Source: a virus | Lineage: Duplodnaviria > Heunggongvirae > Uroviricota > Caudoviricetes | Length of the DNA stretch: 18,320 nucleotides | Strand: one strand, 5' to 3' | IMG/VR virus record: IMGVR_UViG_2728369556_000002 | In this document: one piece after another, positions 1 to 18,320 of the stretch | Layout: every line of letters begins with the position of its first letter | Numbering within the stretch: the first letter of the stretch is position 1 | Notes under the pieces: generated by a model | What the model was told of the DNA's origin: nothing | What the model saw: the letters and a program-made list of their open reading frames with translations, nothing else | Database searches by the model: none | Program-made: the position numbers and the translations under genes

Positions 1-357
1 GACGAAGTTCACCGCATCCAGAAAACGGGCGTAAACCTTACGCCGGACCACCGTTCCGCCGACCAGACTCTGCATATCTTCCGCCATCCCGGTGACCATG
101 CCGTACAGATTAGAGACTTTAAGCGTTGGCCTTGCACTGGCTCCTTTGCCGTTCATCTCAAATCCGCTTCCCTGAATGGGATAAGCCTGATACTGCCGCC
201 CCTGCCAGGTGACTGGTTCACCTTTTTCGTTCTGCTCATTACAGAAGAAATAACGATCTCCGCCGACCTCTGTCAGATCAATTTCCCAGAGCACGACCAG
301 CGCGGATTGCTCCGTTTTAGTGCACTCATTGAGTGTTTCCTGCTGTATATCCTGCAT
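1..357 (-). CDS. L: minor tail protein L, N-terminal part only (gene runs past the window start)
   Basis: Minus-strand ATG at 357-355 overlaps the stop of the upstream M gene (TGATG). Translation MQDIQQETLNECTKTEQSALVVLWEIDLTEVGG... closely matches the N-terminus of lambda gpL as I recall it. Absent from the ORF track because it has no stop inside the window. Confidence 0.85.
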   Translation of the reverse strand, partial: MQDIQQETLNECTKTEQSALVVLWEIDLTEVGGDRYFFCNEQNEKGEPVTWQGRQYQAYPIQGSGFEMNGKGASARPTLKVSNLYGMVTGMAEDMQSLVGGTVVRRKVYARFLDAVNFV

Positions 358-713
358 CAGTGAGTGACCTCTTCAAAGGTACAGTTAAAATCGGTATACA
401 TGGCATTATCCGAAATGCTCCACTCCCTGCAGACAACCCGGACAGTCCTGTTGTGTTTTGGCGGACGCCACAAAAAAGCACGAATCCCGGCATGACGGGA
501 TAAAAAACTGTCCAGCGCGGCACGGGAATATTCATCTGTGACACGAAATACCGGTTTAAACGTTTTCAGATCCGCATTCAGACCACCAGCCCGTCGCTGT
601 TCATATCCGTCACCAAACTTTACCGTAATAACTGATGGCTTTCGTGTCGTCTCCATCCCCTCACGGGGGATCCAGTTAAAAACTTCAGGCTCAGGCACTG
701 TACAATCCTCCAT
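357..713 (-). CDS. M: minor tail protein M
   Basis: ORF track 357..743. The FGDGY...FLW motif region resembles lambda gpM. Start is more likely the ATG at 713 or the GTG at 698 (GGAGG 8 nt upstream) than 743, because the tape measure gene ends at 691. Confidence 0.8.
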   Translation of the reverse strand: MEDCTVPEPEVFNWIPREGMETTRKPSVITVKFGDGYEQRRAGGLNADLKTFKPVFRVTDEYSRAALDSFLSRHAGIRAFLWRPPKHNRTVRVVCREWSISDNAMYTDFNCTFEEVTH

Positions 714-3700
714 CCCGACGCGATGACTGCATAATTGACACAACCCTGCTGTCGATCAGATCCACCAGTCCCCTGGCTGAGCGCGCATCTATCTCGCCAT
801 TGCTCCCTTGATTCTGAATGCTGATGTGATACACGGGAGAATAAACAAATCCACCGCCACCATTCACATCTCCAATGGCCCTGACCCCAAGAGAGCCGTC
901 CGCTGCCCGTGTCAGTGGCATGATTGCTTCAGGCCCGGCCTCGCCCATCAACCCGGCCCCCTTCGCAAAAGCAAAATACGTCGGTGTATCCACAATAGTG
1001 TTACTGTAAGCACTCAGATTTGCCGATGTGTAAACACCACCTTTTGCGTTTGCCACTGCCCCCGAAATCCATCCGCCGACCGTACCAAGCCACCCTCCGG
1101 CACCGGAGAGTGATTTCAGTCCGTTAACAATGGCTGCATTCATCAGAATTTTTGAAACTTCCCGGAGAACTGAACTCCCCCAGTTCCTCCAGTCCACAAC
1201 ATTTCCGGCCAGTGCATCGGAAATATTTGATACCAGCCCGTCCATAGTGGAAACGACAGCATCTGCCGCCTGCGAAGCATAATCGGTGGCACTGTCTGCC
1301 CAGTTGGTCAGCCCCTCCTGGAGTCCTGCATTCCAGTTATTACGTAAAGCATCGGCCTTTGCATAATAATCCTGCTGATCGCTGAGACGCTCTTCCAGAT
1401 ATTTTTTATTCAGTTCTTTCTCCTGTTTCCACAGGGCTTCTTCAATTTCTCCGGCCTGATACTGTCTCAGCAGCTCGTTATTTTTCTGCTCAAACTCATG
1501 CCGGATACTCCACATTTCCTGGAGTCGTTCACGCATCCGTGAGCCTTCACCATATCCCAGTAACTGCGCGTCGTTAGACGCCCGGGTACTGGCATTACTG
1601 TCCGCCAGGCTGCTTTCATACGCAGCAAGCTGCTCACGAATCTTTTTCTGGTCGATGAGTGCTGCATTCTGCAAAAGCGTTTTTTTCTGCGCTTCTGACA
1701 GGGTTGATAATTCGCCCTGACTGACCTGATATTTCATCTTAGCCAGTTCAGTATTCTGCCCTGCCAGTGCTATCTGTTCTTTTTGCTGTTTAATCAGCCG
1801 TTTATAAATATCTTCTGTTTTTTCCGCTTCGGTCTTTTTATGCGCTTTGGGTTTATTTGCCTGGTTATTTCGCCAGGCATCCAGTGAGTTATTGATATAA
1901 TTCTGTCTGGCTGTCTGATACGCCTCTCCCACAAAGCCAAGATCATCCGCAGCATAGCCCAGTCGAGCACGCTCACGCGCTTCCCCCTTAAGGCGGGACA
2001 GAGCCAGTTCGCGCTTGCTGTTATTCAGTGCGGTCTGCTGTTTATCATCCAGGGTTGCCTGTGGTAGCCGTAACGGTACATTCACCAACCCCTGTCGCTG
2101 CTGAAGTAATTCATTACCAAGCCCAAGAAGGCGATTAAACTCGGTATGCTGCCCATTCATGATCAACAGGGACTGATACGCTTTGTTTTGTTCCGCCGCC
2201 TGTTGACGGATCAACGCAACCCGCCGCTCCTCCAGCCCGGCAAGCACATCCTGAATGGATTGCGCTTTGCCCTGCATTTGTGTGAGACGGGACTGTTCAA
2301 CTGCCAGTTGATTTGTTGCTTCTGCAAGCCCTTCTGTGACTGTTTTTACCGACGTCATGTGGTTAATCATAAAACCGTTATCGGTTGTCCAGCCCGGGTT
2401 TGCCAGCACATACTGATAGCCAGCAATTTTTTCCTGTAAGGATTTAATCTTACTTTTCTGCTCGTCAATTAACCTGTTTTGCTCATCAAGTGCCTGCCGC
2501 GTCTTTTCCTCATTATCTGACGCTTCAGGAAGCGACATTGCCGACGTTTTCTGGCGAATTTCGTCGATTGTTGCGGCATACTGGCGTGCAGATTCTCTGG
2601 CCTGCTCCTGATTCTGATACATCGTGTACCAGGCCGTCGCCCCCAGCATGACGAGTCCCGGCACACCACCAACCAGCCCCAGCGCACCACTTAACAGACG
2701 ACTCCCCACTGACGTGACAGTATTCAGCGTTGTCTGCGCCGCTGTTCTGGCCGCAATATTACGGGTAAGTGACGCCTGAGCAGCTGTCAGCTTCGCTTCT
2801 GCTGCGGCCTGCCTTTCGGTACCGCGAGCAGCAACAACCGCCTGTTGCGCACGATAAACCGCCGCACGCGCTCTGGCGGTTGCTATCTGTGTCCCCCGAA
2901 GTTGCGCTTCAGCAAGAGCCACTTCGTTTCTGGCTGCAGTAATTAATCCGGCAGTTGCAGATCCAGCAGACGACGCCATATTGCCAAAATATCGGGCTAC
3001 CCCGACGGCAACCAGTGCGCCAGCTGCAGCAGCCACGGTATCAATATTGTCTGCAACACCATTCAGCACACCGGAGAGTGTCTTTGTCACTCCGCTTGCC
3101 TCGTTCGCACCACCAACCCAGGCCATAAAGGCGTTTTCAACTTTGGTTGCAGAGGATGAAACAGTATCAGGCATTGCTGCATATTCATCACGCAACGCCC
3201 CAAGCTGACTAATCAGTGCAGGAACAACCTTATCGGCGGTCAGTTTTCCGTTATCCGCCATGGCCTTCAGATCCTTACGGGCAACCCCCATTCCCGCAGC
3301 CAGCGCACGAATAACACGATCGCCGTTCTCATTCACCGAGTTAAACTCTTCACCGCGCAGCACTCCCTGCGCCAGTGCCTGACTGAACTGCATGATCACC
3401 GAACTGGCTTCTGCTGTACTGGCACCGGATAATTTCAGGCCCGTGGAGATCGCCTCGGTGACTTTCAGTACCTCCTCAGAACTGTAACCATACTCCCGCA
3501 TGGAAGCTGCAGAACGGGCAAAAAGGCTGGCGTTATCAGAAAACGCCGTCCCCGTTCTCTGGCTGATCGCCATTAATTCACGCTGTGATGCCTGAAAATC
3601 ATCACTGGACTGTGAGGCCTGCTTCAGACGGGCATTTACTGAATTCCACTCATCGGCGAGAGAAATAAGATGACCGGTAGCAAAAGCCCCGGCAAATGCC

Positions 3701-3924
3701 CCCGCCATATTCAGTGCCGAAGATTTAGCTGTATTTATCTGATCCGTCACTTCTGCCAGTGCACGCCGCATTTCACGGGAGGCAGCAGCAGACTGTTGGC
3801 CTCCGTTCTGCATGGTGCGGTAGTAATCCTGCCCCATACGCGAAGCCCGGGAGATCTCTGACTGGAATGACCGGGAGTTTGCCGAGATTTTAATAATCAG
3901 TTCACGTAATGTCGCCACACTCAT
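691..3924 (-). CDS. H: tail tape measure protein (gpH-like)
   Basis: 1077-aa ORF with Ala/Gln-rich coiled-coil composition, located directly after the G/T chaperone pair and before M and L. Confidence 0.93.
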   Translation of the reverse strand: MSVATLRELIIKISANSRSFQSEISRASRMGQDYYRTMQNGGQQSAAASREMRRALAEVTDQINTAKSSALNMAGAFAGAFATGHLISLADEWNSVNARLKQASQSSDDFQASQRELMAISQRTGTAFSDNASLFARSAASMREYGYSSEEVLKVTEAISTGLKLSGASTAEASSVIMQFSQALAQGVLRGEEFNSVNENGDRVIRALAAGMGVARKDLKAMADNGKLTADKVVPALISQLGALRDEYAAMPDTVSSSATKVENAFMAWVGGANEASGVTKTLSGVLNGVADNIDTVAAAAGALVAVGVARYFGNMASSAGSATAGLITAARNEVALAEAQLRGTQIATARARAAVYRAQQAVVAARGTERQAAAEAKLTAAQASLTRNIAARTAAQTTLNTVTSVGSRLLSGALGLVGGVPGLVMLGATAWYTMYQNQEQARESARQYAATIDEIRQKTSAMSLPEASDNEEKTRQALDEQNRLIDEQKSKIKSLQEKIAGYQYVLANPGWTTDNGFMINHMTSVKTVTEGLAEATNQLAVEQSRLTQMQGKAQSIQDVLAGLEERRVALIRQQAAEQNKAYQSLLIMNGQHTEFNRLLGLGNELLQQRQGLVNVPLRLPQATLDDKQQTALNNSKRELALSRLKGEARERARLGYAADDLGFVGEAYQTARQNYINNSLDAWRNNQANKPKAHKKTEAEKTEDIYKRLIKQQKEQIALAGQNTELAKMKYQVSQGELSTLSEAQKKTLLQNAALIDQKKIREQLAAYESSLADSNASTRASNDAQLLGYGEGSRMRERLQEMWSIRHEFEQKNNELLRQYQAGEIEEALWKQEKELNKKYLEERLSDQQDYYAKADALRNNWNAGLQEGLTNWADSATDYASQAADAVVSTMDGLVSNISDALAGNVVDWRNWGSSVLREVSKILMNAAIVNGLKSLSGAGGWLGTVGGWISGAVANAKGGVYTSANLSAYSNTIVDTPTYFAFAKGAGLMGEAGPEAIMPLTRAADGSLGVRAIGDVNGGGGFVYSPVYHISIQNQGSNGEIDARSARGLVDLIDSRVVSIMQSSRRDGGLYSA

Positions 3925-3932
3925 TCTCCGGA

Positions 3933-3955
3933 CGAAAAAAAACCGCCGAAGCGGT
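3933..3955 (-). terminator. intrinsic terminator-like hairpin between the GT and tape measure genes
   Basis: Minus strand reads AACCGCTTCGGCGGTT followed by TTTTTTTT (plus 3933-3955), immediately upstream of the H ribosome-binding site. Confidence 0.4.
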
Positions 3956-3964
3956 TATGTTGAC

Positions 3965-4255
3965 TCACTGAGACACTATTAAAAGCGCGTTTTCCAGTCC
4001 GGCAAATGGATCTGAAGCGCCTTCTGTCTGCTCCTTCTCCCACTGAAGAAGCGCATCATTCAGTGACACTTTGACCCCCTGCGCACCGTAAATAGCTGAA
4101 ACAATCTGGGCAGCCCGGAAATCAGCCCGTTCGTCCCCCAGCGGGCTGAACCTGTCAAATTCTGCCCACATCATGATTTCTGATGCGGACATTTCCCGGC
4201 GTAACTCTGACAATGTGCGCCCCATCCTGAGCGCCAGCATCATCAGAAAACGCAT
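3965..4255 (-). CDS. T: tail assembly chaperone T segment, probably made only as a G-T fusion by -1 frameshift
   Basis: The 96-aa ORF lies in the -1 frame relative to G. The -1 frame is open from the A8 slippery run at the end of G (4271-4278) into this ORF. Confidence 0.7.
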   Translation of the reverse strand: MRFLMMLALRMGRTLSELRREMSASEIMMWAEFDRFSPLGDERADFRAAQIVSAIYGAQGVKVSLNDALLQWEKEQTEGASDPFAGLENALLIVSQ

Positions 4256-4266
4256 CCCCGGAAGCG

Positions 4267-4638
4267 CTACTTTTTTTTAACCTCGCCGGCATCACTGATC
4301 AGTTCCAGAGACTGCCGAAGAAGCCGCGCATGCACCGGGCCATACACGGCAATCACCTGTTCACGATCATCCTCTGAAAATACGGGTTGCAGTCCGGTAT
4401 CACACAGAACATCAATGAACAGTTCAACATCTGCCTCCAGATTTCGGCGGGCGCGCTCCGCAACGGATAACGGTGTCTCATCATCTTTTGCTTTAACGAT
4501 CTCCTGCCAGCGCAACCAGGCTTCTGCAGAAGGTTCCCGTAACACAACCGTTGCTCCCTCCCATTCAGGCACATCAACGGTTTTATGGCGAAACCCCGAC
4601 ATCGTTGCCAGTGCCAGATTACGGATATTTTTAGTCAT
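4267..4638 (-). CDS. G: tail assembly chaperone G
   Basis: ORF track 4267..4653. Preferred start is the ATG at 4638 (MTKNIRNL...) with GAGGA 8 nt upstream. The gene ends ...GEVKKK-stop inside an AAAAAAAAG slippery run. Position between V and H. Confidence 0.7.
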   Translation of the reverse strand: MTKNIRNLALATMSGFRHKTVDVPEWEGATVVLREPSAEAWLRWQEIVKAKDDETPLSVAERARRNLEADVELFIDVLCDTGLQPVFSEDDREQVIAVYGPVHARLLRQSLELISDAGEVKKK

Positions 4639-4652
4639 CACATCCATCCTCA

Positions 4653-5357
4653 TTAACTGACGGTTACAGTGCAGGAAGTGGAGGTCACTTTGTTAACCGG
4701 GCTCGCTGAATCAGAAATCTCGCAGGTATACGCACCGGCATCACCGGATGCTGCTGATGCCTTACTGAACGTTGCCGCCGTCTGTCCGGAAACAGGAGAA
4801 CCACCTTTTTTCCAGGCATAAGAATAAGGCGGCACACCACCCACAGCCTCAACCGCCATTTCAAGTTTCGCTCCGGAAGCAACCCGCAGCGTGCTTTTTA
4901 AATCGACCTTCACTTTCAGCTGCTCTGTCGTCAGCACAGGCTTACCTTTCAGGCGCAGAGAAAACGTTGCAGCCACAACACCATTGGTTCCTGCAGACCA
5001 GGTATGCTGACGCACCTCTGCCATAAAGGTAAATCCGTTGCCTGACGGAAAAATAACTTTAAAGCCATACGTGGTGTCATTGTCATAGGCACTGCGCAAC
5101 GCGTTCTGGGCAGCATTCAGATAAAAGTTGCCTGACATGGAAATCTCTGAAGCAGCCCCAAGACCGTTAATATTTTCCTGCTCAACAGAATACAGCGTGG
5201 TGACATCAATATCCTGCTTTTGTCCTGCGGTAAACTGCACCTCTTTGATTGTACAGCTCAGGCCAAGATAGCTGGCAGAATCCAGGGTTTCTGCTGTTAC
5301 CGGTGCAGACGAAATCATAATTTTCGTCAGTTGCGAACGCTCAAAATTAGAGGACAT
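4653..5357 (-). CDS. V: major tail protein (gpV-like) with C-terminal Ig-like domain
   Basis: 234-aa ORF with AGGAGA ribosome-binding site. The C-terminal ~90 aa (VPPYSYAWKKGG...AYTCEISD...) look like a Big_2-type Ig fold, as in lambda gpV. Confidence 0.88.
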   Translation of the reverse strand: MSSNFERSQLTKIMISSAPVTAETLDSASYLGLSCTIKEVQFTAGQKQDIDVTTLYSVEQENINGLGAASEISMSGNFYLNAAQNALRSAYDNDTTYGFKVIFPSGNGFTFMAEVRQHTWSAGTNGVVAATFSLRLKGKPVLTTEQLKVKVDLKSTLRVASGAKLEMAVEAVGGVPPYSYAWKKGGSPVSGQTAATFSKASAASGDAGAYTCEISDSASPVNKVTSTSCTVTVS

Positions 5358-5363
5358 ACTCGT

Positions 5364-5385
5364 CTCCTGAAAATAAAAAAACCCG
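5364..5385 (-). terminator. intrinsic terminator-like hairpin upstream of the major tail gene
   Basis: Minus strand reads CCCGCCGCTGGCGGG followed by TTTTTTT, then the V ribosome-binding site. Confidence 0.4.
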
Positions 5386-5417
5386 CCAGCGGCGGGTGGG
5401 TAAAATCATTAATGACC

Positions 5418-5762
5418 TCAGGCTATTACCTGGAATTCAAGCGTGGCTCTGCTCAGACGGGAGTCAGGATCATAACCCTGCGTTTTAGAAATAACGGAGG
5501 GTGCCAGTTTTCTTACCGCATCAAGCGCCTGCTCACGAATATTATCTGCGTCATCAGGTACTGTCGCCCAGACATCGATCTGCACGGTAATTCTGGATTC
5601 AGCCTGCCCATCAAGCACATCAGATACCGTGTCAGACACCACAGAAAACACCAGCCACGGCGGAGATACTGCAGGCTTTCCCTCCGTCAGCGGGACCACA
5701 TAAGGATAAACCTGTCCTCCGGCCAGCTGAGACAACAGGGAATACAGTGTGCCCTCCCTCAT
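5418..5762 (-). CDS. tail terminator protein (gpU position)
   Basis: 114-aa ORF whose ATG overlaps the upstream stop (ATGA), immediately before the major tail gene. Assignment is by position and size, with weak family recall. Confidence 0.6.
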   Translation of the reverse strand: MREGTLYSLLSQLAGGQVYPYVVPLTEGKPAVSPPWLVFSVVSDTVSDVLDGQAESRITVQIDVWATVPDDADNIREQALDAVRKLAPSVISKTQGYDPDSRLSRATLEFQVIA

Positions 5763-6205
5763 TTACTTAAGACCTCATCAATAGCCTGATTCATTCGCTG
5801 TATGGCAACCTGCGCCGCCAGCTCCTCTGTCGTATCGAAAGCCGGGCGAATGAATGGATGCGCGGGCATGTTTATCGTTCCCAGCTCCACAAAGCGCCAG
5901 TAAAATGCATTTCGGGGATCGCTGGCTTTCATGCTGTTATCACTGTTTCCGGTTCGCAGGTTCCGTCCGCGAATGTGGACACCCGAGATAATTTCCCCCC
6001 GACGCTTTGAACGCTGAGTGAGAACAACCACATTTTTCTTCAGTTTCCCGGTTCGCTCCGGCGCACGTTCAACAACTGCATCCCGCATAACTTCAGCACC
6101 GGCACGGGTGGCATCGCGCAGAACCTTATTGTTTTCTGCCCTGCTGAGCGTCTCCAAATCCCGTGCAATATCCGCCAGGCCGGAAAAATCAAGACTGAAA
6201 TCCAT
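5759..6205 (-). CDS. HK97 gp10-family tail completion protein (gpZ position)
   Basis: Contains the motif NAFYWRFVELGT...PFIRPA typical of the HK97 gp10 family. Likely start is the ATG at 6205 overlapping the upstream stop. Confidence 0.75.
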   Translation of the reverse strand: MDFSLDFSGLADIARDLETLSRAENNKVLRDATRAGAEVMRDAVVERAPERTGKLKKNVVVLTQRSKRRGEIISGVHIRGRNLRTGNSDNSMKASDPRNAFYWRFVELGTINMPAHPFIRPAFDTTEELAAQVAIQRMNQAIDEVLSK

Positions 6206-6543
6206 CACACATTCCCCTTCAGGCTGCAGAGTATTTCAAGCCGGGTAGCGCGTGCATCCGGTATTGGTGGACCTTCTATACCCAGAATGGCCCCTTTAAA
6301 TGCACCGGTCAGCACTTTCAGACGTGAAGTCGCTGTCACATCGCGCCGGAATCTCATCCAGACTCTGACCGTAGCCTGAGCGGTTTCTGCTCCGCCTGAG
6401 ATTATCTCCCTCCCGCTGATACCCTTAACTTCTGCCCATACGGTAGCTCCCTCCGTCACCGTCTCCACCGGATGCCCTGACGGAGAGCGGGCGGTGGTGA
6501 CATTCAGAATAATTACGCGATCACGTAATCTGCCCGCCTGCAT
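6205..6543 (-). CDS. head closure / head-tail adaptor protein
   Basis: 112-aa ORF with a strong AGGAGGAG ribosome-binding site. Size, position and the ...WAEV...R..R pattern fit the head-tail joining family. Confidence 0.75.
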   Translation of the reverse strand: MQAGRLRDRVIILNVTTARSPSGHPVETVTEGATVWAEVKGISGREIISGGAETAQATVRVWMRFRRDVTATSRLKVLTGAFKGAILGIEGPPIPDARATRLEILCSLKGNV

Positions 6544-6551
6544 GTCTCCTC

Positions 6552-6869
6552 CTACAAAGGAATAAAACGATAAGGCTCCAGCAGAGAAGAAAAACCAAAC
6601 GGGACTGGTGCCTTACTGACATCTGAGGAATTTTCCCGGTTTTCGCACCAGTGCCCGACCAGCAACATGAGCGCCAGCAAAACATCATCAGCTATAAGCA
6701 CCCCTTCAGGATCACCTTCCGGCACCGTCTCCTCATAAAGCTTACGGTTGATAAAATTTTCTGCCTTGCGGCAGGCAGCCCGGAAATACAGCATCAGTAA
6801 CTCATCATCAGTTGCATCATCTGTATCAATACGGCACTGCGCCCTGAGTTTTTCCACTATTGCTGCCAT
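6552..6869 (-). CDS. head-tail connector protein (gp6-like)
   Basis: ORF track 6552..7049. The real start is probably the ATG at 6869 (MAAIVEKL...) with AGGAG upstream, because the major capsid gene ends at 6946. Confidence 0.75.
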   Translation of the reverse strand: MAAIVEKLRAQCRIDTDDATDDELLMLYFRAACRKAENFINRKLYEETVPEGDPEGVLIADDVLLALMLLVGHWCENRENSSDVSKAPVPFGFSSLLEPYRFIPL

Positions 6870-6900
6870 CAGAAACTCCTGCCCGCAACACTGTGCGGGC

Positions 6901-6923
6901 ATAAAAAAACCGCGTCGGCGCGG
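6901..6923 (-). terminator. intrinsic terminator-like hairpin downstream of the major capsid gene
   Basis: Minus strand reads ACCGCGCCGACGCGGT followed by TTTTTTT, directly after the capsid stop codon. Confidence 0.45.
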
Positions 6924-6945
6924 TCTGTAACTGAACAACGAGTGG

Positions 6946-8163
6946 TTATTTGCCAGTGAGCGCCTTGATGGCTGCCACATCTTCCAGCACACAGTCAAAA
7001 CGATGGAAAGCCAGAAATGCCACCTGATCAAACTCAGCATAACGCTCAACCAGACGTTTCAGTTCCATATAAGTAACGCGGCGAATGATAAAGCGGTTGA
7101 AATCCCCCAGGAAAATGAATTTTTTTCCAGTACCAATCCCGTCAATAGCCTGATCAATAACATAAGGGATCCCCAGCACAGTAGCCGGCGTACCGCCTGC
7201 AATATCCGGCAGCCATAACGGGCGTTTCTGTCCATCCTCCATCTCTTCAATAGTCTGCAATGTGGCATCATTGAATGCCCAGCGGTATTTCGGCCCACCA
7301 CGATATGCCGGATCAATGGCATGTTTCAGGGCATTCATTTCTTTCCAGGTGAAAGCGGCAGAGGCTGCAGTCTGGATGGTTCCCGTCACCGACGCTGCCA
7401 GCCCTTTTGGCTGTAACGGTGATCCCGTTCCGGTCCCCTGAACCAGATATTTTGCCTCTCCACGACCAATACGCTGGGCAATACGGTTTGCCAGATAAGA
7501 TTCAATATCCACCCCACTGTCCTGGAGCAGCTCATTGGACACACGAATTATTTTTGATGACAGCTTTTTAGCCCCCAGAATAGCGGTCCCGAACGTCACA
7601 TCCTGTTCCGTTGCGGCTGTATTTTCCGCCAGCAGTTCGCCCTCTTCAGTCGTGCCATCAGACGTTGACCAGGTGATATCCTGCCCGGTTGATGTGGTCA
7701 GAAGTTGCGCCACACTGGCAATCCCGCCATAAGCCTTCATGGTGTCAATGATTTTGTTACGCATCTGCGTGGGCACCGTATATCCGCCCTGAGAATCCGT
7801 TGTTACACTCTGAGCCCGCAGTTCACGCATCAGATTACGCTCTTCAGCATTCAGTTCTGCAAATCCGGCACGCAGAAAACGGTTAAATGCCGCAGCACGC
7901 TTCTCTTCCACCGCCTTTTTCCCGTTCTCCGCCTCATTATTCTGGCGCTCTTCCGGCCCGGACTCATCCACATATGCCTGATCCTGACGGCGCAACTCTT
8001 CTTCACGGGCGATTTGCTCATCCAGCGCATCCAGCTCAGCTTTCGCCCTGTTCCACTCTGCCCGTTGCTCATCAGTCCATGCGTTATCACCAATTTTTTC
8101 ATGCAGTGCACGCATATCCTTTGCAATGGTGTTTCGTTTTTGCTTCATCTCATGAAGTTTCAT
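6946..8163 (-). CDS. major capsid protein, HK97 family, with N-terminal coiled-coil delta domain
   Basis: 405-aa ORF with a charged coiled-coil N-terminal ~120 aa followed by an HK97-like capsid body. Lies between the protease and connector genes. Confidence 0.92.
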   Translation of the reverse strand: MKLHEMKQKRNTIAKDMRALHEKIGDNAWTDEQRAEWNRAKAELDALDEQIAREEELRRQDQAYVDESGPEERQNNEAENGKKAVEEKRAAAFNRFLRAGFAELNAEERNLMRELRAQSVTTDSQGGYTVPTQMRNKIIDTMKAYGGIASVAQLLTTSTGQDITWSTSDGTTEEGELLAENTAATEQDVTFGTAILGAKKLSSKIIRVSNELLQDSGVDIESYLANRIAQRIGRGEAKYLVQGTGTGSPLQPKGLAASVTGTIQTAASAAFTWKEMNALKHAIDPAYRGGPKYRWAFNDATLQTIEEMEDGQKRPLWLPDIAGGTPATVLGIPYVIDQAIDGIGTGKKFIFLGDFNRFIIRRVTYMELKRLVERYAEFDQVAFLAFHRFDCVLEDVAAIKALTGK

Positions 8164-8177
8164 CGTCAGTAGTATCC

Positions 8178-8724
8178 TTATGCATTAAGAAGGGTCAAAA
8201 GGCGCTCACGCGCCATTCGTTCATTAACAGCTTTCTTCAGCGCACCACTCGCCCGCGCTTCCTGCCAGGCTTTCATTGAGCGGACACCGGAGTCTGCGTC
8301 CTGATAGGCCGGATATGTCACCGGGCTGACGTCATACAGACGAGAAATGCGCGTGATTTCCCGGATAACAATCCCCTCGTCGTCTTCATACCAGCTCTCT
8401 CCGTCACGGGCGACACGAAACGCGAACGAGGACTGGTTAATGTCACCACGCAACATTGGAGACAGCACCAGGTCACAAATAGTCGGAGTATCCGGTGCAA
8501 CAATGTCATAACGTAAACCGCGTTCATCCACCGACAATGACAATGTGCCGGCAGAACTTCGTCCGAGAATGAAATTAGGATCATGATTAAACAAGCCACG
8601 TACATCATCATTCAGTACATCATCAAAAGCCCCCGGCTTGATGATTTCACGAAATCCCCACAGAGGTTCTGAACGACTGTTAAATACCGAGCCATACCCC
8701 AGAATGTGGGTCGGGCATTATCAT
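8178..8724 (-). CDS. prohead protease (HK97 / S78 family) with an apparent frame break at the 5' end
   Basis: The protease frame is open from 8717 to 8178 (...ILGYGSVFNSRSEPLWGFREIIKPGAFDD...NHD...) but has no ATG, GTG or TTG before the TTG at 8594. The only ATGs with a ribosome-binding site (8724 and 8718) are in the +1 frame and stop after 14 codons. Confidence 0.75.
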
Positions 8725-8768
8725 ATTGTTCCGCCCGCACCTCCCCGCTGTAACAGCGCGTTTCACGG

Positions 8769-9995
8769 TCATTCATCGTTCTTTTCCTCTTTGCCTTTCG
8801 TATCTTTAAAGTTATTCAACGGATTTGCTGCATTTACGCTGACCAGCATTTCATCCAGACCGTCAACCGGGTTCATATCCTCAAATGCCCTGGCTTCATT
8901 CCGACTCATCCAGCCATCTGTAATGGCAAAGTGATAGAACTGCGCACGCTCCTGTGGGGTCCCACGGAGCAACCCCGTGAGGTTAAAACGAACGTAATAC
9001 CCGGCAGCCCGTTCTGTACGGGTAAACAGGCGACGGTTAAGCTCCTGCTCCCAGTTCGCAACCCAGGGCATCATCGTGTAGCGAACAAACTGAATCGCCT
9101 GCTGCGTAATATTCGAAAATGTGGCTTTTTCCAGGTCATTAATCATGTGCGCCGGGACATTAAAAATCCCTGCAATCATCGACCTGTTCAGCTTGGTCAT
9201 ATCAATGATCTGAGCATCCACCGGAGAAACTGTCAGAGCGCGGTAATCCAGTTGCGCAGGCAACAGCATGGTTTTATTTTCCTGGCTGCGAAGCGCTGTC
9301 ACCGCCCGCTGCCACATATTTTTAAGCCTGCCCCAGCTCTGTTCGTTCAGTTCATTTTTCACAGAAATAATACCGGCAGGACGGGCATTACCGTTAAAAA
9401 AGGCGCTGGTATACTGCTGGCCACTCATTCCCATACCAATGGTTTCAGCATGCTGCATGATCGGGCTCAGTCCCATTTTCTGATTGTTTCCCAGCGCCCT
9501 GATATGGATCATGTCGTCCGGACTTACCGCAAATGCACCCTCTTCGTTATACACCCCGTAAGTATGACGCCCACCGGTGTTAAGTAACGTGGTTTCCCAT
9601 GGCATACAGCATTCAAGGCTGGTAACCTCTCCACGACGATTACGTTTTACCCACGTATAACCATTGCCCCACCCCAGCACATGACGCTGCTTCAGTTCCC
9701 GCCACTTATAGCTGGTCTGCCAGGCATTAGGTTCATCATGAACGAGCCAGAACAACGGATGATCGCGTGCAGGCTGAACATGCTCATTCGTTTTTCGCAT
9801 CACATGCAGGGGCATCTGAGCCACACTGGATGAAATAACATAAATACAGGCATAGACAGCAGCCAGCTTCATGGATGTTTCCGGACTGACATACACATCC
9901 CGGGCAAAAATATTATCCGTCTCAGCGGCCTCTCCGGTTACCGGAACCGAGGGATTTTCCAGAGACTCACTGCGAAACAGAGCATCAAGAAGCAT
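8769..9995 (-). CDS. portal protein, HK97 family
   Basis: 408-aa ORF with AGGAGA ribosome-binding site, directly downstream of large terminase. Confidence 0.92.
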   Translation of the reverse strand: MLLDALFRSESLENPSVPVTGEAAETDNIFARDVYVSPETSMKLAAVYACIYVISSSVAQMPLHVMRKTNEHVQPARDHPLFWLVHDEPNAWQTSYKWRELKQRHVLGWGNGYTWVKRNRRGEVTSLECCMPWETTLLNTGGRHTYGVYNEEGAFAVSPDDMIHIRALGNNQKMGLSPIMQHAETIGMGMSGQQYTSAFFNGNARPAGIISVKNELNEQSWGRLKNMWQRAVTALRSQENKTMLLPAQLDYRALTVSPVDAQIIDMTKLNRSMIAGIFNVPAHMINDLEKATFSNITQQAIQFVRYTMMPWVANWEQELNRRLFTRTERAAGYYVRFNLTGLLRGTPQERAQFYHFAITDGWMSRNEARAFEDMNPVDGLDEMLVSVNAANPLNNFKDTKGKEEKNDE

Positions 9996-10125
9996 GTTTT
10001 CTCCTCATGGACACTACCAGTGCATAAAGCAGCAACAAACAGCCCGACAGCATCAGAGACGCTGGCAGACCTGCATACAGATAAACGCCAGCAGTGAGCA
10101 AACCGAAACCGATCAGCCCGGTCAT
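9985..10125 (-). CDS. hypothetical small hydrophobic protein (46 aa) between large terminase and portal
   Basis: Found by manual translation: MTGLIGFGLLTAGVYLYAGLPASLMLSGCLLLLYALVVSMRRKHAS. Its stop overlaps the portal start. No clear ribosome-binding site. Below the ORF-track length cutoff. Confidence 0.3.
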   Translation of the reverse strand: MTGLIGFGLLTAGVYLYAGLPASLMLSGCLLLLYALVVSMRRKHAS

Positions 10126-10142
10126 ATCAGTAATAAGCTGTT

Positions 10143-11900
10143 TCACAGAATTAACAGGTCCTCATCAGGATCAAGCGTGGACAGAAAGTCATTCACGCCC
10201 CCGCCATTTACCAGAAAGCGGCTCATGGCCGTAAAAAGCGCAACAGGGCCGTCGATTTTGGCTTCAGGCGTGGATTTATTCGGGAAGATGTTGTCGTTTT
10301 TGTCCGGTTTTACCGTAACGTTAGACATCATCCAGTTCATGACCGGATGATTGCTGTGATGGAAACGCCCGGCATAAACCAGTGATTCCGTTTCCTTCAT
10401 GGCCTCTGACAGATTGCGGACCGTCTGCGGAACCTCCACCAGCGGTATCCCTTCTTCAGCCAGTGCCAGGCTGAACTGCATTGCGCTCCACGGGTCAAAT
10501 CCCAGTTCCCTGAGGTTTTCACCGCCAATCCATTCCAGTAAGTCACTTTTTATCTGAGCATGATCGATAACATCACCATCCGTCAGGATGAGCTTATCCA
10601 TCTCCGCCCACTTCCGGTAAAGTTCTGCCTGCTGCCGCGAGCATCGCTCCAGCCGTCCTTCCGGAAGCCAGAATTTAAAATCAGCATGAACATGTCCGTT
10701 ATCGGTTCGCCAGAGTTTTGCCGCCGCACAGATATCAATCTTATGAGCAAGGTCGACGCCGACCCACATGGGATATGTTTTCAGCTCATGTTGTGGAGCA
10801 ATGTATTCGCACTTCTCCCACTTAATCATATCCATCCAGGCAGATTCGGCAGTGACCCACACATTCATGTGTTTGGTAAAAAAATTCACCCGCGCAGAGA
10901 CCTGCTCCTTCGCTTTTTTCGCCAGACGACGCAGATCATCCCAGCGTTTACAGATGCCCAGGCCAGGATTCGCTTTCTGCCAGACCGTTTCATCAAACGG
11001 ATCATCTCCCTCATCGAGCGTGTAAATGATCGCAAAGTAGGAGTCGTCTTTTACCGCGCCCTCCACGTCGCTGTTATAGCCTCGCAATACCTTAATGGCG
11101 TAATCGCGCTGCTCGTAGCAAATCCCTTCCTTGTTAAAGCCAGCCGTGGTGATGCCAAATAACAGAGACTGCAGACGGGCACCGGTTGCCGTTTCCAGAA
11201 CGTCCCACACGTCACGGGTTTTATGAGCATGCAGCTCATCAATAATGGCGCAGTGGATGTTCAGACCGTCCAGGTTGTTTGCATCCGAGGAAAGCGGTTC
11301 AAATTTTGATGCGCTCTGCTCCTGGTAAATCGCCAGCTTGTTGAAATCAAACAACCGCCCGAGTGTCGACCGGGCTTTTCTGACCATATTTTTGGCGTCT
11401 TCAAACACAATTCTGGCCTGGTCACGCGTGGTTGCGGCTGAATACACCTCAGCCCCGCCTTCACCATCTGCCCCCGTCATATACAGACCGATACCCGATG
11501 ACAGGGTTGATTTTGCGTTTTTACGGGCAACTTCGTTGTATGCTGTCCGGAACCGGCGCACCATCACCGGGCGTCCACTGCCATCGCTGCGCATGACAAC
11601 TTCCCCGGTTTCTTCATTCACCAGCGGAATGACAAAACCAAAAATATTAATGAGGATAAACACATGCCAGTCCATCAACTCAATGGGCTGACCTGCCAGC
11701 GCCCCTTTCACATGGGGTACAAATTTGTAGAAATTAAGGATGTGCTGTGCACGGGGTTCACTGAAATAAATCCCCCGCTCTTCGCCGTACTTCAGATCAT
11801 CAAGAAAACGCTGGCAGGCCAGACGGACAAATTCGCCAGCAACAATTTCTCCTGCAACAACACGTTCGGCGTAGCGGATCCCGTCAGCCACTTTTGCCAT
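10143..11900 (-). CDS. terminase large subunit
   Basis: 585-aa ORF whose ATG overlaps the stop of the small terminase C-terminal frame (TGATGG). Sequence character matches the terminase ATPase/nuclease family. Confidence 0.95.
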   Translation of the reverse strand: MAKVADGIRYAERVVAGEIVAGEFVRLACQRFLDDLKYGEERGIYFSEPRAQHILNFYKFVPHVKGALAGQPIELMDWHVFILINIFGFVIPLVNEETGEVVMRSDGSGRPVMVRRFRTAYNEVARKNAKSTLSSGIGLYMTGADGEGGAEVYSAATTRDQARIVFEDAKNMVRKARSTLGRLFDFNKLAIYQEQSASKFEPLSSDANNLDGLNIHCAIIDELHAHKTRDVWDVLETATGARLQSLLFGITTAGFNKEGICYEQRDYAIKVLRGYNSDVEGAVKDDSYFAIIYTLDEGDDPFDETVWQKANPGLGICKRWDDLRRLAKKAKEQVSARVNFFTKHMNVWVTAESAWMDMIKWEKCEYIAPQHELKTYPMWVGVDLAHKIDICAAAKLWRTDNGHVHADFKFWLPEGRLERCSRQQAELYRKWAEMDKLILTDGDVIDHAQIKSDLLEWIGGENLRELGFDPWSAMQFSLALAEEGIPLVEVPQTVRNLSEAMKETESLVYAGRFHHSNHPVMNWMMSNVTVKPDKNDNIFPNKSTPEAKIDGPVALFTAMSRFLVNGGGVNDFLSTLDPDEDLLIL

Positions 11901-11958
11901 CAGTCTCTCGCTTTTAAAAGCTCTGCCAGCGGATCAACATCATCCGGTCCGGCGGTAT

Positions 11959-12381
11959 TTACTTTCGCCCGGCTTGCCGGTGACATACCAAACTCTGCAA
12001 GCATCGCCCGAATCCGCTTCCAGGCATCAGCTTCATCGCAGCAGCCGGGTGTGCCTTGATCAGCACATCGCCATTCTGCGTTTCCGTGCGGTAGGTATAA
12101 CCCTCAACATCGAGTATTTCGCAGTGATGCCGGTATTCGGTGTAGGCTTCCACCAGTAACTCGAGCGCACGTGCATCGAGCTGAGAAATGATCCCTTCCG
12201 CATTCAGCTCTTCCGCCATTCGCCTGAACCAGTACTTCCCCTGCGCCCCTAAATGTTGCGGAATTTTAGGGAGACCTTTTTCATCCTTTTTAGCGGTTTT
12301 TTTGGAGTCTTTAACTGGCCGCTTTGAGGGGTTACCTCGTATCAAATGCAGGCGTGGCGGGGTTTTCGGGGGTCCAGACAT
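11959..12381 (-). CDS. terminase small subunit (P27 family), apparently frameshifted near the 3' end
   Basis: N-terminus MSGPPKTPPRLHLIRGNPSKRP... is typical of the P27 family. The expected C-terminus (DAWKRIRAMLAEFGMSPASRAKV...KARD-stop, overlapping the large terminase ATG) is encoded in a different frame from about 12010 to 11900. The span 12381..11900 is 482 nt, not a multiple of 3. Confidence 0.8.
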   Translation of the reverse strand: MSGPPKTPPRLHLIRGNPSKRPVKDSKKTAKKDEKGLPKIPQHLGAQGKYWFRRMAEELNAEGIISQLDARALELLVEAYTEYRHHCEILDVEGYTYRTETQNGDVLIKAHPAAAMKLMPGSGFGRCLQSLVCHRQAGRK

Positions 12382-12527
12382 AATCGATTTTACCTATCAA
12401 TCATTTAATCACATTCCAAAAAAAAGTTTTCGAACCTGCGGCGATGCGAGGAAAGGTCAGGCGGCGGTACTGAGCAGCAGGGTTGCAGAGATTTGACCTG
12501 CCCCTCCCCTACAGATGGGAACTGTTA

Positions 12528-12878
12528 TCAATTGAGGCGTTCGCGCGCTGTTTTTGCTTTATGACAGGGCCAGCACAGACTCTGCAGGTTACTGTCTGCA
12601 TCCGTGCCACCATGAGCTTTCGGAATGATGTGGTCCACAGTTCTGGCTTCAACGGCTCTCCCATTGCGCAGGCAGTTCTGACACAGATGATTATCACGCT
12701 TCAGTATGCGCGCACGTATGGCATCCCATTTCGAGCCATAGCCACGCTGGTGGCGGCTCAGTCCGCGTTGATGCTGTACCCATCCTTCGCCACGATGTTT
12801 ATCGCAGTAACCAGAACTGTCTGTGGTTGTACCTGCACATCCACGCTTACGGCAGGCGCGTGGGATTCGTGGGGGCAT
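12528..12878 (-). CDS. HNH endonuclease (terminase-associated)
   Basis: ORF track 12528..12977. Preferred start is the ATG at 12878 (MPPRIPRACRK...) with GGAG upstream. Contains Cys pairs and the motif VDHIIPKAHGG...N...LCWPCH. Confidence 0.85.
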   Translation of the reverse strand: MPPRIPRACRKRGCAGTTTDSSGYCDKHRGEGWVQHQRGLSRHQRGYGSKWDAIRARILKRDNHLCQNCLRNGRAVEARTVDHIIPKAHGGTDADSNLQSLCWPCHKAKTARERLN

Positions 12879-12998
12879 ATGTACTCCAATGAAGAAGCCA
12901 CCGACATAGCCTCCTCCATTCATAGTGAAACTATTTTCATCTACCCAGTAATGAATTCTTTGTAGAGTTGTGATCAATACAACTCACTAATGGAGAGG

Positions 12999-13020
12999 CT
13001 TGTCCAACACGTTGGACAAG
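12999..13020. repeat. inverted repeat, 10-bp arms with 2-bp spacer
   Basis: CTTGTCCAAC ac GTTGGACAAG; the arms are exact reverse complements. Confidence 0.8.
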
Positions 13021-13100
13021 TTTCCTGTTTGATTTACTGGACACTATAGAAGGACAGAATGCCTTCATCACTCGAATAACATCAATTAAGGAGGTTCAAC

Positions 13101-13223
13101 ATGTTTCATTCCACAAATCATCAGGCTGTAATTATGGCTGCATCAGCTTGTGCCACAGACCTTTTCCGCTTCACTTTGAGCCTGATTCATTTCTACCTGA
13201 CCGGCTCGCCTCTATCTTTTTAA
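13101..13223 (+). CDS. hypothetical 40-aa protein
   Basis: Near-consensus AAGGAGG ribosome-binding site 6 nt upstream of the ATG. Encodes MFHSTNHQAVIMAASACATDLFRFTLSLIHFYLTGSPLSF. A palindrome lies about 80 nt upstream. Below the ORF-track cutoff. Confidence 0.3.
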   Translation: MFHSTNHQAVIMAASACATDLFRFTLSLIHFYLTGSPLSF

Positions 13224-13403
13224 TCCCCGCTTTATCCAAATTGCATTGCCAGAATGCCGACAACAGACTGACATTCAAATCCTGACTACCTCCAATAGGC
13301 TGAGCATCCACCTATATAGTTTTAATTTTCATCAATCCATTTAACTATCGTTTAATTGTTGTCACATAGGATTCTGCCGTTTTTAACAATGCAGGATAAT
13401 AAG

Positions 13404-13697
13404 ATGAAAAAAATGTTGTTTTCTGCCGCTCTGGCAATGCTTATTACAGGATGTGCTCAACAGACGTTTACTGTTGGAAACAAACCGACAGCAGTAACAC
13501 CAAAGGAAACCATCACCCATCATTTCTTCGTTTCGGGAATTGGACAGGAGAAAACTGTTGATGCAGCCAAAATTTGTGGCGGCGCAGAAAATGTTGTTAA
13601 AACAGAAACCCAGCAAACATTCGTAAATGGATTTCTCGGTTTTATTACTTTAGGCATTTATACTCCACTGGAAGCGCGTGTGTATTGCTCACAATAA
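13404..13697 (+). CDS. bor: Bor outer-membrane lipoprotein (serum-resistance, Iss-like)
   Basis: MKKMLFSAALAMLITGCAQQTFTV... has a lipobox and is nearly collinear with lambda Bor as I recall it. On the opposite strand to the late genes, as in lambda. Confidence 0.92.
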   Translation: MKKMLFSAALAMLITGCAQQTFTVGNKPTAVTPKETITHHFFVSGIGQEKTVDAAKICGGAENVVKTETQQTFVNGFLGFITLGIYTPLEARVYCSQ

Positions 13698-13728
13698 TTG
13701 CATGAGTTGCCCATCGATATGGGCAGCT

Positions 13729-14190
13729 CTATCTGCACTGCTCATTAATATACTTCTGGGTTCCTTCCAGTTGTTTTTGCATTGTGATCAGCCTCTCTCT
13801 GAGGGTGAAATAATCCCGTTCAGCGGTGTCTGCCAGTCGGGGGCTGGTTGCATTATCCACGCCGGAGGCGGTGGTGGCTTCACGCACTGACTGACAGACT
13901 GCTTTGATGTGCAACCGACGACGACCAGCGGCAACATCAGCGCGCAGAGTTTCATTTTCAGCTTTCGCATTGGCTAATTCTCTCGAGTACTTTGCATCGA
14001 GTGCAGCAACATCACGCTGACGCTGCTGCATGTCAGCGATAGTGGCGATCGCCTGCTTCAGCTCACTGACTTTTTTATCACGCTGTTCTTTGTAGGCGAT
14101 GGCGTTATCACGGTAATGATTGACCGCCCACGACAGGCAGACGATGATGCAGATAACCAAAGCATAAATAATCGCGGCGACTCTGCTCAC
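13729..14190 (-). CDS. Rz: i-spanin Rz
   Basis: Strong match to lambda Rz (...[25 protein letters not shown]...KYINEQCR). Probable GTG start at 14190 overlapping the endolysin stop (GTGA); the ORF track lists an upstream TTG at 14205. Confidence 0.92.
13788..13970 (-). CDS. Rz1: o-spanin Rz1, embedded in the +1 frame of Rz
   Basis: 60-aa ORF with lipobox (VVGC) and a proline run ([12 protein letters not shown]), as in lambda Rz1, lying entirely within Rz. Confidence 0.88.
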
Positions 14191-14720
14191 TGCTCTATCC
14201 CCCAACAGGCTAATGCGCTTTCCTGGTCACGACGAATAACCTGTCCATAGCAGTTATTTGAACGTATGCGGCAATCGCGCCCACCATCTTTTATCCACCA
14301 GCGAATCGCCTCGCATGCGCCCTTACGATCACCGGCATTCAGCCGCTTATAAAACGTCGACGGGAAACACTTACCGGGGCCAATGTTATAGGGACAGAAT
14401 GACGCTATACCCGCTTTTTGTGGTTCGGTCAGTAGTACTTTAATATTGCGCTCCACCCATGCCAGCGCCTTATCACGCTCAATGGCGTTGACCTGGTCGC
14501 ATTTTTCCTTCGACAGTTTCATACCGGGAAAAACGGGTTTTCCATCCACCATCGTGGCACCCCGACAGATGGTCCAGATGCCGGACCCATCGCGGTATGC
14601 CGTTGTGTGGTTACCTTCTTTTTCATCCAGAAACTGGTCGAGAATATCAGGCGCGGGCGCACCGACGGCAATCAGTGCCAGAACGGCAGCCGACAGGCCG
14701 TATCTGATTTTTGCGTTCAT
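14187..14720 (-). CDS. SAR-type endolysin (phage lysozyme)
   Basis: 177-aa ORF with an N-terminal weakly hydrophobic Ala/Gly-rich segment ([18 protein letters not shown]) followed by a lysozyme-like body, resembling signal-arrest-release endolysins such as phage 21 R. Confidence 0.88.
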
Positions 14721-14783
14721 GGATATTTATCAGGATTTATCGGTTTCTGCCCACGGACAGGTTTATCTGTTCCGGTCAGTGAC

Positions 14784-15134
14784 TTAAGGTTGTGATTCCG
14801 GAGGAGTCTTCAGAGAACCAGTAATTCTTCCCGGTAGCTTTCCTTTGTAGGTTATCCATACATTCTGCGCCTCTAAAATTACGGGGCGCTTTTCCGGCGA
14901 CTGCTCATCCCCTTCACATAACCCGGCAGCAACATCCAGGAAGACCTGTCTGATACTCATTCTGGCTGCTGCCTCATAAAACTCCAGCGCGGCACCTTCA
15001 ACACGGTCCAGCGAGATGTCCAGGTCAAAAATTTCACCGTCAAAGCGTTTTTTGTCCCGTAACGCTAAAGTTACCGTAACTTTATTCTCAAAATTGCGGA
15101 TCCCTTTCACAATCAGTTCATAGTTTTGAGTCAT
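14784..15134 (-). CDS. hypothetical protein between holin and endolysin (DUF1327 / YdfR-like)
   Basis: 116-aa ORF with GGAGAG ribosome-binding site, in the same position as ydfR in the E. coli Qin lysis cassette. Family assignment is from memory. Confidence 0.55.
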   Translation of the reverse strand: MTQNYELIVKGIRNFENKVTVTLALRDKKRFDGEIFDLDISLDRVEGAALEFYEAAARMSIRQVFLDVAAGLCEGDEQSPEKRPVILEAQNVWITYKGKLPGRITGSLKTPPESQP

Positions 15135-15138
15135 TGAA

Positions 15139-15354
15139 TTACTCTCCCCGTGCCGCCTTACGACGGTCCTCTCTGATTTTGAAATACAGGTTAGTCAGAT
15201 ATGTCAGCAGCCCAAACAGCAGACTCCCCAGCACGCCTATTGCCGCCCACTGAGACGGGGAAACCCTGTCCAGCAACTGCAGGAACCAGTAGCCCGTTCC
15301 CACCGCTGACGTGGTGTATGACACACCTGTTGTGATTTTTTCCATCTGGTCCAT
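15139..15354 (-). CDS. class II holin / pinholin (phage 21 S-like), dual-start
   Basis: ORF track 15139..15459. Real start is the ATG at 15354 ([10 protein letters not shown]..., 71 aa) with GGGAGA upstream. Two in-frame Met codons at positions 1 and 4. C-terminus ...[30 protein letters not shown]. Confidence 0.88.
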
Positions 15355-15386
15355 ACCCCGTCTCCCGTTATCCGGAAGCTGACAAC

Positions 15387-15418
15387 AATAAAAAAGCCAC
15401 CAGTTAACTACTGATGGC
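15387..15418 (-). terminator. intrinsic terminator about 35 nt upstream of the holin gene
   Basis: Minus strand reads GCCATCAGTAGTTAACTGGTGGC (7-bp stem with one G-U pair) followed by TTTTTTATTG. Confidence 0.5.
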
Positions 15419-15661
15419 TCTGATAACTCATGCAAGCGTCTCAGACGATCCACTGACACTACCGGTGAGTTTAACGATACCTTCCATTTGACTGGCTCAC
15501 TTTTTATGATGATGCCGGTGTATTTATCTCCAGCACCAGACTTTCTATCTCAACGCCATACGTTGCATTTTTGGTAATATCCGTCAGCGTCAGTGCATTT
15601 AGTCCCACTGCCAGACCGTCTTTTATGGTCTGGAATGCCGGGCCAGTACGATGACGTAGTA

Positions 15662-15850
15662 TCACTCCGGCTCAGTTGCACCACTGACCACCACATCACC
15701 TTCTGCTGCAATCGCCTGCATCAGGGTATAAGGGGTTATGGCCACCGGACTACCAAACGGCTGCCAGCCCTCTTTCAGTTTATGTGTCAGCTTTTCCGCA
15801 AGATCTGACGGCGGCGCCGCCCTGACAACATCATAGTGTTTAAATGCCAT
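15662..15850 (-). CDS. hypothetical small protein upstream of the holin (possibly DUF1737-like)
   Basis: ORF track 15662..15865. Likely start is the ATG at 15850 (MAFKHYDVVR..., 62 aa) with GGAAAG upstream. Family name is a low-confidence recollection. Confidence 0.5.
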   Translation of the reverse strand: MAFKHYDVVRAAPPSDLAEKLTHKLKEGWQPFGSPVAITPYTLMQAIAAEGDVVVSGATEPE

Positions 15851-16110
15851 GGTTCTTTCCACCATCTGAAAAATAATTCTTTAAAATACCAGACATGTAA
15901 CACAGAAAAAACACAAAACCATACCTTAAATAGAAACCTGATCATCAAGCAGATATGCATGGATAAACTACAAGACGAGATATAAACCACCCTGCATTTA
16001 AATAAACAATAAACAACATCAGAAAAATAATTCTGCTCTATGGTTTATATTCAAAAATATCATTTATACTTTTCAGAACATCACCAGCAAGGCATAAACA
16101 AGGAAGCTAA

Positions 16111-16446
16111 ATGAAGTGGATTGTAATTGATACAGTTATCCAGCCATCATGCGGAATATCTTTTTCAGTCATATGGAGTAAAGTAAAATTAATAATCTGG
16201 TATCAATCGGATGCTTTCTTACCTCCTGAAAGTATATTTACACTGACTCACACAGGTATCATGCTCAATAACAAAGTGCTACCTGTAACCATTTACAACG
16301 TAGTACCATTCAATAAAACATTCTGGAATTTAATCAAAAACAGCCAGGAATGCCCTACAAATACAGATAACGTATTGAATGAATGCTTTAATAACCGTTG
16401 CATTCTGCAAATATGTCCTTATGGACTAAAACAACAAAGTCCATAA
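16111..16446 (+). CDS. orphan low-GC protein of unknown function (111 aa)
   Basis: An uninterrupted 111-codon ORF in markedly AT-rich DNA, with AAGGAAG 6 nt upstream of the ATG. On the opposite strand to the late operon. No family recognised. Confidence 0.45.
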
Positions 16447-16448
16447 GG
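16417..16448. repeat. inverted repeat, 11-bp arms with 10-nt loop, at the 3' end of the orphan ORF
   Basis: CCTTATGGACT aaaacaacaa AGTCCATAAGG; the stop codon of ORF 16111..16446 lies inside the right arm. Confidence 0.8.
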
Positions 16449-16466
16449 AGTTTACTCACATCTGAC

Positions 16467-16640
16467 AAAATCAATATAAACAGCCCCTCCGGAGAGGGGC
16501 TGGAGAGTGGCGCTATGTGCCATTGCATGGTGCCGGGTGCCTCCCGGTGAATTCAGTACCAGCACCTGAATCCGCGATTATCCCATATACCTACTCGCTG
16601 ATTACCCCTCCGCACAGGGGGATTCACCATGCGAAATTTT
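16467..16640 (-). ncRNA. candidate structured small RNA, copy A
   Basis: Minus strand shows promoter-like boxes (TTGTCT, 18 nt, TGTTAAAAA), a 5' arm GCATGGTG, internal hairpins, a 3' arm CACCATGC, then terminator AGCCCCTC-TCCG-GAGGGGCT with a U-rich tail. Paralogous to copy B. Confidence 0.3.
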
Positions 16641-16935
16641 TTAACAAACTTCCCGCCGGCCAGACAATAATCGCCAGCCTGAATTATGAGCAACGTGGCA
16701 TTTTACGGGAAAACTGTTTTCTGCAGTAAAAAGGCCCGCCGGAGCGAGCCTGGAAGGATAGCGGTCATGTGATGCCGGTTTCCCGGTAACTCAGCATCGG
16801 TATCTGAGTCAACGTTTTCTCTACTGGGTCATTTCCGATACGTTCCGCCTTCCGGCAGACTTTCATCACGTCAGAAAATATAGCACCCTGAGTAACAGGA
16901 CAGTACTCAGAATTCAGGAAACTGTGACACATCCT

Positions 16936-17110
16936 GCACAGAAAAGCCCCTCCGGAGAGGGGCTGAAGTATAGCCTAATTTCTGTCTGTCGCATGGTGCC
17001 AGGGGCCTCCCGGTAAATTCAGCCTGTCTACTGAATTTGCATGTTCTCTGGATCATACACTTTGCCAGATGCCCCGCCGCTGAGGGGGATTCACCATGCG
17101 ATGTAATTTT
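16936..17110 (-). ncRNA. candidate structured small RNA, copy B
   Basis: Same block architecture as copy A, with identical terminator hairpin and promoter-like boxes but divergent loops and linkers. Confidence 0.3.
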
Positions 17111-17302
17111 TAACAAATTCTCCGGCAGCCAGACAATCATCAAGCTGTGGAATTGTGAGGTATTTAAAAATTTCAACGGGTAACTGATACCCTGCTAATC
17201 GCCTGATGCTTTCTTTTTCAGCAACGGGAAAGCAACAACCACACACCCGCCACCAAAACACCATCAGACAGCACCGACATTATCCGGCTGCTGAAGTCCA
17301 CC

Positions 17303-17378
17303 ATCACCACCAGAAACAACAGGAGTGCAACCACAGCTGCTTAGAAGGCAATTGCTCTGCCCGGCTGAGCTAACAACG
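17303..17378 (-). pseudogene. degenerate tRNA-Arg(UCU)-like remnant
   Basis: Minus strand reads GCGTTGT TAGCTCAGCCGGGCAGAGCA ATTGC CTTCTAA GCAGC...: a tRNA-like 5' acceptor strand, D-arm and an anticodon loop with TCT, but the anticodon stem and T-arm do not pair. Confidence 0.25.
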
Positions 17379-17479
17379 CTGAATACCGATAATGGACCGC
17401 CATCGGGGACCCGCCCCCGCACCAACAACCCTGTTATCGTGTCGTCTGCTCTTCCTGATAAGCTAATGGCGGTTTGTGA

Positions 17480-17555
17480 TGGTGGCCCTTGCTGGATTTG
17501 AACCAGCGACCTGGCGATTATGAGTCGCTCGCTCTCACCACTGAGCTAAAGGGCC
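17480..17555 (-). tRNA. tRNA with anticodon CAU, closest to tRNA-Ile2 (lysidine type); tRNA-Met not excluded
   Basis: 76-nt minus-strand sequence folds by hand into a cloverleaf: 7-bp acceptor stem GGCCCTT/AAGGGCC, D-arm GCTC..GAGC, anticodon loop CTCATAA, T-arm GCTGG TTCAAAT CCAGC, encoded 3' CCA. Closely resembles E. coli ileX as I recall it. Confidence 0.88.
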
Positions 17556-17591
17556 GGGAGTAGAATAATAACGGTCCGTAATTAATTCCGC

Positions 17592-17620
17592 AATAAAAAA
17601 CCCGCTCGGCGGCGGGTTGT
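17592..17620 (-). terminator. tR'-like intrinsic terminator of the short late leader
   Basis: Minus strand reads AACCCGC CGCCGA GCGGGTT followed by TTTTATTG, about 60 nt downstream of the putative late promoter. Confidence 0.6.
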
Positions 17621-17659
17621 AGAAACTCTTCTAACGTCAGGCATAAAAAGCCCATTATT

Positions 17660-17698
17660 ATGACGAATTTACCACAGATTCCGGAAAAATCAACCTTG
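17660..17698 (-). promoter_or_regulatory. late promoter pR'-like with probable Q-utilisation region
   Basis: Immediately after the Q stop, minus strand has TTGATT (-35), a 16-nt spacer, TAAATT (-10), then a second -10-like CATAAT in the initial transcribed region, as in lambdoid pause-dependent Q loading sites. Confidence 0.5.
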
Positions 17699-18247
17699 TT
17701 ACCTAGTTACCTTTTTTAACTGCCGCTCAGCCCATGCTTCTTCAATATCAAACCGGGTCACCAGCGCATCATAGAATTTCTTAACTGTTTTTTCCCATGA
17801 CGCGCGTGTTATCTGGTTTGTCACCTCGCATATAGCATTAAATGTCTCCGTTGATGGTAGTCTTTCATAGCCACGACCACCACAACGCTGGCAGTCTCTG
17901 ATAACAGGCATACCACGTTTTACCGACTCTTCACGATGAATGGCGACACCACGCCCACGGCAATCCTTACAGGCGGTGGAAACCTCACCCTTTCCGCCAC
18001 ACTCCGGACAGGCAACTTTTACCACCTCCCTGACTTTTTTCCATTCTTCCCAGTAAGACGAATACACACCTTTCGTACACTTTGCCCATACCGGCGGCTT
18101 ACCATCCGGATACTGGACCTTGTTTGTAAAAACTACGCTTTCAATAAATTTTTCCCCATAGCAACAAGGGCACTGCTTTTTACTCGCTGCGCTGCGGGCA
18201 TAATCCTCAAAAGCGTACGAATGCGTATTTTCATGAAAGGAGATCAC
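17699..18247 (-). CDS. Q: late antiterminator Q (lambda Q family)
   Basis: C-terminal half aligns by eye with lambda Q (YA.DY.RSAA...C..C.G.G...C..C.G.GY...P...W...VK..YDALV...VTR). Apparent GTG start at 18247, preceded by GGAAG. Confidence 0.85.
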   Translation of the reverse strand: MISFHENTHSYAFEDYARSAASKKQCPCCYGEKFIESVVFTNKVQYPDGKPPVWAKCTKGVYSSYWEEWKKVREVVKVACPECGGKGEVSTACKDCRGRGVAIHREESVKRGMPVIRDCQRCGGRGYERLPSTETFNAICEVTNQITRASWEKTVKKFYDALVTRFDIEEAWAERQLKKVTR

Positions 18248-18320
18248 TCAATAACTTCCATCGAGATCGGGTAATAACATTTGAACAGATCGCTGAATAA
18301 CATCGATGGAGATCACTTTT

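Follow-up and report, generated by a model that had tools for sequence, protein, structure and literature searches.

A probable programmed -1 ribosomal frameshift site at the junction of tail chaperone genes G and T in an HK97/lambda-like Escherichia coli prophage

The junction of genes G and T in the window, by which we mean the whole stretch of 18,320 nucleotides analysed here (IMG/VR virus record IMGVR_UViG_2728369556_000002), is very likely a programmed -1 ribosomal frameshift site that yields the G/GT pair of tail assembly chaperones in an HK97/lambda-like E. coli prophage. Its assignment to the G/GT class rests on gene position, a -1 overlap, an in-phase slippery sequence, homology, conservation and a T segment without a start of its own. 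The G/GT chaperone model had been put forward in the initial annotation, and it is borne out by matches to Pfam, PHROG and PDB entries, by the position of the genes, by the -1 arrangement in most of the related loci and by the annotated homologue in phage HK97.

The G/T junction and its gene context

Read on the minus strand, the junction runs ...GAT GCC GGC GAG GTT AAA AAA AAG TAG CGC TTC CGG GGA TGC..., and the translation of G (4267..4653, minus strand) terminates in ...SDAGEVKKK* (asterisks denote stops). This reading and the translation confirm the earlier statement that G ends in GTT AAA AAA AAG TAG. The heptamer A_AAA_AAG (Table 1), which had been proposed as a -1 slippery sequence, consists of the final two sense codons of G and the A before them. 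It lies in the canonical phase of the G frame; in E. coli it is among the most shift-prone and efficient heptamers and occurs in phase less often than expected (z=-10.1). On the descending strand, the positions of codon starts leave a remainder of 0 for G and of 1 for T when divided by 3. The T ORF 3965..4255 had likewise been placed in the -1 frame, open from the A-run on, and the translation of that frame (...G*KKVALPGMRFLMMLALRMG...IVSQ*) agrees, with the frame opening at 4276. Because a TAA of the -1 frame closes T upstream, the overlap between G and T is just 10 nt, comprising the heptamer and the G stop, and the change of frame must occur inside the A-run. The predicted GT junction reads ...GEVKKK-VALPGMRF..., with the junction peptide ...EVKKKVALPGMR.

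Table 1. Features at and around the G/T junction of the window
Feature	Position	Strand	Basis
Major tail protein with C-terminal Ig-like domain, upstream neighbour	4653..5357	-	phrog_158, E=1e-106
Gene G, tail assembly chaperone	4267..4638	-	123 aa from ATG 4638; PF06222 Phage_TAC_1, E=2.7e-58
TAA of the -1 (T) frame, closing T upstream	4279..4277	-	translation ...CRRG*KKVALPG...
A8 homopolymer run, containing the heptamer	4278..4271	-	direct reading; G follows at 4270
Slippery heptamer A_AAA_AAG	4276..4270	-	direct reading; X_XXY_YYZ phase of the G frame
Zero-frame stop TAG of G, directly 3′ of the heptamer	4269..4267	-	sequence and translation
T segment, predicted to be read only after a -1 shift	3965..4270	-	PF06223 Phage_tail_T, E=2.3e-19
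Terminator-like hairpin AACCGCTTCGGCGGTT followed by T8	3933..3956	-	after the T stop, ahead of the start of the tape-measure gene
Tape measure protein, downstream neighbour	691..3918	-	Pfam Phage_HK97_TLTM (E=4.8e-93), TMP_3, Tape_meas_lam_C

The motif by itself is not rare, since AAAAAAG occurs 10 times in the window against 4.1 expected copies. What speaks against chance is its exact in-phase placement within the 10-nt overlap, combined with an in-phase A_AAG in all 57 loci compared below while the flanking codons vary. The major tail gene contains another AAAAAAG copy, at 4805..4811, which coordinate arithmetic puts in the AAA_AAA_G phase and not in the slip phase.

The G and T frames were as read in the initial annotation, which had given a span of 3965-4653, but its upper boundary probably needs to be moved, as the most likely start of G is ATG 4638 and not 4653. 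The longest G ORF does start at 4653 and would encode 128 aa; however, ATG 4638 is preceded by the Shine-Dalgarno (SD) sequence GAGGA (-8.5 kcal/mol, versus +0.9 for start 4653), and both GenBank and PGAP give G a length of 372 nt. G also matches phrog_344 (tail assembly chaperone) and PDB entry 2OB9, 'Tail assembly chaperone' (E=3.4e-49). The T segment comprises 101 codons, from GTA 4270..4268 to the stop TGA 3967..3965, and the predicted GT fusion has 224 aa (229 aa when counted from 4653). In the phrog_14766 profile, which has 224 positions, G matches positions 1-121 and T positions 123-220, and this profile is consistent with fused GT proteins of the G/T family being present in phage databases.

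On the minus strand, the gene order is major tail protein, G, T and tape measure. The upstream gene additionally has a Pfam Ig_2 match and weak tail-tube matches, while GTG 3918, which is preceded by the SD sequence GGAGA, is the likely start of the tape-measure gene, annotated with 3228 nt. HK97 has putative terminators annotated at positions equivalent to that of the terminator-like hairpin. The prohead protease of the window's prophage copy is frameshifted, and this copy may no longer produce virions.

Conservation of the shift site and competing explanations

Relatives were found by scanning genome contigs with an alignment of 17 homologues, a single G protein query having given nothing usable. 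In 53 of 56 diverse Enterobacterales genome loci, from many genera, T lies in the -1 frame relative to G; these 53 loci, the window and three phage loci make up the set of 57 loci. An in-phase A_AAG was present in every one of them, and the Lys of the shift codon does not vary in the G alignment. The P site, by contrast, varies: A_AAA_AAG was found in 34 loci, x_GCA_AAG in nine, G_GAA_AAG in seven (including HK97), G_GGA_AAG in five and other variants in two. A stop follows straight after AAG in 37 of the 57 loci. The length of the A-run ranges from three to eight, with A8 in eight loci, A7 in 24 and A3 or A4 in 23. The last group carries GAA AAG of the HK97 type, GCA AAG or GGA AAG, and T is still in the -1 frame. 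A scan of viral contigs gave near-identical copies only, and it served to assess run-length polymorphism, not conservation; among these 80 contigs, the run was A8 in 78 and A7 in two. Among 5,426 complete genomes of E. coli, the region was matched in 902, and it carries the two-gene annotation in hundreds of complete E. coli genomes.

These data bear directly on the actor that changes the frame. If RNA polymerase added one A to the A8 run, the resulting A9 mRNA would place G and T in a single frame, and since the inserted A gives GTT AAA AAA AAA GTA GCG..., the protein would be identical to the one expected from ribosomal slippage. We nevertheless regard it as unlikely that GT arises mainly in this manner. 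Slippage of bacterial RNA polymerase is efficient in vivo on nine A or T residues (PMC5009743), and the A8 run of the window falls one base short of the length for which efficient slippage has been documented in E. coli, although some insertion sequence (IS) elements appear to use eight A residues and in human apoB an A8 run yields about 10% corrected product (PMC1088944). Runs of A8 and A7 do occur in the family, and an A9 run in a Symbiopectobacterium genome (L129) creates a natural in-frame fusion. Yet the family-wide constant is the in-phase A_AAG and not the run. That relatives with only A3 or A4 retain the arrangement fits a ribosomal slip on A_AAG and not slippage by the polymerase, which, moreover, needs no codon phase for its run, whereas the phase is fixed in all loci. 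Recognized sites of transcriptional slippage, such as those of T. thermophilus dnaX, IS elements and mxiE, have runs of about nine or more A or T residues that are conserved among homologues; the run in the window has eight, and its length differs among homologues. The A8 run is a possible secondary site of RNA polymerase slippage and of indel mutation. It is a long shot that, in the A8 clade, the GT level is set jointly by polymerase slippage on A8 and by TAG-aided ribosomal slippage, with the run acting in addition as a mutational switch (A8 to A9 or A7). If such dual-level control were true, the GT:G ratio would be higher or differently regulated than in lambda or HK97, and a switch in the A-run would toggle between normal, always-fused and T-less states.

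Two further explanations would do without any slippage, and both are much less probable. GenBank and PGAP list T as a separate coding sequence from 4255 or 4243, and T could accordingly be an independent protein made from an internal ATG (4255, or 4243/4240) with no fusion formed, which we consider very improbable. ATG 4255 has no SD sequence (-1.0 kcal/mol) and occurs in just 14 of 47 unique relatives, while ATG 4243/4240 is preceded, at 12-15 nt, by a weak SD-like GGGG(A) stretch (-5.7 kcal/mol), from which a trace of free T may be made. Codon 10 of the T frame is a conserved Met, but it is replaced by Leu in five of the 47 unique junctions. Upstream of any conserved ATG, codon 4 encodes Pro in 46 of the 47 junctions, with all four codons in use (CCG in 15, CCC in 15, CCT in 11 and CCA in five), and Phe8 is present in 46 as well, so that both residues are conserved despite synonymous codon variation. 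The T-frame peptide is therefore under amino-acid selection from the first post-slip codon, ahead of any conserved start, and in each locus of the -1 type no stop interrupts the T frame as far back as A_AAG. In lambda, GT alone has been described, and no free T product (PMC5009743). The remaining explanation, that G and T are normally a single ORF, split by a frameshift mutation or by an error in sequencing the homopolymer, has in our judgement the slimmest chance of all. Run length does vary, as seen in the two A7 contigs, in one locus with one A fewer (L108) and in the A9 locus; the protein collection contains a few G-T proteins encoded by a single ORF (P0001-P0003), and the protease of the same prophage is truly frameshifted. 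Against this stand the -1 position of T across many genera, the A8 run in nearly all close relatives and the widespread two-gene annotation, and the in-frame G-T proteins form clusters of one to six members as compared to hundreds for G alone. Programmed -1 ribosomal frameshifting remains our preferred reading.

Search for stimulatory elements and predicted course of the slip

Signals of the stimulated dnaX and IS3 types carry an SD-like element about 6-17 nt upstream and/or a hairpin or pseudoknot 5-9 nt downstream of the heptamer, and neither was found at the G/T site. Single-sequence folds of the downstream region were no better than those of shuffled sequences (z=-1.5 and -0.3), RNAalifold predicted 0 conserved pairs from 25 diverse junctions, and a search of Rfam at E<=1 gave no match. 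Upstream, no SD-like element was conserved, and pairing with the anti-SD was no stronger than in shuffles (family median -4.0 kcal/mol versus -5.2); the GAGG of the window lies, by direct count, just 4 nt from the heptamer and is not conserved. A locally conserved hairpin, GCGCUC...GGGCGC, about 35 nt downstream, was rejected as a stimulator because it is too distant, encodes the conserved peptide ALRxGR and is absent in Lys variants. With neither a conserved stimulator nor an Rfam match, low-level slipping as in lambda is to be expected, possibly aided by the adjacent stop. In a stimulator-free reporter, A_AAA_AAG gave just 0.29% frameshifting, and the slip rate at the G/T site may be low, or dependent on context such as the stop next to it.

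In the mechanism that we infer, with the ribosome rather than RNA polymerase as the main actor, most ribosomes would read G through AAA AAG and stop at TAG, giving G, while a small fraction would step one base back on A_AAA_AAG. Both the P-site and the A-site tRNA-Lys would then re-pair, from AAA-AAG to AAA-AAA. Alternatively, the P-site tRNA-Lys alone might slip from AAG to AAA, with TAG, which is decoded slowly, waiting in the A site, and the stop adjoining the heptamer possibly permits such P-site slippage at a 'shifty stop'. In either case the ribosome would continue with GTA GCG CTT... and complete the GT fusion. On the lambda model, G and GT would both bind the tape measure protein through their G part, the T part would serve to recruit the major tail protein, and tail assembly would require a fixed, low ratio of GT to G.

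Comparison with known systems and implications

The G/GT frameshift site is real but already known, as its combination of heptamer and stop has been published for ECs1801, whose G is 68% identical to that of the window. ECs1801 belongs, with ECs1802, to prophage Sp9 of E. coli O157:H7 Sakai; it is listed as a tail assembly chaperone in cluster A_AAA_AAG_25 of Sharma et al. 2014 (PMC4066793), where it is marked as true, with products of 124/226 aa versus 123/224 aa in the window. It, too, is flanked by the genes for the major tail protein and the tape measure, its end, AGA AAA AAG TAG, likewise places TAG directly after the heptamer, and no SD stimulator was reported for it (PMC4066793). The two sites differ in that the heptamer of ECs1801 follows AGA, giving an A6 run, whereas in the window GTT AAA gives A8, and in that the -1 frame is open for 25 nt in ECs1801 versus 10 nt in the window. 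The ECs1801-type arrangement is also found in phage BP-4795 and in many Stx phages.

Homology extends to gp13 and gp14 of HK97 (NC_002167; structure of G in PDB 2OB9), which are 64% (G) and 62% (T) identical to the products of the window and are encoded in the same gene order; the gp13/gp14 pair is annotated as 'translated due to a -1 frameshift'. The shift codon AAG of HK97 falls in the same column of the G alignment as that of the window. However, its site, CGG GAA AAG TCT, has the form G_GAA_AAG with an A4 run, in contrast to A_AAA_AAG with A8, its G stop lies five codons further on, creating an overlap of 52 nt instead of 10 nt, and a moron that is absent in the window, gp15, sits between GT and H.

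The lambda G/GT system was reportedly described by Levin, Hendrix and Casjens in 1993 and by Xu, Hendrix and Duda in 2004, 2013 and 2014. Its logic and gene order are those of the window, and its T domain also belongs to PF06223, Minor tail protein T; the sole Pfam match of the window's G is Phage_TAC_1. The low-level -1 slip of lambda onto an AAG Lys codon can be likened to the site in the window, which lacks a conserved stimulator. As the initial annotation had correctly pointed out, the heptamer of lambda, G_GGA_AAG, differs from that of the window, although five relatives in the window's own family do use it. The lambda G:GT ratio is 30:1 and is needed for tail assembly (PMC5009743).

With E. 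coli dnaX (gamma/tau), the window shares the identical heptamer A_AAA_AAG. The dnaX signal reaches about 50%, aided by an SD-like element upstream and a hairpin downstream. Neither of these is detectable or conserved at the site in the window, where, unlike in dnaX, the shifted product is the longer one. Both sites rely on the single tRNA-Lys of E. coli, which pairs weakly with AAG (PMC5009743).

Frameshifting of the G/GT kind is textbook knowledge for long-tailed phages, and the site has little value as a discovery. Its practical value lies in annotation: the records that we inspected, one for the phage in GenBank and one for E. coli in RefSeq, show G and T as separate genes and lack the predicted 224-aa GT protein. 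The family survey, which combines an invariant in-phase A_AAG with a variable P-site codon and, in roughly two thirds of the loci, with a stop that adjoins the site, is possibly a useful small data set for the evolution of frameshift sites.

Anatomy of the G/T junction

All genes in the G/T part of the window are carried on the minus strand, on which the junction reads ...GAT GCC GGC GAG GTT AAA AAA AAG TAG CGC TTC CGG GGA TGC GTT.... This bore out the initial annotation, which had G ending in GAG GTT AAA AAA AAG TAG and the T ORF lying in the -1 frame, open from the A-run onward; its description of the site was right in every detail. The two frames overlap by 10 nt, comprising the heptamer plus the stop codon and nothing more, so that passage from G to T must go via the A-run.

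Features of the G/T junction, in coordinates of the whole window
Feature	Coordinates	Strand	Remarks
Major tail protein gene, upstream neighbour of G	4653..5357	-	C-terminal Ig-like domain
G, longest ORF	4267..4653	-	128 aa in translation; C-terminal end ...SDAGEVKKK (stop)
T-frame TAA	4279..4277	-	Read from sequence
A8 run	4278..4271	-	Next base G at 4270
Heptamer A_AAA_AAG	4276..4270	-	Phase X_XXY_YYZ
G stop TAG	4269..4267	-	Read from sequence
-1 frame (T)		-	Reads ...CRRG (stop) KKVALPGMRFLMMLALRMGRTLSEL...LLIVSQ (stop); TGA stop 3967..3965

G was assigned to Pfam Phage_TAC_1 (E=2.7e-58) and matched the solved structure 2OB9, 'Tail assembly chaperone' (E=3.4e-49), and the product of the -1 frame was assigned to Pfam Phage_tail_T ('Minor tail protein T'; E=2.3e-19). 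Positions 1-121 of the 224-position PHROG profile phrog_14766 match G and positions 123-220 match the T segment, which is consistent with phage databases already containing GT fusions from this family. Downstream of T follows a tape measure protein, in which HK97 and lambda domains were recognized. In the major tail protein, the Ig-like domain is in-frame at residues about 154-233 (Pfam Ig_2, Ig_3, I-set).

The longest-ORF start of G, ATG 4653, overlaps the stop of the major tail gene (TAATG) and has no Shine-Dalgarno sequence (anti-SD pairing +0.9 kcal/mol), whereas ATG 4638 is preceded by the Shine-Dalgarno sequence GAGGA (-8.5 kcal/mol). Since the latter is also favoured by the G length of 372 nt in both the GenBank and PGAP annotation and by the starts of homologues, which coincide with it in a protein alignment, translation most likely begins at ATG 4638, yielding a G of 123 aa and a GT of 224 aa.

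Conservation of the probable shift site among relatives

With the predicted GT fusion as tblastn query, homologues were found in 226 phage records. The matches came in two pieces in almost every listed phage record, a pattern consistent with G and T being encoded in different frames. In addition, an alignment built from 17 diverse G proteins served to fetch 56 loci from many Enterobacterales genera, including Enterobacter, Kosakonia, Serratia, Pectobacterium, Xenorhabdus, Morganella, Proteus, Providencia, Pantoea and Klebsiella. Of these 56 genome loci, 53 have T in the -1 frame, and these 53 were analysed together with three phage loci and the window (57 loci).

An in-phase A_AAG was present within the overlap at every one of the 57 loci, and the shift-codon Lys formed an invariant column in the alignment of the 17 G proteins. 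The heptamer was A_AAA_AAG at 34 loci, A/G_GCA_AAG at nine, G_GAA_AAG at seven, G_GGA_AAG at five, and A_GAA_AAG and G_GTA_AAG at one each; a stop codon directly followed AAG at 37 loci. The A-run was 3 nt long at 15 loci, 4 nt at 8, 6 nt at 2, 7 nt at 24 and 8 nt at 8. Among 80 near-identical viral contigs, 78 had A8 and two A7.

Three loci departed from the -1 arrangement. L129, from Candidatus Symbiopectobacterium endolongispinus, has a natural A9 (junction GCC AAA AAA AAA GTA) that makes G and T a single ORF, whereas the related S. purcellii copies have A8 and TAG. In L108, from Serratia sp. L9, the run is one A shorter than in its relatives (GAA AAA AGT), which places T in the +1 frame, and at the third, L099, G is truncated. 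The A-run is unstable, or error-prone in sequencing. Rare single-ORF G-T proteins (P0001-P0003) were also seen in a protein collection: P0001, from one Logan contig, has the junction ...GEVKK-VALPGM, corresponding to an A6 run, and in P0002 and P0003, both of the Stx-phage type, the fusion junctions are altered. These are probably assembly errors or mutations; conceivably, slipped transcripts lie behind them, since Logan includes RNA-seq runs. The string AAAAAAG occurs 10 times on both strands of the window against 4.1 expected; the copy inside the major tail gene (4805..4811, minus strand) is, by coordinate arithmetic, in AAA_AAA_G phase and not in -1 slip phase.

Possible routes to T and GT

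Codons that vary synonymously while the amino acid stays fixed mark a frame as translated. In the T frame, the peptides can be aligned from the first post-slip codon (V-x-x-P-x-x-x-F-L-M-x-L-A-L-R-x-G-R/K-T), with Pro at codon 4 and Phe at codon 8 each in 46 of 47 unique junctions; for Pro, all four CCN codons are used (15/15/11/5). These two codons precede the conserved Met at codon 10, itself replaced by Leu in 5 of the 47. Were T initiated at an ATG of its own, the candidates would be ATG 4243/4240, with a GGGG(A) SD-like stretch that is weak and badly spaced, and ATG 4255, the GenBank start, which lacks an SD (-1.0 kcal/mol) and is found in only 14 of 47 relatives. Given these weak or absent SDs and the selection on Pro4 and Phe8 upstream of the conserved Met, T is unlikely to arise mainly by independent initiation, though a trace may be made in this way.

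A slipping RNA polymerase that inserted one A into the A8 run of the transcript would lead to an identical protein; ribosome and polymerase are therefore indistinguishable from protein data alone. Efficient slippage of bacterial RNA polymerase has been described on 9 A or T (PMC5009743), and 8 A seems enough in some systems (PMC1088944). However, the conserved feature of the family is the codon-phased A_AAG and not the run: 23 of the 57 loci have only A3 or A4 with T still in the -1 frame, and the motif keeps the same phase at every locus. Polymerase slippage is therefore improbable as the main route to GT, though it may make a minor contribution in the A8 clade. Ribosomal slippage very probably produces GT, which supports the -1 frameshift reading of the initial annotation.

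The only recurrent context feature of the site is the stop codon directly after the heptamer. This stop could raise slipping: a ribosome pausing there would hold tRNA-Lys on AAG in its P site and slip more often. No stimulatory element was found: the downstream RNA folded no better than shuffled sequence over 96 nt and 54 nt 3' of the site (z=-1.5 and -0.3), RNAalifold predicted no conserved pair among 25 diverse junctions, and Rfam gave no family match at E<=1. Upstream SD-like pairing across the family was not above shuffled controls (median -4.0 vs -5.2 kcal/mol), and the GAGG of the window is, by direct coordinate count, only 4 nt from the heptamer. In agreement with this absence, Sharma et al. 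(PMC4066793) scored the homologous cluster without an SD. The element GCGCTCCGGATGGGGCGCAC (about 4215..4232, minus strand), which encodes ALRMGRT, is strongly conserved as DNA, also in relatives, and this probably reflects codon and peptide conservation. It can pair as a 6-bp hairpin about 35 nt 3' of the slip site and was rejected as a classical stimulator, being too distant and absent in Lys variants.

In the reporters of Sharma et al. (PMC4066793), A_AAA_AAG shifted at 0.29% without stimulators; the figure was 4.3% when the IS911 elements were present and 39% when the IS3 pseudoknot was. By analogy with lambda, a low rate would suit the biological need, because lambda tail assembly requires a G:GT ratio of about 30:1 (PMC5009743).

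Genomic setting and known systems

Several E. coli phage or prophage records, vB_EcoS-733R4 among them, match the region at 100% identity, and matches were found in 902 of 5,426 complete E. coli genomes, chromosomally in all. The prohead protease gene (HK97-family; 8178..8776, minus strand) is broken, its first 54 residues (8612..8776) being encoded in another frame than the remainder (to 8178), with the frame change near CGACCCACATTCTGGGG, at about 8700. In E. coli M217 this gene is 'frameshifted' in the PGAP annotation, whereas phages 99.6% identical (PhiR49_2, 813R8 and others) are one base longer in the match and have a single intact protease CDS. Head maturation is probably impaired in the prophage copy of the window.

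Two terminator-like hairpins with T-runs were seen, one in the gap from T to the tape measure gene (3933..3956, minus strand) and one shortly before the major tail gene (5371..5397, minus strand); putative terminators are annotated at the equivalent places in HK97. As the hairpins lie within a late operon, transcription presumably reads through them by antitermination. HK97 carries a moron (gp15) between GT and H, whereas the window has none there.

G and T of HK97 are 64% and 62% identical to those of the window, and the pair is annotated 'translated due to a -1 frameshift'; its site reads CGG GAA AAG TCT CAA CCC CCG GCG TAA. The mechanism class is that of the lambda G/GT frameshift (Levin et al. 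1993; Xu et al. 2004, as cited in PMC5009743). ECs_1801 of Sakai prophage Sp9, 68% identical to G, ends in AGA AAA AAG TAG, a site also present in BP-4795. Sharma et al. 2014 (PMC4066793; Tables S4 and S6) mark the ECs_1801 cluster, A_AAA_AAG_25, as a true case, in which the gene for a 124-aa tail assembly chaperone closes with A_AAA_AAG and the shifted product has 226 aa. Because this published case has the same arrangement, the finding is already known, in kind and in detail. Particular to the locus are only the longer A-run and the join missing from annotation: both inspected records, a GenBank phage entry and a RefSeq genome entry, list G and T as two separate genes. There is a slim chance that the A8 run provides dual-level recoding or a mutational switch.

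Follow-up and report, generated by a model that had tools for sequence, protein, structure and literature searches.

The window, that is, the whole stretch of DNA analysed here, comprises 18,320 nucleotides of a Caudoviricetes virus record (IMGVR_UViG_2728369556_000002). Its head genes lie on the minus strand, and the features at and around the protease locus are the following:

6946–8163, minus strand: major capsid gene, intact, immediately downstream of the protease and encoding the protease substrate (open reading frame list and annotation)
8178–8776, minus strand: prohead (capsid maturation) protease pseudogene of the HK97 family, Pfam Peptidase_S78 (PGAP label and PF04586 match)
8178–8717, minus strand: the protease frame, here called frame B, holding protease residues 22–199 including His65 and Ser117, with no usable 5' start codon
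8178–8594, minus strand: a 138-aa ORF opening with TTG, which begins at Leu62, three residues ahead of the catalytic His
8612–8776, minus strand: the ORF translatable from the true start, 54 codons, ending at TGA 8614–8612 (frame translation)
8713–8715, minus strand: the lesion, a run of three Cs in codon 22 where intact relatives have four (alignments and allele counts)
8769–8776, minus strand: the true start, ATG 8776–8774, overlapping the portal stop TGA 8771–8769 as ATGAATGA (sequence and annotation of relatives)
8769–9995, minus strand: portal gene, intact, immediately upstream of the protease (open reading frame list and annotation)

The protease locus measures 599 bp in the window and 600 bp in intact relatives. 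Translation of the minus strand agrees with the original prediction that the protease frame is open from 8717 to 8178, over 180 codons including the stop: frame B opens with CPTHILGYGSVFNSRSEPLWGFREIIKPGAF... and runs through 179 sense codons to the TAA at 8180–8178. It is also correct that no ATG, GTG or TTG lies ahead of the TTG at 8594, since none of the three occurs in the 41 codons from 8717 to 8595. A start-free stretch of 41 codons has a chance of about 0.14 and is unremarkable by itself; it gains meaning because of homology, as the match to the S78 profile begins at residue 5 of frame B, which corresponds to profile position 16 of 165. The ORF that opens with the TTG matches only positions 55–159 of the profile (95.7 bits) and is missing the first 54 of the 165, so a start there would truncate the conserved N-terminal region, as had been anticipated.

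Two ATGs, at 8724 and 8718, had been put forward as starts furnished with a ribosome-binding site but lying in another frame. They do lie in a third frame, where they give a product of 14 codons (MIMPDPHSGVWLGI*), but the nearest GGAGG ends 15 nt ahead of ATG 8724, too far for a ribosome-binding site, and neither ATG is used by any relative. We therefore rejected both as the original start. That start is ATG 8776, because the 199-aa proteins of intact relatives begin there. The same position is annotated in prophage 813R8, in Escherichia phage Evi and in Klebsiella phage vB_VIPKPNMC05, as well as by PGAP, and an AGAGGA at 8790–8785, 9 nt upstream, is a plausible Shine-Dalgarno sequence. The 199-aa proteases of 813R8, Evi and vB_VIPKPNMC05 all open with MNDRETRCY.GEVRAEQ, from an ATG that overlaps the portal stop. 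Judging from its sequence, the ORF read from ATG 8776 in the window carries the authentic protease N-terminus: it consists of 21 native residues (MNDRETRCYSGEVRAEQYDNA) followed by 33 out-of-frame residues, and a Pfam profile search found no match for its 54 codons (8776–8612).

Alignment of the locus with the protease genes of intact relatives, which had been suggested as a check, reveals one missing C. The window and strain M217 have CCC at 8715–8713, while 813R8, MSB1_8G and 'strain 167' (CM132952) have CCCC, with flanks that are otherwise identical, and this is the single difference within the gene between the window and the intact copies. The expectation that a single-base indel near 8700–8715 would restore a normal gene is thus borne out. 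The idea that such an indel would join the ATGs at 8724 and 8718 to the protease frame is not, as the lesion, a deletion, calls for a −1 shift: with a base gone from codon 22, the sequence beyond it lies in frame −1 with respect to the start codon. With the C restored, an uninterrupted 199-aa protein results, with the same length and start as the proteases of Evi (99% amino acid identity) and vB_VIPKPNMC05 (88%). The protein of the intact copies in MSB1_8G, CM132952 and vB_EcoS-813R8, WP_000999828.1, is encoded in one frame by DNA identical to that of the window but for one extra C, and for all the head and tail proteins nearby the RefSeq accessions are identical in both types of prophage. The window, one C short at 8715–8713, lacks one continuous frame running from the start codon through the whole S78 domain.

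Apart from this break, the gene has the features of its family. The repaired protein matches PF04586 (Peptidase_S78) with 139.4 bits and frame B with 136.3 bits, against a cut-off of 21. We placed the catalytic residues by means of an alignment with HK97 gp4, whose His65 and Ser114 we take to be the catalytic His and Ser: FNH65D of the window aligns with FNH65K of gp4, and QSS117FAF with GMS114VGF. A search by sequence among solved structures returned as its sole match a chance one to tubulin (E = 0.55). The gene order portal (8769–9995), protease (8178–8776) and capsid (6946–8163), all on the minus strand, is that of a head module, and the protease lies between the portal and major capsid genes as in HK97. 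Profile, catalytic residues and gene position together identify the gene, at the level of its sequence, as a bona fide member of the HK97/S78 prohead protease family. The likeness to gp4 nevertheless has its limits. Identity is about 33% over the alignment; gp4 has 225 aa and the present protease 199 aa, with a shorter C-terminal region; the protease start overlaps the portal stop in the window, where HK97 instead has a gap with an annotated terminator; and, unlike gp4, the window copy is a pseudogene through a 1-bp deletion.

To determine how far the deletion is shared, 73- and 74-nt probes, one for each allele, were run against 5,426 complete E. coli genomes. The stretch was present in 608 of them, with the exact CCC allele in 95 and the exact CCCC allele in 330; in the remaining genomes of the 608, each sampled match covered all 74 bases of the intact version and contained SNPs. 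Going by the names of strains in the CCC group of 95, the lineage may be ST167. In IMG/VR, the CCCC version was found in 41 contigs and the CCC version in none. The CCC allele also occurs in the GenBank prophages 733R4, 640R1 and 716R1, which come from a study in which isolates were sequenced on the HiSeq 2500 and assembled with SPAdes, and in which prophages were predicted with PHASTER (10.1101/2022.06.29.498070). PGAP labels the copies of M217 and AR_0162 "HK97 family phage prohead protease, frameshifted". The variant is thus limited neither to one assembly nor to an error-prone technology.

These counts bear on the possibility that the source genome of the window really reads CCCC and that one C was dropped in base-calling or assembly. 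The window does have two further single-base deletions (12031 and 12478) and no substitutions with respect to AR_0162, and no complete genome matches the 12031 deletion or the window at full length. Phage records give no exact match to the window either, the best matches measuring 18,322 bases against its 18,320. Deletions without substitutions are typical of indel-prone assemblies, and that of the window may be error-prone. However, the identical CCC recurs in 95 complete genomes that many laboratories obtained independently and in three prophages of the HiSeq/SPAdes study, a 4-base run is not normally a hotspot of Illumina error, and M217 and AR_0162 have the CCC run but not the two private deletions of the window. 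It is not credible that some 100 independent assemblies would share the same mistake at a run of four bases, and we consider an artefact at the protease very improbable. The presence of CCC in 95 complete genomes and in three prophages of an Illumina study argues instead for a real, inherited mutation, and the allele is almost certainly a genuine, vertically inherited, lineage-restricted loss-of-function mutation.

The small-terminase break, which the original prediction had pooled with that of the protease as one pattern of indel errors or genuine decay, behaves differently. Over all 18,320 bases, the window differs from AR_0162 only by two missing bases, at 12030/12031 and at 12477/12478, and both of these private deletions turn CAGCC into CAGC. 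The former truncates the P27-family small terminase (minus strand, 11900–12381); the latter falls in the gap that separates the HNH endonuclease gene from that of the small terminase, where a CCAGG (Dcm) motif loses a C. The allele of the window at 12031 was absent from all complete genomes in which that stretch is present (0 of 362), and IMG/VR has no contig with it. Two private indels without private substitutions plausibly look more like base-calling or assembly error than like evolution, although a private mutation at the terminase may be the alternative. Since the protease allele is common to 95 genomes and the terminase allele is private, pooling of the two breaks is unjustified: decay holds for the protease, and error is a possibility for the terminase alone. 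In ON470607, a run of Ns occupies the position of window 12402–12423.

Could a functional protease be made in spite of the deletion, either by −1 slippage (for example of tRNA-Gly on U-GGG-GU, 8701–8696) or from a non-canonical start (ATT 8705 or CTG 8702)? A GGGG at 8700–8697 does lie within the short interval where a −1 shift keeps the conserved YGSVFN motif, and frame B does contain ATT 8705 and CTG 8702; were recoding to occur, the trans-frame peptide would span ...NARPTFWGYGSVF... Yet a programmed −1 frameshift would call for a slippery heptamer, a stimulatory structure and a conserved two-frame layout, and none of the three was found. No X XXY YYZ heptamer occurs in any frame of 8776–8612, the 100 nt downstream (8700–8600) fold at −25.7 kcal/mol with z = −0.61 against shuffled sequences, and the relatives have a single 600-bp ORF, so that the two-frame layout is not conserved. 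We rejected a programmed frameshift on the empty heptamer search and the unexceptional fold. Initiation at ATT 8705 or CTG 8702 was likewise rejected. Neither has a ribosome-binding site, the nearest GGAGG ending about 34 nt upstream of ATT 8705, an unworkable distance, and either start would lose the conserved N-terminal 21–24 residues. The earlier suggestion that intact relatives might initiate at a non-canonical codon such as the CUG at 8702 fails as well, as they use ATG 8776 and a single ORF. Recoding or alternative initiation is, in our judgement, extremely improbable.

The locus resembles the −1 frameshift of tail assembly chaperone genes of the lambda G/GT type in that two overlapping frames are found in a phage morphogenesis gene, but at the chaperone genes the slippery sequence is conserved and the two-frame layout recurs across phages, neither of which holds for the protease site. 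The window contains a pair of tail assembly chaperone genes of the G/T-like type itself (3965–4255 and 4267–4653, minus strand), where the start of the T part varies in the annotation of relatives (279 or 291 bp). Variation of this kind agrees with the programmed −1 frameshift already known from G/T-like chaperone genes.

A truncated but active protease of 138 aa, initiated at TTG 8594 and keeping His, Ser and the C-terminal capsid-targeting region, would be a further way around the lesion. The ORF exists, and its S78 match retains His65 and Ser117. The first third of the domain is gone, however (profile positions 1–54, including the conserved YGSVFN...PGAF), the TTG lies inside the coding region with no evident Shine-Dalgarno sequence, such a start is annotated in no relative, and for PGAP the locus is a pseudogene. 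This ORF is unlikely to yield a folded protease, and an active one has an extremely small probability. The simple loss of the gene by the one-base deletion is the best explanation.

The protease is not the only late function of this prophage to be interrupted, and one further feature is needed here:

18222–18320, strand not assigned: terminal part of ISEc12, which splits Q, the gene of the late-gene antiterminator (match to AR_0162 and not to M217)

ISEc12 is an IS21-family element. The junction lies at 18221/18222, agreement of the window with the intact Q of M217 stops at 18221, and positions 18222–18320 match the AR_0162 sequence that precedes the ISEc12 istA. In AR_0162, PGAP annotates Q as two partial pieces flanking ISEc12; in the window, the Q remnant that still adjoins the late genes (17699–18221, minus strand) amounts to no more than the 3' 174 codons. 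The interruption of Q gives this prophage a second lesion, independent of the protease deletion. M217 carries the CCC allele together with an intact Q, while AR_0162 and the window carry both lesions. This nesting (first CCC, then ISEc12 in Q) fits what would be expected of stepwise decay by vertical descent.

The protease mutation itself appears young. The prophage of NZ_CM132952 ('strain 167') has an intact protease (WP_000999828.1) and differs from positions 1–18221 of the window by the protease base and the two private deletions of the window, with 0 substitutions, so the protease mutation must be very recent. The otherwise complete head-tail module likewise indicates, by comparison of sequences, a very recent lesion.

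Other genes of the AR_0162 prophage are broken too. Partial tail-fibre genes adjoin remnants of IS629/IS3 transposases and a gene for a group II intron reverse transcriptase/maturase (ltrA), and there are a partial DUF1737 gene and other pseudogenes, while iss/bor and iraM are intact. In combining a point frameshift with an IS in Q, truncated tail-fibre genes, other pseudogenes and intact cargo, the prophage resembles defective lambdoid E. coli prophages undergoing ordinary decay or domestication. Compared with these nothing here is distinctive; apart from the break, the head-tail module is whole and does not differ from that of the intact copies.

Some further observations concern the same region. 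The DUF1737 gene upstream of the holin (about 15665–15850, minus strand) is annotated by PGAP as partial, with its C-terminus missing, in every close relative examined; it is partial also in relatives with an intact protease, and is thus an older lesion. The cargo genes lie on the plus strand, opposite to the late operon, at 13404–13697 and 16111–16446, and encode, respectively, a serum-survival lipoprotein (iss/bor) or the anti-adapter IraM in either case; the two have stayed intact in a prophage whose morphogenesis genes decay. A prophage tRNA with a CAT anticodon (17480–17555, minus strand) is tRNA-Met according to ARAGORN and GenBank phage records, and tRNA-Ile, that is, lysidine-modified and ileX-type, according to PGAP.

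In the assembly of HK97, the protease removes the N-terminal scaffolding domain of the capsid protein, a step needed for prohead maturation and DNA packaging. On this model, consequences can be proposed for the prophage of the window, which is a lambdoid one of E. coli and has a head module of the HK97 type. The gene starts at ATG 8776, with its translation coupled to that of the portal gene, and encodes in intact relatives a 199-aa S78 serine protease. With one C lost from CCCC at codon 22, leaving the CCC at 8715–8713, ribosomes that initiate at 8776 add 33 wrong residues to the 21 native ones and stop at 8612, and the remaining 178 codons, with the catalytic His and Ser, lie in the −1 frame without a start codon. 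By analogy with HK97, no active protease would then be made, save perhaps a residue through rare spontaneous −1 slippage; capsid shells could assemble, but their scaffolding (delta) domain would be left uncleaved, and the heads would neither mature nor package DNA. As such proheads would not mature or package, we infer that the prophage would yield no infectious particles on its own, unless another prophage complements the defect. In the version present in the window, the IS in Q should also block late-gene expression.

A more elaborate scenario is that a successful clinical lineage tolerates the three-C allele, or even that selection favours it there, with the prophage disarmed and its cargo (iss/bor and iraM) kept, and with rare −1 slippage on the GGGG at 8700–8697, or reversion from three Cs to four, giving occasional particles. 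We hold this to be very improbable.

As to annotation, the frameshifted protease is already known, since RefSeq labels the identical locus "frameshifted". In ON470607.1, ON470612.1 and ON470621.1, the broken protease is split into two 'head maturation protease' CDSs of 165 bp and 417 bp. The locus would be better annotated as a single frameshifted pseudogene from 8776, and a 138-aa gene starting at the TTG would be wrong. With the head protease broken, calls of 'intact prophage' of the PHASTER type, such as that for vB_EcoS-733R4, probably claim too much. The significance of the case goes little beyond annotation hygiene, in that it separates a real lineage mutation from probable assembly errors: the two 'frameshifts' of the window differ in origin, one being a mutation present throughout a lineage and the other a private change and possible error. 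For the E. coli strains that carry it, the protease lesion is a case of ordinary prophage decay.

Follow-up and report, generated by a model that had tools for sequence, protein, structure and literature searches.

A two-helix membrane microprotein gene between the large terminase and portal genes of an HK97-like prophage: purifying selection, translational coupling and a tentative link to head assembly

Does the short interval between the large terminase (TerL) gene and the portal gene of an HK97-like Escherichia coli prophage hold a gene and, if it does, what might its product do? The locus lies in a stretch of 18,320 nucleotides (IMG/VR record IMGVR_UViG_2728369556_000002), which as a whole is called the window here. 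The source prophage is lambdoid and its terminase is of the P27 type. The original prediction placed a 46-codon frame in the interval and read it as either a small membrane peptide or a chance frame. The features under discussion are collected in Table 1.

Table 1. Features of the TerL-portal junction (window positions; all on the minus strand).
Feature	Position	Strand	Description
TerL, large terminase subunit	10143..11900	(-)	585 aa; PF03354 ATPase domain and PF20441 nuclease domain
TerL C-terminal tail	10143..10190	(-)	DFLSTLDPDEDLLIL plus stop; inherited with the small ORF and portal, not with the TerL body
GTGA overlap	10143..10146	(-)	small-ORF GTG (10144-10146) over TerL TGA (10143-10145); translational-coupling junction
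Small ORF (gene X)	9985..10146	(-)	53 codons plus stop, VKQLITDMTGLIGFGLLTAGVYLYAGLPASLMLSGCLLLLYALVVSMRRKHAS, then stop; predicted two-helix membrane microprotein
Internal ATG (Met8)	10123..10125	(-)	start codon of the original prediction
Predicted helix 1	10072..10125	(-)	residues ~8-25; moderately hydrophobic, Gly-rich; from alignment, AlphaFold and hydropathy
Predicted helix 2	10006..10059	(-)	residues ~30-47; strongly hydrophobic; from alignment, AlphaFold and hydropathy
Portal Shine-Dalgarno, AGGAG	10001..10005	(-)	5 nt upstream of the portal ATG; read from the sequence
Overlap of small-ORF 3' end and first portal codons	9985..9995	(-)	11 nt, ATGCTTCTTGA
HK97-family portal protein	8769..9995	(-)	408 aa; TIGR01537, E = 8.8e-97

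The layout first described is correct in outline. The TerL stop TGA occupies positions 10143-10145 and the portal ATG positions 9993-9995, which leaves a gap of 147 nt, as had been stated. Reading from the ATG at 10123-10125 to the TGA at 9985-9987 yields exactly the 46-codon peptide that had been quoted, and this stop does overlap the portal start, lying 11 nt within the portal gene. The length needs correction. The frame stays open upstream of the ATG as far as the GTG at 10144-10146, and homologues from other genera have an ATG, in an ATGA overlap, exactly where the E. coli frame has this GTG. Codons 2-7 of the E. coli frame (KQLITD) fit the family consensus MKxLIxD, in which D7 is invariant. 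Met8 is confined to the E. coli clade, its place being taken by V, L, I or A in the others. Because the homologues' ATG falls at the same place and residues 2-7 match the consensus, the small gene is, on comparative sequence grounds, one of 53 codons from the GTG rather than one of 46 from the ATG, and the ATG start is the less likely of the two. A portal start further upstream, as annotated in phage SfV, was also rejected; it is the downstream ATG or GTG with its Shine-Dalgarno sequence that is conserved.

The corrected start places the small gene directly on the TerL stop. The same coupling, through ATGA, is seen in relatives, and TerL-coupled small ORFs are also present in the metagenomic members L180 and L181. 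Upstream of the GTG the only purine-rich motif is GAGGA, 12 nt away and not conserved in relatives. The remark that no ribosome-binding site is obvious stands for the ATG, and for the GTG it needs only the qualification that this non-conserved motif exists. The best account of initiation is that ribosomes terminating on TerL reinitiate at the overlapping start. At the other end of the gene, the portal Shine-Dalgarno sequence is encoded by the Arg48-Arg49 codons (AGG AGA), that is, the bases have two purposes; relatives have AGGGGG or GGAGG in its place. ORFs of 162 nt with a 4-nt upstream and an 11-nt downstream overlap recur in Morganella, Edwardsiella and Klebsiella phages. Since the small ORF starts over the TerL stop and ends over the portal start, carrying the portal Shine-Dalgarno sequence, TerL, the small gene and portal form a three-gene translation chain within the late operon. 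Expression with the late genes, as first supposed, is to be expected of an ORF that sits in the packaging/head module and overlaps late genes at both ends.

The frame is kept in relatives. It is open, with neither stops nor frameshifts, in all 174 related loci (E. coli, Klebsiella, Morganella, Edwardsiella, Shigella phage SfV and others), 80 of which were retrieved via the portal protein alone. Variation among the E. coli copies is limited to 13 sites, synonymous at 11 and nonsynonymous at 2 (binomial p ~2e-5). Family-wide dN/dS is 0.27 in this frame versus 1.0 and 1.7 in the other two, the most variable positions are third codon positions, and the alternative frames contain stops in 32-36 of 36 unique sequences. 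At this base composition a 53-codon open frame has a probability of ~0.08, which is unremarkable alone. It is the intactness of every locus, together with substitutions of a coding pattern, that sets the frame above chance, and the option of a chance frame is rejected on that basis. For portal and TerL, dN/dS is ~0.03. Thus, the small gene is under purifying selection about 10 times looser than that on its neighbours. The base composition is not anomalous relative to the flanks (48.8% GC, i.e., 0.488, versus 0.514 for TerL and 0.500 for portal), and a homologue of the same size is retained in a high-GC Ralstonia phage.

The description of the peptide as very hydrophobic is borne out. Its GRAVY is 0.99 and hydropathy marks two hydrophobic segments; AlphaFold predicts a helix-turn-helix hairpin with helices at residues 2-25 and 27-51 (pLDDT 84). 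In an alignment of 81 family members, G13, G20 and G26 of the helix 1 region are invariant and G15, Y22 and L23 nearly so; in helix 2, L31, G35, L43 and A46 are nearly invariant. At either end only ~6-7 residues are predicted to be cytoplasmic, and these show no conservation between the PHROG 7105 and PHROG 502 types, which are introduced below. The basic tail noted earlier is present (RRK), but it arises in part because its Arg codons also spell the portal Shine-Dalgarno sequence. A PDB search with the family profile found no sequence relative at E <= 1, and a Foldseek search of the hairpin against BFVD found no match at E <= 0.001, only other uncharacterised hairpins. Taken together, the small ORF is almost certainly a real membrane-protein gene.

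The gene had been called unannotated; it is in fact already catalogued. In RefSeq it is the 'hypothetical protein' WP_000811487.1, and PGAP calls the identical 162-nt CDS in many genomes, E. coli M217 among them. The peptide matches the PHROG 7105 HMM over its full length (70.2 bits, E = 1.9e-19; residues 1-52 aligned with all 52 profile positions). Genes of like size and placement occur in Morganella phage IME1369_02, Edwardsiella phage EPP-1 and Klebsiella phage vB_VIPKPNMC05, and some records, the SfV entry NC_003444 among them, leave the gene out of the annotation. Clustering at 90% identity gives ~100 clusters across Enterobacterales, nearly all with a length of exactly 53 aa. A single-sequence phmmer search of 1.84 billion representatives returned only 20 matches; therefore, the family is small at that sensitivity. 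A scan of genome contigs found only 8 loci. Scans of the peptide against Pfam (E <= 1), NCBIfam and PADLOC returned no family, and with no match in any of them the proposal of a membrane-targeted cargo or toxin-like peptide found no support; one analogue of the small ORF gave only a sub-threshold match to DUF2244. A literature search found no paper that characterises or discusses the small gene, and nothing on how any family member is expressed, where it localises or what phenotype it confers.

A small membrane gene had been considered unexpected at this position. On the contrary, homologous or analogous genes share the slot in many phages. One case is PHROG 502, labelled 'membrane protein', whose members include phiP27 L37, Shigella SfII_03, SfI and SfIV, Salmonella ST64B Sb3, Klebsiella phiKO2 gp3, Yersinia PY54 and YeP1. 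Like the window gene, these lie between TerL and portal, encode a two-helix hairpin and carry the portal Shine-Dalgarno sequence in their C-terminal codons. They differ in length (59-62 aa), in having a longer C-terminal tail and a shorter N-terminus that lacks the MKxLIxD motif, and in their start, which usually lies ~9-11 nt past the TerL stop, whereas the start of the window gene overlaps it. The window peptide matches PHROG 502 at a HMMER E of 1.7e-6, a value to which a hydrophobic composition bias may contribute; hhalign of the two families gives 44 columns at E = 2e-4 and a probability of 46%; identity is only ~27%; and bridging sequences match both the PHROG 7105 and the PHROG 502 profiles. 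From these comparisons, homology between the window family and PHROG 502 is likely, not proven. Two further groups of small hydrophobic ORFs in the slot, PHROG 4810 and PHROG 1142, are matched weakly by the window family (6.5e-4 and 0.015, respectively), and any kinship with them is very distant. Bacillus phage phi105 ORF24, a PHROG 1142 member, matches PHROG 502 at 3.2e-7; it has 72 aa, an extra N-terminal hydrophobic stretch and a Gram-positive host. The slot is also filled in Vibrio phage K266 and in Ralstonia and Burkholderia prophages.

Occupancy of the slot is patchy. Among 159 related terminase loci, 81 have a small hydrophobic ORF there, and the remaining 78 contigs have none. TerL is joined directly, or nearly so, to portal in phi1026b, HK633 (HK97-type), Javan630, BR141a (Pseudomonas), OP1 (Xanthomonas) and Mcat13 (Moraxella), and coupling persists without the ORF, by ATGA in phi1026b and by a 1-nt overlap in HK633. 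Because only about half of the phages with related terminases carry it, the small gene is an accessory and not a core assembly factor. Where it is present, the small gene, portal and the last ~15 residues of TerL are passed on together as one block. In SfV and EPP-1 the TerL body is of the YeP1 type, while the TerL tail, the small gene and portal are of the window type. This co-inheritance may merely reflect the position of the gene between a TerL tail and a portal that are adapted to each other.

What, then, does the peptide do? The explanation that we favour as a whole, and advance tentatively, is that a real hairpin gene in a translation chain has a helper role in head assembly or packaging. 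The role taken by itself is possible if well short of probable: the product would be a dispensable helper that places an early step of head morphogenesis or packaging at the inner membrane. The peptide would be made in small amounts by reinitiation after TerL and would insert in the inner membrane, with its two ends both facing the cytoplasm to judge from Lys2 and the C-terminal RRK at residues 48-50. Within the bilayer it may act through a packing face rich in glycine (G13, G20, G26 and G35), which could serve self-association or the binding of another membrane protein. The step brought to the membrane could be initiation of the portal or prohead, or docking of terminase. In T4, head assembly takes place on the inner membrane, to which a connector chaperone anchors the head (PMC3185693). 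The proposed helper would be comparable to that chaperone in function, without kinship.

Several findings, along with the T4 precedent, point towards the head module. The gene keeps to one slot in phiP27, SfII, phiKO2, YeP1, K266, Ralstonia and phi105, and in SfV and EPP-1 it goes with the window-type TerL tail and portal rather than with the TerL body. Slot genes are found in phages of Proteobacteria and of Bacillus alike, which favours a phage-intrinsic over a host-specific role. Several observations weigh against a head role. The short, non-conserved ends of the modelled hairpin would leave little surface for binding soluble TerL or portal, the gene is patchy even among close relatives, and the portal ribosome-binding site accounts for part of the conserved basic tail. 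Moreover, we know of no membrane step that HK97 itself needs. A wider version of the proposal, in which many HK97-like tailed phages of Proteobacteria and at least some of Bacillus use a dedicated two-helix inner-membrane microprotein, chained in translation between TerL and portal, to tether portal or prohead initiation, or the terminase-portal packaging complex, to the membrane, we regard as rather doubtful.

Two alternatives survive best, and we consider each unlikely. According to the first, the peptide modulates lysis timing or membrane potential: a late hairpin of the holin or antiholin kind that perturbs the membrane or tunes the prophage's pinholin. Its layout resembles that of class II holins, with two predicted helices, ends predicted to be cytoplasmic and a basic C-terminus; the first helix is weakly hydrophobic and Gly-rich and the second strongly hydrophobic. 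Late expression and a conserved core that coincides with the membrane-embedded part fit as well, and the family occurs, as holins do, in phages of both Gram-negative and Gram-positive hosts. However, hhalign against the prophage's own S21-type pinholin (PF04971) gives a probability of 0.2%, i.e., no relation, there is no match to a Pfam holin family, and no PHROG that it matches is assigned to lysis. A full cassette of pinholin, lysozyme and lysis protein is already present ~5 kb upstream of TerL, and the C-terminal tail of ~6 residues is far shorter than is typical of holins.

The second, which we also find improbable and to a like degree, is some other late accessory that acts at the membrane, against a host defence or protease or by blocking the entry of competitor DNA, and that is unconnected to head assembly. 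Here, the slot between TerL and portal would be a recombination-protected site that gives low, late expression. The patchy distribution is typical of accessory genes, evolution is fast relative to the neighbours (0.27 versus 0.03), conservation is concentrated in bilayer-embedded residues, the functional category given to PHROG 502 is moron, auxiliary metabolic gene and host takeover, and a place between a co-adapted TerL tail and portal would suit such a gene. Set against this, the peptide matches no PADLOC defence-system model, no candidate target can be named, and the slot is in common use from Proteobacteria to Bacillus, which is unusual for host-specific accessory genes.

Small membrane proteins within late operons can be lysogen-expressed exclusion factors, as in the case of HK97 gp15. 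A classical moron or superinfection-exclusion gene of this kind, expressed in the lysogen and protecting the host or altering its surface, has a poor chance of being the answer here. In its favour, the window prophage is a defective copy, with a frameshifted prohead protease gene, and still retains the small ORF intact; a recent frameshift can explain this, as more than 120 relatives have an intact protease. A promoter and terminator scan of the coding (minus) strand near 9985-10146 found no promoter-like site, sigma-70-like ones included, and no terminator-like site, and the overlaps with late genes at both ends leave no room for autonomous signals. The GTG lacks a well-placed Shine-Dalgarno sequence, and the GC content does not deviate from that of the flanks.

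A role only in cis is very unlikely. Such a role would make the ORF a translated spacer between TerL and portal, or its product a hydrophobic nascent chain of no particular sequence, by which the late mRNA is pulled to the membrane. Coupling at both ends, the portal Shine-Dalgarno sequence within the ORF and the overall looseness of sequence constraint are in keeping with it, as are the phages in which TerL is coupled straight to portal (phi1026b, HK633). Yet D7, G13, G20, G26, Y22 and G35 vary little or not at all, a fixed length of 53 aa is kept over ~100 clusters, and dN/dS is well under 1 in this frame alone. In lambdoid phages a single late transcript spans the lysis and head genes. With the lysis genes upstream, as they are here, this mRNA would be expected to code for membrane proteins such as the holin in any case.

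The chance of an accidental open frame, or of a non-coding element (an RNA structure or DNA site) in an intergenic spacer, is negligible: the ~8% likelihood of 53 open codons and a GTG start with a weak Shine-Dalgarno sequence are outweighed by the coding substitution pattern and the intact loci, which effectively refute the former, and by the stops in the alternative frames, while the RNA-element idea was dropped on the lack of an Rfam match at the locus and an RNA folding z-score of -0.84.

The gene itself is ordinary and already catalogued. What the analysis adds, beyond the corrected model of 53 codons from a GTG coupled to the TerL stop, is firm evidence that the sequence is translated and under selection, and the finding that it is inherited in a block with portal and the portal-matching C-terminal tail of terminase. 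PHROGs 7105, 502, 4810 and 1142 look like one superfamily locked between large terminase and portal. If the small gene does link head assembly or packaging to the membrane, an idea specific to T4 would extend to many temperate phages. Should the wider tether proposal hold, membrane-associated head assembly would be common and no longer a T4 peculiarity, and the four PHROGs would constitute one ancient morphogenetic accessory family. If the product is instead a lysis or host-directed factor, it would represent a new class of late membrane effector. SfV, phiP27, ST64B, phiKO2 and phi105 are tractable phages that carry a slot gene and are suited to a simple knockout.

Four known systems invite comparison. 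HK97 gp15 is, like the predicted window peptide, a small inner-membrane protein encoded in the late structural operon of an HK97-like phage. Its gene is placed within the tail region, with expression signals of its own, and is expressed in lysogens; the scan around the window gene found neither promoter nor terminator, and late genes overlap it on either side. The lambda gene for gpW occupies the TerL-portal slot, as the window gene does, and some automated annotations name the ORF of the 502 type 'head-tail joining protein W'. Lambda gpW, however, completes heads as a soluble protein, whereas the window peptide is predicted to be a hydrophobic hairpin, and hhalign of the window family against a gpW sequence not drawn from a database gives a probability of 0.3%, i.e., no relation. 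The label is most likely a positional mis-annotation. With the class II holins, such as the S pinholin of phage 21, the window peptide appears to share a two-helix layout; there is no sequence similarity by hhalign to the prophage's own pinholin of this type, and the window gene lies outside the lysis cassette. Finally, the membrane-bound portal assembly chaperone of T4 is gp40. It is not encoded between TerL and portal, unlike the window gene, and a relation in sequence or size is not expected; what the T4 chaperone shows is that a phage membrane protein can help to start head assembly at the portal vertex.

The small ORF lies within a typical HK97-like head and packaging module on the minus strand, as seen in the ORF list, the RefSeq annotation of the identical prophage in E. 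coli M217, Pfam, and TIGR01537. The stop codon of the large terminase, TerL (TGA, 10143–10145), and the portal ATG (9993–9995) are separated by 147 nt. The original prediction placed here an unannotated 46-codon frame extending from an ATG at 10123–10125 to a TGA at 9985–9987. That frame is present and gives the 46-residue peptide then quoted, but its start moves upstream: the frame is open to a GTG at 10144–10146, giving 53 codons, and this GTG shares bases with the TerL stop (GTGA). Nor is the 162-nt frame unannotated, as PGAP lists it as WP_000811487.1, a hypothetical protein. Sequence comparison leads us to prefer the 53-codon model, because all non-E. coli homologues have an ATG at the exact position of the window's GTG, because the E. 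coli codons 2–7 (KQLITD) fit the family consensus MKxLIxD, where D7 is invariant and K2 nearly so, and because Met8 is found only in the E. coli clade.

The predicted overlap of the stop with the portal start is borne out. The stop lies 11 nt within the portal gene, and the small-ORF codons for Arg48 and Arg49 supply the portal ribosome-binding site, AGGAG (10001–10005). The small ORF itself has no well-placed Shine-Dalgarno sequence, in keeping with the earlier remark that no ribosome-binding site is obvious; the GAGGA found 12 nt upstream of the start is not kept in relatives, which have GAAGA or GATGA at that place. With the (A/G)TGA overlap, the likely mode of initiation is termination-reinitiation coupled to TerL, and thus the protein would be made in only modest amounts. 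Within the late operon, no promoter-like or terminator-like signals belonging to the small ORF were found.

Features of the prophage at and around the small ORF
Feature	Coordinates	Strand	Basis
Gene order: HNH endonuclease, P27-family small terminase, TerL, portal, prohead protease, major capsid protein		−	ORF list and RefSeq
TerL	10143–11900	−	Pfam PF03354 and PF20441
Portal (HK97 family)	8769–9995	−	TIGR01537
Prohead protease, split: N-terminal 54-aa fragment; remainder	8612–8776; 8178–8594	−	
Prophage holin, phage-21 S-type pinholin	~15141–15356	−	PF04971, E = 9e-33
STnc100 sRNA family, two tandem copies	16472–16660; 16936–17129	−	RF02076, 132 and 138 bits
tRNA (tRNA-Ile per RefSeq annotation)	17483–17555	−	

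The prohead protease is frameshifted in the window copy, where a C-run reads CCC at ~8713–8715 on the minus strand (AATGCCCGACC); the run is CCCC in more than 120 related loci. PGAP flags the protease defect in E. coli M217 as well, and capsid maturation probably fails in this copy of the prophage. In the M217 prophage, the holin region also has annotations for iraM and a lipoprotein gene of the iss/bor type. The STnc100 copies and the tRNA lie between an antiterminator gene upstream and the lysis genes downstream.

An open frame of 53 codons has a chance of ~8% at this composition, so that conservation decides whether it is a gene. The region is found by megablast in 929 of 5426 complete E. 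coli genomes. By tblastn and annotated records, the same 162-nt ORF occurs in Morganella phage IME1369_02, Edwardsiella phage EPP-1, and Klebsiella phage vB_VIPKPNMC05, with a 4-nt TerL overlap (ATGA) and the 11-nt portal overlap of the window. It is present though unannotated in Shigella phage SfV, and a clearly homologous ORF of 52–54 aa occupies the same position in a high-GC Ralstonia phage. The frame is free of stops and frameshifts, which the original prediction had named as refuting, in all 174 loci examined (80 collected via the peptide, 80 via the portal protein alone, together with phage and genome records). The E. coli clade has 13 distinct DNA versions, with differences at 13 sites, 11 of them synonymous (binomial p ~2e-5), and the two replacements, T18A and M32I, are both conservative. 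Among the 36 unique 162-nt sequences, third codon positions are the most variable, median pairwise dN/dS is 0.27 in frame versus 1.0 and 1.7 in the shifted frames, and most copies have stops in the shifted and reverse-strand frames. At the same loci, dN/dS is ~0.03 for portal and TerL. The peptide is therefore under constraint, roughly ten times looser than that on its neighbors. The locus has no Rfam match, nor does its RNA fold stand out (z = −0.84). Given the intact frames and the coding pattern of substitution, a chance frame, which the original prediction had allowed, is ruled out for practical purposes, and a non-coding element is rejected with it.

Several departures from the standard form were met. 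The SfV record, NC_003444, omits the small ORF (2289–2450) and annotates the portal gene at 2392–3666, so that it begins within the small ORF and 48 nt too early; a Shine-Dalgarno sequence precedes the conserved portal start, which is 2440. A few singleton proteins (P0100, P0101, P0108, and the variants at the C-terminus P0005, P0006, P0010, P0012) look frameshifted or fused, which prophage decay or sequencing errors would be expected to produce. An 81-aa protein from one E. coli lineage (P0004; locus L080, 97–243) has the first four small-ORF residues swapped for a 32-residue N-terminus (MQAEILLTLKLQQKLFADPRRISLLKHIALSG), which we take to resemble the start of ModE. This suggests a deletion fusing a chromosomal gene to a truncated prophage exactly at this point.

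Along its whole length the small ORF matches PHROG 7105 (unknown function; E = 1.9e-19), and there are weaker matches to PHROG 502 ("membrane protein", 1.7e-6) and PHROG 4810 (6.5e-4). A profile search of 5.8 billion proteins gave ~100 clusters at 90% identity, almost all exactly 53 aa, every one named hypothetical, from Escherichia, Shigella, Klebsiella, Citrobacter, Morganella, Edwardsiella, Pantoea, Pectobacteriaceae, Arsenophonus, Symbiopectobacterium, and others; an exhaustive single-sequence search gave only 20 representatives at 50% identity. The chromosome of Symbiopectobacterium purcellii MEX carries a 7105-type ORF at at least five separate places (L009–L013), each matching with the same statistics (64% identity to the query, residues 1–36), which points to a multi-copy prophage in a symbiont genome.

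The same TerL–portal slot holds ORFs of the PHROG 502 type in phiP27 (L37), SfII (SfII_03), SfI, SfIV, ST64B (Sb3), phiKO2 (gp3), PY54, and YeP1. These are also two-helix hairpins, and their last codons hold the portal Shine-Dalgarno sequence (GGAGG within ...GGGK*). Thus, a membrane peptide, which the original prediction rightly saw but called unexpected in a packaging module, is not unexpected in this phage group. In Vibrio phage K266 the slot is taken by a hairpin ORF of 67 aa (PHROG 7105 at 3e-5), and Burkholderia-type contigs have PHROG 4810 or 502 types. Bacillus phage phi105 ORF24 (72 aa, 863–1081) is hydrophobic, lies between a split large terminase and the portal, and matches PHROG 1142 at 1e-16 and PHROG 502 at 3e-7; by its sequence, then, the slot-locked membrane microprotein appears not to be confined to Gram-negative hosts. 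Profile-profile alignment of 7105 with 502 covers 44 columns (E = 2e-4, probability 46%), scores of a kind that hydrophobic composition inflates, and several survey sequences match both HMMs. A single old, fast-evolving superfamily of slot proteins is likely, though not proven. Phage records H113, H131, H137, and H140 (E. coli and Salmonella, automatic annotation) call the 502-type ORF "head-tail joining protein W". Since no similarity to lambda gpW is detectable, and the small ORF does not belong with gpW by sequence, the label looks like a propagating positional mis-annotation.

The peptide is very hydrophobic (GRAVY 0.99), as claimed. Hydropathy gives a moderately hydrophobic, glycine-rich segment at residues ~8–25 and a strongly hydrophobic one at ~30–47, and AlphaFold, with an 81-sequence alignment, predicts helixes at 2–25 and 27–51 (mean pLDDT 84). 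In that alignment M1, D7, G13, G20, and G26 are invariant, and conservation is 90% or more at K2, L11, G15, Y22, L23, L31, G35, L43, and A46. Conservation centers on the hairpin, which is predicted to lie in the bilayer and has a face of small residues. Charge placement (Lys2 and RRK48–50) suggests that both ends are cytoplasmic, the predicted cytoplasmic parts being 6–7 residues each and no more. Searches of Pfam, NCBIfam, PADLOC, and PDB sequences gave no family match, and Foldseek of the model against viral models was uninformative.

We drew 159 contigs from IMG/VR solely by a related TerL. In 81 of them, the interval from TerL stop to portal holds a small ORF containing one or two hydrophobic segments, and the 7105 or 502 HMM recognizes 65 of these; in the other 78 it holds none. 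The ORF is absent even beside closely related terminases and portals, and is lacking in phi1026b, HK633 (HK97-type), Streptococcus Javan630, Pseudomonas BR141a, Xanthomonas OP1, and Moraxella Mcat13. Some phages without it couple TerL directly to portal, e.g., by an ATGA overlap in phi1026b. The slot gene is therefore an accessory gene, dispensable in many relatives.

Its inheritance follows the portal. In SfV and EPP-1, the body of TerL shares 58% identity with that of YeP1 and only 36% with that of the window, whereas their last ~15 TerL residues (DFLSxLDPDxDLLIL), small ORF, and portal (80–83% identity) are all window-type. In general, the TerL tail (10143–10190 in the window, minus strand) tracks the portal type, not the TerL body. 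YeP1, phiP27, and SfII share another tail (LSDHxxSxGIRSL) and have their own portal type. The C-terminus of lambda gpA and the HK97 TerL tail contact portal. The pattern fits a portal-docking tail with a recombination junction just upstream, and tail, small ORF, and portal look like a co-inherited unit. The linkage could be passive, with the small ORF merely lying between two co-adapted elements.

The small ORF is a real gene for a small membrane protein and has already been catalogued. The original prediction holds as an observation, with the start moved, and in part as an interpretation. Taken as a sequence, the gene is known, being a PHROG 7105 member identical to a RefSeq protein, with same-slot genes annotated "membrane protein" in the phiP27, ST64B, and phiKO2 records. 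The literature searched yielded no paper discussing or testing it. Possibly new are the corrected gene model with its selection evidence, the proposal that four PHROGs form one slot-locked superfamily, and the co-inheritance of the small ORF with a portal-matching terminase tail.

As to function, we tentatively suggest a non-essential helper that brings an early step of head assembly or packaging to the membrane. The peptide, at low abundance, would insert in the inner membrane and act within the bilayer via its glycine-rich face. That the peptide tethers portal assembly or packaging to the membrane is a doubtful possibility. A modulator of lysis timing or membrane potential would suit the holin-like architecture, yet seems unlikely, as the prophage has a full lysis cassette elsewhere and the small ORF has no sequence relation to its S21 pinholin, nor to holin families. 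We hold another membrane-directed accessory role, such as anti-defense or late exclusion, to be equally unlikely. For a lysogen-expressed moron the defining promoter-like and terminator-like signals are lacking and the base composition does not stand apart from that of the flanks, making it improbable, and the invariant residues leave a purely cis-acting spacer or mRNA tether very improbable. The remaining probability belongs to functions not thought of. Against the head-assembly helper stand the patchy distribution and the tiny, non-conserved cytoplasmic segments. In its favor are the strict slot across phyla, the translational chaining of this late-operon gene to both TerL and portal, the co-inheritance with portal, and the rule that genes of morphogenetic operons are usually ordered by function. 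A precedent comes from phage T4, in which a connector chaperone serves to assemble the head on the inner membrane (PMC3185693).

Follow-up and report, generated by a model that had tools for sequence, protein, structure and literature searches.

The small terminase gene (terS) of the prophage described here is read in two frames, and the locus thus raises the question of whether the prophage itself has lost a packaging gene or whether a base was lost on the way to its published sequence. The whole stretch of DNA that was analysed (18,320 nt, hereafter the window) is the late region of an E. coli lambdoid prophage with an HK97/phiP27-type cos packaging module. Its layout was carried over from the annotation of the identical AR_0162 record, corrected for indels, and comprises the following features:

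1-6200: tail genes.
6946-8163: major capsid gene.
8178-8776, minus strand: pseudogene (599 nt) of an HK97-family prohead protease, in which a run of C4 is reduced to C3 at about 8716, in codon 22.
8769-9995: portal gene.
10143-11900, minus strand: terL, large terminase, 585 aa, intact, with TerL_ATPase and TerL_nuclease domains.
11900-12381, minus strand: terS, P27-family small terminase gene, 482 nt here as against 483 nt in all relatives, in two frames.
12457-12466, minus strand: cos-equivalent position between HNH and terS, which aligns to the annotated 10-nt cos-site of phiP27 and reads CGCCGCCTGA here.
12528-12878, minus strand: HNH endonuclease gene of the HK97/phiP27-type packaging module, upstream of cos and terS.
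13404-13697, plus strand: iss (increased serum survival), an iss/bor-type (Bor-family) lipoprotein moron between HNH and Rz.
13729-15350: Rz, lysozyme and holin genes.
16111-16446, plus strand: iraM, an anti-adapter moron gene on the strand opposite to the late region.
17480-17555, minus strand: tRNA gene with anticodon CAT.
17699-18220, minus strand: C-terminal fragment of a Q-type antitermination gene, interrupted at about 18221/18222 by ISEc12.

A partial DUF1737 pseudogene and hypothetical pseudogenes lie close to iraM. The tRNA is called tRNA-Met by ARAGORN and tRNA-Ile by PGAP in the identical relatives; with its CAT anticodon it is presumably of the lysidine-modified type.

On the minus strand the ATG at 12381 opens an ORF of 140 aa that ends at 11959, and its product (frame 0) consists of 117 native residues followed by 23 out-of-frame residues. 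Shifted by one base, the sequence reads ...DAWKRIRAMLAEFGMSPASRAKVNTAGPDDVDPLAELLKARD and then reaches a TGA stop, which overlaps the terL ATG by one base (the shared A at 11900), so that the coupled arrangement named in the preliminary description of this DNA is indeed present. The parts of the gene are distributed as follows:

12031-12381, minus strand: native N-terminal 117 codons (M1-K117), Terminase_4 profile positions 2-66.
12030-12031, minus strand: site of the deletion, where the GG of AAG/GCT has been reduced to a single G and codon A118 is destroyed.
11959-12030, minus strand: 23 codons with which the frame-0 product ends out of frame, LMPGSGFGRCLQSLVCHRQAGRK, and the TAA at 11961-11959.
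11900-12028, minus strand: second frame, comprising the 42 codons of the genuine C-terminus (D119-D160) and the TGA; Terminase_4 profile positions 69-97.

Alignment to E. coli M217 gives 521 identical bases and a single gap, at which M217 has AAGGCT and the window AAGCT; in codons, ATG AAG GCT GAT becomes ATG AAG CT GAT, and on the plus strand CAGCCTTC becomes CAGCTTC. The intact terS of the relatives is 483 nt long and encodes the 160 aa of WP_001333563.1 ('phage terminase small subunit P27 family'), of which residues 119-160 are identical to the D119-D160 that can be read in the second frame only. The split of terS by one missing base is thereby confirmed as sequence. The suspected deletion of 1 nt, which leaves a span of 482 nt, is verified by the gap to M217 and by the length of the relatives, and alignment to intact P27-family terS genes places the indel at codon A118. 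The frame split had therefore been seen correctly, and only its position, given as about 12015, was slightly off, because the true site (12031/12030) lies slightly upstream.

That the gene encodes a P27-family small terminase, as had been proposed, is borne out by two profiles (PF05119 and TIGR01558) and by WP_001333563.1. The 140-aa frame matches Pfam Terminase_4 (PF05119) with 48.4 bits over positions 2-66 of 98, the 42-aa fragment of the second frame matches it on its own with 27.7 bits over positions 69-97 of 98, and the repaired, intact protein reaches 89.7 bits over positions 2-97 (gathering score 24.7 bits). TIGR01558 (sm_term_P27) is split likewise, into positions 2-75 and 77-114 of 116, with 68.2 bits for the 140-aa frame and 107.5 bits for the repaired or intact protein (cut-off 45.6 bits). 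The 140-aa frame thus lies above the curated cut-offs of the family. The similarity in the second frame is not due to chance, since the 42-aa fragment passes the gathering score alone and continues the profile where frame 0 leaves off. The position of the gene, directly upstream of terL and downstream of HNH and cos, is likewise that of a P27-family member. A continuous ORF over the whole P27-family domain, which the window does not contain, is found in M217, AR_0162, strain 164 and the homologues: all 31 aligned TerS proteins (153-165 aa, 58-96% identity) are encoded in a single frame. Their alignment reveals that the most conserved block of the protein, K-A-D-A-W-K-R-I-R-A-M-L-x-E-F-G-M-T-P-A-S-R, is situated just past the break, and that K122, R123, R125, M127, L128, E130, F131, G132, M133, P135 and R138 are invariant in the 31 homologues.

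The comparison of the whole window with its closest relatives puts this lesion into a wider context. In BLAST alignments with E. coli AR_0162 and strain 164, the 18,320 nt of the window correspond to 18,322 nt, without a single mismatch and with two gaps in all; the same two gaps appear against M217, whose match stops at window position 18221, and positions 1-6198 are identical. The gap outside terS is a second private deletion:

12477-12478, minus strand: loss of a further single nt, also private, by which CCCTGGCTG turns into CCCTGCTG; the site falls within a Dcm motif (CCWGG, here CCAGG).

Its minus-strand junction reads CCCTG/CTG, and it is located about 12 nt upstream of the cos-equivalent position, in the non-coding block between HNH and terS that is nearly invariant between the window prophage and phiP27. 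The two deletions are 447 nt apart in a window of 18.3 kb, for which the chance is about 0.05 (0.048), and both share the plus-strand context A-N-CAGC[C]; a pair of random deletions would agree in the run and 4 flanking bases with a probability of ~0.0024. The second deletion removes a C from the CC of CCAGG, and such Dcm motifs make up only 1.2% of the window positions.

Both 1-nt deletions are private to the window. A megablast search with positions 11880-12400 against 5,426 complete E. coli genomes matched 938 records, the best of which aligned 522 subject with 521 query nt at 99.8% identity; the terS deletion was absent from all 938, and none of them was identical to the query. The second deletion (12478/12477) was likewise absent from the 640 matching E. 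coli complete-genome records, with 97 versus 96 nt in the best match. Exact 40-mer scans of contigs from genomes, viruses and metagenomes detected neither deletion, whereas the intact terS 41-mer, used as a positive control, was present in 17 viral contigs; an index of 153 billion gene positions lists no gene for the 140-aa product.

Some public assemblies break at the same terS codon (loci L006 at 1010-1188, L007 at 3105 and L008 at 819). One protein (P0011) diverges past K117; it is encoded on a short (1.2-kb) metagenome scaffold in which terS is joined past ...ATGAAG to a side-tail-fibre-like sequence. Another (P0013) stops at A118, which is a contig end, and the last letters of two Illumina-type contigs are ...GATGAAAGC (A118). 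Partial TerS proteins end also past residues 100 and 126. The coincidence of these breaks with the deletion site probably results from chance or from forks in assembly graphs, and the A118 point may be a mosaic or such a fork.

The discrepancy between the window and its relatives can have several explanations. The pattern of the differences, which suits an error in a long-read consensus better than two separate real mutations, leads us to consider it likely that the terS deletion is a consensus error in the source assembly and not a biological change. One G at 12031/12030 would have been lost through a sequencing or assembly error, and the real gene would probably be the intact 160-aa ORF of all relatives, translationally coupled to terL. 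In real divergence within E. coli, substitutions are commoner than indels, or at least as common. Two deletions without any substitution in such a close clone therefore suggest a systematic error process, and it is the second private deletion only 447 nt away, the context shared by both and the 0 substitutions in 18.3 kb that render an assembly indel likelier. The alternative posed by the preliminary description, an assembly indel or an inactivated packaging gene in a cryptic prophage, was thus sound, and the balance inclines to the former.

A known process of this kind acts on Dcm motifs, in which ~70% of nanopore consensus errors in Enterobacteriaceae are found when default models are used (PMC6591954). 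The lesions of the window resemble these CCWGG errors in being private single-base deletions without accompanying substitutions, in sharing their context and in that one of them lies inside CCAGG; they differ in that the terS deletion is situated outside the motif, ~10 nt from the nearest CCWGG (CCAGG). Several points speak against an artefact. The GG that was reduced to G is no long homopolymer, a Dcm motif encloses just one of the deletions, and a prophage that has already lost its function would tolerate a genuine, neutral frameshift in terS. The effect of the shared context is, moreover, not deterministic, since the window contains 73 further CAGCC/GGCTG sites, all intact. We also considered whether polishing might have introduced the error at the borders of a repeat that a second prophage has in common with this one; this is unsupported, since the segment is present only once in close relatives.

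The prophage is cryptic or defective regardless of terS, because it has inherited a frameshift in the protease gene and a Q gene that is split by ISEc12. The protease lesion is present at 100% identity in M217, AR_0162, Ec-050, DDG206, B20127 and others, where PGAP labels the gene 'frameshifted', and other strains possess an intact 632-nt version of the queried segment. This recurrence in many independent assemblies, together with the intact state elsewhere, identifies the protease frameshift as a genuine inherited lesion, unlike that in terS. The end of ISEc12 (IS21-family) fills positions 18222-18320, the final ~99 nt. In AR_0162 and strain 164, whose match extends to the window end, ISEc12 stands between one Q fragment and the other, and Q is intact in M217. 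Inactivating lesions in essential genes are hence inherited across independent assemblies, as is characteristic of a cryptic prophage.

Alternatively, the terS deletion might be a real, very recent and strain-private -1 frameshift, that is, a further step in the pseudogenisation of a prophage that was cryptic before. The resulting TerS would be devoid of its conserved C-terminal third and of the coupling to terL. This explanation is credible, since a terS frameshift would be neutral in a prophage that is already dead, but we regard it as the less likely one. With the protease frameshift and the split Q already in the lineage, terS would be under no selection, and the removal of the most conserved block of the family would be a clear loss of function, both of which accord with a real event. 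However, the lesion is private to one assembly, and it is accompanied by the second private deletion 447 nt off in the same context, with no substitutions in 18.3 kb. In addition, the protease lesion occurred in a C4 run, but neither of these two sites is a run prone to slippage. Whichever of the two explanations is correct, consensus error or private neutral pseudogenisation, both are ordinary and the phenomenon is already known.

It is very improbable that both deletions are real and arose simultaneously, as footprints of error-prone repair (e.g. Pol IV-type -1 frameshifts in short G:C runs) after a break at cos made by the prophage's own HNH/terminase. The deletions do flank the cos-equivalent position, one ~12 nt off and the other ~430 nt off on the opposite side. 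If this were true, the packaging site of a defective prophage would be a local mutation hotspot that wrecks its own packaging module.

Still less credible is the idea that the two frames are joined into a full-length TerS by programmed -1 frameshifting of the ribosome or by slippage during transcription. A -1 shift restores the frame arithmetically (482+1 = 483), but a codon-by-codon reading of 12111-11959, the ~50-codon overlap of the frames, revealed no frame-0 heptamer of the slippery type X XXY YYZ, a GG does not constitute a slippage tract, and every relative is single-frame, so that the two-frame arrangement is not conserved; with neither a slippery site nor conservation, we reject it. 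That the 140-aa product is the native form and the likeness in the second frame coincidental, the case that the preliminary description had set against its own reading, has nothing in its favour beyond the existence of the ORF and is ruled out by the profiles (27.7 versus 24.7 bits for the 42 aa of the second frame), by the identity to WP_001333563.1 and by the 31 single-frame homologues; we attach virtually no probability to it. Equally negligible is the possibility that the element is a satellite, or an island dependent on a helper, and can do without a TerS of its own: no support was found for this earlier suggestion, the window is a complete lambdoid late region (lysis, HNH, terS, terL, portal, protease, capsid, connectors, tail) of a full-size prophage that encodes head, tail and lysis functions itself, and the same terS is intact in relatives.

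Taken at face value, the sequence predicts a dead TerS that lacks the conserved C-terminal block and is uncoupled from terL. Ribosomes would stop at the TAA at 11961-11959, 59 nt upstream of the terL ATG, and the TGATG coupling would consequently be lost if the sequence were literal; the Shine-Dalgarno-like element of terL (GAGAG) is weak. If the deletion is an artefact, as we think likely, the assembly carries residual single-base deletions and its other 'pseudogenes' have to be distrusted; if it is real, it adds one more neutral lesion to a prophage without a working prohead protease or late-gene antiterminator. Either way, the lysogen is predicted to be unable to release infectious particles of this phage. 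The terS gene is accordingly no proper evidence of the cryptic state, for which the inherited protease and Q lesions provide solid evidence.

The structural role of the lost part can be approached by a model and by analogy. The AlphaFold model of TerS is of moderate quality (pLDDT 66 overall, core ~80), and the break falls at the start of its third helix (residues 112-130, pLDDT ~80 there). Searches with phmmer and hmmsearch found no relatives of TerS in the PDB, the matches to Nop10 at E ~0.5 being due to chance, and a Foldseek search of the PDB with the model (pLDDT 66) returned nothing significant, with HK97 TerS (8pop_B) in 39th place at E = 2.9 and TM 0.33-0.41. HK97 gp1, in turn, has no match to Pfam Terminase_4, and hhalign gives a probability of 0.2%. 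An assignment of the window protein to the HK97-type TerS (PDB 6Z6E / 8POP) is therefore rejected, given no detectable homology in sequence or fold, and the two are functional analogues only.

The packaging module nevertheless resembles that of HK97 (gp74 HNH, cos, gp1 TerS, gp2 TerL) in that an HNH gene lies beside cos and is followed by a TerS of ~160 aa and TerL. In HK97, Arg128 in a C-terminal helix of TerS contacts cos DNA in a sequence-specific manner, and cleavage at cos is stimulated by gp74, the HNH protein (PMC11331095). By analogy, loss of the C-terminal third of TerS would abolish DNA recognition. Downstream of the cos-equivalent position, at 12410-12456 on the minus strand, the window reads GAAAACTTTTTTTTGG, with a T8/A-tract resembling that of the TerS binding site in HK97, 15-29 bp from the cleavage point in cos; this region may be a candidate TerS recognition site.

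The resemblance is closest to the P27-family TerS itself (WP_001333563.1; L35 of the Stx2e phage phiP27). The terS DNA in the window matches the WP_001333563.1 gene in all but one base, and it shares with phiP27 the order HNH - cos - terS - terL as well as the overlap of the terS stop with the terL start. It differs in that its ORF is split past codon 117, by which the profile match is broken across frames. Compared with the cryptic lambdoid prophages of E. coli, which decay stepwise by frameshifts and IS insertion, the prophage shows the same course, with no unusual feature; a real terS lesion would be the latest in the series.

What the first reader, a model, noticed from the sequence alone, without database searches (positions are those of the whole stretch)
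12999..13223. Palindromic operator-like site followed by a 40-codon ORF with a near-perfect ribosome-binding site, next to bor
A 22-bp inverted repeat (CTTGTCCAAC-ac-GTTGGACAAG, 12999-13020) lies about 80 nt upstream of a small plus-strand ORF (13101..13223) that has an AAGGAGG site at ideal spacing. A consensus-grade ribosome-binding site is rarely accidental. The palindrome has the size and symmetry of a dimeric regulator binding site. The region is on the lysogen-expressed strand (same as bor) and lies in what is usually the right end of the packaged genome.
Basis: seen in the sequence. Interest (0 to 1): 0.5.

Follow-up and report, generated by a model that had tools for sequence, protein, structure and literature searches.

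The report
Prophage cassette with lytic-phage RNA-polymerase promoters
The palindrome and the small gene are real, but they belong to a conserved prophage cassette carrying promoters for T7-like and SP6/K1E-like phage RNA polymerases that the prophage lacks, so the 40-codon gene is probably switched on only when such a lytic phage infects the cell.

Summary
There is a perfect 10+10 bp palindrome at 12999-13020, AAGGAGG at 13088-13094, and a 40-codon ORF at 13101-13223.

The "operator" interpretation is not supported. The palindrome is the repeated sense-strand hairpin motif of SP6-like (Molineuxvirinae) lytic phages. The conserved block after it, 13032-13054, matches a promoter of coliphage K1E at 23 of 23 positions (36.9 bits). 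Just before the palindrome, 12975-12997 is a T7-group promoter (22.4 bits). No other site in the window scores above 1.3 bits, and no sigma-70 promoter is detected.

The temperate phages that carry the cassette have no single-subunit RNA polymerase gene (SfIV checked). The cassette is unannotated in 631 of 5426 complete E. coli genomes.

Klebsiella prophages carry the same layout with K11-type and Kp7-type promoters, so promoter type matches the host's lytic phages.

The ORF's Shine-Dalgarno sequence and ATG are nearly invariant. Its C-terminal 15 codons change almost only synonymously, although they overlap the dead 3' stub of an o-spanin gene.

Best reading: a silent cassette transcribed by the RNA polymerase of a superinfecting Autographiviridae phage, producing a small helical peptide. 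The transcription trigger is well supported. The peptide's anti-phage role is inferred.

Closest precedent: Chen and Schneider's (2006) tandem T7-like promoter islands.

The parts
12975..12997 (+). T7-group (Studiervirinae-type) phage RNA polymerase promoter-like site, positions -17 to +6, CAATACAACTCACTAATGGAGAG. Predicted +1 is G at 12992.
   Evidence: A PWM built from the 17 annotated T7 promoters gives 22.4 bits. Real T7 promoters score 22.0-38.7 in leave-one-out, and the next best site in the window scores 1.3. The SfIV variant CAATACGACTCACTAATGGGGAG scores 26.2. Each deviation from consensus also occurs in a natural T7 promoter (phiOL, phi1.1A, phi1.5/1.6, phi2.5). BLAST matches fall on promoters of T7-group phages.
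12999..13020 (+). Perfect 10+10 bp palindrome. It forms the core of a 15-bp stem-loop (12992-13026) in + sense RNA and is homologous to the repeated hairpin motif of SP6-like phages.
   Evidence: + sense -18.3 kcal/mol, z -4.4; - sense -13.8; 85% of cells paired, 13 cells with double changes, 0 of 500 shuffles reach the covariation score. The same motif lies 10-15 nt upstream of promoters in SP6, KpnP_VR702, Kp7 and K1E.
13032..13054 (+). K1E/SP6-group (Molineuxvirinae) phage RNA polymerase promoter, positions -17 to +6, ATTTACTGGACACTATAGAAGGA. Predicted +1 is G at 13049.
   Evidence: It is identical at 23 of 23 positions to the K1E promoter at K1E position 13925. The K1E PWM gives 36.9 bits, against 26.8-37.1 for real K1E promoters. 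It is the only match in the window to the SP6 consensus within 3 mismatches, with 0.00 expected. The next best site on the combined SP6/KpnP_VR702 PWM scores 0.4 bits. E. coli Vectrevirus genomes match it at 6-9 places each.
13049..13100 (+). 52-nt leader of the K1E-type transcript, with a small 5' stem (13049-13066) and an unstructured ribosome-binding region.
   Evidence: Fold. pi is 0.039. It aligns weakly with the leader of K1E gp18 and SP6 gp20.
13088..13094 (+). Shine-Dalgarno sequence AAGGAGG, 6 nt before the ATG.
   Evidence: SD-to-ATG has pi 0.014, the lowest in the region. The Klebsiella lineage keeps AAAGGAG and two further lineages keep GGAGG.
13101..13223 (+). 40-codon gene with a variable N-terminal half and the conserved C-terminal motif LSLIHFYLTGSPLSF. 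Predicted to be a single alpha-helix.
   Evidence: 11 synonymous variable sites against 1 non-synonymous in the last 15 codons; AF2 helix over residues 2-34, pLDDT 83.5; distant homologs of 37-38 aa with the same cassette.
13171..13311 (-). Dead 3' stub of a LysC-type o-spanin gene (stop codon 13171-13173). It overlaps the last 17 codons of the + ORF.
   Evidence: SfIV gp53 is a full LysC (PF23793, 56 bits). The window stub matches profile positions 40-68 weakly. 123 loci keep only the stub and at least 6 have the full gene.

Best explanation
The palindrome, the RBS and the ORF are parts of one conserved cassette at the lysis-to-packaging junction of lambdoid/HK97-like temperate phages. It points against the late operon.

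Order of parts on the + strand:
- a T7-group promoter (+1 at 12992);
- a stem-loop that starts at the 5' end of that transcript;
- a consensus K1E/SP6-group promoter (+1 at 13049);
- a 52-nt leader with AAGGAGG;
- a 40-codon gene.

Shown:
- The promoter identities, by PWM scores within the range of real promoters and by 23/23 identity to a K1E promoter.
- Homology of the hairpin-plus-promoter unit to SP6-like lytic phages.
- Absence of a single-subunit RNA polymerase gene in a complete carrier phage (SfIV).
- Absence of a detectable sigma-70 promoter.
- Promoter types that match the host's lytic phages in E. coli, Shigella and Klebsiella lineages.
- Purifying selection on the SD, the ATG and the C-terminal peptide.

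Inferred:
- The gene is silent in the lysogen.
- It is transcribed, very strongly and within minutes, only when a superinfecting Autographiviridae phage (T7-like, or K1E/K1-5/SP6-like) makes its own RNA polymerase.
- The hairpin acts at the RNA level. It would be a 5' stabilising stem for the T7-type transcript and a processing or insulating element for read-through, as it presumably is in the lytic phages.
- The small helical, partly hydrophobic peptide then acts against the infection (exclusion or abortive infection). This last step is the least certain.

Origin: the hairpin, promoter, leader and start codon look captured from the gp17/gp18 (K1E) or gp19/gp20 (SP6) intergenic region. They were fused to the antisense of the o-spanin 3' end.
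For: Promoters:
- PWM scans give 22.4 bits (T7-type) and 28.3 bits (combined SP6/KpnP_VR702 PWM) or 36.9 bits (K1E PWM), against at most 1.3 bits for any other window site.
- In 904 kb of prophage loci, all hits of at least 14 bits except one lie in this cassette.
- There is an exact K1E promoter match, and Vectrevirus phages match at 6-9 places per genome.

Hairpin:
- The hairpin-plus-promoter unit occurs in KpnP_VR702, SP6, K1E and Kp7.
- The two prophage hairpin variants (CCAAC/GTTGG and CTCAC/GTGAG) equal the SP6-type and K1E-type motifs.

Host matching:
- Klebsiella prophages carry K11-type promoters (28.8 and 23.5 bits) together with Kp7-type promoters (28-33 bits).
- Further lineages, L164 and L166, keep the hairpin, a Kp7-like promoter, an SD and the ORF.

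Carrier phage and host transcription:
- SfIV has 54 genes and no RNA polymerase gene.
- No sigma-70 promoter is found.

Selection:
- SD/ATG pi is 0.014 and leader pi is 0.039, against 0.146 in the flank between the HNH start and the T7-type promoter.
- C-terminal substitutions fall almost only at third codon positions, and all of them are non-synonymous in the LysC frame.
- A duplicated second copy has lost the hairpin pairing, the SD and the ATG, while the copy next to the ORF is intact.
- The o-spanin stub is retained while lysis cassettes and morons were swapped around it.

Prevalence: 631 of 5426 complete E. coli genomes.

Peptide: predicted single helix. The Klebsiella form has a 19-aa segment with Kyte-Doolittle hydropathy 1.83.
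Against: - No transcript, promoter-activity or phenotype data exist. Promoter function is inferred from sequence alone.
- The T7-type site is at the bottom of the natural range (22.4 bits). It falls to 17.2 bits in the O157 lineage and is absent in L164 and L166.
- The hairpin is broken in some Klebsiella loci (L098, L102).
- The N-terminal half of the peptide is about as variable as the flanks (pi 0.110), and almost all changes are non-synonymous.
- The E. coli peptide is not clearly a transmembrane segment (best 19-aa hydropathy 0.9-1.4).
- Homolog searches required parts of the ORF, which inflates its apparent conservation.
- Host matching of promoters could also arise neutrally, by gene conversion from superinfecting phages.
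- T7-like phages degrade host DNA, which limits the time window for a chromosomal gene.
Confidence: 0.55

Rival explanations
1. Neutral relic. A fragment of an SP6-like lytic phage (hairpin, promoter, leader, first codons of the gp18/gp20 homolog) was inserted by illegitimate recombination next to the o-spanin gene. It has simply been carried along. The ORF is an accidental fusion with no function.
For: - There is clear homology to the lytic-phage intergenic unit, including a weak leader/start alignment.
- The ORF's C-terminus is the antisense of LysC.
- The N-terminal half is unconstrained.
- Some promoters and hairpins have decayed.
- The sampling is biased towards intact ORFs.
Against: - The cassette persists across E. 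coli, Shigella, Klebsiella and other lineages, where the surrounding DNA has diverged by up to about 15% or been replaced outright.
- The second promoter stays near consensus for a different, host-appropriate polymerase in each lineage (K1E 36.9, SP6 32.1, Kp7 32.9 bits).
- An additional, unrelated T7- or K11-type promoter has been placed upstream.
- The SD and ATG are nearly invariant.
- C-terminal changes are nearly all synonymous in the + frame and non-synonymous in the LysC frame.
- The redundant duplicate copy decays while the ORF-linked copy does not.
Confidence: 0.15
2. Hitch-hiking or satellite-like use of the invader's polymerase. The tandem promoters mimic a T7-group replication origin or expression signal. 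The infecting phage's machinery would then replicate or express prophage DNA for the prophage's own spread, as Chen and Schneider proposed for their islands. The small ORF would be secondary.
For: - In SP6, Kp7 and KpnP_VR702, two promoters follow the RNA polymerase gene, where T7 has its primary origin (established knowledge). Both carry the upstream hairpin in SP6 and KpnP_VR702, and the first one does in Kp7.
- The cassette lies about 500 bp from the cos/HNH/terminase region.
- There is a precedent hypothesis in the literature (cited).
Against: - Transcription points away from the packaging genes and antisense to the lysis genes.
- No AT-rich origin-like stretch follows the promoters.
- The best-conserved elements are the SD, the ATG and the peptide's C-terminus, which replication would not need.
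- T7-like capsids would not package cos DNA (established knowledge).
Confidence: 0.1
3. The functional product is the RNA. A polymerase-driven transcript antisense to the o-spanin/lysis cassette, or the act of head-on transcription itself, silences prophage late genes or interferes with the invader. The ORF would only load ribosomes and stabilise the RNA.
For: - In the ancestral arrangement the transcript runs straight into LysC, Rz, the endolysin gene and the holin gene in antisense.
- No terminator follows the ORF.
- The N-terminal peptide sequence is free to vary.
Against: - In most loci the lysis cassette has been replaced and moved away by morons such as bor, yet the cassette and ORF persist.
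- Codon-position-specific conservation of the C-terminus argues for a protein.
Confidence: 0.1
4. The palindrome is an operator bound by a dimeric prophage or host regulator that controls a lysogen-expressed small gene transcribed by host RNA polymerase.
For: - The palindrome has perfect dyad symmetry.
- The arms co-vary, as operator half-sites can.
- The genus-specific sequence of the motif in lytic phages would fit a sequence-specific binding protein.
Against: - No sigma-70 promoter lies near it.
- The motif is native to lytic phages, occurs 6-9 times per genome and is always in the sense orientation. Its asymmetric copies show U.G-type asymmetry in 8 of 9 cases.
- The stem extends by G.U pairs in the + sense only.
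- It is flanked by phage-polymerase promoters.
Confidence: 0.05

Closest known systems
Tandem T7-like promoter islands of enterobacteria (Chen and Schneider 2006, Nucleic Acids Res 34:1133). The paper is cited in PMC7545054 and PMC2784778 but is not held in the library, so its content is given from memory.
   Same: Two or three tandem promoters for T7-group polymerases sit in a bacterial chromosome. The element has no cognate RNA polymerase gene. The authors proposed that expression depends on an infecting T7-like phage.
   Different: As I recall, those are 4-13 kb integrase-bearing islands flanked by direct repeats, proposed to be satellites, and their promoters drive 2-5 phage-related genes. 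Here the cassette is about 250 bp inside ordinary lambdoid/HK97-like prophages, at the lysis-packaging junction. It includes the SP6-group hairpin and drives a 37-40-codon gene. I could not check whether that paper also noted this locus.
Hairpin-plus-promoter units of SP6-like phages (Molineuxvirinae: SP6, K1E, K1-5, KpnP_VR702, Kp7)
   Same: The palindrome motif is the same, with a spacing of about 12 nt to the promoter. The promoter is identical or near-identical, the leader is about 50 nt, and there is a strong SD.
   Different: In the lytic phages the unit serves the phage's own polymerase and full-length genes. Here it sits in a temperate phage without a polymerase, is preceded by a T7- or K11-type promoter, and is followed by a chimeric micro-ORF.
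Engineered phage-triggered suicide cassette (Djordjevic et al. 1997, J Bacteriol 179:6741; from memory)
   Same: The logic is the same: a promoter that only the infecting phage can activate drives a lethal or interfering gene in the host.
   Different: That system is synthetic, works in Lactococcus, and uses a phage-inducible host-polymerase promoter with a restriction cassette. The present case would be a natural version using the invader's own polymerase. This is unproven.
Type I toxin-antitoxin and small membrane toxins used in phage exclusion (for example hok/sok against T4; established knowledge)
   Same: A very small helical, partly hydrophobic peptide with a strong RBS is kept silent until infection.
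   Different: There is no antisense antitoxin RNA or promoter for one. Silence would come from the lack of any host promoter. The trigger would be direct transcription rather than decay of an antitoxin. The E. coli peptide is not clearly a transmembrane segment.
Lambdoid morons such as bor/iss (established knowledge)
   Same: An extra gene sits between late-operon modules on the strand opposite to late transcription. bor lies immediately downstream on the same strand.
   Different: Morons carry their own host-type promoter and terminator and are expressed in the lysogen. This unit has only phage-polymerase promoters.

Membership tests
SP6/K1E-group (Molineuxvirinae) RNA polymerase promoter | A 23-bp match (-17 to +6) to the cognate consensus, within the score range of the phage's own promoters. 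| tested here: met
   13032-13054 is identical at 23/23 positions to the K1E promoter at K1E position 13925. It scores 36.9 bits on the K1E PWM, against 26.8-37.1 for real promoters.
SP6/K1E-group (Molineuxvirinae) RNA polymerase promoter | Initiation by the cognate polymerase at the predicted +1. | not testable with these tools
   Needs in vitro transcription or 5'-end mapping during infection.
T7-group (Studiervirinae) RNA polymerase promoter | A 23-bp match to the consensus within the natural range. | tested here: inconclusive
   12975-12997 scores 22.4 bits, at the bottom of the T7 range of 22.0-38.7. The SfIV variant scores 26.2, the O157 variant 17.2, and the Klebsiella K11-type sites 23.5-28.8.
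Operator of a dimeric transcription regulator | A dyad-symmetric site overlapping or adjoining a host-polymerase promoter. | tested here: not met
   The dyad is present, but there is no sigma-70-type promoter in 12300-13900.
Operator of a dimeric transcription regulator | A cognate DNA-binding protein. | not testable with these tools
   No candidate was identified. Needs EMSA or pull-down.
Intrinsic (rho-independent) terminator | A GC-rich stem followed directly by a U run. | tested here: inconclusive
   The scan flags 12995-13024 with the tail CTGTTTGATT on the + strand. The U tract is interrupted, and it is absent in the lytic-phage and Klebsiella copies.
Structured RNA hairpin (sense strand) | Pairing kept through compensatory changes, with G.U pairs only on one strand. 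| tested here: met
   Pairs 14-23 (CG, UA, UG) and 15-22 (AU, CG). 0 of 500 shuffles reach the covariation score. The + sense fold is -18.3 kcal/mol against -13.8 for the - sense. Caveat: the two variants coincide with two lytic-phage motifs, so they may reflect transfer rather than in-place covariation.
Protein-coding small gene | A conserved start signal, a conserved frame and an excess of synonymous change. | tested here: met
   SD/ATG pi is 0.014. The frame and the stop are kept in all lineages despite a 2-3-codon length difference. The last 15 codons show 11 synonymous sites against 1 non-synonymous, and 4:1 outside the part required by the search. The test is partly affected by ascertainment bias.
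Type I toxin-antitoxin system | A hydrophobic transmembrane toxin peptide. | tested here: inconclusive
   The best 19-aa hydropathy is 1.40 (window), 0.90 (SfIV) and 1.83 (Klebsiella). The peptide is predicted to be a single helix.
Type I toxin-antitoxin system | A cis- or trans-encoded antisense antitoxin RNA with its own promoter. | tested here: not met
   There is no promoter on either strand and no Rfam match.
Chen-Schneider tandem T7-like promoter islands | Tandem T7-group promoters without a cognate polymerase gene. | tested here: met
Chen-Schneider tandem T7-like promoter islands | A 4-13 kb island with its own integrase and flanking direct repeats (from memory of the abstract). | tested here: not met
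   The cassette lies between the lysis and packaging genes of full-size lambdoid prophages and of the 39.8-kb phage SfIV.
LysC/Rz1-type o-spanin (minus strand 13171-13311) | A full-length lipoprotein with a lipobox and the LysC domain. | tested here: not met
   Only the C-terminal about 45 codons remain, with no lipobox. SfIV gp53 is the intact form (56 bits).

The most novel reading that the evidence does not exclude
This would be a natural promoter-mimicry immune sensor. Temperate phages of enterobacteria keep a silent micro-gene behind consensus promoters for the RNA polymerases of the lytic Autographiviridae that attack their host: T7/K11-type plus K1E/SP6/Kp7-type, swapped to match the host genus. 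The invader's own polymerase would then be both the sensor and the amplifier of an exclusion or abortive-infection peptide.
Probability: 0.35. Interest if true: 0.9.

Novelty: new variant of a known kind. Interest (0 to 1): 0.75.

Why it matters
About one in nine complete E. coli genomes carries this unannotated cassette. If the reading is right, it is a way of detecting infection that needs no sensor protein. The host element copies the invader's promoter, so the response is orthogonal to host transcription, extremely fast, and hard for the phage to evade without changing its own promoter-polymerase pair.

The reading gives direct, cheap experiments with standard phages (T7, K1E, K1-5, SP6) and commercial polymerases. 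It also bears on phage therapy with K1- and Klebsiella-specific Autographiviridae. Finally, it revives a 2006 computational proposal about T7-like promoters in bacterial chromosomes that, in the library searched here, appears only in reference lists.

Even if the peptide has no defence role, the locus documents repeated sequence flow from strictly lytic phages into temperate ones.

Tried and rejected
- Rfam, at gathering and at permissive thresholds, found nothing relevant in the region.
- Two scans of the species-representative genome collection with ORF patterns found nothing, so spread outside E. coli and Klebsiella could not be sampled that way.
- Pfam and PHROGs gave no family for the peptide.
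- The 125-aa gene downstream in Klebsiella prophages has the same length as the gene behind the homologous promoter in KpnP_VR702, but it is unrelated to it.
- The small genes behind the hairpin-promoter units after the RNA polymerase gene in K1E, Kp7 and SP6 are unrelated to the ORF.
- My first degenerate T7/T3 core pattern missed the upstream promoter. The PWM built from annotated promoters found it.
- The T7 class II terminator heptamer occurs at chance level.
- A scan for the K1E promoter in other prophage contexts found only lytic phages and one truncated copy of this cassette.
- The Dobbins 2004 paper (SP6 genome) and the Chen and Schneider 2006 paper are not held in the library.
- Ten literature searches found no description of this cassette, its peptide, or a natural phage-polymerase-triggered defence.
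- The idea that ORF conservation merely reflects the overlapping o-spanin gene was rejected. The changes are synonymous in the ORF frame and non-synonymous in the o-spanin frame, and the o-spanin is a dead stub in most loci.
Full report
**Context.** The window is the late region of a lambdoid/HK97-like prophage read in reverse.
- Large terminase 10143-11900 (-), small terminase 11959-12381 (-), HNH endonuclease 12528-12878 (-).
- A 525-nt gap in which RefSeq annotates nothing.
- bor/iss 13405-13698 (+), Rz/Rz1 13729-14205 (-), endolysin 14187-14720 (-).

The finding lies in the gap.

**Observation.** The palindrome CTTGTCCAAC-ac-GTTGGACAAG is at 12999-13020, AAGGAGG at 13088-13094, and the ATG at 13101. 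The ORF 13101-13223 has 40 codons. Each feature is unique in the window but only mildly improbable on its own: 17% and 18% of dinucleotide shuffles contain one. Their reality rests on comparison with relatives.

**Relatives.** The 531-nt region is present at full length in 570 of 5426 complete E. coli genomes. The 95-nt core (12968-13062) is present in 631 genomes and is never annotated. One GenBank phage record calls the ORF a hypothetical protein. Another instead calls a minus-strand ORF. Diverged copies at 96%, 92% and 85% identity occur in O157:H7, in strain A42 and in Shigella phage SfIV. In SfIV there is no bor, and the region directly follows the o-spanin gene.

**The minus strand.** Positions 13171-13311 are the 3' stub of a LysC-type o-spanin gene. 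SfIV gp53 is the intact form (PF23793, 56 bits). The window keeps about 45 C-terminal codons and no lipobox. Of about 150 related loci, 123 have only the stub and at least 6 have the intact gene. The last 17 codons of the + ORF overlap this stub.

**The key lead.** A distant BLAST of the region hit lytic Klebsiella phages across 13002-13052. In KpnP_VR702, an SP6-like phage of the subfamily Molineuxvirinae, the sequence reads GTCCAACACGTTGGACAAG...ATTTAGGGGACACTATAGAAG followed by a strong RBS and a gene. That is the same hairpin followed by an SP6-type promoter.

I then built position weight matrices (PWMs):
- from the 17 promoters annotated in T7;
- from the 13 promoters annotated in K11;
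- from pattern-defined promoter sets of SP6, KpnP_VR702, K1E and Kp7.

Results in the window:
- The T7 matrix gives 22.4 bits at 12975-12997. Real T7 promoters score 22.0-38.7, and the next best window site scores 1.3.
- The combined SP6/KpnP_VR702 matrix gives 28.3 bits and the K1E matrix 36.9 bits at 13032-13054. Real K1E promoters score 26.8-37.1, and the next best site on the combined SP6/KpnP_VR702 matrix scores 0.4.
- The second site is identical at 23 of 23 positions to the K1E promoter at K1E position 13925.
- E. coli Vectrevirus genomes match it at 6-9 places each.
- In 904 kb of prophage loci, all hits of at least 14 bits but one lie in this cassette.

K1E and SP6 polymerases form separate specificity clusters (PMC11880802). 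The window carries the K1E type and SfIV carries the SP6 type (32-33 bits). SfIV also has a better T7-type site, 26.2 bits with a 14-nt exact run AATACGACTCACTA.

**The palindrome.** It is not a private feature of the prophage.
- SP6 has 9 copies, KpnP_VR702 has 9 and Kp7 has 6 of GTC(C/T)AAC-N2-GTTGGAC.
- K1E has 8 copies of GTCTCAC-N2-GTGAGAC.
- T7 and K11 have none.

Several copies sit 10-15 nt upstream of promoters. The two hairpin variants seen among prophages, CCAAC/GTTGG and CTCAC/GTGAG, are exactly these two motifs. The "compensatory" changes therefore keep the pairing, but they may reflect exchange with different lytic phages rather than covariation in place.

Evidence for action as sense-strand RNA:
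- 8 of 9 asymmetric copies in the lytic phages are T..G, which is a U.G wobble only in the sense RNA.
- In the prophage the stem extends to 15 bp through G.U pairs in the + sense only (-18.3 against -13.8 kcal/mol).

The stem begins at +1 or +2 of the predicted T7-type transcript. This resembles the 5' stem of T7 gene 10 mRNA (established knowledge).

**Host matching.**
- Klebsiella prophages carry a 38-codon homolog, MLKISLLSTIVNHKITFAVIYFLLSLIHFYLTGSPLSF. It also lies between the lysis and packaging modules and opposes the late genes.
- Upstream of it are a K11-type promoter (28.8 and 23.5 bits) or a T7-like one (19.7 bits), then the hairpin, then a site scoring 28-33 bits on the matrix of Kp7, a Klebsiella Molineuxvirinae phage. 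Kp7's 12 promoters read TAATAGTGGCGAGTATAGAAS.
- Two more distant homologs, found with a profile search (37 and 38 aa), again have the hairpin, a Kp7-like promoter (20.8 and 27.2 bits), GGAGG and the ORF. They have no T7-type site.

The Molineuxvirinae-type unit is therefore the constant core, and the T7/K11-type promoter is an addition in some lineages.

**No polymerase, no host promoter.** The complete SfIV genome has 54 genes and no RNA polymerase gene. The promoter scan finds no sigma-70-type site in 12300-13900. The phage cannot use these promoters itself, and the host polymerase has no evident entry point.

**Is the ORF a gene?**
- SD-to-ATG is the least variable segment (pi 0.014) and the leader is next (0.039). 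The flank between the HNH start and the T7-type promoter has pi 0.146, and the o-spanin stub beyond the ORF has 0.125.
- Over all loci, the last 15 codons show 11 variable sites that are synonymous and one that is not (P to L). Because + third positions are minus-frame second positions, all of these changes alter the LysC frame.
- Outside the stretch that my searches required to be intact, the ratio is 4:1.
- The N-terminal half is about as variable as the flanks (pi 0.110), and almost all changes there are non-synonymous.
- AF2 predicts one helix over residues 2-34 (pLDDT 83.5).
- Hydropathy reaches transmembrane level only in the Klebsiella form.
- A natural control: some loci have a tandem second copy in which hairpin pairing, the SD and the ATG have decayed, while the copy joined to the ORF is intact.

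**Origin.** The leader, SD and start codon align weakly with those of K1E gp18, SP6 gp20 and KpnP_VR702 gene 21, all of which start MF. The unit was probably captured from that intergenic region and fused to the antisense of the o-spanin 3' end.

**Interpretation.** The best-supported mechanism has three steps.
1. The cassette is silent in the lysogen.
2. It is transcribed from 13049, and perhaps from 12992, by the RNA polymerase of a superinfecting K1E/SP6-like or T7-like phage.
3. The 40-aa peptide is made at once from a consensus RBS.

That the peptide then interferes with the infection is inference. Rival readings are listed separately: a neutral relic, origin mimicry or hitch-hiking, an antisense RNA, and a true operator.

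**Precedent.** The closest precedent is Chen and Schneider's tandem T7-like promoter islands (title seen). The paper is not held in the library, so its content is given from memory. Those islands differ in being small integrase-bearing elements. None of the ten literature searches found this cassette or its peptide.

Noticed in passing
L106 (SP6) 493, 6093, 6264, 7071, 8547, 9383, 14255, 17752, 30569; L111 (K1E) 632, 6803, 6987, 8005, 9573, 10750, 15901, 32586; L107; L162: SP6-like phages carry a genus-specific 16-bp palindrome, 6-9 times per genome, at syntenic positions and always in the sense orientation. Asymmetric copies are mostly U.G-compatible. The motif differs between SP6/Klebsiella phages (GTCCAAC..GTTGGAC) and K1E (GTCTCAC..GTGAGAC). 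I do not know its function; it may be an RNA processing or stability site, or a protein binding site.
   Followed up: partly
window 13171-13311 (-): This is the dead 3' stub of a LysC-type o-spanin gene. It is kept in most loci although the lysis cassette next to it has been replaced (here by lambda-type Rz/Rz1 plus bor).
   Followed up: yes
L034 10343-10630 (also L027, L033, L064, L074): There is a tandem second copy of the cassette together with a 5' fragment of the HNH gene. In this copy the hairpin no longer pairs, and the SD and ATG are lost.
   Followed up: partly
L180 76-96 (-): In one IMG/VR contig the cassette is interrupted exactly after +4 of the K1E-type promoter, and unrelated DNA follows. 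This may be an insertion.
   Followed up: no
L002 and other O157-type loci; window-equivalent 13066-13068: In the O157 lineage the in-frame TAA in the leader is lost. An upstream ATG without an SD then opens a 54-codon frame (MPSSLESHQLRRFN + ORF).
   Followed up: no
L099 2786-2805: Klebsiella prophages have an additional palindrome, TTGTCTCTTATAAGAGACAA, upstream of the K11/T7-type promoter.
   Followed up: no
window 16472-16660 and 16936-17129 (-); 17480-17555 (-): Two copies of the sRNA family STnc100 (132 and 138 bits) and a tRNA-Met gene lie upstream of the lysis genes.
   Followed up: no
L106 (SP6) 6150-6240; L109 (Kp7) 1260-1350: Between the two promoters that follow the RNA polymerase gene lies a stretch of short repeats (TAGGTAA-like in SP6, AGGTAT-like in Kp7). 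This is the position where T7 has its primary replication origin.
   Followed up: no
L098 and L100 3510-3887 (+): Some Klebsiella prophages have a 125-aa gene of unknown function (PHROG 12178) downstream of the micro-ORF on the same strand, in the place bor occupies here.
   Followed up: partly

Follow-up and report, generated by a model that had tools for sequence, protein, structure and literature searches.

The 18,320-nt stretch of phage DNA analysed here (the window) contains, in the gap between the antiterminator gene Q and the holin gene, an open reading frame (ORF) that lies in AT-rich DNA and runs against the late operon. We asked whether this ORF is a gene, to which protein family its product belongs, and how it is placed and controlled within the prophage.

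Identity and distribution of the opposite-strand ORF

The ORF (16111..16446, plus strand) begins with ATG and maintains an intact frame over 111 codons, and a Shine-Dalgarno sequence, AAGGAA (16100-16105), stands 5 nt ahead of the start codon, in agreement with the ribosome-binding site of the original prediction. The accompanying expectation that so long a frame would be unlikely to arise by chance also held: when 5,000 blocks were simulated with a first-order Markov model at the length and composition of the AT-rich block and ATG-to-stop ORFs were counted, an ORF of at least 111 codons was present in 0.26% of them.

The ORF had further been described as an orphan for which no family was recognised, and this description has to be abandoned. 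The translated protein matched NCBIfam NF007393, "anti-adapter protein IraM", at 162 bits (cutoff 121) and over its full length, with residues 1-110 aligning to profile positions 1-113 of 114; this IraM/IraL family profile is also represented by PRK09919. Along with this match, we identified PHROG 4407 (E 8e-73) and chain A of PDB entry 8TWD, which comprises residues 1-78 of IraM bound to RssB (E 8.7e-32), and found that the identical sequence is already labelled 'anti-adapter protein IraM' in RefSeq and GenBank phage records. A Pfam-A hmmscan of the protein returned no match at E <= 1 or at E <= 10.

Within this family, the protein is identical at 109 of 111 residues (98.2%) to IraL (WP_000871291) of uropathogenic Escherichia coli CFT073, whose gene is located at NC_004431 1343465-1343800 and which was characterised by Hryckowian et al. 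2014, mBio (PMC4045071); V25I and I98T separate the two proteins. CFT073 IraL interacts with RssB and increases the stability of RpoS in unstressed log-phase cells grown in LB (PMC4045071). The coding regions of the two genes agree at 332/336 nucleotides (98.8%), and the -100..+33 promoter region, the fragment used for complementation by the IraL authors (PMC4045071), at 129/133 (97.0%), and both values lie above the thresholds of that study, in which a gene counts as iraL when its coding sequence shares no less than 95% of nucleotides with the CFT073 gene and its promoter no less than 96% (PMC4045071). K-12-type iraM has only about 71% nucleotide identity to the window gene. The window and CFT073 genes also have in common their length, a QQSP extension, a 12-bp 3' hairpin, and the sequence of the mapped 5' end.

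In sequence, fold and subtype alike, the product of the ORF belongs to the IraM/IraL/RssC family. With high confidence, we identify the ORF as iraL, a prophage-borne paralogue of iraM whose product is predicted to be an RssB anti-adaptor that would raise RpoS in the lysogen. As IraL has been characterised earlier and is already in public records, the gene is known rather than new: a 2014 publication described the gene, its protein family, its mechanism and its distribution among pathogenic E. coli, and the structure of the family followed in 2023. The useful outcome is a corrected label for the ORF: it is iraL, a stabiliser of RpoS borne by a prophage, and as such a lysogenic-conversion function that can raise the stress tolerance of the host strain.

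The gene is also widespread. A megablast search with a 615-bp query recovered the iraL block at an identity of at least 90% in 1,442-1,446 of 5,426 complete E. coli genomes, where the matches were everywhere annotated "anti-adapter protein IraM", and four deposited Escherichia phage records hold the block at 100% identity. When a sensitive blastn search was used, a member of the IraM/IraL family was detected in 4,759/5,426 genomes, and nearly all of 60 rows sampled down the ranking corresponded to an intact CDS annotation. Comparisons between the three clades of the family, exemplified by IraL, K-12 IraM and a gene of Stx2 phages, gave saturated dS values of 1.1-2.0, dN values of 0.14-0.25 and a dN/dS of 0.10-0.17, a pattern of purifying selection.

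Together with the family matches and the length of the frame, this ratio confirms the claim that the ORF is a real protein-coding gene. It was conceivable that the ORF had arisen by chance or was decaying, and that the block codes for nothing and does no more than space or insulate the lysis genes from the sRNA array; its low GC and the lack of a Pfam-A match would fit such a reading, and nothing more does. It is refuted by the strong profile, PDB and fold matches, by the dN/dS across three clades with saturated synonymous sites, by the 0.26% probability of a frame of such length, and by the existence of a 98%-identical gene that has been characterised genetically and biochemically (PMC4045071), and we assign it a negligible probability. 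A lack of homologues, or a frame broken in relatives, had been put forward as the observation that would dispose of the gene; homologues are instead abundant and their frame is conserved under purifying selection.

Fold, RssB contacts and relatives of IraL

We modelled the window protein with AF2 on the basis of 14 family sequences. The model has pLDDT values of 79-92 over residues 1-80, with strands in 2-66 and a helix at 69-77, and thus predicts over residues 1-78 the PmrD-like antiparallel beta-barrel and C-terminal helix seen in the IraM crystal. In Foldseek, the best match to residues 1-80 of the model was 8TWD_A (TM 0.88, rmsd 1.2 A), and the next matches were structures of PmrD (4HN7; TM 0.70-0.73), consistent with the structural relationship between IraM and PmrD already described by the IraM crystallographers (PMC10844676).

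PmrD (4HN7, 2JSO, 2RQX) is a PhoP-activated connector protein that targets PmrA. It resembles IraL in its fold of a beta-barrel and a helix and in being a small protein that binds a response-regulator-type protein, but differs in its target, which is PmrA and not RssB, in having only 13-19% sequence identity, and in the lack of a Cys-rich tail. Membership of the PmrD family (PF11183) was considered and rejected, as no Pfam-A match was obtained at E <= 10 for the window protein or two of its relatives. On the predicted model, IraL is a structural relative of PmrD and not a member of the PmrD family. A precomputed PF11183 tag is nevertheless attached to almost all of the family matches, yet direct hmmscan of the three proteins was blank at E <= 10.

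RssB hands RpoS over to ClpXP, a step that anti-adaptors prevent by binding to RssB (PMC10844676). In the case of IraM, binding involves both domains of RssB, the helical linker is remodelled, and the 4-5-5 face becomes occluded (PMC10844676). Contacts with RssB have been listed for 14 residues of IraM (PMC10844676); 10-11 of them are identical in the window protein, and conservation of these contacts is in keeping with membership of the family. All five contacts of cluster I are kept (I4, I6, W22, K26 and I42). C14, F18 and W30 of cluster II are kept, with T13S and L75I changed; I61 and Y62 of cluster III are kept, with H63N and I64V changed, and N63 and V64 are the majority residues across the IraM/IraL family. 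Because cluster III differs and IraL is reported to contact RssB differently from IraM (PMC4045071), the interface seen in 8TWD may not transfer exactly. We propose that IraL acts as a small PmrD-like beta-barrel protein that would bind RssB, the adaptor taking RpoS to the ClpXP protease; delivery of RpoS would then be blocked, RpoS would accumulate, and the general stress response would rise in the lysogen.

The C-terminal tail (codons 81-111, window 16351-16443) contains a cysteine pattern of the form C-x10-C-x4-C-x4-C. C81, C92, C97 and C102, as well as P82, P103 and G105, are invariant in 15/15 aligned family members, down to 53% identity. The tail of IraM was removed for crystallography and was called less conserved and flexible (PMC10844676), and the AF2 model is uninformative on the cysteine motif because its pLDDT falls below 50 for residues 81-111. 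The Cys tail may respond to metal or redox conditions as a module on which the stability or activity of the protein depends.

K-12 IraM (YcgW/ElbA, b1160; structure 8TWD) has the same family and fold as the window protein and is 60% identical to it, with identical first 12 residues and conservation of the cluster I contacts, the tail cysteines and the CPYGLK end. Its gene likewise lies in a prophage-remnant neighbourhood, beside e14. In contrast to IraL, it comprises 107 amino acids and lacks the QQSP extension; its gene has no 12-bp hairpin and is preceded by sequence unrelated to that upstream of iraL; and IraM is induced by Mg2+ starvation via PhoP/PhoQ, whereas IraL acts in log phase.

A third clade is formed by an IraM-family gene of Stx2a and Stx2c phages (LC567829, NC_011357), located between stx2B and a sialate esterase gene, whose product is 72% identical to IraL and 65% to IraM. 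Like iraL, it is opposite-strand cargo inside the Q-to-holin late region, and it converges on a AGCCCCTCCGGAGAGGGGCT terminator. It differs in encoding 107 amino acids, in having no 12-bp hairpin and a diverged promoter with a TATAAT -10, and in its neighbours, which are stx2AB and nanS-p where the window gene has STnc100 and DUF1737. In the locus from the Stx2a phage Stx2_EH2201, the gene of this clade is found at 3615-3938, and a separate locus carries it at 416-739. The Stx2-phage gene is unannotated in many phage records.

[quoted passage not shown] A tblastn match of 35% identity in a single fragment of a Salmonella phage would fit a distant relative.

The AT-rich block and its phage neighbourhood

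GC content is 0.324 in 15866-16470 and 0.339 in the ORF, compared with 0.508 in the rest of the window, which corroborates the originally noted AT-rich block and sets its base composition apart from that of the flanking phage genes. This 605-bp block (15866..16470), which holds iraL, its promoter and the 3' hairpin, is 97.9% identical to the corresponding block of CFT073. The flanking phage genes all lie on the minus strand and include Q (17699-18247, PF03589), a tRNA, a DUF1737 gene (15662..15865; PF08410, E 4e-17) that is the first late-operon gene downstream of the block, a P21-type holin (15139-15459), DUF1327/YdfR, lysozyme and Rz, such that iraL is transcribed opposite to the late operon.

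The same arrangement is found in CFT073, where iraL is also part of a lambdoid prophage, the "potB genomic island" at potB (PMC4045071), and occupies the same slot and orientation between Q/tRNA/DUF3927 and the DUF1737-holin genes. The order in CFT073 is antiterminator, IS200, three tRNAs, DUF3927, iraL (opposite strand), DUF1737, holin, YdfR and lysozyme. The two prophages differ in that CFT073 has three tRNAs and IS200 where the window prophage has one tRNA, and, unlike that of CFT073, the window prophage has a P27-family terminase with an HNH endonuclease and a Q of zinc-finger type. In strain M217, iraL is again found in the same slot and orientation, and DUF1737 is its neighbour there as in CFT073.

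In phage YYZ-2008 and several Stx1a phages, both the DUF1737 flank and an STnc100-like flank are shared with the window, and the AT-rich block is replaced by unrelated filler. Global alignment places the left boundary of the block at about 15852-15862, where homology to YYZ-2008 stops just upstream of the DUF1737 start. As the block is present or absent between shared flanks in related phages, it behaves as a discrete cargo module, or moron. Base composition and the comparison of flanks thus agree in supporting the original view that a moron occupies the gap between Q and holin, with its gene opposed to the late operon. Both strands of 15866-16470 were scanned with Rfam, and nothing was recovered.

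Several minor features of this neighbourhood were recorded. A 21-nt direct repeat, CA(C/A)CATC(T/A)GAAAAATAATTCT, occurs at 15860-15880 and 16014-16034, 154 bp apart; one copy lies where DUF1737 starts and the moron has its left edge, and the other just upstream of the iraL promoter. The window contains a second opposite-strand cargo gene, encoding a Bor/Iss serum-survival lipoprotein (13404-13697, plus strand), in a low-GC block (about 12900-13650, GC about 0.40) between Rz and the HNH/terminase genes. The tRNA (17480-17555, minus strand) has the anticodon CAT and was assigned as tRNA-Met by ARAGORN and, for the identical gene of M217, as tRNA-Ile by PGAP; it may be a lysidine-type tRNA-Ile2. 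DnaJ-like zinc-finger repeats of the form CxxCxGxG (PF00684, E 3e-7) are present in the window Q (PF03589). For the corresponding position in M217 and CFT073, PGAP gives a longer antitermination gene of 822 nt, and therefore the Q ORF of the window may be truncated or have a different start.

Promoter, 3' end and control of iraL

The published RACE 5' end of CFT073 iraL, 'ACATCACCAGCAAGGCATAAACAAGGAA...' (PMC4045071), matches the window at 16078, which gives a 33-nt leader (16078..16110, plus strand) that starts with A. Relative to this position, a putative sigma-70 promoter (16044..16070, plus strand) can be assigned, comprising a -35-like TTTATA (16044-16049), a 15-nt spacer and the -10 element TATACT (16065-16070). 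It was not reported by a consensus promoter scan that allowed spacers of 16-18 nt. Four SNPs distinguish the promoter and leader from those of CFT073: one in the -35-like hexamer (16048), one adjoining the start (16077) and two adjacent to the Shine-Dalgarno sequence (16106 and 16108). At 16048, the window has T (TTTATA) where CFT073 and 5/6 sampled alleles have C (TTTACA), and exact-word searches of complete E. coli genomes found T in 284 and C in 1,075, which makes T the minority form.

This substitution raises the question of whether the gene, although iraL by descent, is transcribed in the lysogen poorly or not at all, through the -35 C-to-T change, silencing of AT-rich DNA, or both. Such an allele would have little effect on RpoS in ordinary growth, and would act on a specific signal or be decaying. 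The minority status of T at 16048 points in this direction, as does the GC content of the block, as values near 0.32 are typical of H-NS-bound DNA. A passage of the IraL paper also mentions a -35 point mutation of uncertain effect in JJ1886 iraL2 and other strains (PMC4045071). On the other side, the coding frame is intact, the protein differs by just two amino-acid changes that are both conservative, no change affects the -10 element, the start site or the core of the Shine-Dalgarno sequence, and hundreds of genomes have retained this allele in identical form. A weak or silent allele is thus the less likely case, albeit one that we take seriously; the window allele probably encodes a functional anti-adaptor that is expressed despite the C-to-T change in the -35-like hexamer and raises RpoS in the lysogen.

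It is also pertinent whether iraL, like K-12 iraM, would be induced by PhoP/PhoQ at low Mg2+ and not expressed constitutively in log phase. IraM is induced by Mg2+ starvation (PMC10844676), an effect credited to PhoP/PhoQ by a 2024 review (PMC10948607), and neither PhoP nor Mg2+ was examined for IraL in the 2014 study (PMC4045071). PhoP would act through a candidate PhoP-box-like direct repeat in reverse orientation, TGTTTA-TTGTT-TATTTA (15999..16015, minus strand), which fits 11/12 positions and is centred ~71 nt upstream of the iraL start. In the diverged promoter of the Stx2c-clade homologue, the site that aligns with this repeat reads CGTTTA-TTCTT-TGTTTA, also at 11/12, with the mismatch in the other half-site. 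The score is, however, reached by 4.9% of shuffles, marginally better than chance in AT-rich DNA, and the repeat does not overlap the -35 region, where the PhoP boxes of most activated promoters lie. Moreover, the upstream regions of iraL and K-12 iraM are not alignable, and IraL lifts RpoS in unstressed log-phase LB cultures (PMC4045071). Taken together, we regard PhoP/PhoQ induction of iraL as improbable.

The level of IraL is higher in a CFT073 fur mutant (PMC7157518). The best candidate Fur box upstream of iraL matched 11/19 positions, a score reached by 95% of shuffles, and was rejected; as the score lies below that of typical shuffles, direct Fur control has no sequence support.

At the 3' end of iraL, the original prediction of a perfect inverted repeat with a 10-nt loop and the stop codon inside it stands, with the correction that the repeat measures 12 bp and not 11. 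Its arms, TCCTTATGGACT (16416-16427) and AGTCCATAAGGA (16438-16449), are 100% complementary, and the right one contains the TAA stop (16444-16446). The resulting candidate 3' stem-loop of the iraL mRNA (16416..16449, plus strand) folds as RNA with -17.5 kcal/mol (z = -6.3 relative to shuffles). An intrinsic terminator was considered but found no support: no T-run follows the hairpin, which would leave the RNA without a U-tract, and the terminator scan did not call it. In six other iraL-type loci the hairpin is invariant but for one A-to-G change that keeps a G-U pair, and covariation is not assessable because the iraL alleles are almost invariant there. Nor is the hairpin a family-wide feature, as it is missing from K-12 iraM and from the Stx2-phage gene, both of which have their stop at codon 108; the hairpin and the four extra codons (QQSP) occur in the iraL clade only. 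We infer that it is a 3' stem-loop of uncertain function, which may form the mRNA 3' end or stabilise it.

Further downstream is a copy of the STnc100 sRNA on the opposite strand (16472..16660, minus; Rfam RF02076, 132.5 bits, gathering score 47), whose terminator hairpin (16481-16502, minus strand) is the first strong hairpin beyond iraL, with fold energies of -19 kcal/mol on the plus strand and -20.3 kcal/mol on the minus strand. This hairpin starts 31 nt past the 12-bp hairpin, and thus the iraL and STnc100 transcripts converge, as had been foreseen when a structured element with a terminator was placed beyond the ORF. As regards autonomy of the moron, the transcription start is placed by homology to the CFT073 RACE end, and on the 3' side the hairpin without a U-tract is followed by the terminator of the opposite-strand sRNA.

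We propose that the iraL block would be a self-contained unit that brings along a sigma-70 promoter, a leader of 33 nt and a Shine-Dalgarno sequence and is set against the late operon; on one side of it lies the region of Q, the sRNAs and the tRNA, on the other the DUF1737-holin lysis cassette. Once the prophage is induced, RNA polymerase modified by Q could pass the STnc100 terminators and run antisense through iraL, silencing it, a suggestion that derives from the Q antitermination known from lambda biology. If true, such a shut-off by late transcription in lytic growth would tie RpoS stability to the lysogenic state. Further regulation of iraL by PhoP input, a Cys-tail module or antisense shut-off is doubtful, and any of these would add detail to a known system and not a new kind of system.

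The STnc100 copy next to iraL is the first of three STnc100-like sRNA units that follow one another in tandem from iraL towards Q, all on the minus strand (16472-16660, 16725-16900 and 16936-17129). Two of the units are strong (132.5 and 138 bits) and the middle one is degenerate, reaching 30 bits where the gathering score is 47. STnc100 has been linked to the PasD prophage sRNAs in a 2026 preprint. Every STnc100-like unit of the window closes with a GC-rich terminator.

Follow-up and report, generated by a model that had tools for sequence, protein, structure and literature searches.

The gap between the Q antiterminator gene and the lysis genes of this prophage most probably carries three tandem small RNA (sRNA) genes of the STnc100 family, two canonical and one diverged, which share one orientation, occupy the "moron" site between Q/PR' and lysis, and work by the mechanism proposed below. 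The window, by which we mean the whole stretch of 18,320 nt of Caudoviricetes DNA that was analysed (IMG/VR record IMGVR_UViG_2728369556_000002), provides the observations on which this reading is built, namely family membership, a covarying four-helix core, terminators, a conserved extended -10 element, the lack of a coding signal and the genomic context.

Family identity of the repeated segments

An earlier note on this DNA, made without database searches, had described two segments with shared blocks (16479-16675 and 16941-17140, here called copies A and B), and a repeat search of 15900-17700 bears this out. A 20-nt palindromic hairpin, agcccctccggagaggggct, lies at 16482-16501 in copy A and at 16945-16964 in copy B, and three further blocks are 91% identical (32 nt, gcatggtgcc...aattcag), 90% identical (30 nt, cccc.ccgc..agggggattcaccatgcga) and 83% identical (35 nt, tttttaacaaa...gccagacaat) between the two copies. 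From copy A to copy B the blocks are spaced 466-469 nt start-to-start, and the spacers between them are unrelated. The repeat is far above chance expectation, as each segment is a full-length covariance-model match with an E-value of about 1e-30.

An Rfam scan of the whole window at the gathering threshold returned three matches, one to a tRNA and two to RF02076, "Gammaproteobacterial sRNA STnc100", for which the gathering score is 47 bits:

16472..16660, minus strand: STnc100 copy A as delimited by Rfam (132.5 bits, E 2e-29, model positions 1-206 of 206)
16936..17129, minus strand: STnc100 copy B as delimited by Rfam (138 bits, E 7.6e-31, model positions 1-206 of 206)

The start of the RF02076 model (~30 positions) represents the promoter including the -10 region, not RNA. 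STnc100 is all that ARAGORN and Rfam found within 16467-17140, with no tRNA and no other Rfam family. Readings of the repeats as tRNA, REP or IS sequences were ruled out, the sole tRNA call of these programs lying at 17480-17555.

The earlier note knew of no RNA family that matches; both copies belong to STnc100 from end to end, and an Rfam family that explains the blocks is what the note itself had named as grounds against its proposal. The claim of novelty therefore falls, while the biological reading is borne out. Judged by their sequence, copies A and B are real sRNA genes of the already described STnc100 family, correctly recognised but not new, and the label "Gammaproteobacterial sRNA STnc100" is already found in a GenBank record of an Stx2 phage (LC710661). 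The note's view that each copy is a minus-strand small RNA gene running from promoter to terminator agrees with full-length membership of RF02076, a family whose members are transcribed and Hfq-bound (PMC4104026, PMC7873438, PMC5331693, PMC8550237).

STnc100 RNAs are multicopy sRNAs of lambdoid prophages, and in EDL933 11 copies have RNA-seq reads, with STnc100_4 seen on a Northern blot (PMC5331693). Tree et al. (2014) described Hfq-crosslinked sRNAs between Q and the lysis genes in eight Sakai prophages, where they typically form convergent pairs, such as EcOnc27 and the anti-sRNA AsxR 3' of stx2B (PMC4104026). EcOnc27 (sRNA103 in EDL933), the Stx2-phage member of STnc100, is supported by Northern blot and Hfq-CRAC (reviewed in PMC7873438; PMC4104026), and its overexpression raised fimZ and espA by a mechanism described as unclear (PMC7873438). 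Paganini et al. (2025) noted that the Infernal/Bakta prediction of STnc100 overlaps EcOnc27, with HUS-predictive variants inside it (PMC12711010), and a study of OMVs placed an STnc100 copy 75 nt 3' of stx2 (PMC12370729). In Salmonella LT2, the promoters of the multicopy STnc100 served as an example of RpoD/RpoN binding in ChIP-exo (PMC10794520). In EPEC, PasD1 and PasD2 are abundant sRNAs seen on Northern blots, with Hfq-dependent stability and many RIL-seq partners (Pearl Mizrahi et al. 2021, PMC8550237), and Zhu, Shabalina and Storz have proposed a common origin and structural homology of PasD and STnc100 (bioRxiv 10.64898/2026.05.13.724894). STnc100 is thus already catalogued and experimentally supported: it is in Rfam, is labelled by Bakta, and is tied to Hfq in EHEC and, via PasD, in EPEC.

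Scoring these relatives on the RF02076 model agrees with the published picture. The sRNA downstream of stx2 in phage 933W reaches 208 bits and starts 75 nt past stxB2, which is the published position of EcOnc27/sRNA103 (PMC12711010, PMC12370729). PasD1 and PasD2, taken from NC_011601 at their published coordinates, score 37.7 and 41.4 bits, and these scores of 38-41 bits confirm the structural homology of PasD and STnc100 (bioRxiv 10.64898/2026.05.13.724894).

Predicted promoters, folds and terminators of the two copies

The elements of copies A and B discussed in this section are as follows:

16638..16667, minus strand: predicted promoter of copy A (-35 TTGTCT at 16667-16662, -10 TAAAAA at 16643-16638; read from the sequence)
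16473..16632, minus strand: predicted transcript of copy A, ~160 nt (fold and terminator scan; 5' end by analogy with PasD1)
16632-16625 and 16532-16525, minus strand: arms of the copy A closing helix, 5' GCAUGGUG and 3' CACCAUGC (MFE fold)
16502-16481, minus strand: terminator hairpin of copy A (terminator scan)
17107..17136, minus strand: predicted promoter of copy B (-35 TTGTCT at 17136-17131; TG-T-TAAAAA with the -10 at 17112-17107; read from the sequence)
16938..17099, minus strand: predicted transcript of copy B, ~162 nt (MFE fold, terminator scan, comparison with 933W)
17099-16991, minus strand: core of copy B (MFE fold)
16964-16945, minus strand: terminator hairpin of copy B (terminator scan)

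As the earlier note had proposed, an element of TTGTCT, 18 nt and TG-n-TAAAAA precedes both copies at an equal distance from the G of GCAUGG. The 18-nt spacer ends in TG-T, a geometry common to copies A and B and to PasD1. Across 37 distinct upstream sequences the best-conserved stretch is TTTGTTAAAA, an extended -10 (TG-n-TAAAAA) that sits 5-7 nt before the G of GCAUGG and has TTG(T/C)CT 18 nt upstream of the -10. These minus-strand promoters were not listed by a simple consensus promoter scan, as the -10 hexamer TAAAAA ends in A and fails the position-6 rule; at this position the scan gave instead plus-strand TTAACA/GACAAT matches, the reverse complements of the conserved blocks. The 5' end of PasD1, estimated from RNA-seq, is the G of GCAUGGUG, and its promoter reads TTGACT, 18 nt, TAAAAA, 7 nt, G. 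Taken together with the conserved promoter, this end predicts transcripts from ~16632 to 16473 for copy A and from ~17099 to 16938 for copy B, and we infer that both RNAs start at the same G of GCAUGGUG.

Folding both copies, a check that the note had suggested, recovers the architecture of the family: the MFE folds of copies A and B agree with the Rfam consensus (z = -3.0 and -3.2), copy A reproducing it at -69.8 kcal/mol. Read from 5' to 3', this consists of an 8-bp closing helix (GCAUGGUG/CACCAUGC), a CCCCU/AGGGG hairpin, a variable insert, an 8-bp (G/A)UUCAG hairpin, a CCGGG-AGGCA-CCCGG hairpin, a mostly single-stranded linker and the terminator. The long-range closing helix postulated earlier is thus found in both MFE folds and in the Rfam consensus structure.

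Covariation, the second suggested check, was assessed in an alignment of 33 variants, comprising 31 of the 44 distinct cores obtained from 120 IMG/VR prophage loci with a common 5' motif, the middle unit of the window (see below) and the PasD core. In the four-helix core 96.1% of cells are paired, compared with 36-48% when the partners are slid by 1-3 columns. Two-sided changes affect 9 pairs (27 cells) as against 2.6 +/- 1.1 pairs in shuffles, and the observed values are reached in 0 of 500 shuffles, a control that ignores phylogeny. The UUCAG hairpin covaries at 5 of its 8 pairs, which supports the claim that the internal AAUUCAG/CUGAAUU hairpin is under selection for structure. As the loci were selected by an exact 16-mer, the 5' arm was free to vary in the two added rows only. 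In the MAFFT alignment P1 and P4 of the middle unit are out of register, as are the 3' arms of PasD and of one IMG/VR locus (L225), and the counts are conservative for those rows, as they were scored as unpaired or gapped. The consensus structure, made up of the closing helix, the CCCCC/GGGG, UUCAG and CCGGG/CCCGG hairpins and the terminator, is maintained with covariation.

A search for the 16-mer GCATGGTGAATCCCCC across 596 Gb of genome contigs gave 120 loci, nearly all of them in unrelated phyla and only a few, in Enterobacterales, being real; as chance occurrence is expected in 596 Gb, this 16-mer is uninformative on taxonomic spread.

Both copies are capped by an intrinsic-terminator-like site on the minus strand, a hairpin rich in G+C with a T-rich tail, again as described earlier, and the region as a whole has 10 terminator-like sites, compared with 1.9 +/- 1.4 in shuffles. 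Ahead of its terminator, copy A has the linker AAUGGCACAUAGCGCCACUCUCC and behind it an interrupted U tail, UGUUUAUAUUG; copy B has the linker GACAGACAGAAAUUAGGCUAUACUUC, similar to that of EcOnc27 in phage 933W, and the tail UUUUCUGUG. The U run of copy B is close to the five U's of EcOnc27, and both tails are far shorter than the eight U's of PasD, so that termination and Hfq binding could be weaker.

That the units instead encode small proteins or are dual-function RNAs, using either the AUG at RNA position 3 or the annotated ORFs, is extremely unlikely. Among 79 distinct variants of 260 nt no frame is open throughout on either strand, the core lengths fall into all three mod-3 classes, and the peptides that start at the AUG (MVNPP...) are between 11 and 38 aa long and unrelated at their C-termini. 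This AUG does lie in the conserved 5' arm, and hypothetical proteins are annotated over the units in phage and RefSeq records, but the ORFs that overlap the units match no Pfam family, the one over copy A is flagged in RefSeq as an incomplete pseudogene, and the longest ORFs of copies A and B are on opposite strands. Ribosome footprints reported on some EDL933 STnc100 copies (PMC5331693) could be taken to favour translation; the coverage varies from 0 to 3.2, which is inconsistent with coding across the family. A coding reading was rejected for its inconsistent frames and the lack of Pfam matches, and the note's description of the units as non-coding holds for the variants compared.

The middle unit and the exchange of 3' modules

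The earlier note had counted two units. Copies A and B are both real, but a third, diverged unit that lies between them had been missed:

16725..16900, minus strand: third, diverged STnc100/PasD-like unit (RF02076, 30 bits, E 3e-4, permissive scan)
16885-16877, minus strand: extended -10-like TGCTATATT
16871-16767, minus strand: core of the middle unit
16751-16732, minus strand: terminator hairpin of the middle unit (terminator scan)

With 30 bits against a gathering score of 47 it misses the curated threshold, and from its sequence it is regarded as a diverged relative of STnc100, comparable to PasD, and not as a member by that threshold. Compared with GCAUGGUG/CACCAUGC, its closing helix, ACGUGAUG/CAUCACAU, has three pairs altered on both sides in a compensatory way and a single C.A mismatch; it is the source of the three compensatory closing-helix pairs in the alignment. 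The UUCAG-type hairpin (P3) is kept with a further change of U-A to C-G, and the linker is GACCGCUAUCCUUCC. The unit was also considered as an allele of PasD, which was rejected as the sequence differs throughout.

Of 5426 complete E. coli genomes, 673 have the middle unit, its alleles falling into two groups. E. coli UM146 has the same three-unit layout (136, 30 and 161 bits), and its middle allele is ~91% identical to that of the window, with differences that preserve or improve the structure: a change of C to U mends the C.A mismatch, and one of U-A to C-G in P1 is compensatory. The UM146 allele takes up the complete family architecture in its MFE fold; for the window allele, with its mismatch, the family fold lies 4 kcal/mol above the MFE. 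The middle unit is probably functional in at least some hosts. It is possible, though we would put it forward with some doubt, that it represents a functional and as yet unnamed third branch of an STnc100/PasD superfamily, where one scaffold serves three seed modules exchanged among phages and may have a separate role of its own. If that were true, the conserved scaffold might act separately as a protein-binding or decay-protecting domain.

Among the IMG/VR loci, one 3' module (linker plus terminator) was found behind up to eight different cores, and the commonest core occurs with several unrelated 3' modules, including the PasD-type linker and terminator. From such sequence comparisons the STnc100 family looks modular, with a conserved 5' scaffold and exchangeable 3' linker/terminator modules. 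Some canonical STnc100 cores have a PasD-type 3' end, in which GGCUGCGCAUGGCGCGGCC is followed by a U run (e.g. L148 5385-5614, L154 and L142), and recombination between core and 3' module is seen in many combinations across the IMG/VR loci L125-L244.

The RIL-seq chimeras of PasD fall within its final ~50 nt, and its linker contains the predicted seed, UGUGAG. By analogy, the linkers of the three window RNAs, at 16524-16503 in copy A, about 16766-16752 in the middle unit and 16990-16965 in copy B, would hold their target-pairing seeds, and as these linkers are mutually unrelated, different targets are expected. A scaffold with swappable seed and terminator modules could aid the search for targets of STnc100/EcOnc27.

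The reshuffling of cores and 3' modules among phages is clear, and the family is multicopy, an 851-nt query having up to 12 matching places per genome. Both facts would also suit non-functional repetitive DNA, either "linker" sequences for recombination at the boundaries of mosaic modules or decaying recent duplicates. We consider this very unlikely, as recent descent leaves unexplained the compensatory changes that keep the helices between diverged variants, and neither the conserved promoter geometry nor the documented transcripts and Hfq binding of the homologues are accounted for.

Prophage setting, proposed mechanism and known systems

The 851-nt region is 100% identical in chromosomal prophages of many E. 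coli strains and in several partial phage records, and segments of it are found in 2862 of the 5426 complete E. coli genomes and ~350 phage records, mostly of Stx-converting phages. The genes and elements around the sRNAs in the window are:

17699..18320, minus strand: Q antiterminator gene, 3' part, cut by the window end (annotation of identical DNA)
17599-17618, minus strand: terminator-like hairpin plus T run, ~80 nt past the Q stop codon
17480-17555, minus strand: tRNA with anticodon CAT ("Met" by ARAGORN; tRNA-Ile by PGAP on identical DNA)
17218-17334, minus strand: DUF3927 ORF, 38 aa, between the tRNA region and copy B (Pfam E 6e-11)
16111-16446, plus strand: IraM-like anti-adapter protein gene, convergent with copy A (RefSeq annotation of identical DNA)
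15139..15354, minus strand: class II holin gene, start of the lysis cassette, downstream of the sRNAs (annotation of identical DNA)

As annotated on 100% identical DNA (ON470612 and NZ_AP019189), the order on the minus strand is Q antiterminator, tRNA, DUF3927, the sRNAs, the IraM-like gene (on the opposite strand), DUF1737, class II holin, YdfR, lysozyme and Rz. The units lie in a lambdoid late region, after Q/PR' and before the lysis genes, in the same slot as in UM146, E2348/69 and 933W. This site is the "moron" insertion site downstream of PR' in lambdoid phages, and an STnc100-type sRNA behind DUF3927 seems to be a conserved combination.

The tRNA-Ile of the PGAP annotation is of the ileX/ileZ type. 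The stretch 17338-17567 (minus strand) matches the tRNA region of UM146 at 89% identity, over a tRNA-Ile, the first tRNA-Arg and part of the second. ARAGORN called no Arg tRNA in the window, so that argN/argO-like genes appear to have decayed here. The hairpin at 17599-17618 lies where tR' would be expected behind the PR' promoter; tR' is the site that gives the short 6S/StxS-type transcript of lambda and of Stx phages. A weak, sub-threshold match to Trp_leader over 17592-17698 is probably due to chance. A DUF3927 ORF also precedes PasD1 and PasD2 in E2348/69. The IraM-like gene has no Pfam match at E<=0.01, and its stop codon lies within a perfect 12-bp inverted repeat (16416-16449).

In the mechanism we favour, each unit would be transcribed in the lysogen from its own sigma-70 extended -10 promoter, giving an RNA of ~150-165 nt that runs from the G of GCAUGGUG to its own intrinsic terminator. 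The 5' two thirds would form a closed scaffold of several helices, target pairing would be by a seed in the single-stranded linker ahead of the terminator, and Hfq would presumably bind at the terminator and its U tail; with unrelated linkers, the three RNAs would have different targets. After induction, Q-modified RNA polymerase coming from PR' would pass all three terminators and reach the lysis genes, a read-through predicted from the established biology of lambda late genes. Expression, Hfq binding and function of the window copies are in this scheme carried over from their homologues.

The same layout, in which three serial terminators face transcription from PR' and a tR'-like terminator follows Q, could be understood as cis-acting parts of the late operon, where stacked terminators or stable structures insulate the morons and lysis genes or stabilise or process the late transcript, and the short RNAs are by-products. 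Consistent with this, the units are always found in the slot between Q and lysis (PMC4104026), and no direct target of STnc100/EcOnc27 has so far been established (PMC7873438). We nevertheless regard it as unlikely, as a terminator needs only its 3' hairpin, whereas here ~110 nt of upstream multi-helix structure covary and a conserved promoter element keeps a constant spacing. For insulation, lambda tR' is enough by itself, and in uninduced cells the homologues accumulate as separate RNA species that bind Hfq and have many RIL-seq partners (PMC8550237, PMC4104026).

What is added to the knowledge of STnc100 is incremental: three units in tandem, a middle one that falls below the threshold, no convergent anti-sRNA of the usual kind, and the shuffling of modules. 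The residual value is descriptive and consists of a non-Stx prophage with three tandem members that have unrelated 3' linkers, one of them sub-threshold. A 2025 study linked STnc100/EcOnc27 to HUS-predictive variants downstream of stx2 (PMC12711010).

With STnc100 RNAs, including EcOnc27/sRNA103 (Sp5/933W), the units have in common the four-helix core, the extended -10, the type of terminator and the slot after Q/PR'. The 3' linker of copy B is similar to that of 933W EcOnc27, while that of copy A differs, and the scores of copies A and B (132-138 bits) are below the 208 bits of 933W as the variable insert differs. Unlike 933W, the window prophage has no stx genes, and it carries a tandem array of three units in place of a convergent dyad.

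PasD1 and PasD2 of EPEC E2348/69, homologues of EcOnc13, resemble the units in the 5' start (GCAUGGUGAAUCC...), the closing helix, the architecture of P1 and P3, the promoter geometry and the slot between DUF3927 and holin, and PasD (38-41 bits) is, like the middle unit (30 bits), below the gathering score of STnc100. PasD differs in that it lacks the full CCGGGAGGCACCCGG hairpin, its linker is longer and contains the seed UGUGAG, and its tail has 8 U's. This seed is in none of the three window linkers and the cores also differ, so the units are not near-identical to PasD.

The anti-sRNAs AsxR and AgvB share the moron site with the units, and in 933W AsxR lies directly 3' of, and convergent to, the STnc100 copy. 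An AsxR/AgvB partner accompanies STnc100-type sRNAs in 933W and at many IMG/VR loci (compared locus L246, 933W, 896-948). In the window, 15900-17700 gave no match to AsxR (RF02703) or AgvB (RF02702) even at E<=1, in a scan where the control, AsxR of 933W, scored 88 bits. Where this partner would lie, the window has the IraM-like gene and further STnc100-type units: copy A has the IraM-like gene as its convergent neighbour, and next to copy B and the middle unit lie other STnc100-type units.

Follow-up and report, generated by a model that had tools for sequence, protein, structure and literature searches.

Probable remains of an ileZ-argN-argO tRNA cassette in a defective lambdoid prophage of Escherichia coli

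Results

The analysed stretch of DNA, hereafter the window, is 18,320 nt long and is nearly identical to a prophage of Escherichia coli M217 (99.99% identity over 18,219 nt). According to its PGAP annotation the M217 prophage is lambdoid, with an HK97-like head and a P27-type terminase. The gene order on the minus strand is Q antiterminator, tRNA-Ile, DUF3927 CDS, lysis genes and head and tail genes, with the tRNA cassette located between the Q antiterminator and the downstream cargo. All features of the tRNA island lie on the minus strand, and "downstream" refers to lower coordinates throughout. The names ileZ, argN, argO, tciA and tciB follow GenBank annotations; the literature searched for ileZ/argN/argO, tciA/tciB and DUF3927 gave nothing relevant. 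Several weak Rfam matches in the region, i.e., Plastid-ycf2 antisense to the tRNA, Trp_leader on the terminator, YrlA, isrK and snoRNAs, were far under their gathering scores and were discarded.

An earlier note on this DNA had described a CAU-anticodon tRNA with a complete cloverleaf and an encoded CCA end, and had proposed an ARAGORN run as a check. This run gave a single tRNA in the whole window, at 17480-17555 on the minus strand, with the anticodon CAT. The same gene was matched at full length by the Rfam model RF00005 (72.5 bits versus a gathering score of 29, E=1.8e-14), and its canonical cloverleaf contains only one non-canonical pair (27:43) and is followed by an encoded ACCA end. Base for base it equals the annotated ileZ of Stx2a_1447 (100%), and it is one base off the ileZ of phiP27. 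Identical copies were found in more than 2,700 E. coli records, and every copy was labelled tRNA-Ile by PGAP, which assigns the tRNA type by isotype-specific models. ARAGORN itself reported the gene as tRNA-Met, from the anticodon alone, and tRNA-Met is also the label in several GenBank phage records. A methionine tRNA, either elongator or initiator, is nevertheless very improbable, since it agrees at 70 of 76 positions (92%) with the tRNA-Ile(CAU) on the chromosome of a K-12 derivative, with no difference in the acceptor stem, where C4:G69 and C5:G68 are present, in the D stem or in the anticodon loop CUCAUAA; the uniform PGAP label and the name ileZ in the phiP27 and Stx2a_1447 records point the same way. 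Judged by its sequence, the gene is of the tRNA-Ile2 type and the label "Met" is a naive reading of CAU. Labels of this style on prophage CAU tRNAs are wrong, and the proper name is ileZ (tRNA-Ile2).

TilS converts C34 of the CAU-bearing tRNA-Ile2 to lysidine, whereby the tRNA reads AUA; C4:G69, C5:G68 and the loop CUCAUAA are reportedly its determinants. The CAU anticodon of ileZ is expected to be lysidinylated by TilS in the same manner, and so to decode the rare codon AUA. The acceptor stem, the D stem, the anticodon loop and the discriminator-CCA end are the same in ileZ and in the chromosomal tRNA-Ile2 genes ileX and ileY. Six positions are substituted in ileZ, which leaves its anticodon stem with an A27:C43 mismatch at the top, and unlike ileX and ileY it is prophage-borne, with up to ~12 extra copies per genome.

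Most of the gap between ileZ and the argO half described below is filled by a second dead tRNA, which the earlier note had overlooked. This is an 80-nt pseudogene of the middle-slot gene argN (Arg-UCG) at 17393-17472 on the minus strand, here termed Psi-argN. The acceptor and D arms are common with argN, whereas the anticodon arm is a different one, extended by 4 nt, and the T loop, GCGGGT, has degenerated. It was called as a tRNA neither by ARAGORN nor by Rfam (E<=10), nor by PGAP in any genome. Psi-argN was present in 1,782 of 5,426 complete E. coli genomes, i.e., a third, and also in phiP27 and mEp460. Its variants across genomes include a run of 4-12 G in the former T arm, a change of U8 to G and an uncompensated change in the acceptor stem. 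The G-run, found in records L013-L018 at the equivalent of window positions ~17414-17424, is a slippage-prone homopolymer. As far as can be read from these variants, the pattern is one of neutral decay in which structure is not preserved. A functional tRNA of unusual form was considered and rejected, as no caller finds it and the variation breaks the structure.

The middle-slot tRNAs (531-606 in L011, 2626-2702 in L003 and 17393-17472 in the window) share a scaffold of acceptor, D and T arms with varying anticodon arms. The variants, namely Arg-UCG (argN), Lys-UUU (PPompW_EH2201), a form reported to be Pro (TL-2011c) and the dead one, suggest that the anticodon arm has been switched within one phage tRNA lineage.

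The 5' half of argO, nt 1-42 of a tRNA-Arg(UCU), lies at 17338-17379 on the minus strand. A tRNA-Arg(UCU)-like remnant about 100 nt downstream of the CAU tRNA had been noticed earlier and taken for a pseudogene, and both points hold: the spacing is right (17480 to 17379), and the gene stops at nt 42. The features quoted for it were all found, namely the acceptor strand GCGTTGT, the D arm TAGCTCAG..GAGCA and the loop CTTCTAA. Alignment to Arg tRNA genes, which had been proposed with this observation, gave 41 of 42 positions identical to the intact argO of phiP27, Stx2a_1447, mEp460 and E. coli MCJCHV-1, well beyond chance, the sole mismatch being A-to-G in the D loop. BLAST alignments that contain the argO half had E-values from 9e-78 to 0. 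A permissive Rfam scan gave a partial match on the minus strand at 17336-17370 (13.9 bits, model positions 10-42), covering the D arm and the anticodon arm. The homology to argO ends abruptly at 17338, within the 3' strand of the anticodon stem, and the acceptor 3' strand, the T arm and a full anticodon stem, all of which belong to a functional tRNA-Arg(UCU), are lacking.

From 17337 onwards the sequence is homologous to tciB, a DUF3927 gene, starting at codon 8 and with 90-96% identity. The junction at 17337|17338 is blunt; the two sides have 0 nt of microhomology, with no base shared, and no repeat was found there. Relatives without the junction carry the order ileZ-argN-argO-tciA-tciB (MCJCHV-1) or ileZ-PsiargN-argO-tciA-tciB (O145:H28 RM13514), where tciA belongs to the TerB family (PF05099). 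To both of them the window aligns up to 17338 and resumes at 17337. The breakpoints are 2346|3001 in the MCJCHV-1 locus (L007), with 654 bp missing, and 1635|2289 in RM13514, with 653 bp missing, and the comparison with mEp460 gave the same breakpoints. The segment lost from the window, ~654 bp, held the 3' half of argO, a spacer, the whole of tciA and the first seven codons of tciB.

The earlier note had described the remnant as having lost pairing in the anticodon stem and T arm. Pairing is indeed lacking 3' of 17338, and the Rfam match covers model positions 10-42 only, as would be the case if the Arg(UCU) copy had decayed in place through accumulated point mutations. However, identity is 41/42 up to 17338 and then ceases at once, which is a junction and not a gradient of decay, and what follows is not a worn tRNA but tciB from codon 8 at 90-96% identity with a Pfam DUF3927 match. 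The cause is thus truncation, and the two-sided alignments to MCJCHV-1 and RM13514 refute decay in place, to which we give practically no credence.

A site-specific process, i.e., integrase/att recombination, a homing nuclease or an insertion splitting the gene, was also considered because the break is located in the anticodon stem; integrases classically target tRNA genes in the anticodon loop or the T loop. This reading too is very unlikely. The 3' half of argO was absent across the window in a search allowing up to 3 mismatches, so the gene was not split by an insertion. Integration normally leaves a 3' tRNA fragment and not a 5' half, the junction is without microhomology or repeat, and the right-hand partner is a truncated gene as well. 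Among the 60 of 910 phage-collection records listed, argO was cut at nt 42 in window-type records only. Fragments of tRNA genes at att sites are likewise partial tRNA genes inside prophage DNA, but they are 3' portions, duplicated on integration and placed at the edge of the element with a direct repeat, whereas the window retains the 5' half of argO, deep within the prophage, joined to a truncated CDS and without a repeat.

The alignments indicate that argO was cut by a deletion or by illegitimate recombination, and neither by insertion nor by gradual decay. When a synthetic pre-deletion ancestor was compared with all complete E. coli genomes, no undeleted relative was more than 99% identical on both sides, the best reaching 95.1%. 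The lack of a close undeleted relative leaves room for illegitimate recombination between two phages instead of an intramolecular deletion, and the event may have been of that kind; mEp460 is 99% identical to the left of the break, where its argO is intact, and has different DNA to the right. The argO|tciB junction was found in 325 of 5,426 complete E. coli genomes, a count that says little on selection as these may largely be a few expanded clones. In the mEp460 record (L004, mEp460_ev081, 2919-3417), unrelated DNA of ~500 bp takes the place of tciA after the intact argO, and the DUF3927 gene past that DNA has a different N-terminus and a Pfam score of 95.6 bits, above that of the tciB type. 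The mEp460 arrangement is another sign which suggests that the interval between argO and the DUF3927 gene is a recombination-prone cargo slot.

The possibility that the argO half, Psi-argN or both are kept as functional RNAs, for example as decoys for anticodon nucleases, as regulators of the tRNA-half type or as processing signals in the late transcript, was weighed against the same data. The D arm and anticodon loop are intact in the argO half, and Psi-argN occurs in a third of the E. coli genomes, a spread which is, however, explained by hitch-hiking with ileZ and argO. Moreover, Psi-argN varies through slippage at a homopolymer, a lost U8 and stem changes without compensation, the argO half already has a substitution in the D loop, and it is without the acceptor 3' strand and the T arm, which tRNA-processing enzymes need. 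We regard a retained function as highly improbable.

The tciB remnant occupies 17218-17337 on the minus strand. It begins at codon 8, and a 1-nt deletion frameshifts its C-terminus. Pfam DUF3927 matched the remnant with 42.6 bits at profile positions 11-39 of 53, in comparison with 71.7 bits for a full-length homolog of 54 aa. Upstream the frame is closed by the TAA of the argO anticodon loop (17343-17341). PGAP calls a CDS of 38 aa here, 17334 to 17218, which is most likely a pseudogene. The corresponding RefSeq protein WP_000226111.1 ("DUF3927 family protein", 38 aa) represents a 5'-truncated and 3'-frameshifted gene fragment and is probably an annotation artefact spread over several hundred genomes.

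Upstream of the cassette, the window contains the 3' fragment of a Q antiterminator gene at 17699-18221 on the minus strand, a pseudogene coding for the C-terminal ~174 of 273 aa. The family was identified through an intact homolog, which matched Pfam PF03589 (Antiterm) with 1.2e-54. At 18221|18222 its reading frame is interrupted, a stop codon occurs in frame upstream, and the copy in E. coli AR_0162 was annotated by PGAP as "missing N-terminus". The remaining 99 nt of the window, 18222-18320, are unrelated to the Q gene of M217 and constitute the end of the IS21-family element ISEc12, inserted in Q. This end is multicopy, and many copies on chromosomes and plasmids interrupt unrelated genes; in AR_0162 PGAP placed istA and istB of ISEc12 between two Q fragments. 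The Q::ISEc12 junction was found in 8 of 5,426 complete E. coli genomes, AR_0162 being one of them.

A putative pR' was recognized by eye at 17666-17693 on the minus strand, with a -35 box TTGATT (17693-17688) and, after a spacer of 16 nt, a TG-extended -10 box TAAATT (17671-17666; TTGATT-16-TGgTAAATT). It agrees with the consensus at 8 of 12 positions, which is under the threshold of the promoter scan, and was not listed there. The block 17694-17593 tracks the same Q family, with 88% identity in the MCJCHV-1 locus. The terminator scan found a tR'-like intrinsic terminator at 17589-17618, also on the minus strand, whose stem (17618-17599) has seven pairs, five of them G-C, and a 6-nt loop and is followed by the T-rich tail TTTTATTGCG. 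The tRNA had been placed in the earlier note just after a tR'-like terminator, in a position to be over-expressed upon antitermination by Q. The terminator is present upstream of ileZ as described; an intact Q gene directly upstream, as in lambda-type late control, is not, and since Q is split by ISEc12 the prophage cannot supply its own Q for over-expression of ileZ.

A candidate promoter for ileZ overlaps the end of tR'. It lies at 17565-17593 on the minus strand, with a -35 box TTGCGG (17593-17588), a spacer of 17 nt and a -10 box TATTAT (17570-17565), and ends 9 nt before the 5' end of the tRNA (9-10 nt across contexts). When sequences were anchored on the 5' end of ileZ, the motif TTG(C/A)nn-17 nt-TATTAT recurred in 9 distinct upstream sequences, which represent at least 4 genomic contexts, i.e., after the Q/tR' block, after a DNA methyltransferase gene, after a gene for an HTH protein and after a different Q type, even where spacer and flanks had diverged. 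In the window TTGnnn-17-TATTAT occurs once, versus 0.12 occurrences expected, and the homology to the cassettes of Stx phages starts ~2 nt upstream of the candidate -35 box, at 17595. This suggests a dedicated sigma-70 promoter that would travel with the cassette and act independently of Q. On the other hand, ileZ might have no promoter of its own and be expressed only by Q-dependent read-through from pR', and it would then be essentially silent in the window. The tRNA starts 44 nt past the tR' stem, and the candidate, at 8 of 12 consensus positions, is absent from the list of the consensus scan. Expression by read-through alone is nevertheless rather doubtful, since the motif is fixed relative to ileZ also where no Q, pR' or tR' is immediately upstream, in contexts whose flanks and spacer have diverged, and is unique in the window.

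Codon usage was compared between 20 late-gene CDS (4,418 codons) and 38 host core CDS (11,854 codons), a comparison of rare codons that the earlier note had suggested. All three rare codons were enriched in the late genes. AUA occurred 7.0 times per 1000 codons in late genes against 3.3 in the host (2x, p 0.003), AGA 6.3 against 1.3 (5x, p 2e-7) and AGG 5.4 against 0.6 (9x, p 8e-9). As AGA and AGG were the most enriched and AUA the least, the tRNA that was lost, argO, served the most enriched codons, while the one that was kept, ileZ, serves the least enriched.

Discussion

The features described above are best read as the remains of an ileZ-argN-argO cassette of lambdoid (Stx-type) phages inside a defective E. 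coli prophage, a reading to which we assign a probability of roughly 0.85. With Stx2 phages and phiP27 the region shares 87-92% identity over 258 nt, and with mEp460 99%; the order of slots, ileZ, middle tRNA, argO, is kept, and a Q gene lies upstream. Not all members are intact, as ileZ alone was called as a tRNA whereas the middle slot and argO were not. The locus is thus an already known kind of phage cargo, caught while decaying, with nothing beyond that kind, and the remnants are unannotated scars.

The tRNA set between q and the cargo varies by Stx phage lineage, with Met (corresponding to Ile2)/Arg/Arg, Met/Arg (Stx2e), Met/Pro/Arg and Thr/Gly (PMC7366253), and variable tRNA sets at this site were also reported in PMC4631060. 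Both the presence of an ileZ-argN-argO-type island after Q and the turnover of cargo at this site, which the earlier note had proposed, are borne out by these sets together with the homology, slot order and upstream Q found here. In 933W-type Stx2 phages (Stx2a_1447, AP012536) the slot order and the position after Q and before variable cargo are the same, ileZ is 100% identical and the leader is common with that of the window, in the form TTGCAG-17-TATTAT. The window differs from the Stx2 cluster in that argN is a pseudogene, argO is truncated and a tciB remnant takes the place of stx2 as cargo. The MCJCHV-1 locus contains ~1.5 kb between tR' and the tRNAs, with a 65-aa hypothetical ORF and a DNA methyltransferase gene, which is absent in the window. 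Another relative is phiP27 (NC_003356), which has ileZ and argO with the same Psi-argN between them, including the identical odd anticodon-arm sequence, at 92% over 258 nt. This phiP27-type variant is common in E. coli (the 1,782 genomes above). In phiP27 an intact argO is followed by stx2e, whereas in the window the argO 3' half has been lost and the T loop of Psi-argN is more degraded. On these comparisons the window would be a one-tRNA derivative of the phiP27-type two-tRNA variant.

The frequencies of the three lesions are nested, Psi-argN being found in 1,782, the argO|tciB junction in 325 and Q::ISEc12 in 8 genomes, and AR_0162 has all three. We propose that argN degenerated first, in a widespread ancestor, into a pseudogene which is no longer recognisable as a tRNA. 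Subsequently a single deletion of ~654 bp, illegitimate and blunt, would have cut argO, a tRNA-Arg(UCU) reading AGA and AGG, after nt 42 and taken along the TerB-family gene tciA and the first seven codons of tciB. The splitting of Q by ISEc12 would be the most recent event. Both Arg remnants would be inert scars. The series from Psi-argN over the argO-tciA-tciB deletion to Q::ISEc12 is clean and datable, and its steps could serve as lineage markers. For annotation, several hundred RefSeq genomes are concerned, in which the two unannotated tRNA pseudogenes and the mis-called CDS of 38 aa are to be regarded as deletion scars.

Decay was also seen elsewhere in the same prophage, as a frameshifted prohead protease gene, a partial DUF1737 gene and a frameshift in terS. 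The protease gene (~8178-8776, minus strand) is a pseudogene according to PGAP in the M217 copy as well. Compared with M217 the window has one C fewer at ~12031, which leaves terS with 140 aa and an altered C-terminus, and one C fewer at ~12478, in an intergenic position. The losses of C in the window and the frameshift in the protease gene could be real decay or homopolymer sequencing errors.

As to expression, ileZ probably has a sigma-70 promoter of its own, overlapping the end of tR', from which it is transcribed; where a relative possesses an intact Q, read-through from pR' may be a second route. The mature tRNA would then be freed by RNase P and 3' trimming, giving the cell one more copy of an AUA-decoding gene. 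The conserved promoter-like motif suggests that ileZ is expressed independently of induction, and this may add to the AUA-decoding capacity of the host. One could go further and regard ileZ as a domesticated, self-contained cassette with a constitutive sigma-70 promoter, kept by host selection as an extra AUA decoder while its surroundings, i.e., the two Arg tRNAs, tciA/tciB, Q, the prohead protease and terS, decay. Such domestication is unlikely in our estimate, yet it would account for the persistence of an identical ileZ in thousands of prophages, dead ones included.

The loss of argO fits poorly with the idea that phage tRNAs match the codon demand of the phage, given the enrichment of AGA and AGG in the late genes. 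It agrees better with selection having been relaxed in a defective element than with a fine-tuned supply, and the best explanation is that the prophage is defective or that the host genes argU and argW suffice. In lambdoid phages with two or three tRNA genes, codon adaptation was found to be neither better nor worse than in those without (PMC4631060).

Some further features of the window were recorded. The stretch from the tciB remnant to the lysis genes, which would be the leader of the late operon, holds two full-length copies of the Rfam sRNA STnc100, at 16936-17129 (138 bits) and 16472-16660 (132.5 bits), both on the minus strand, i.e., in the orientation of late transcription, and each ending in an intrinsic terminator. 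Two morons lie inside the late region on the opposite strand: an IraM-like anti-adapter gene (RpoS stabiliser) at 16111-16446(+) and an iss/bor serum-survival lipoprotein gene at 13404-13697(+).
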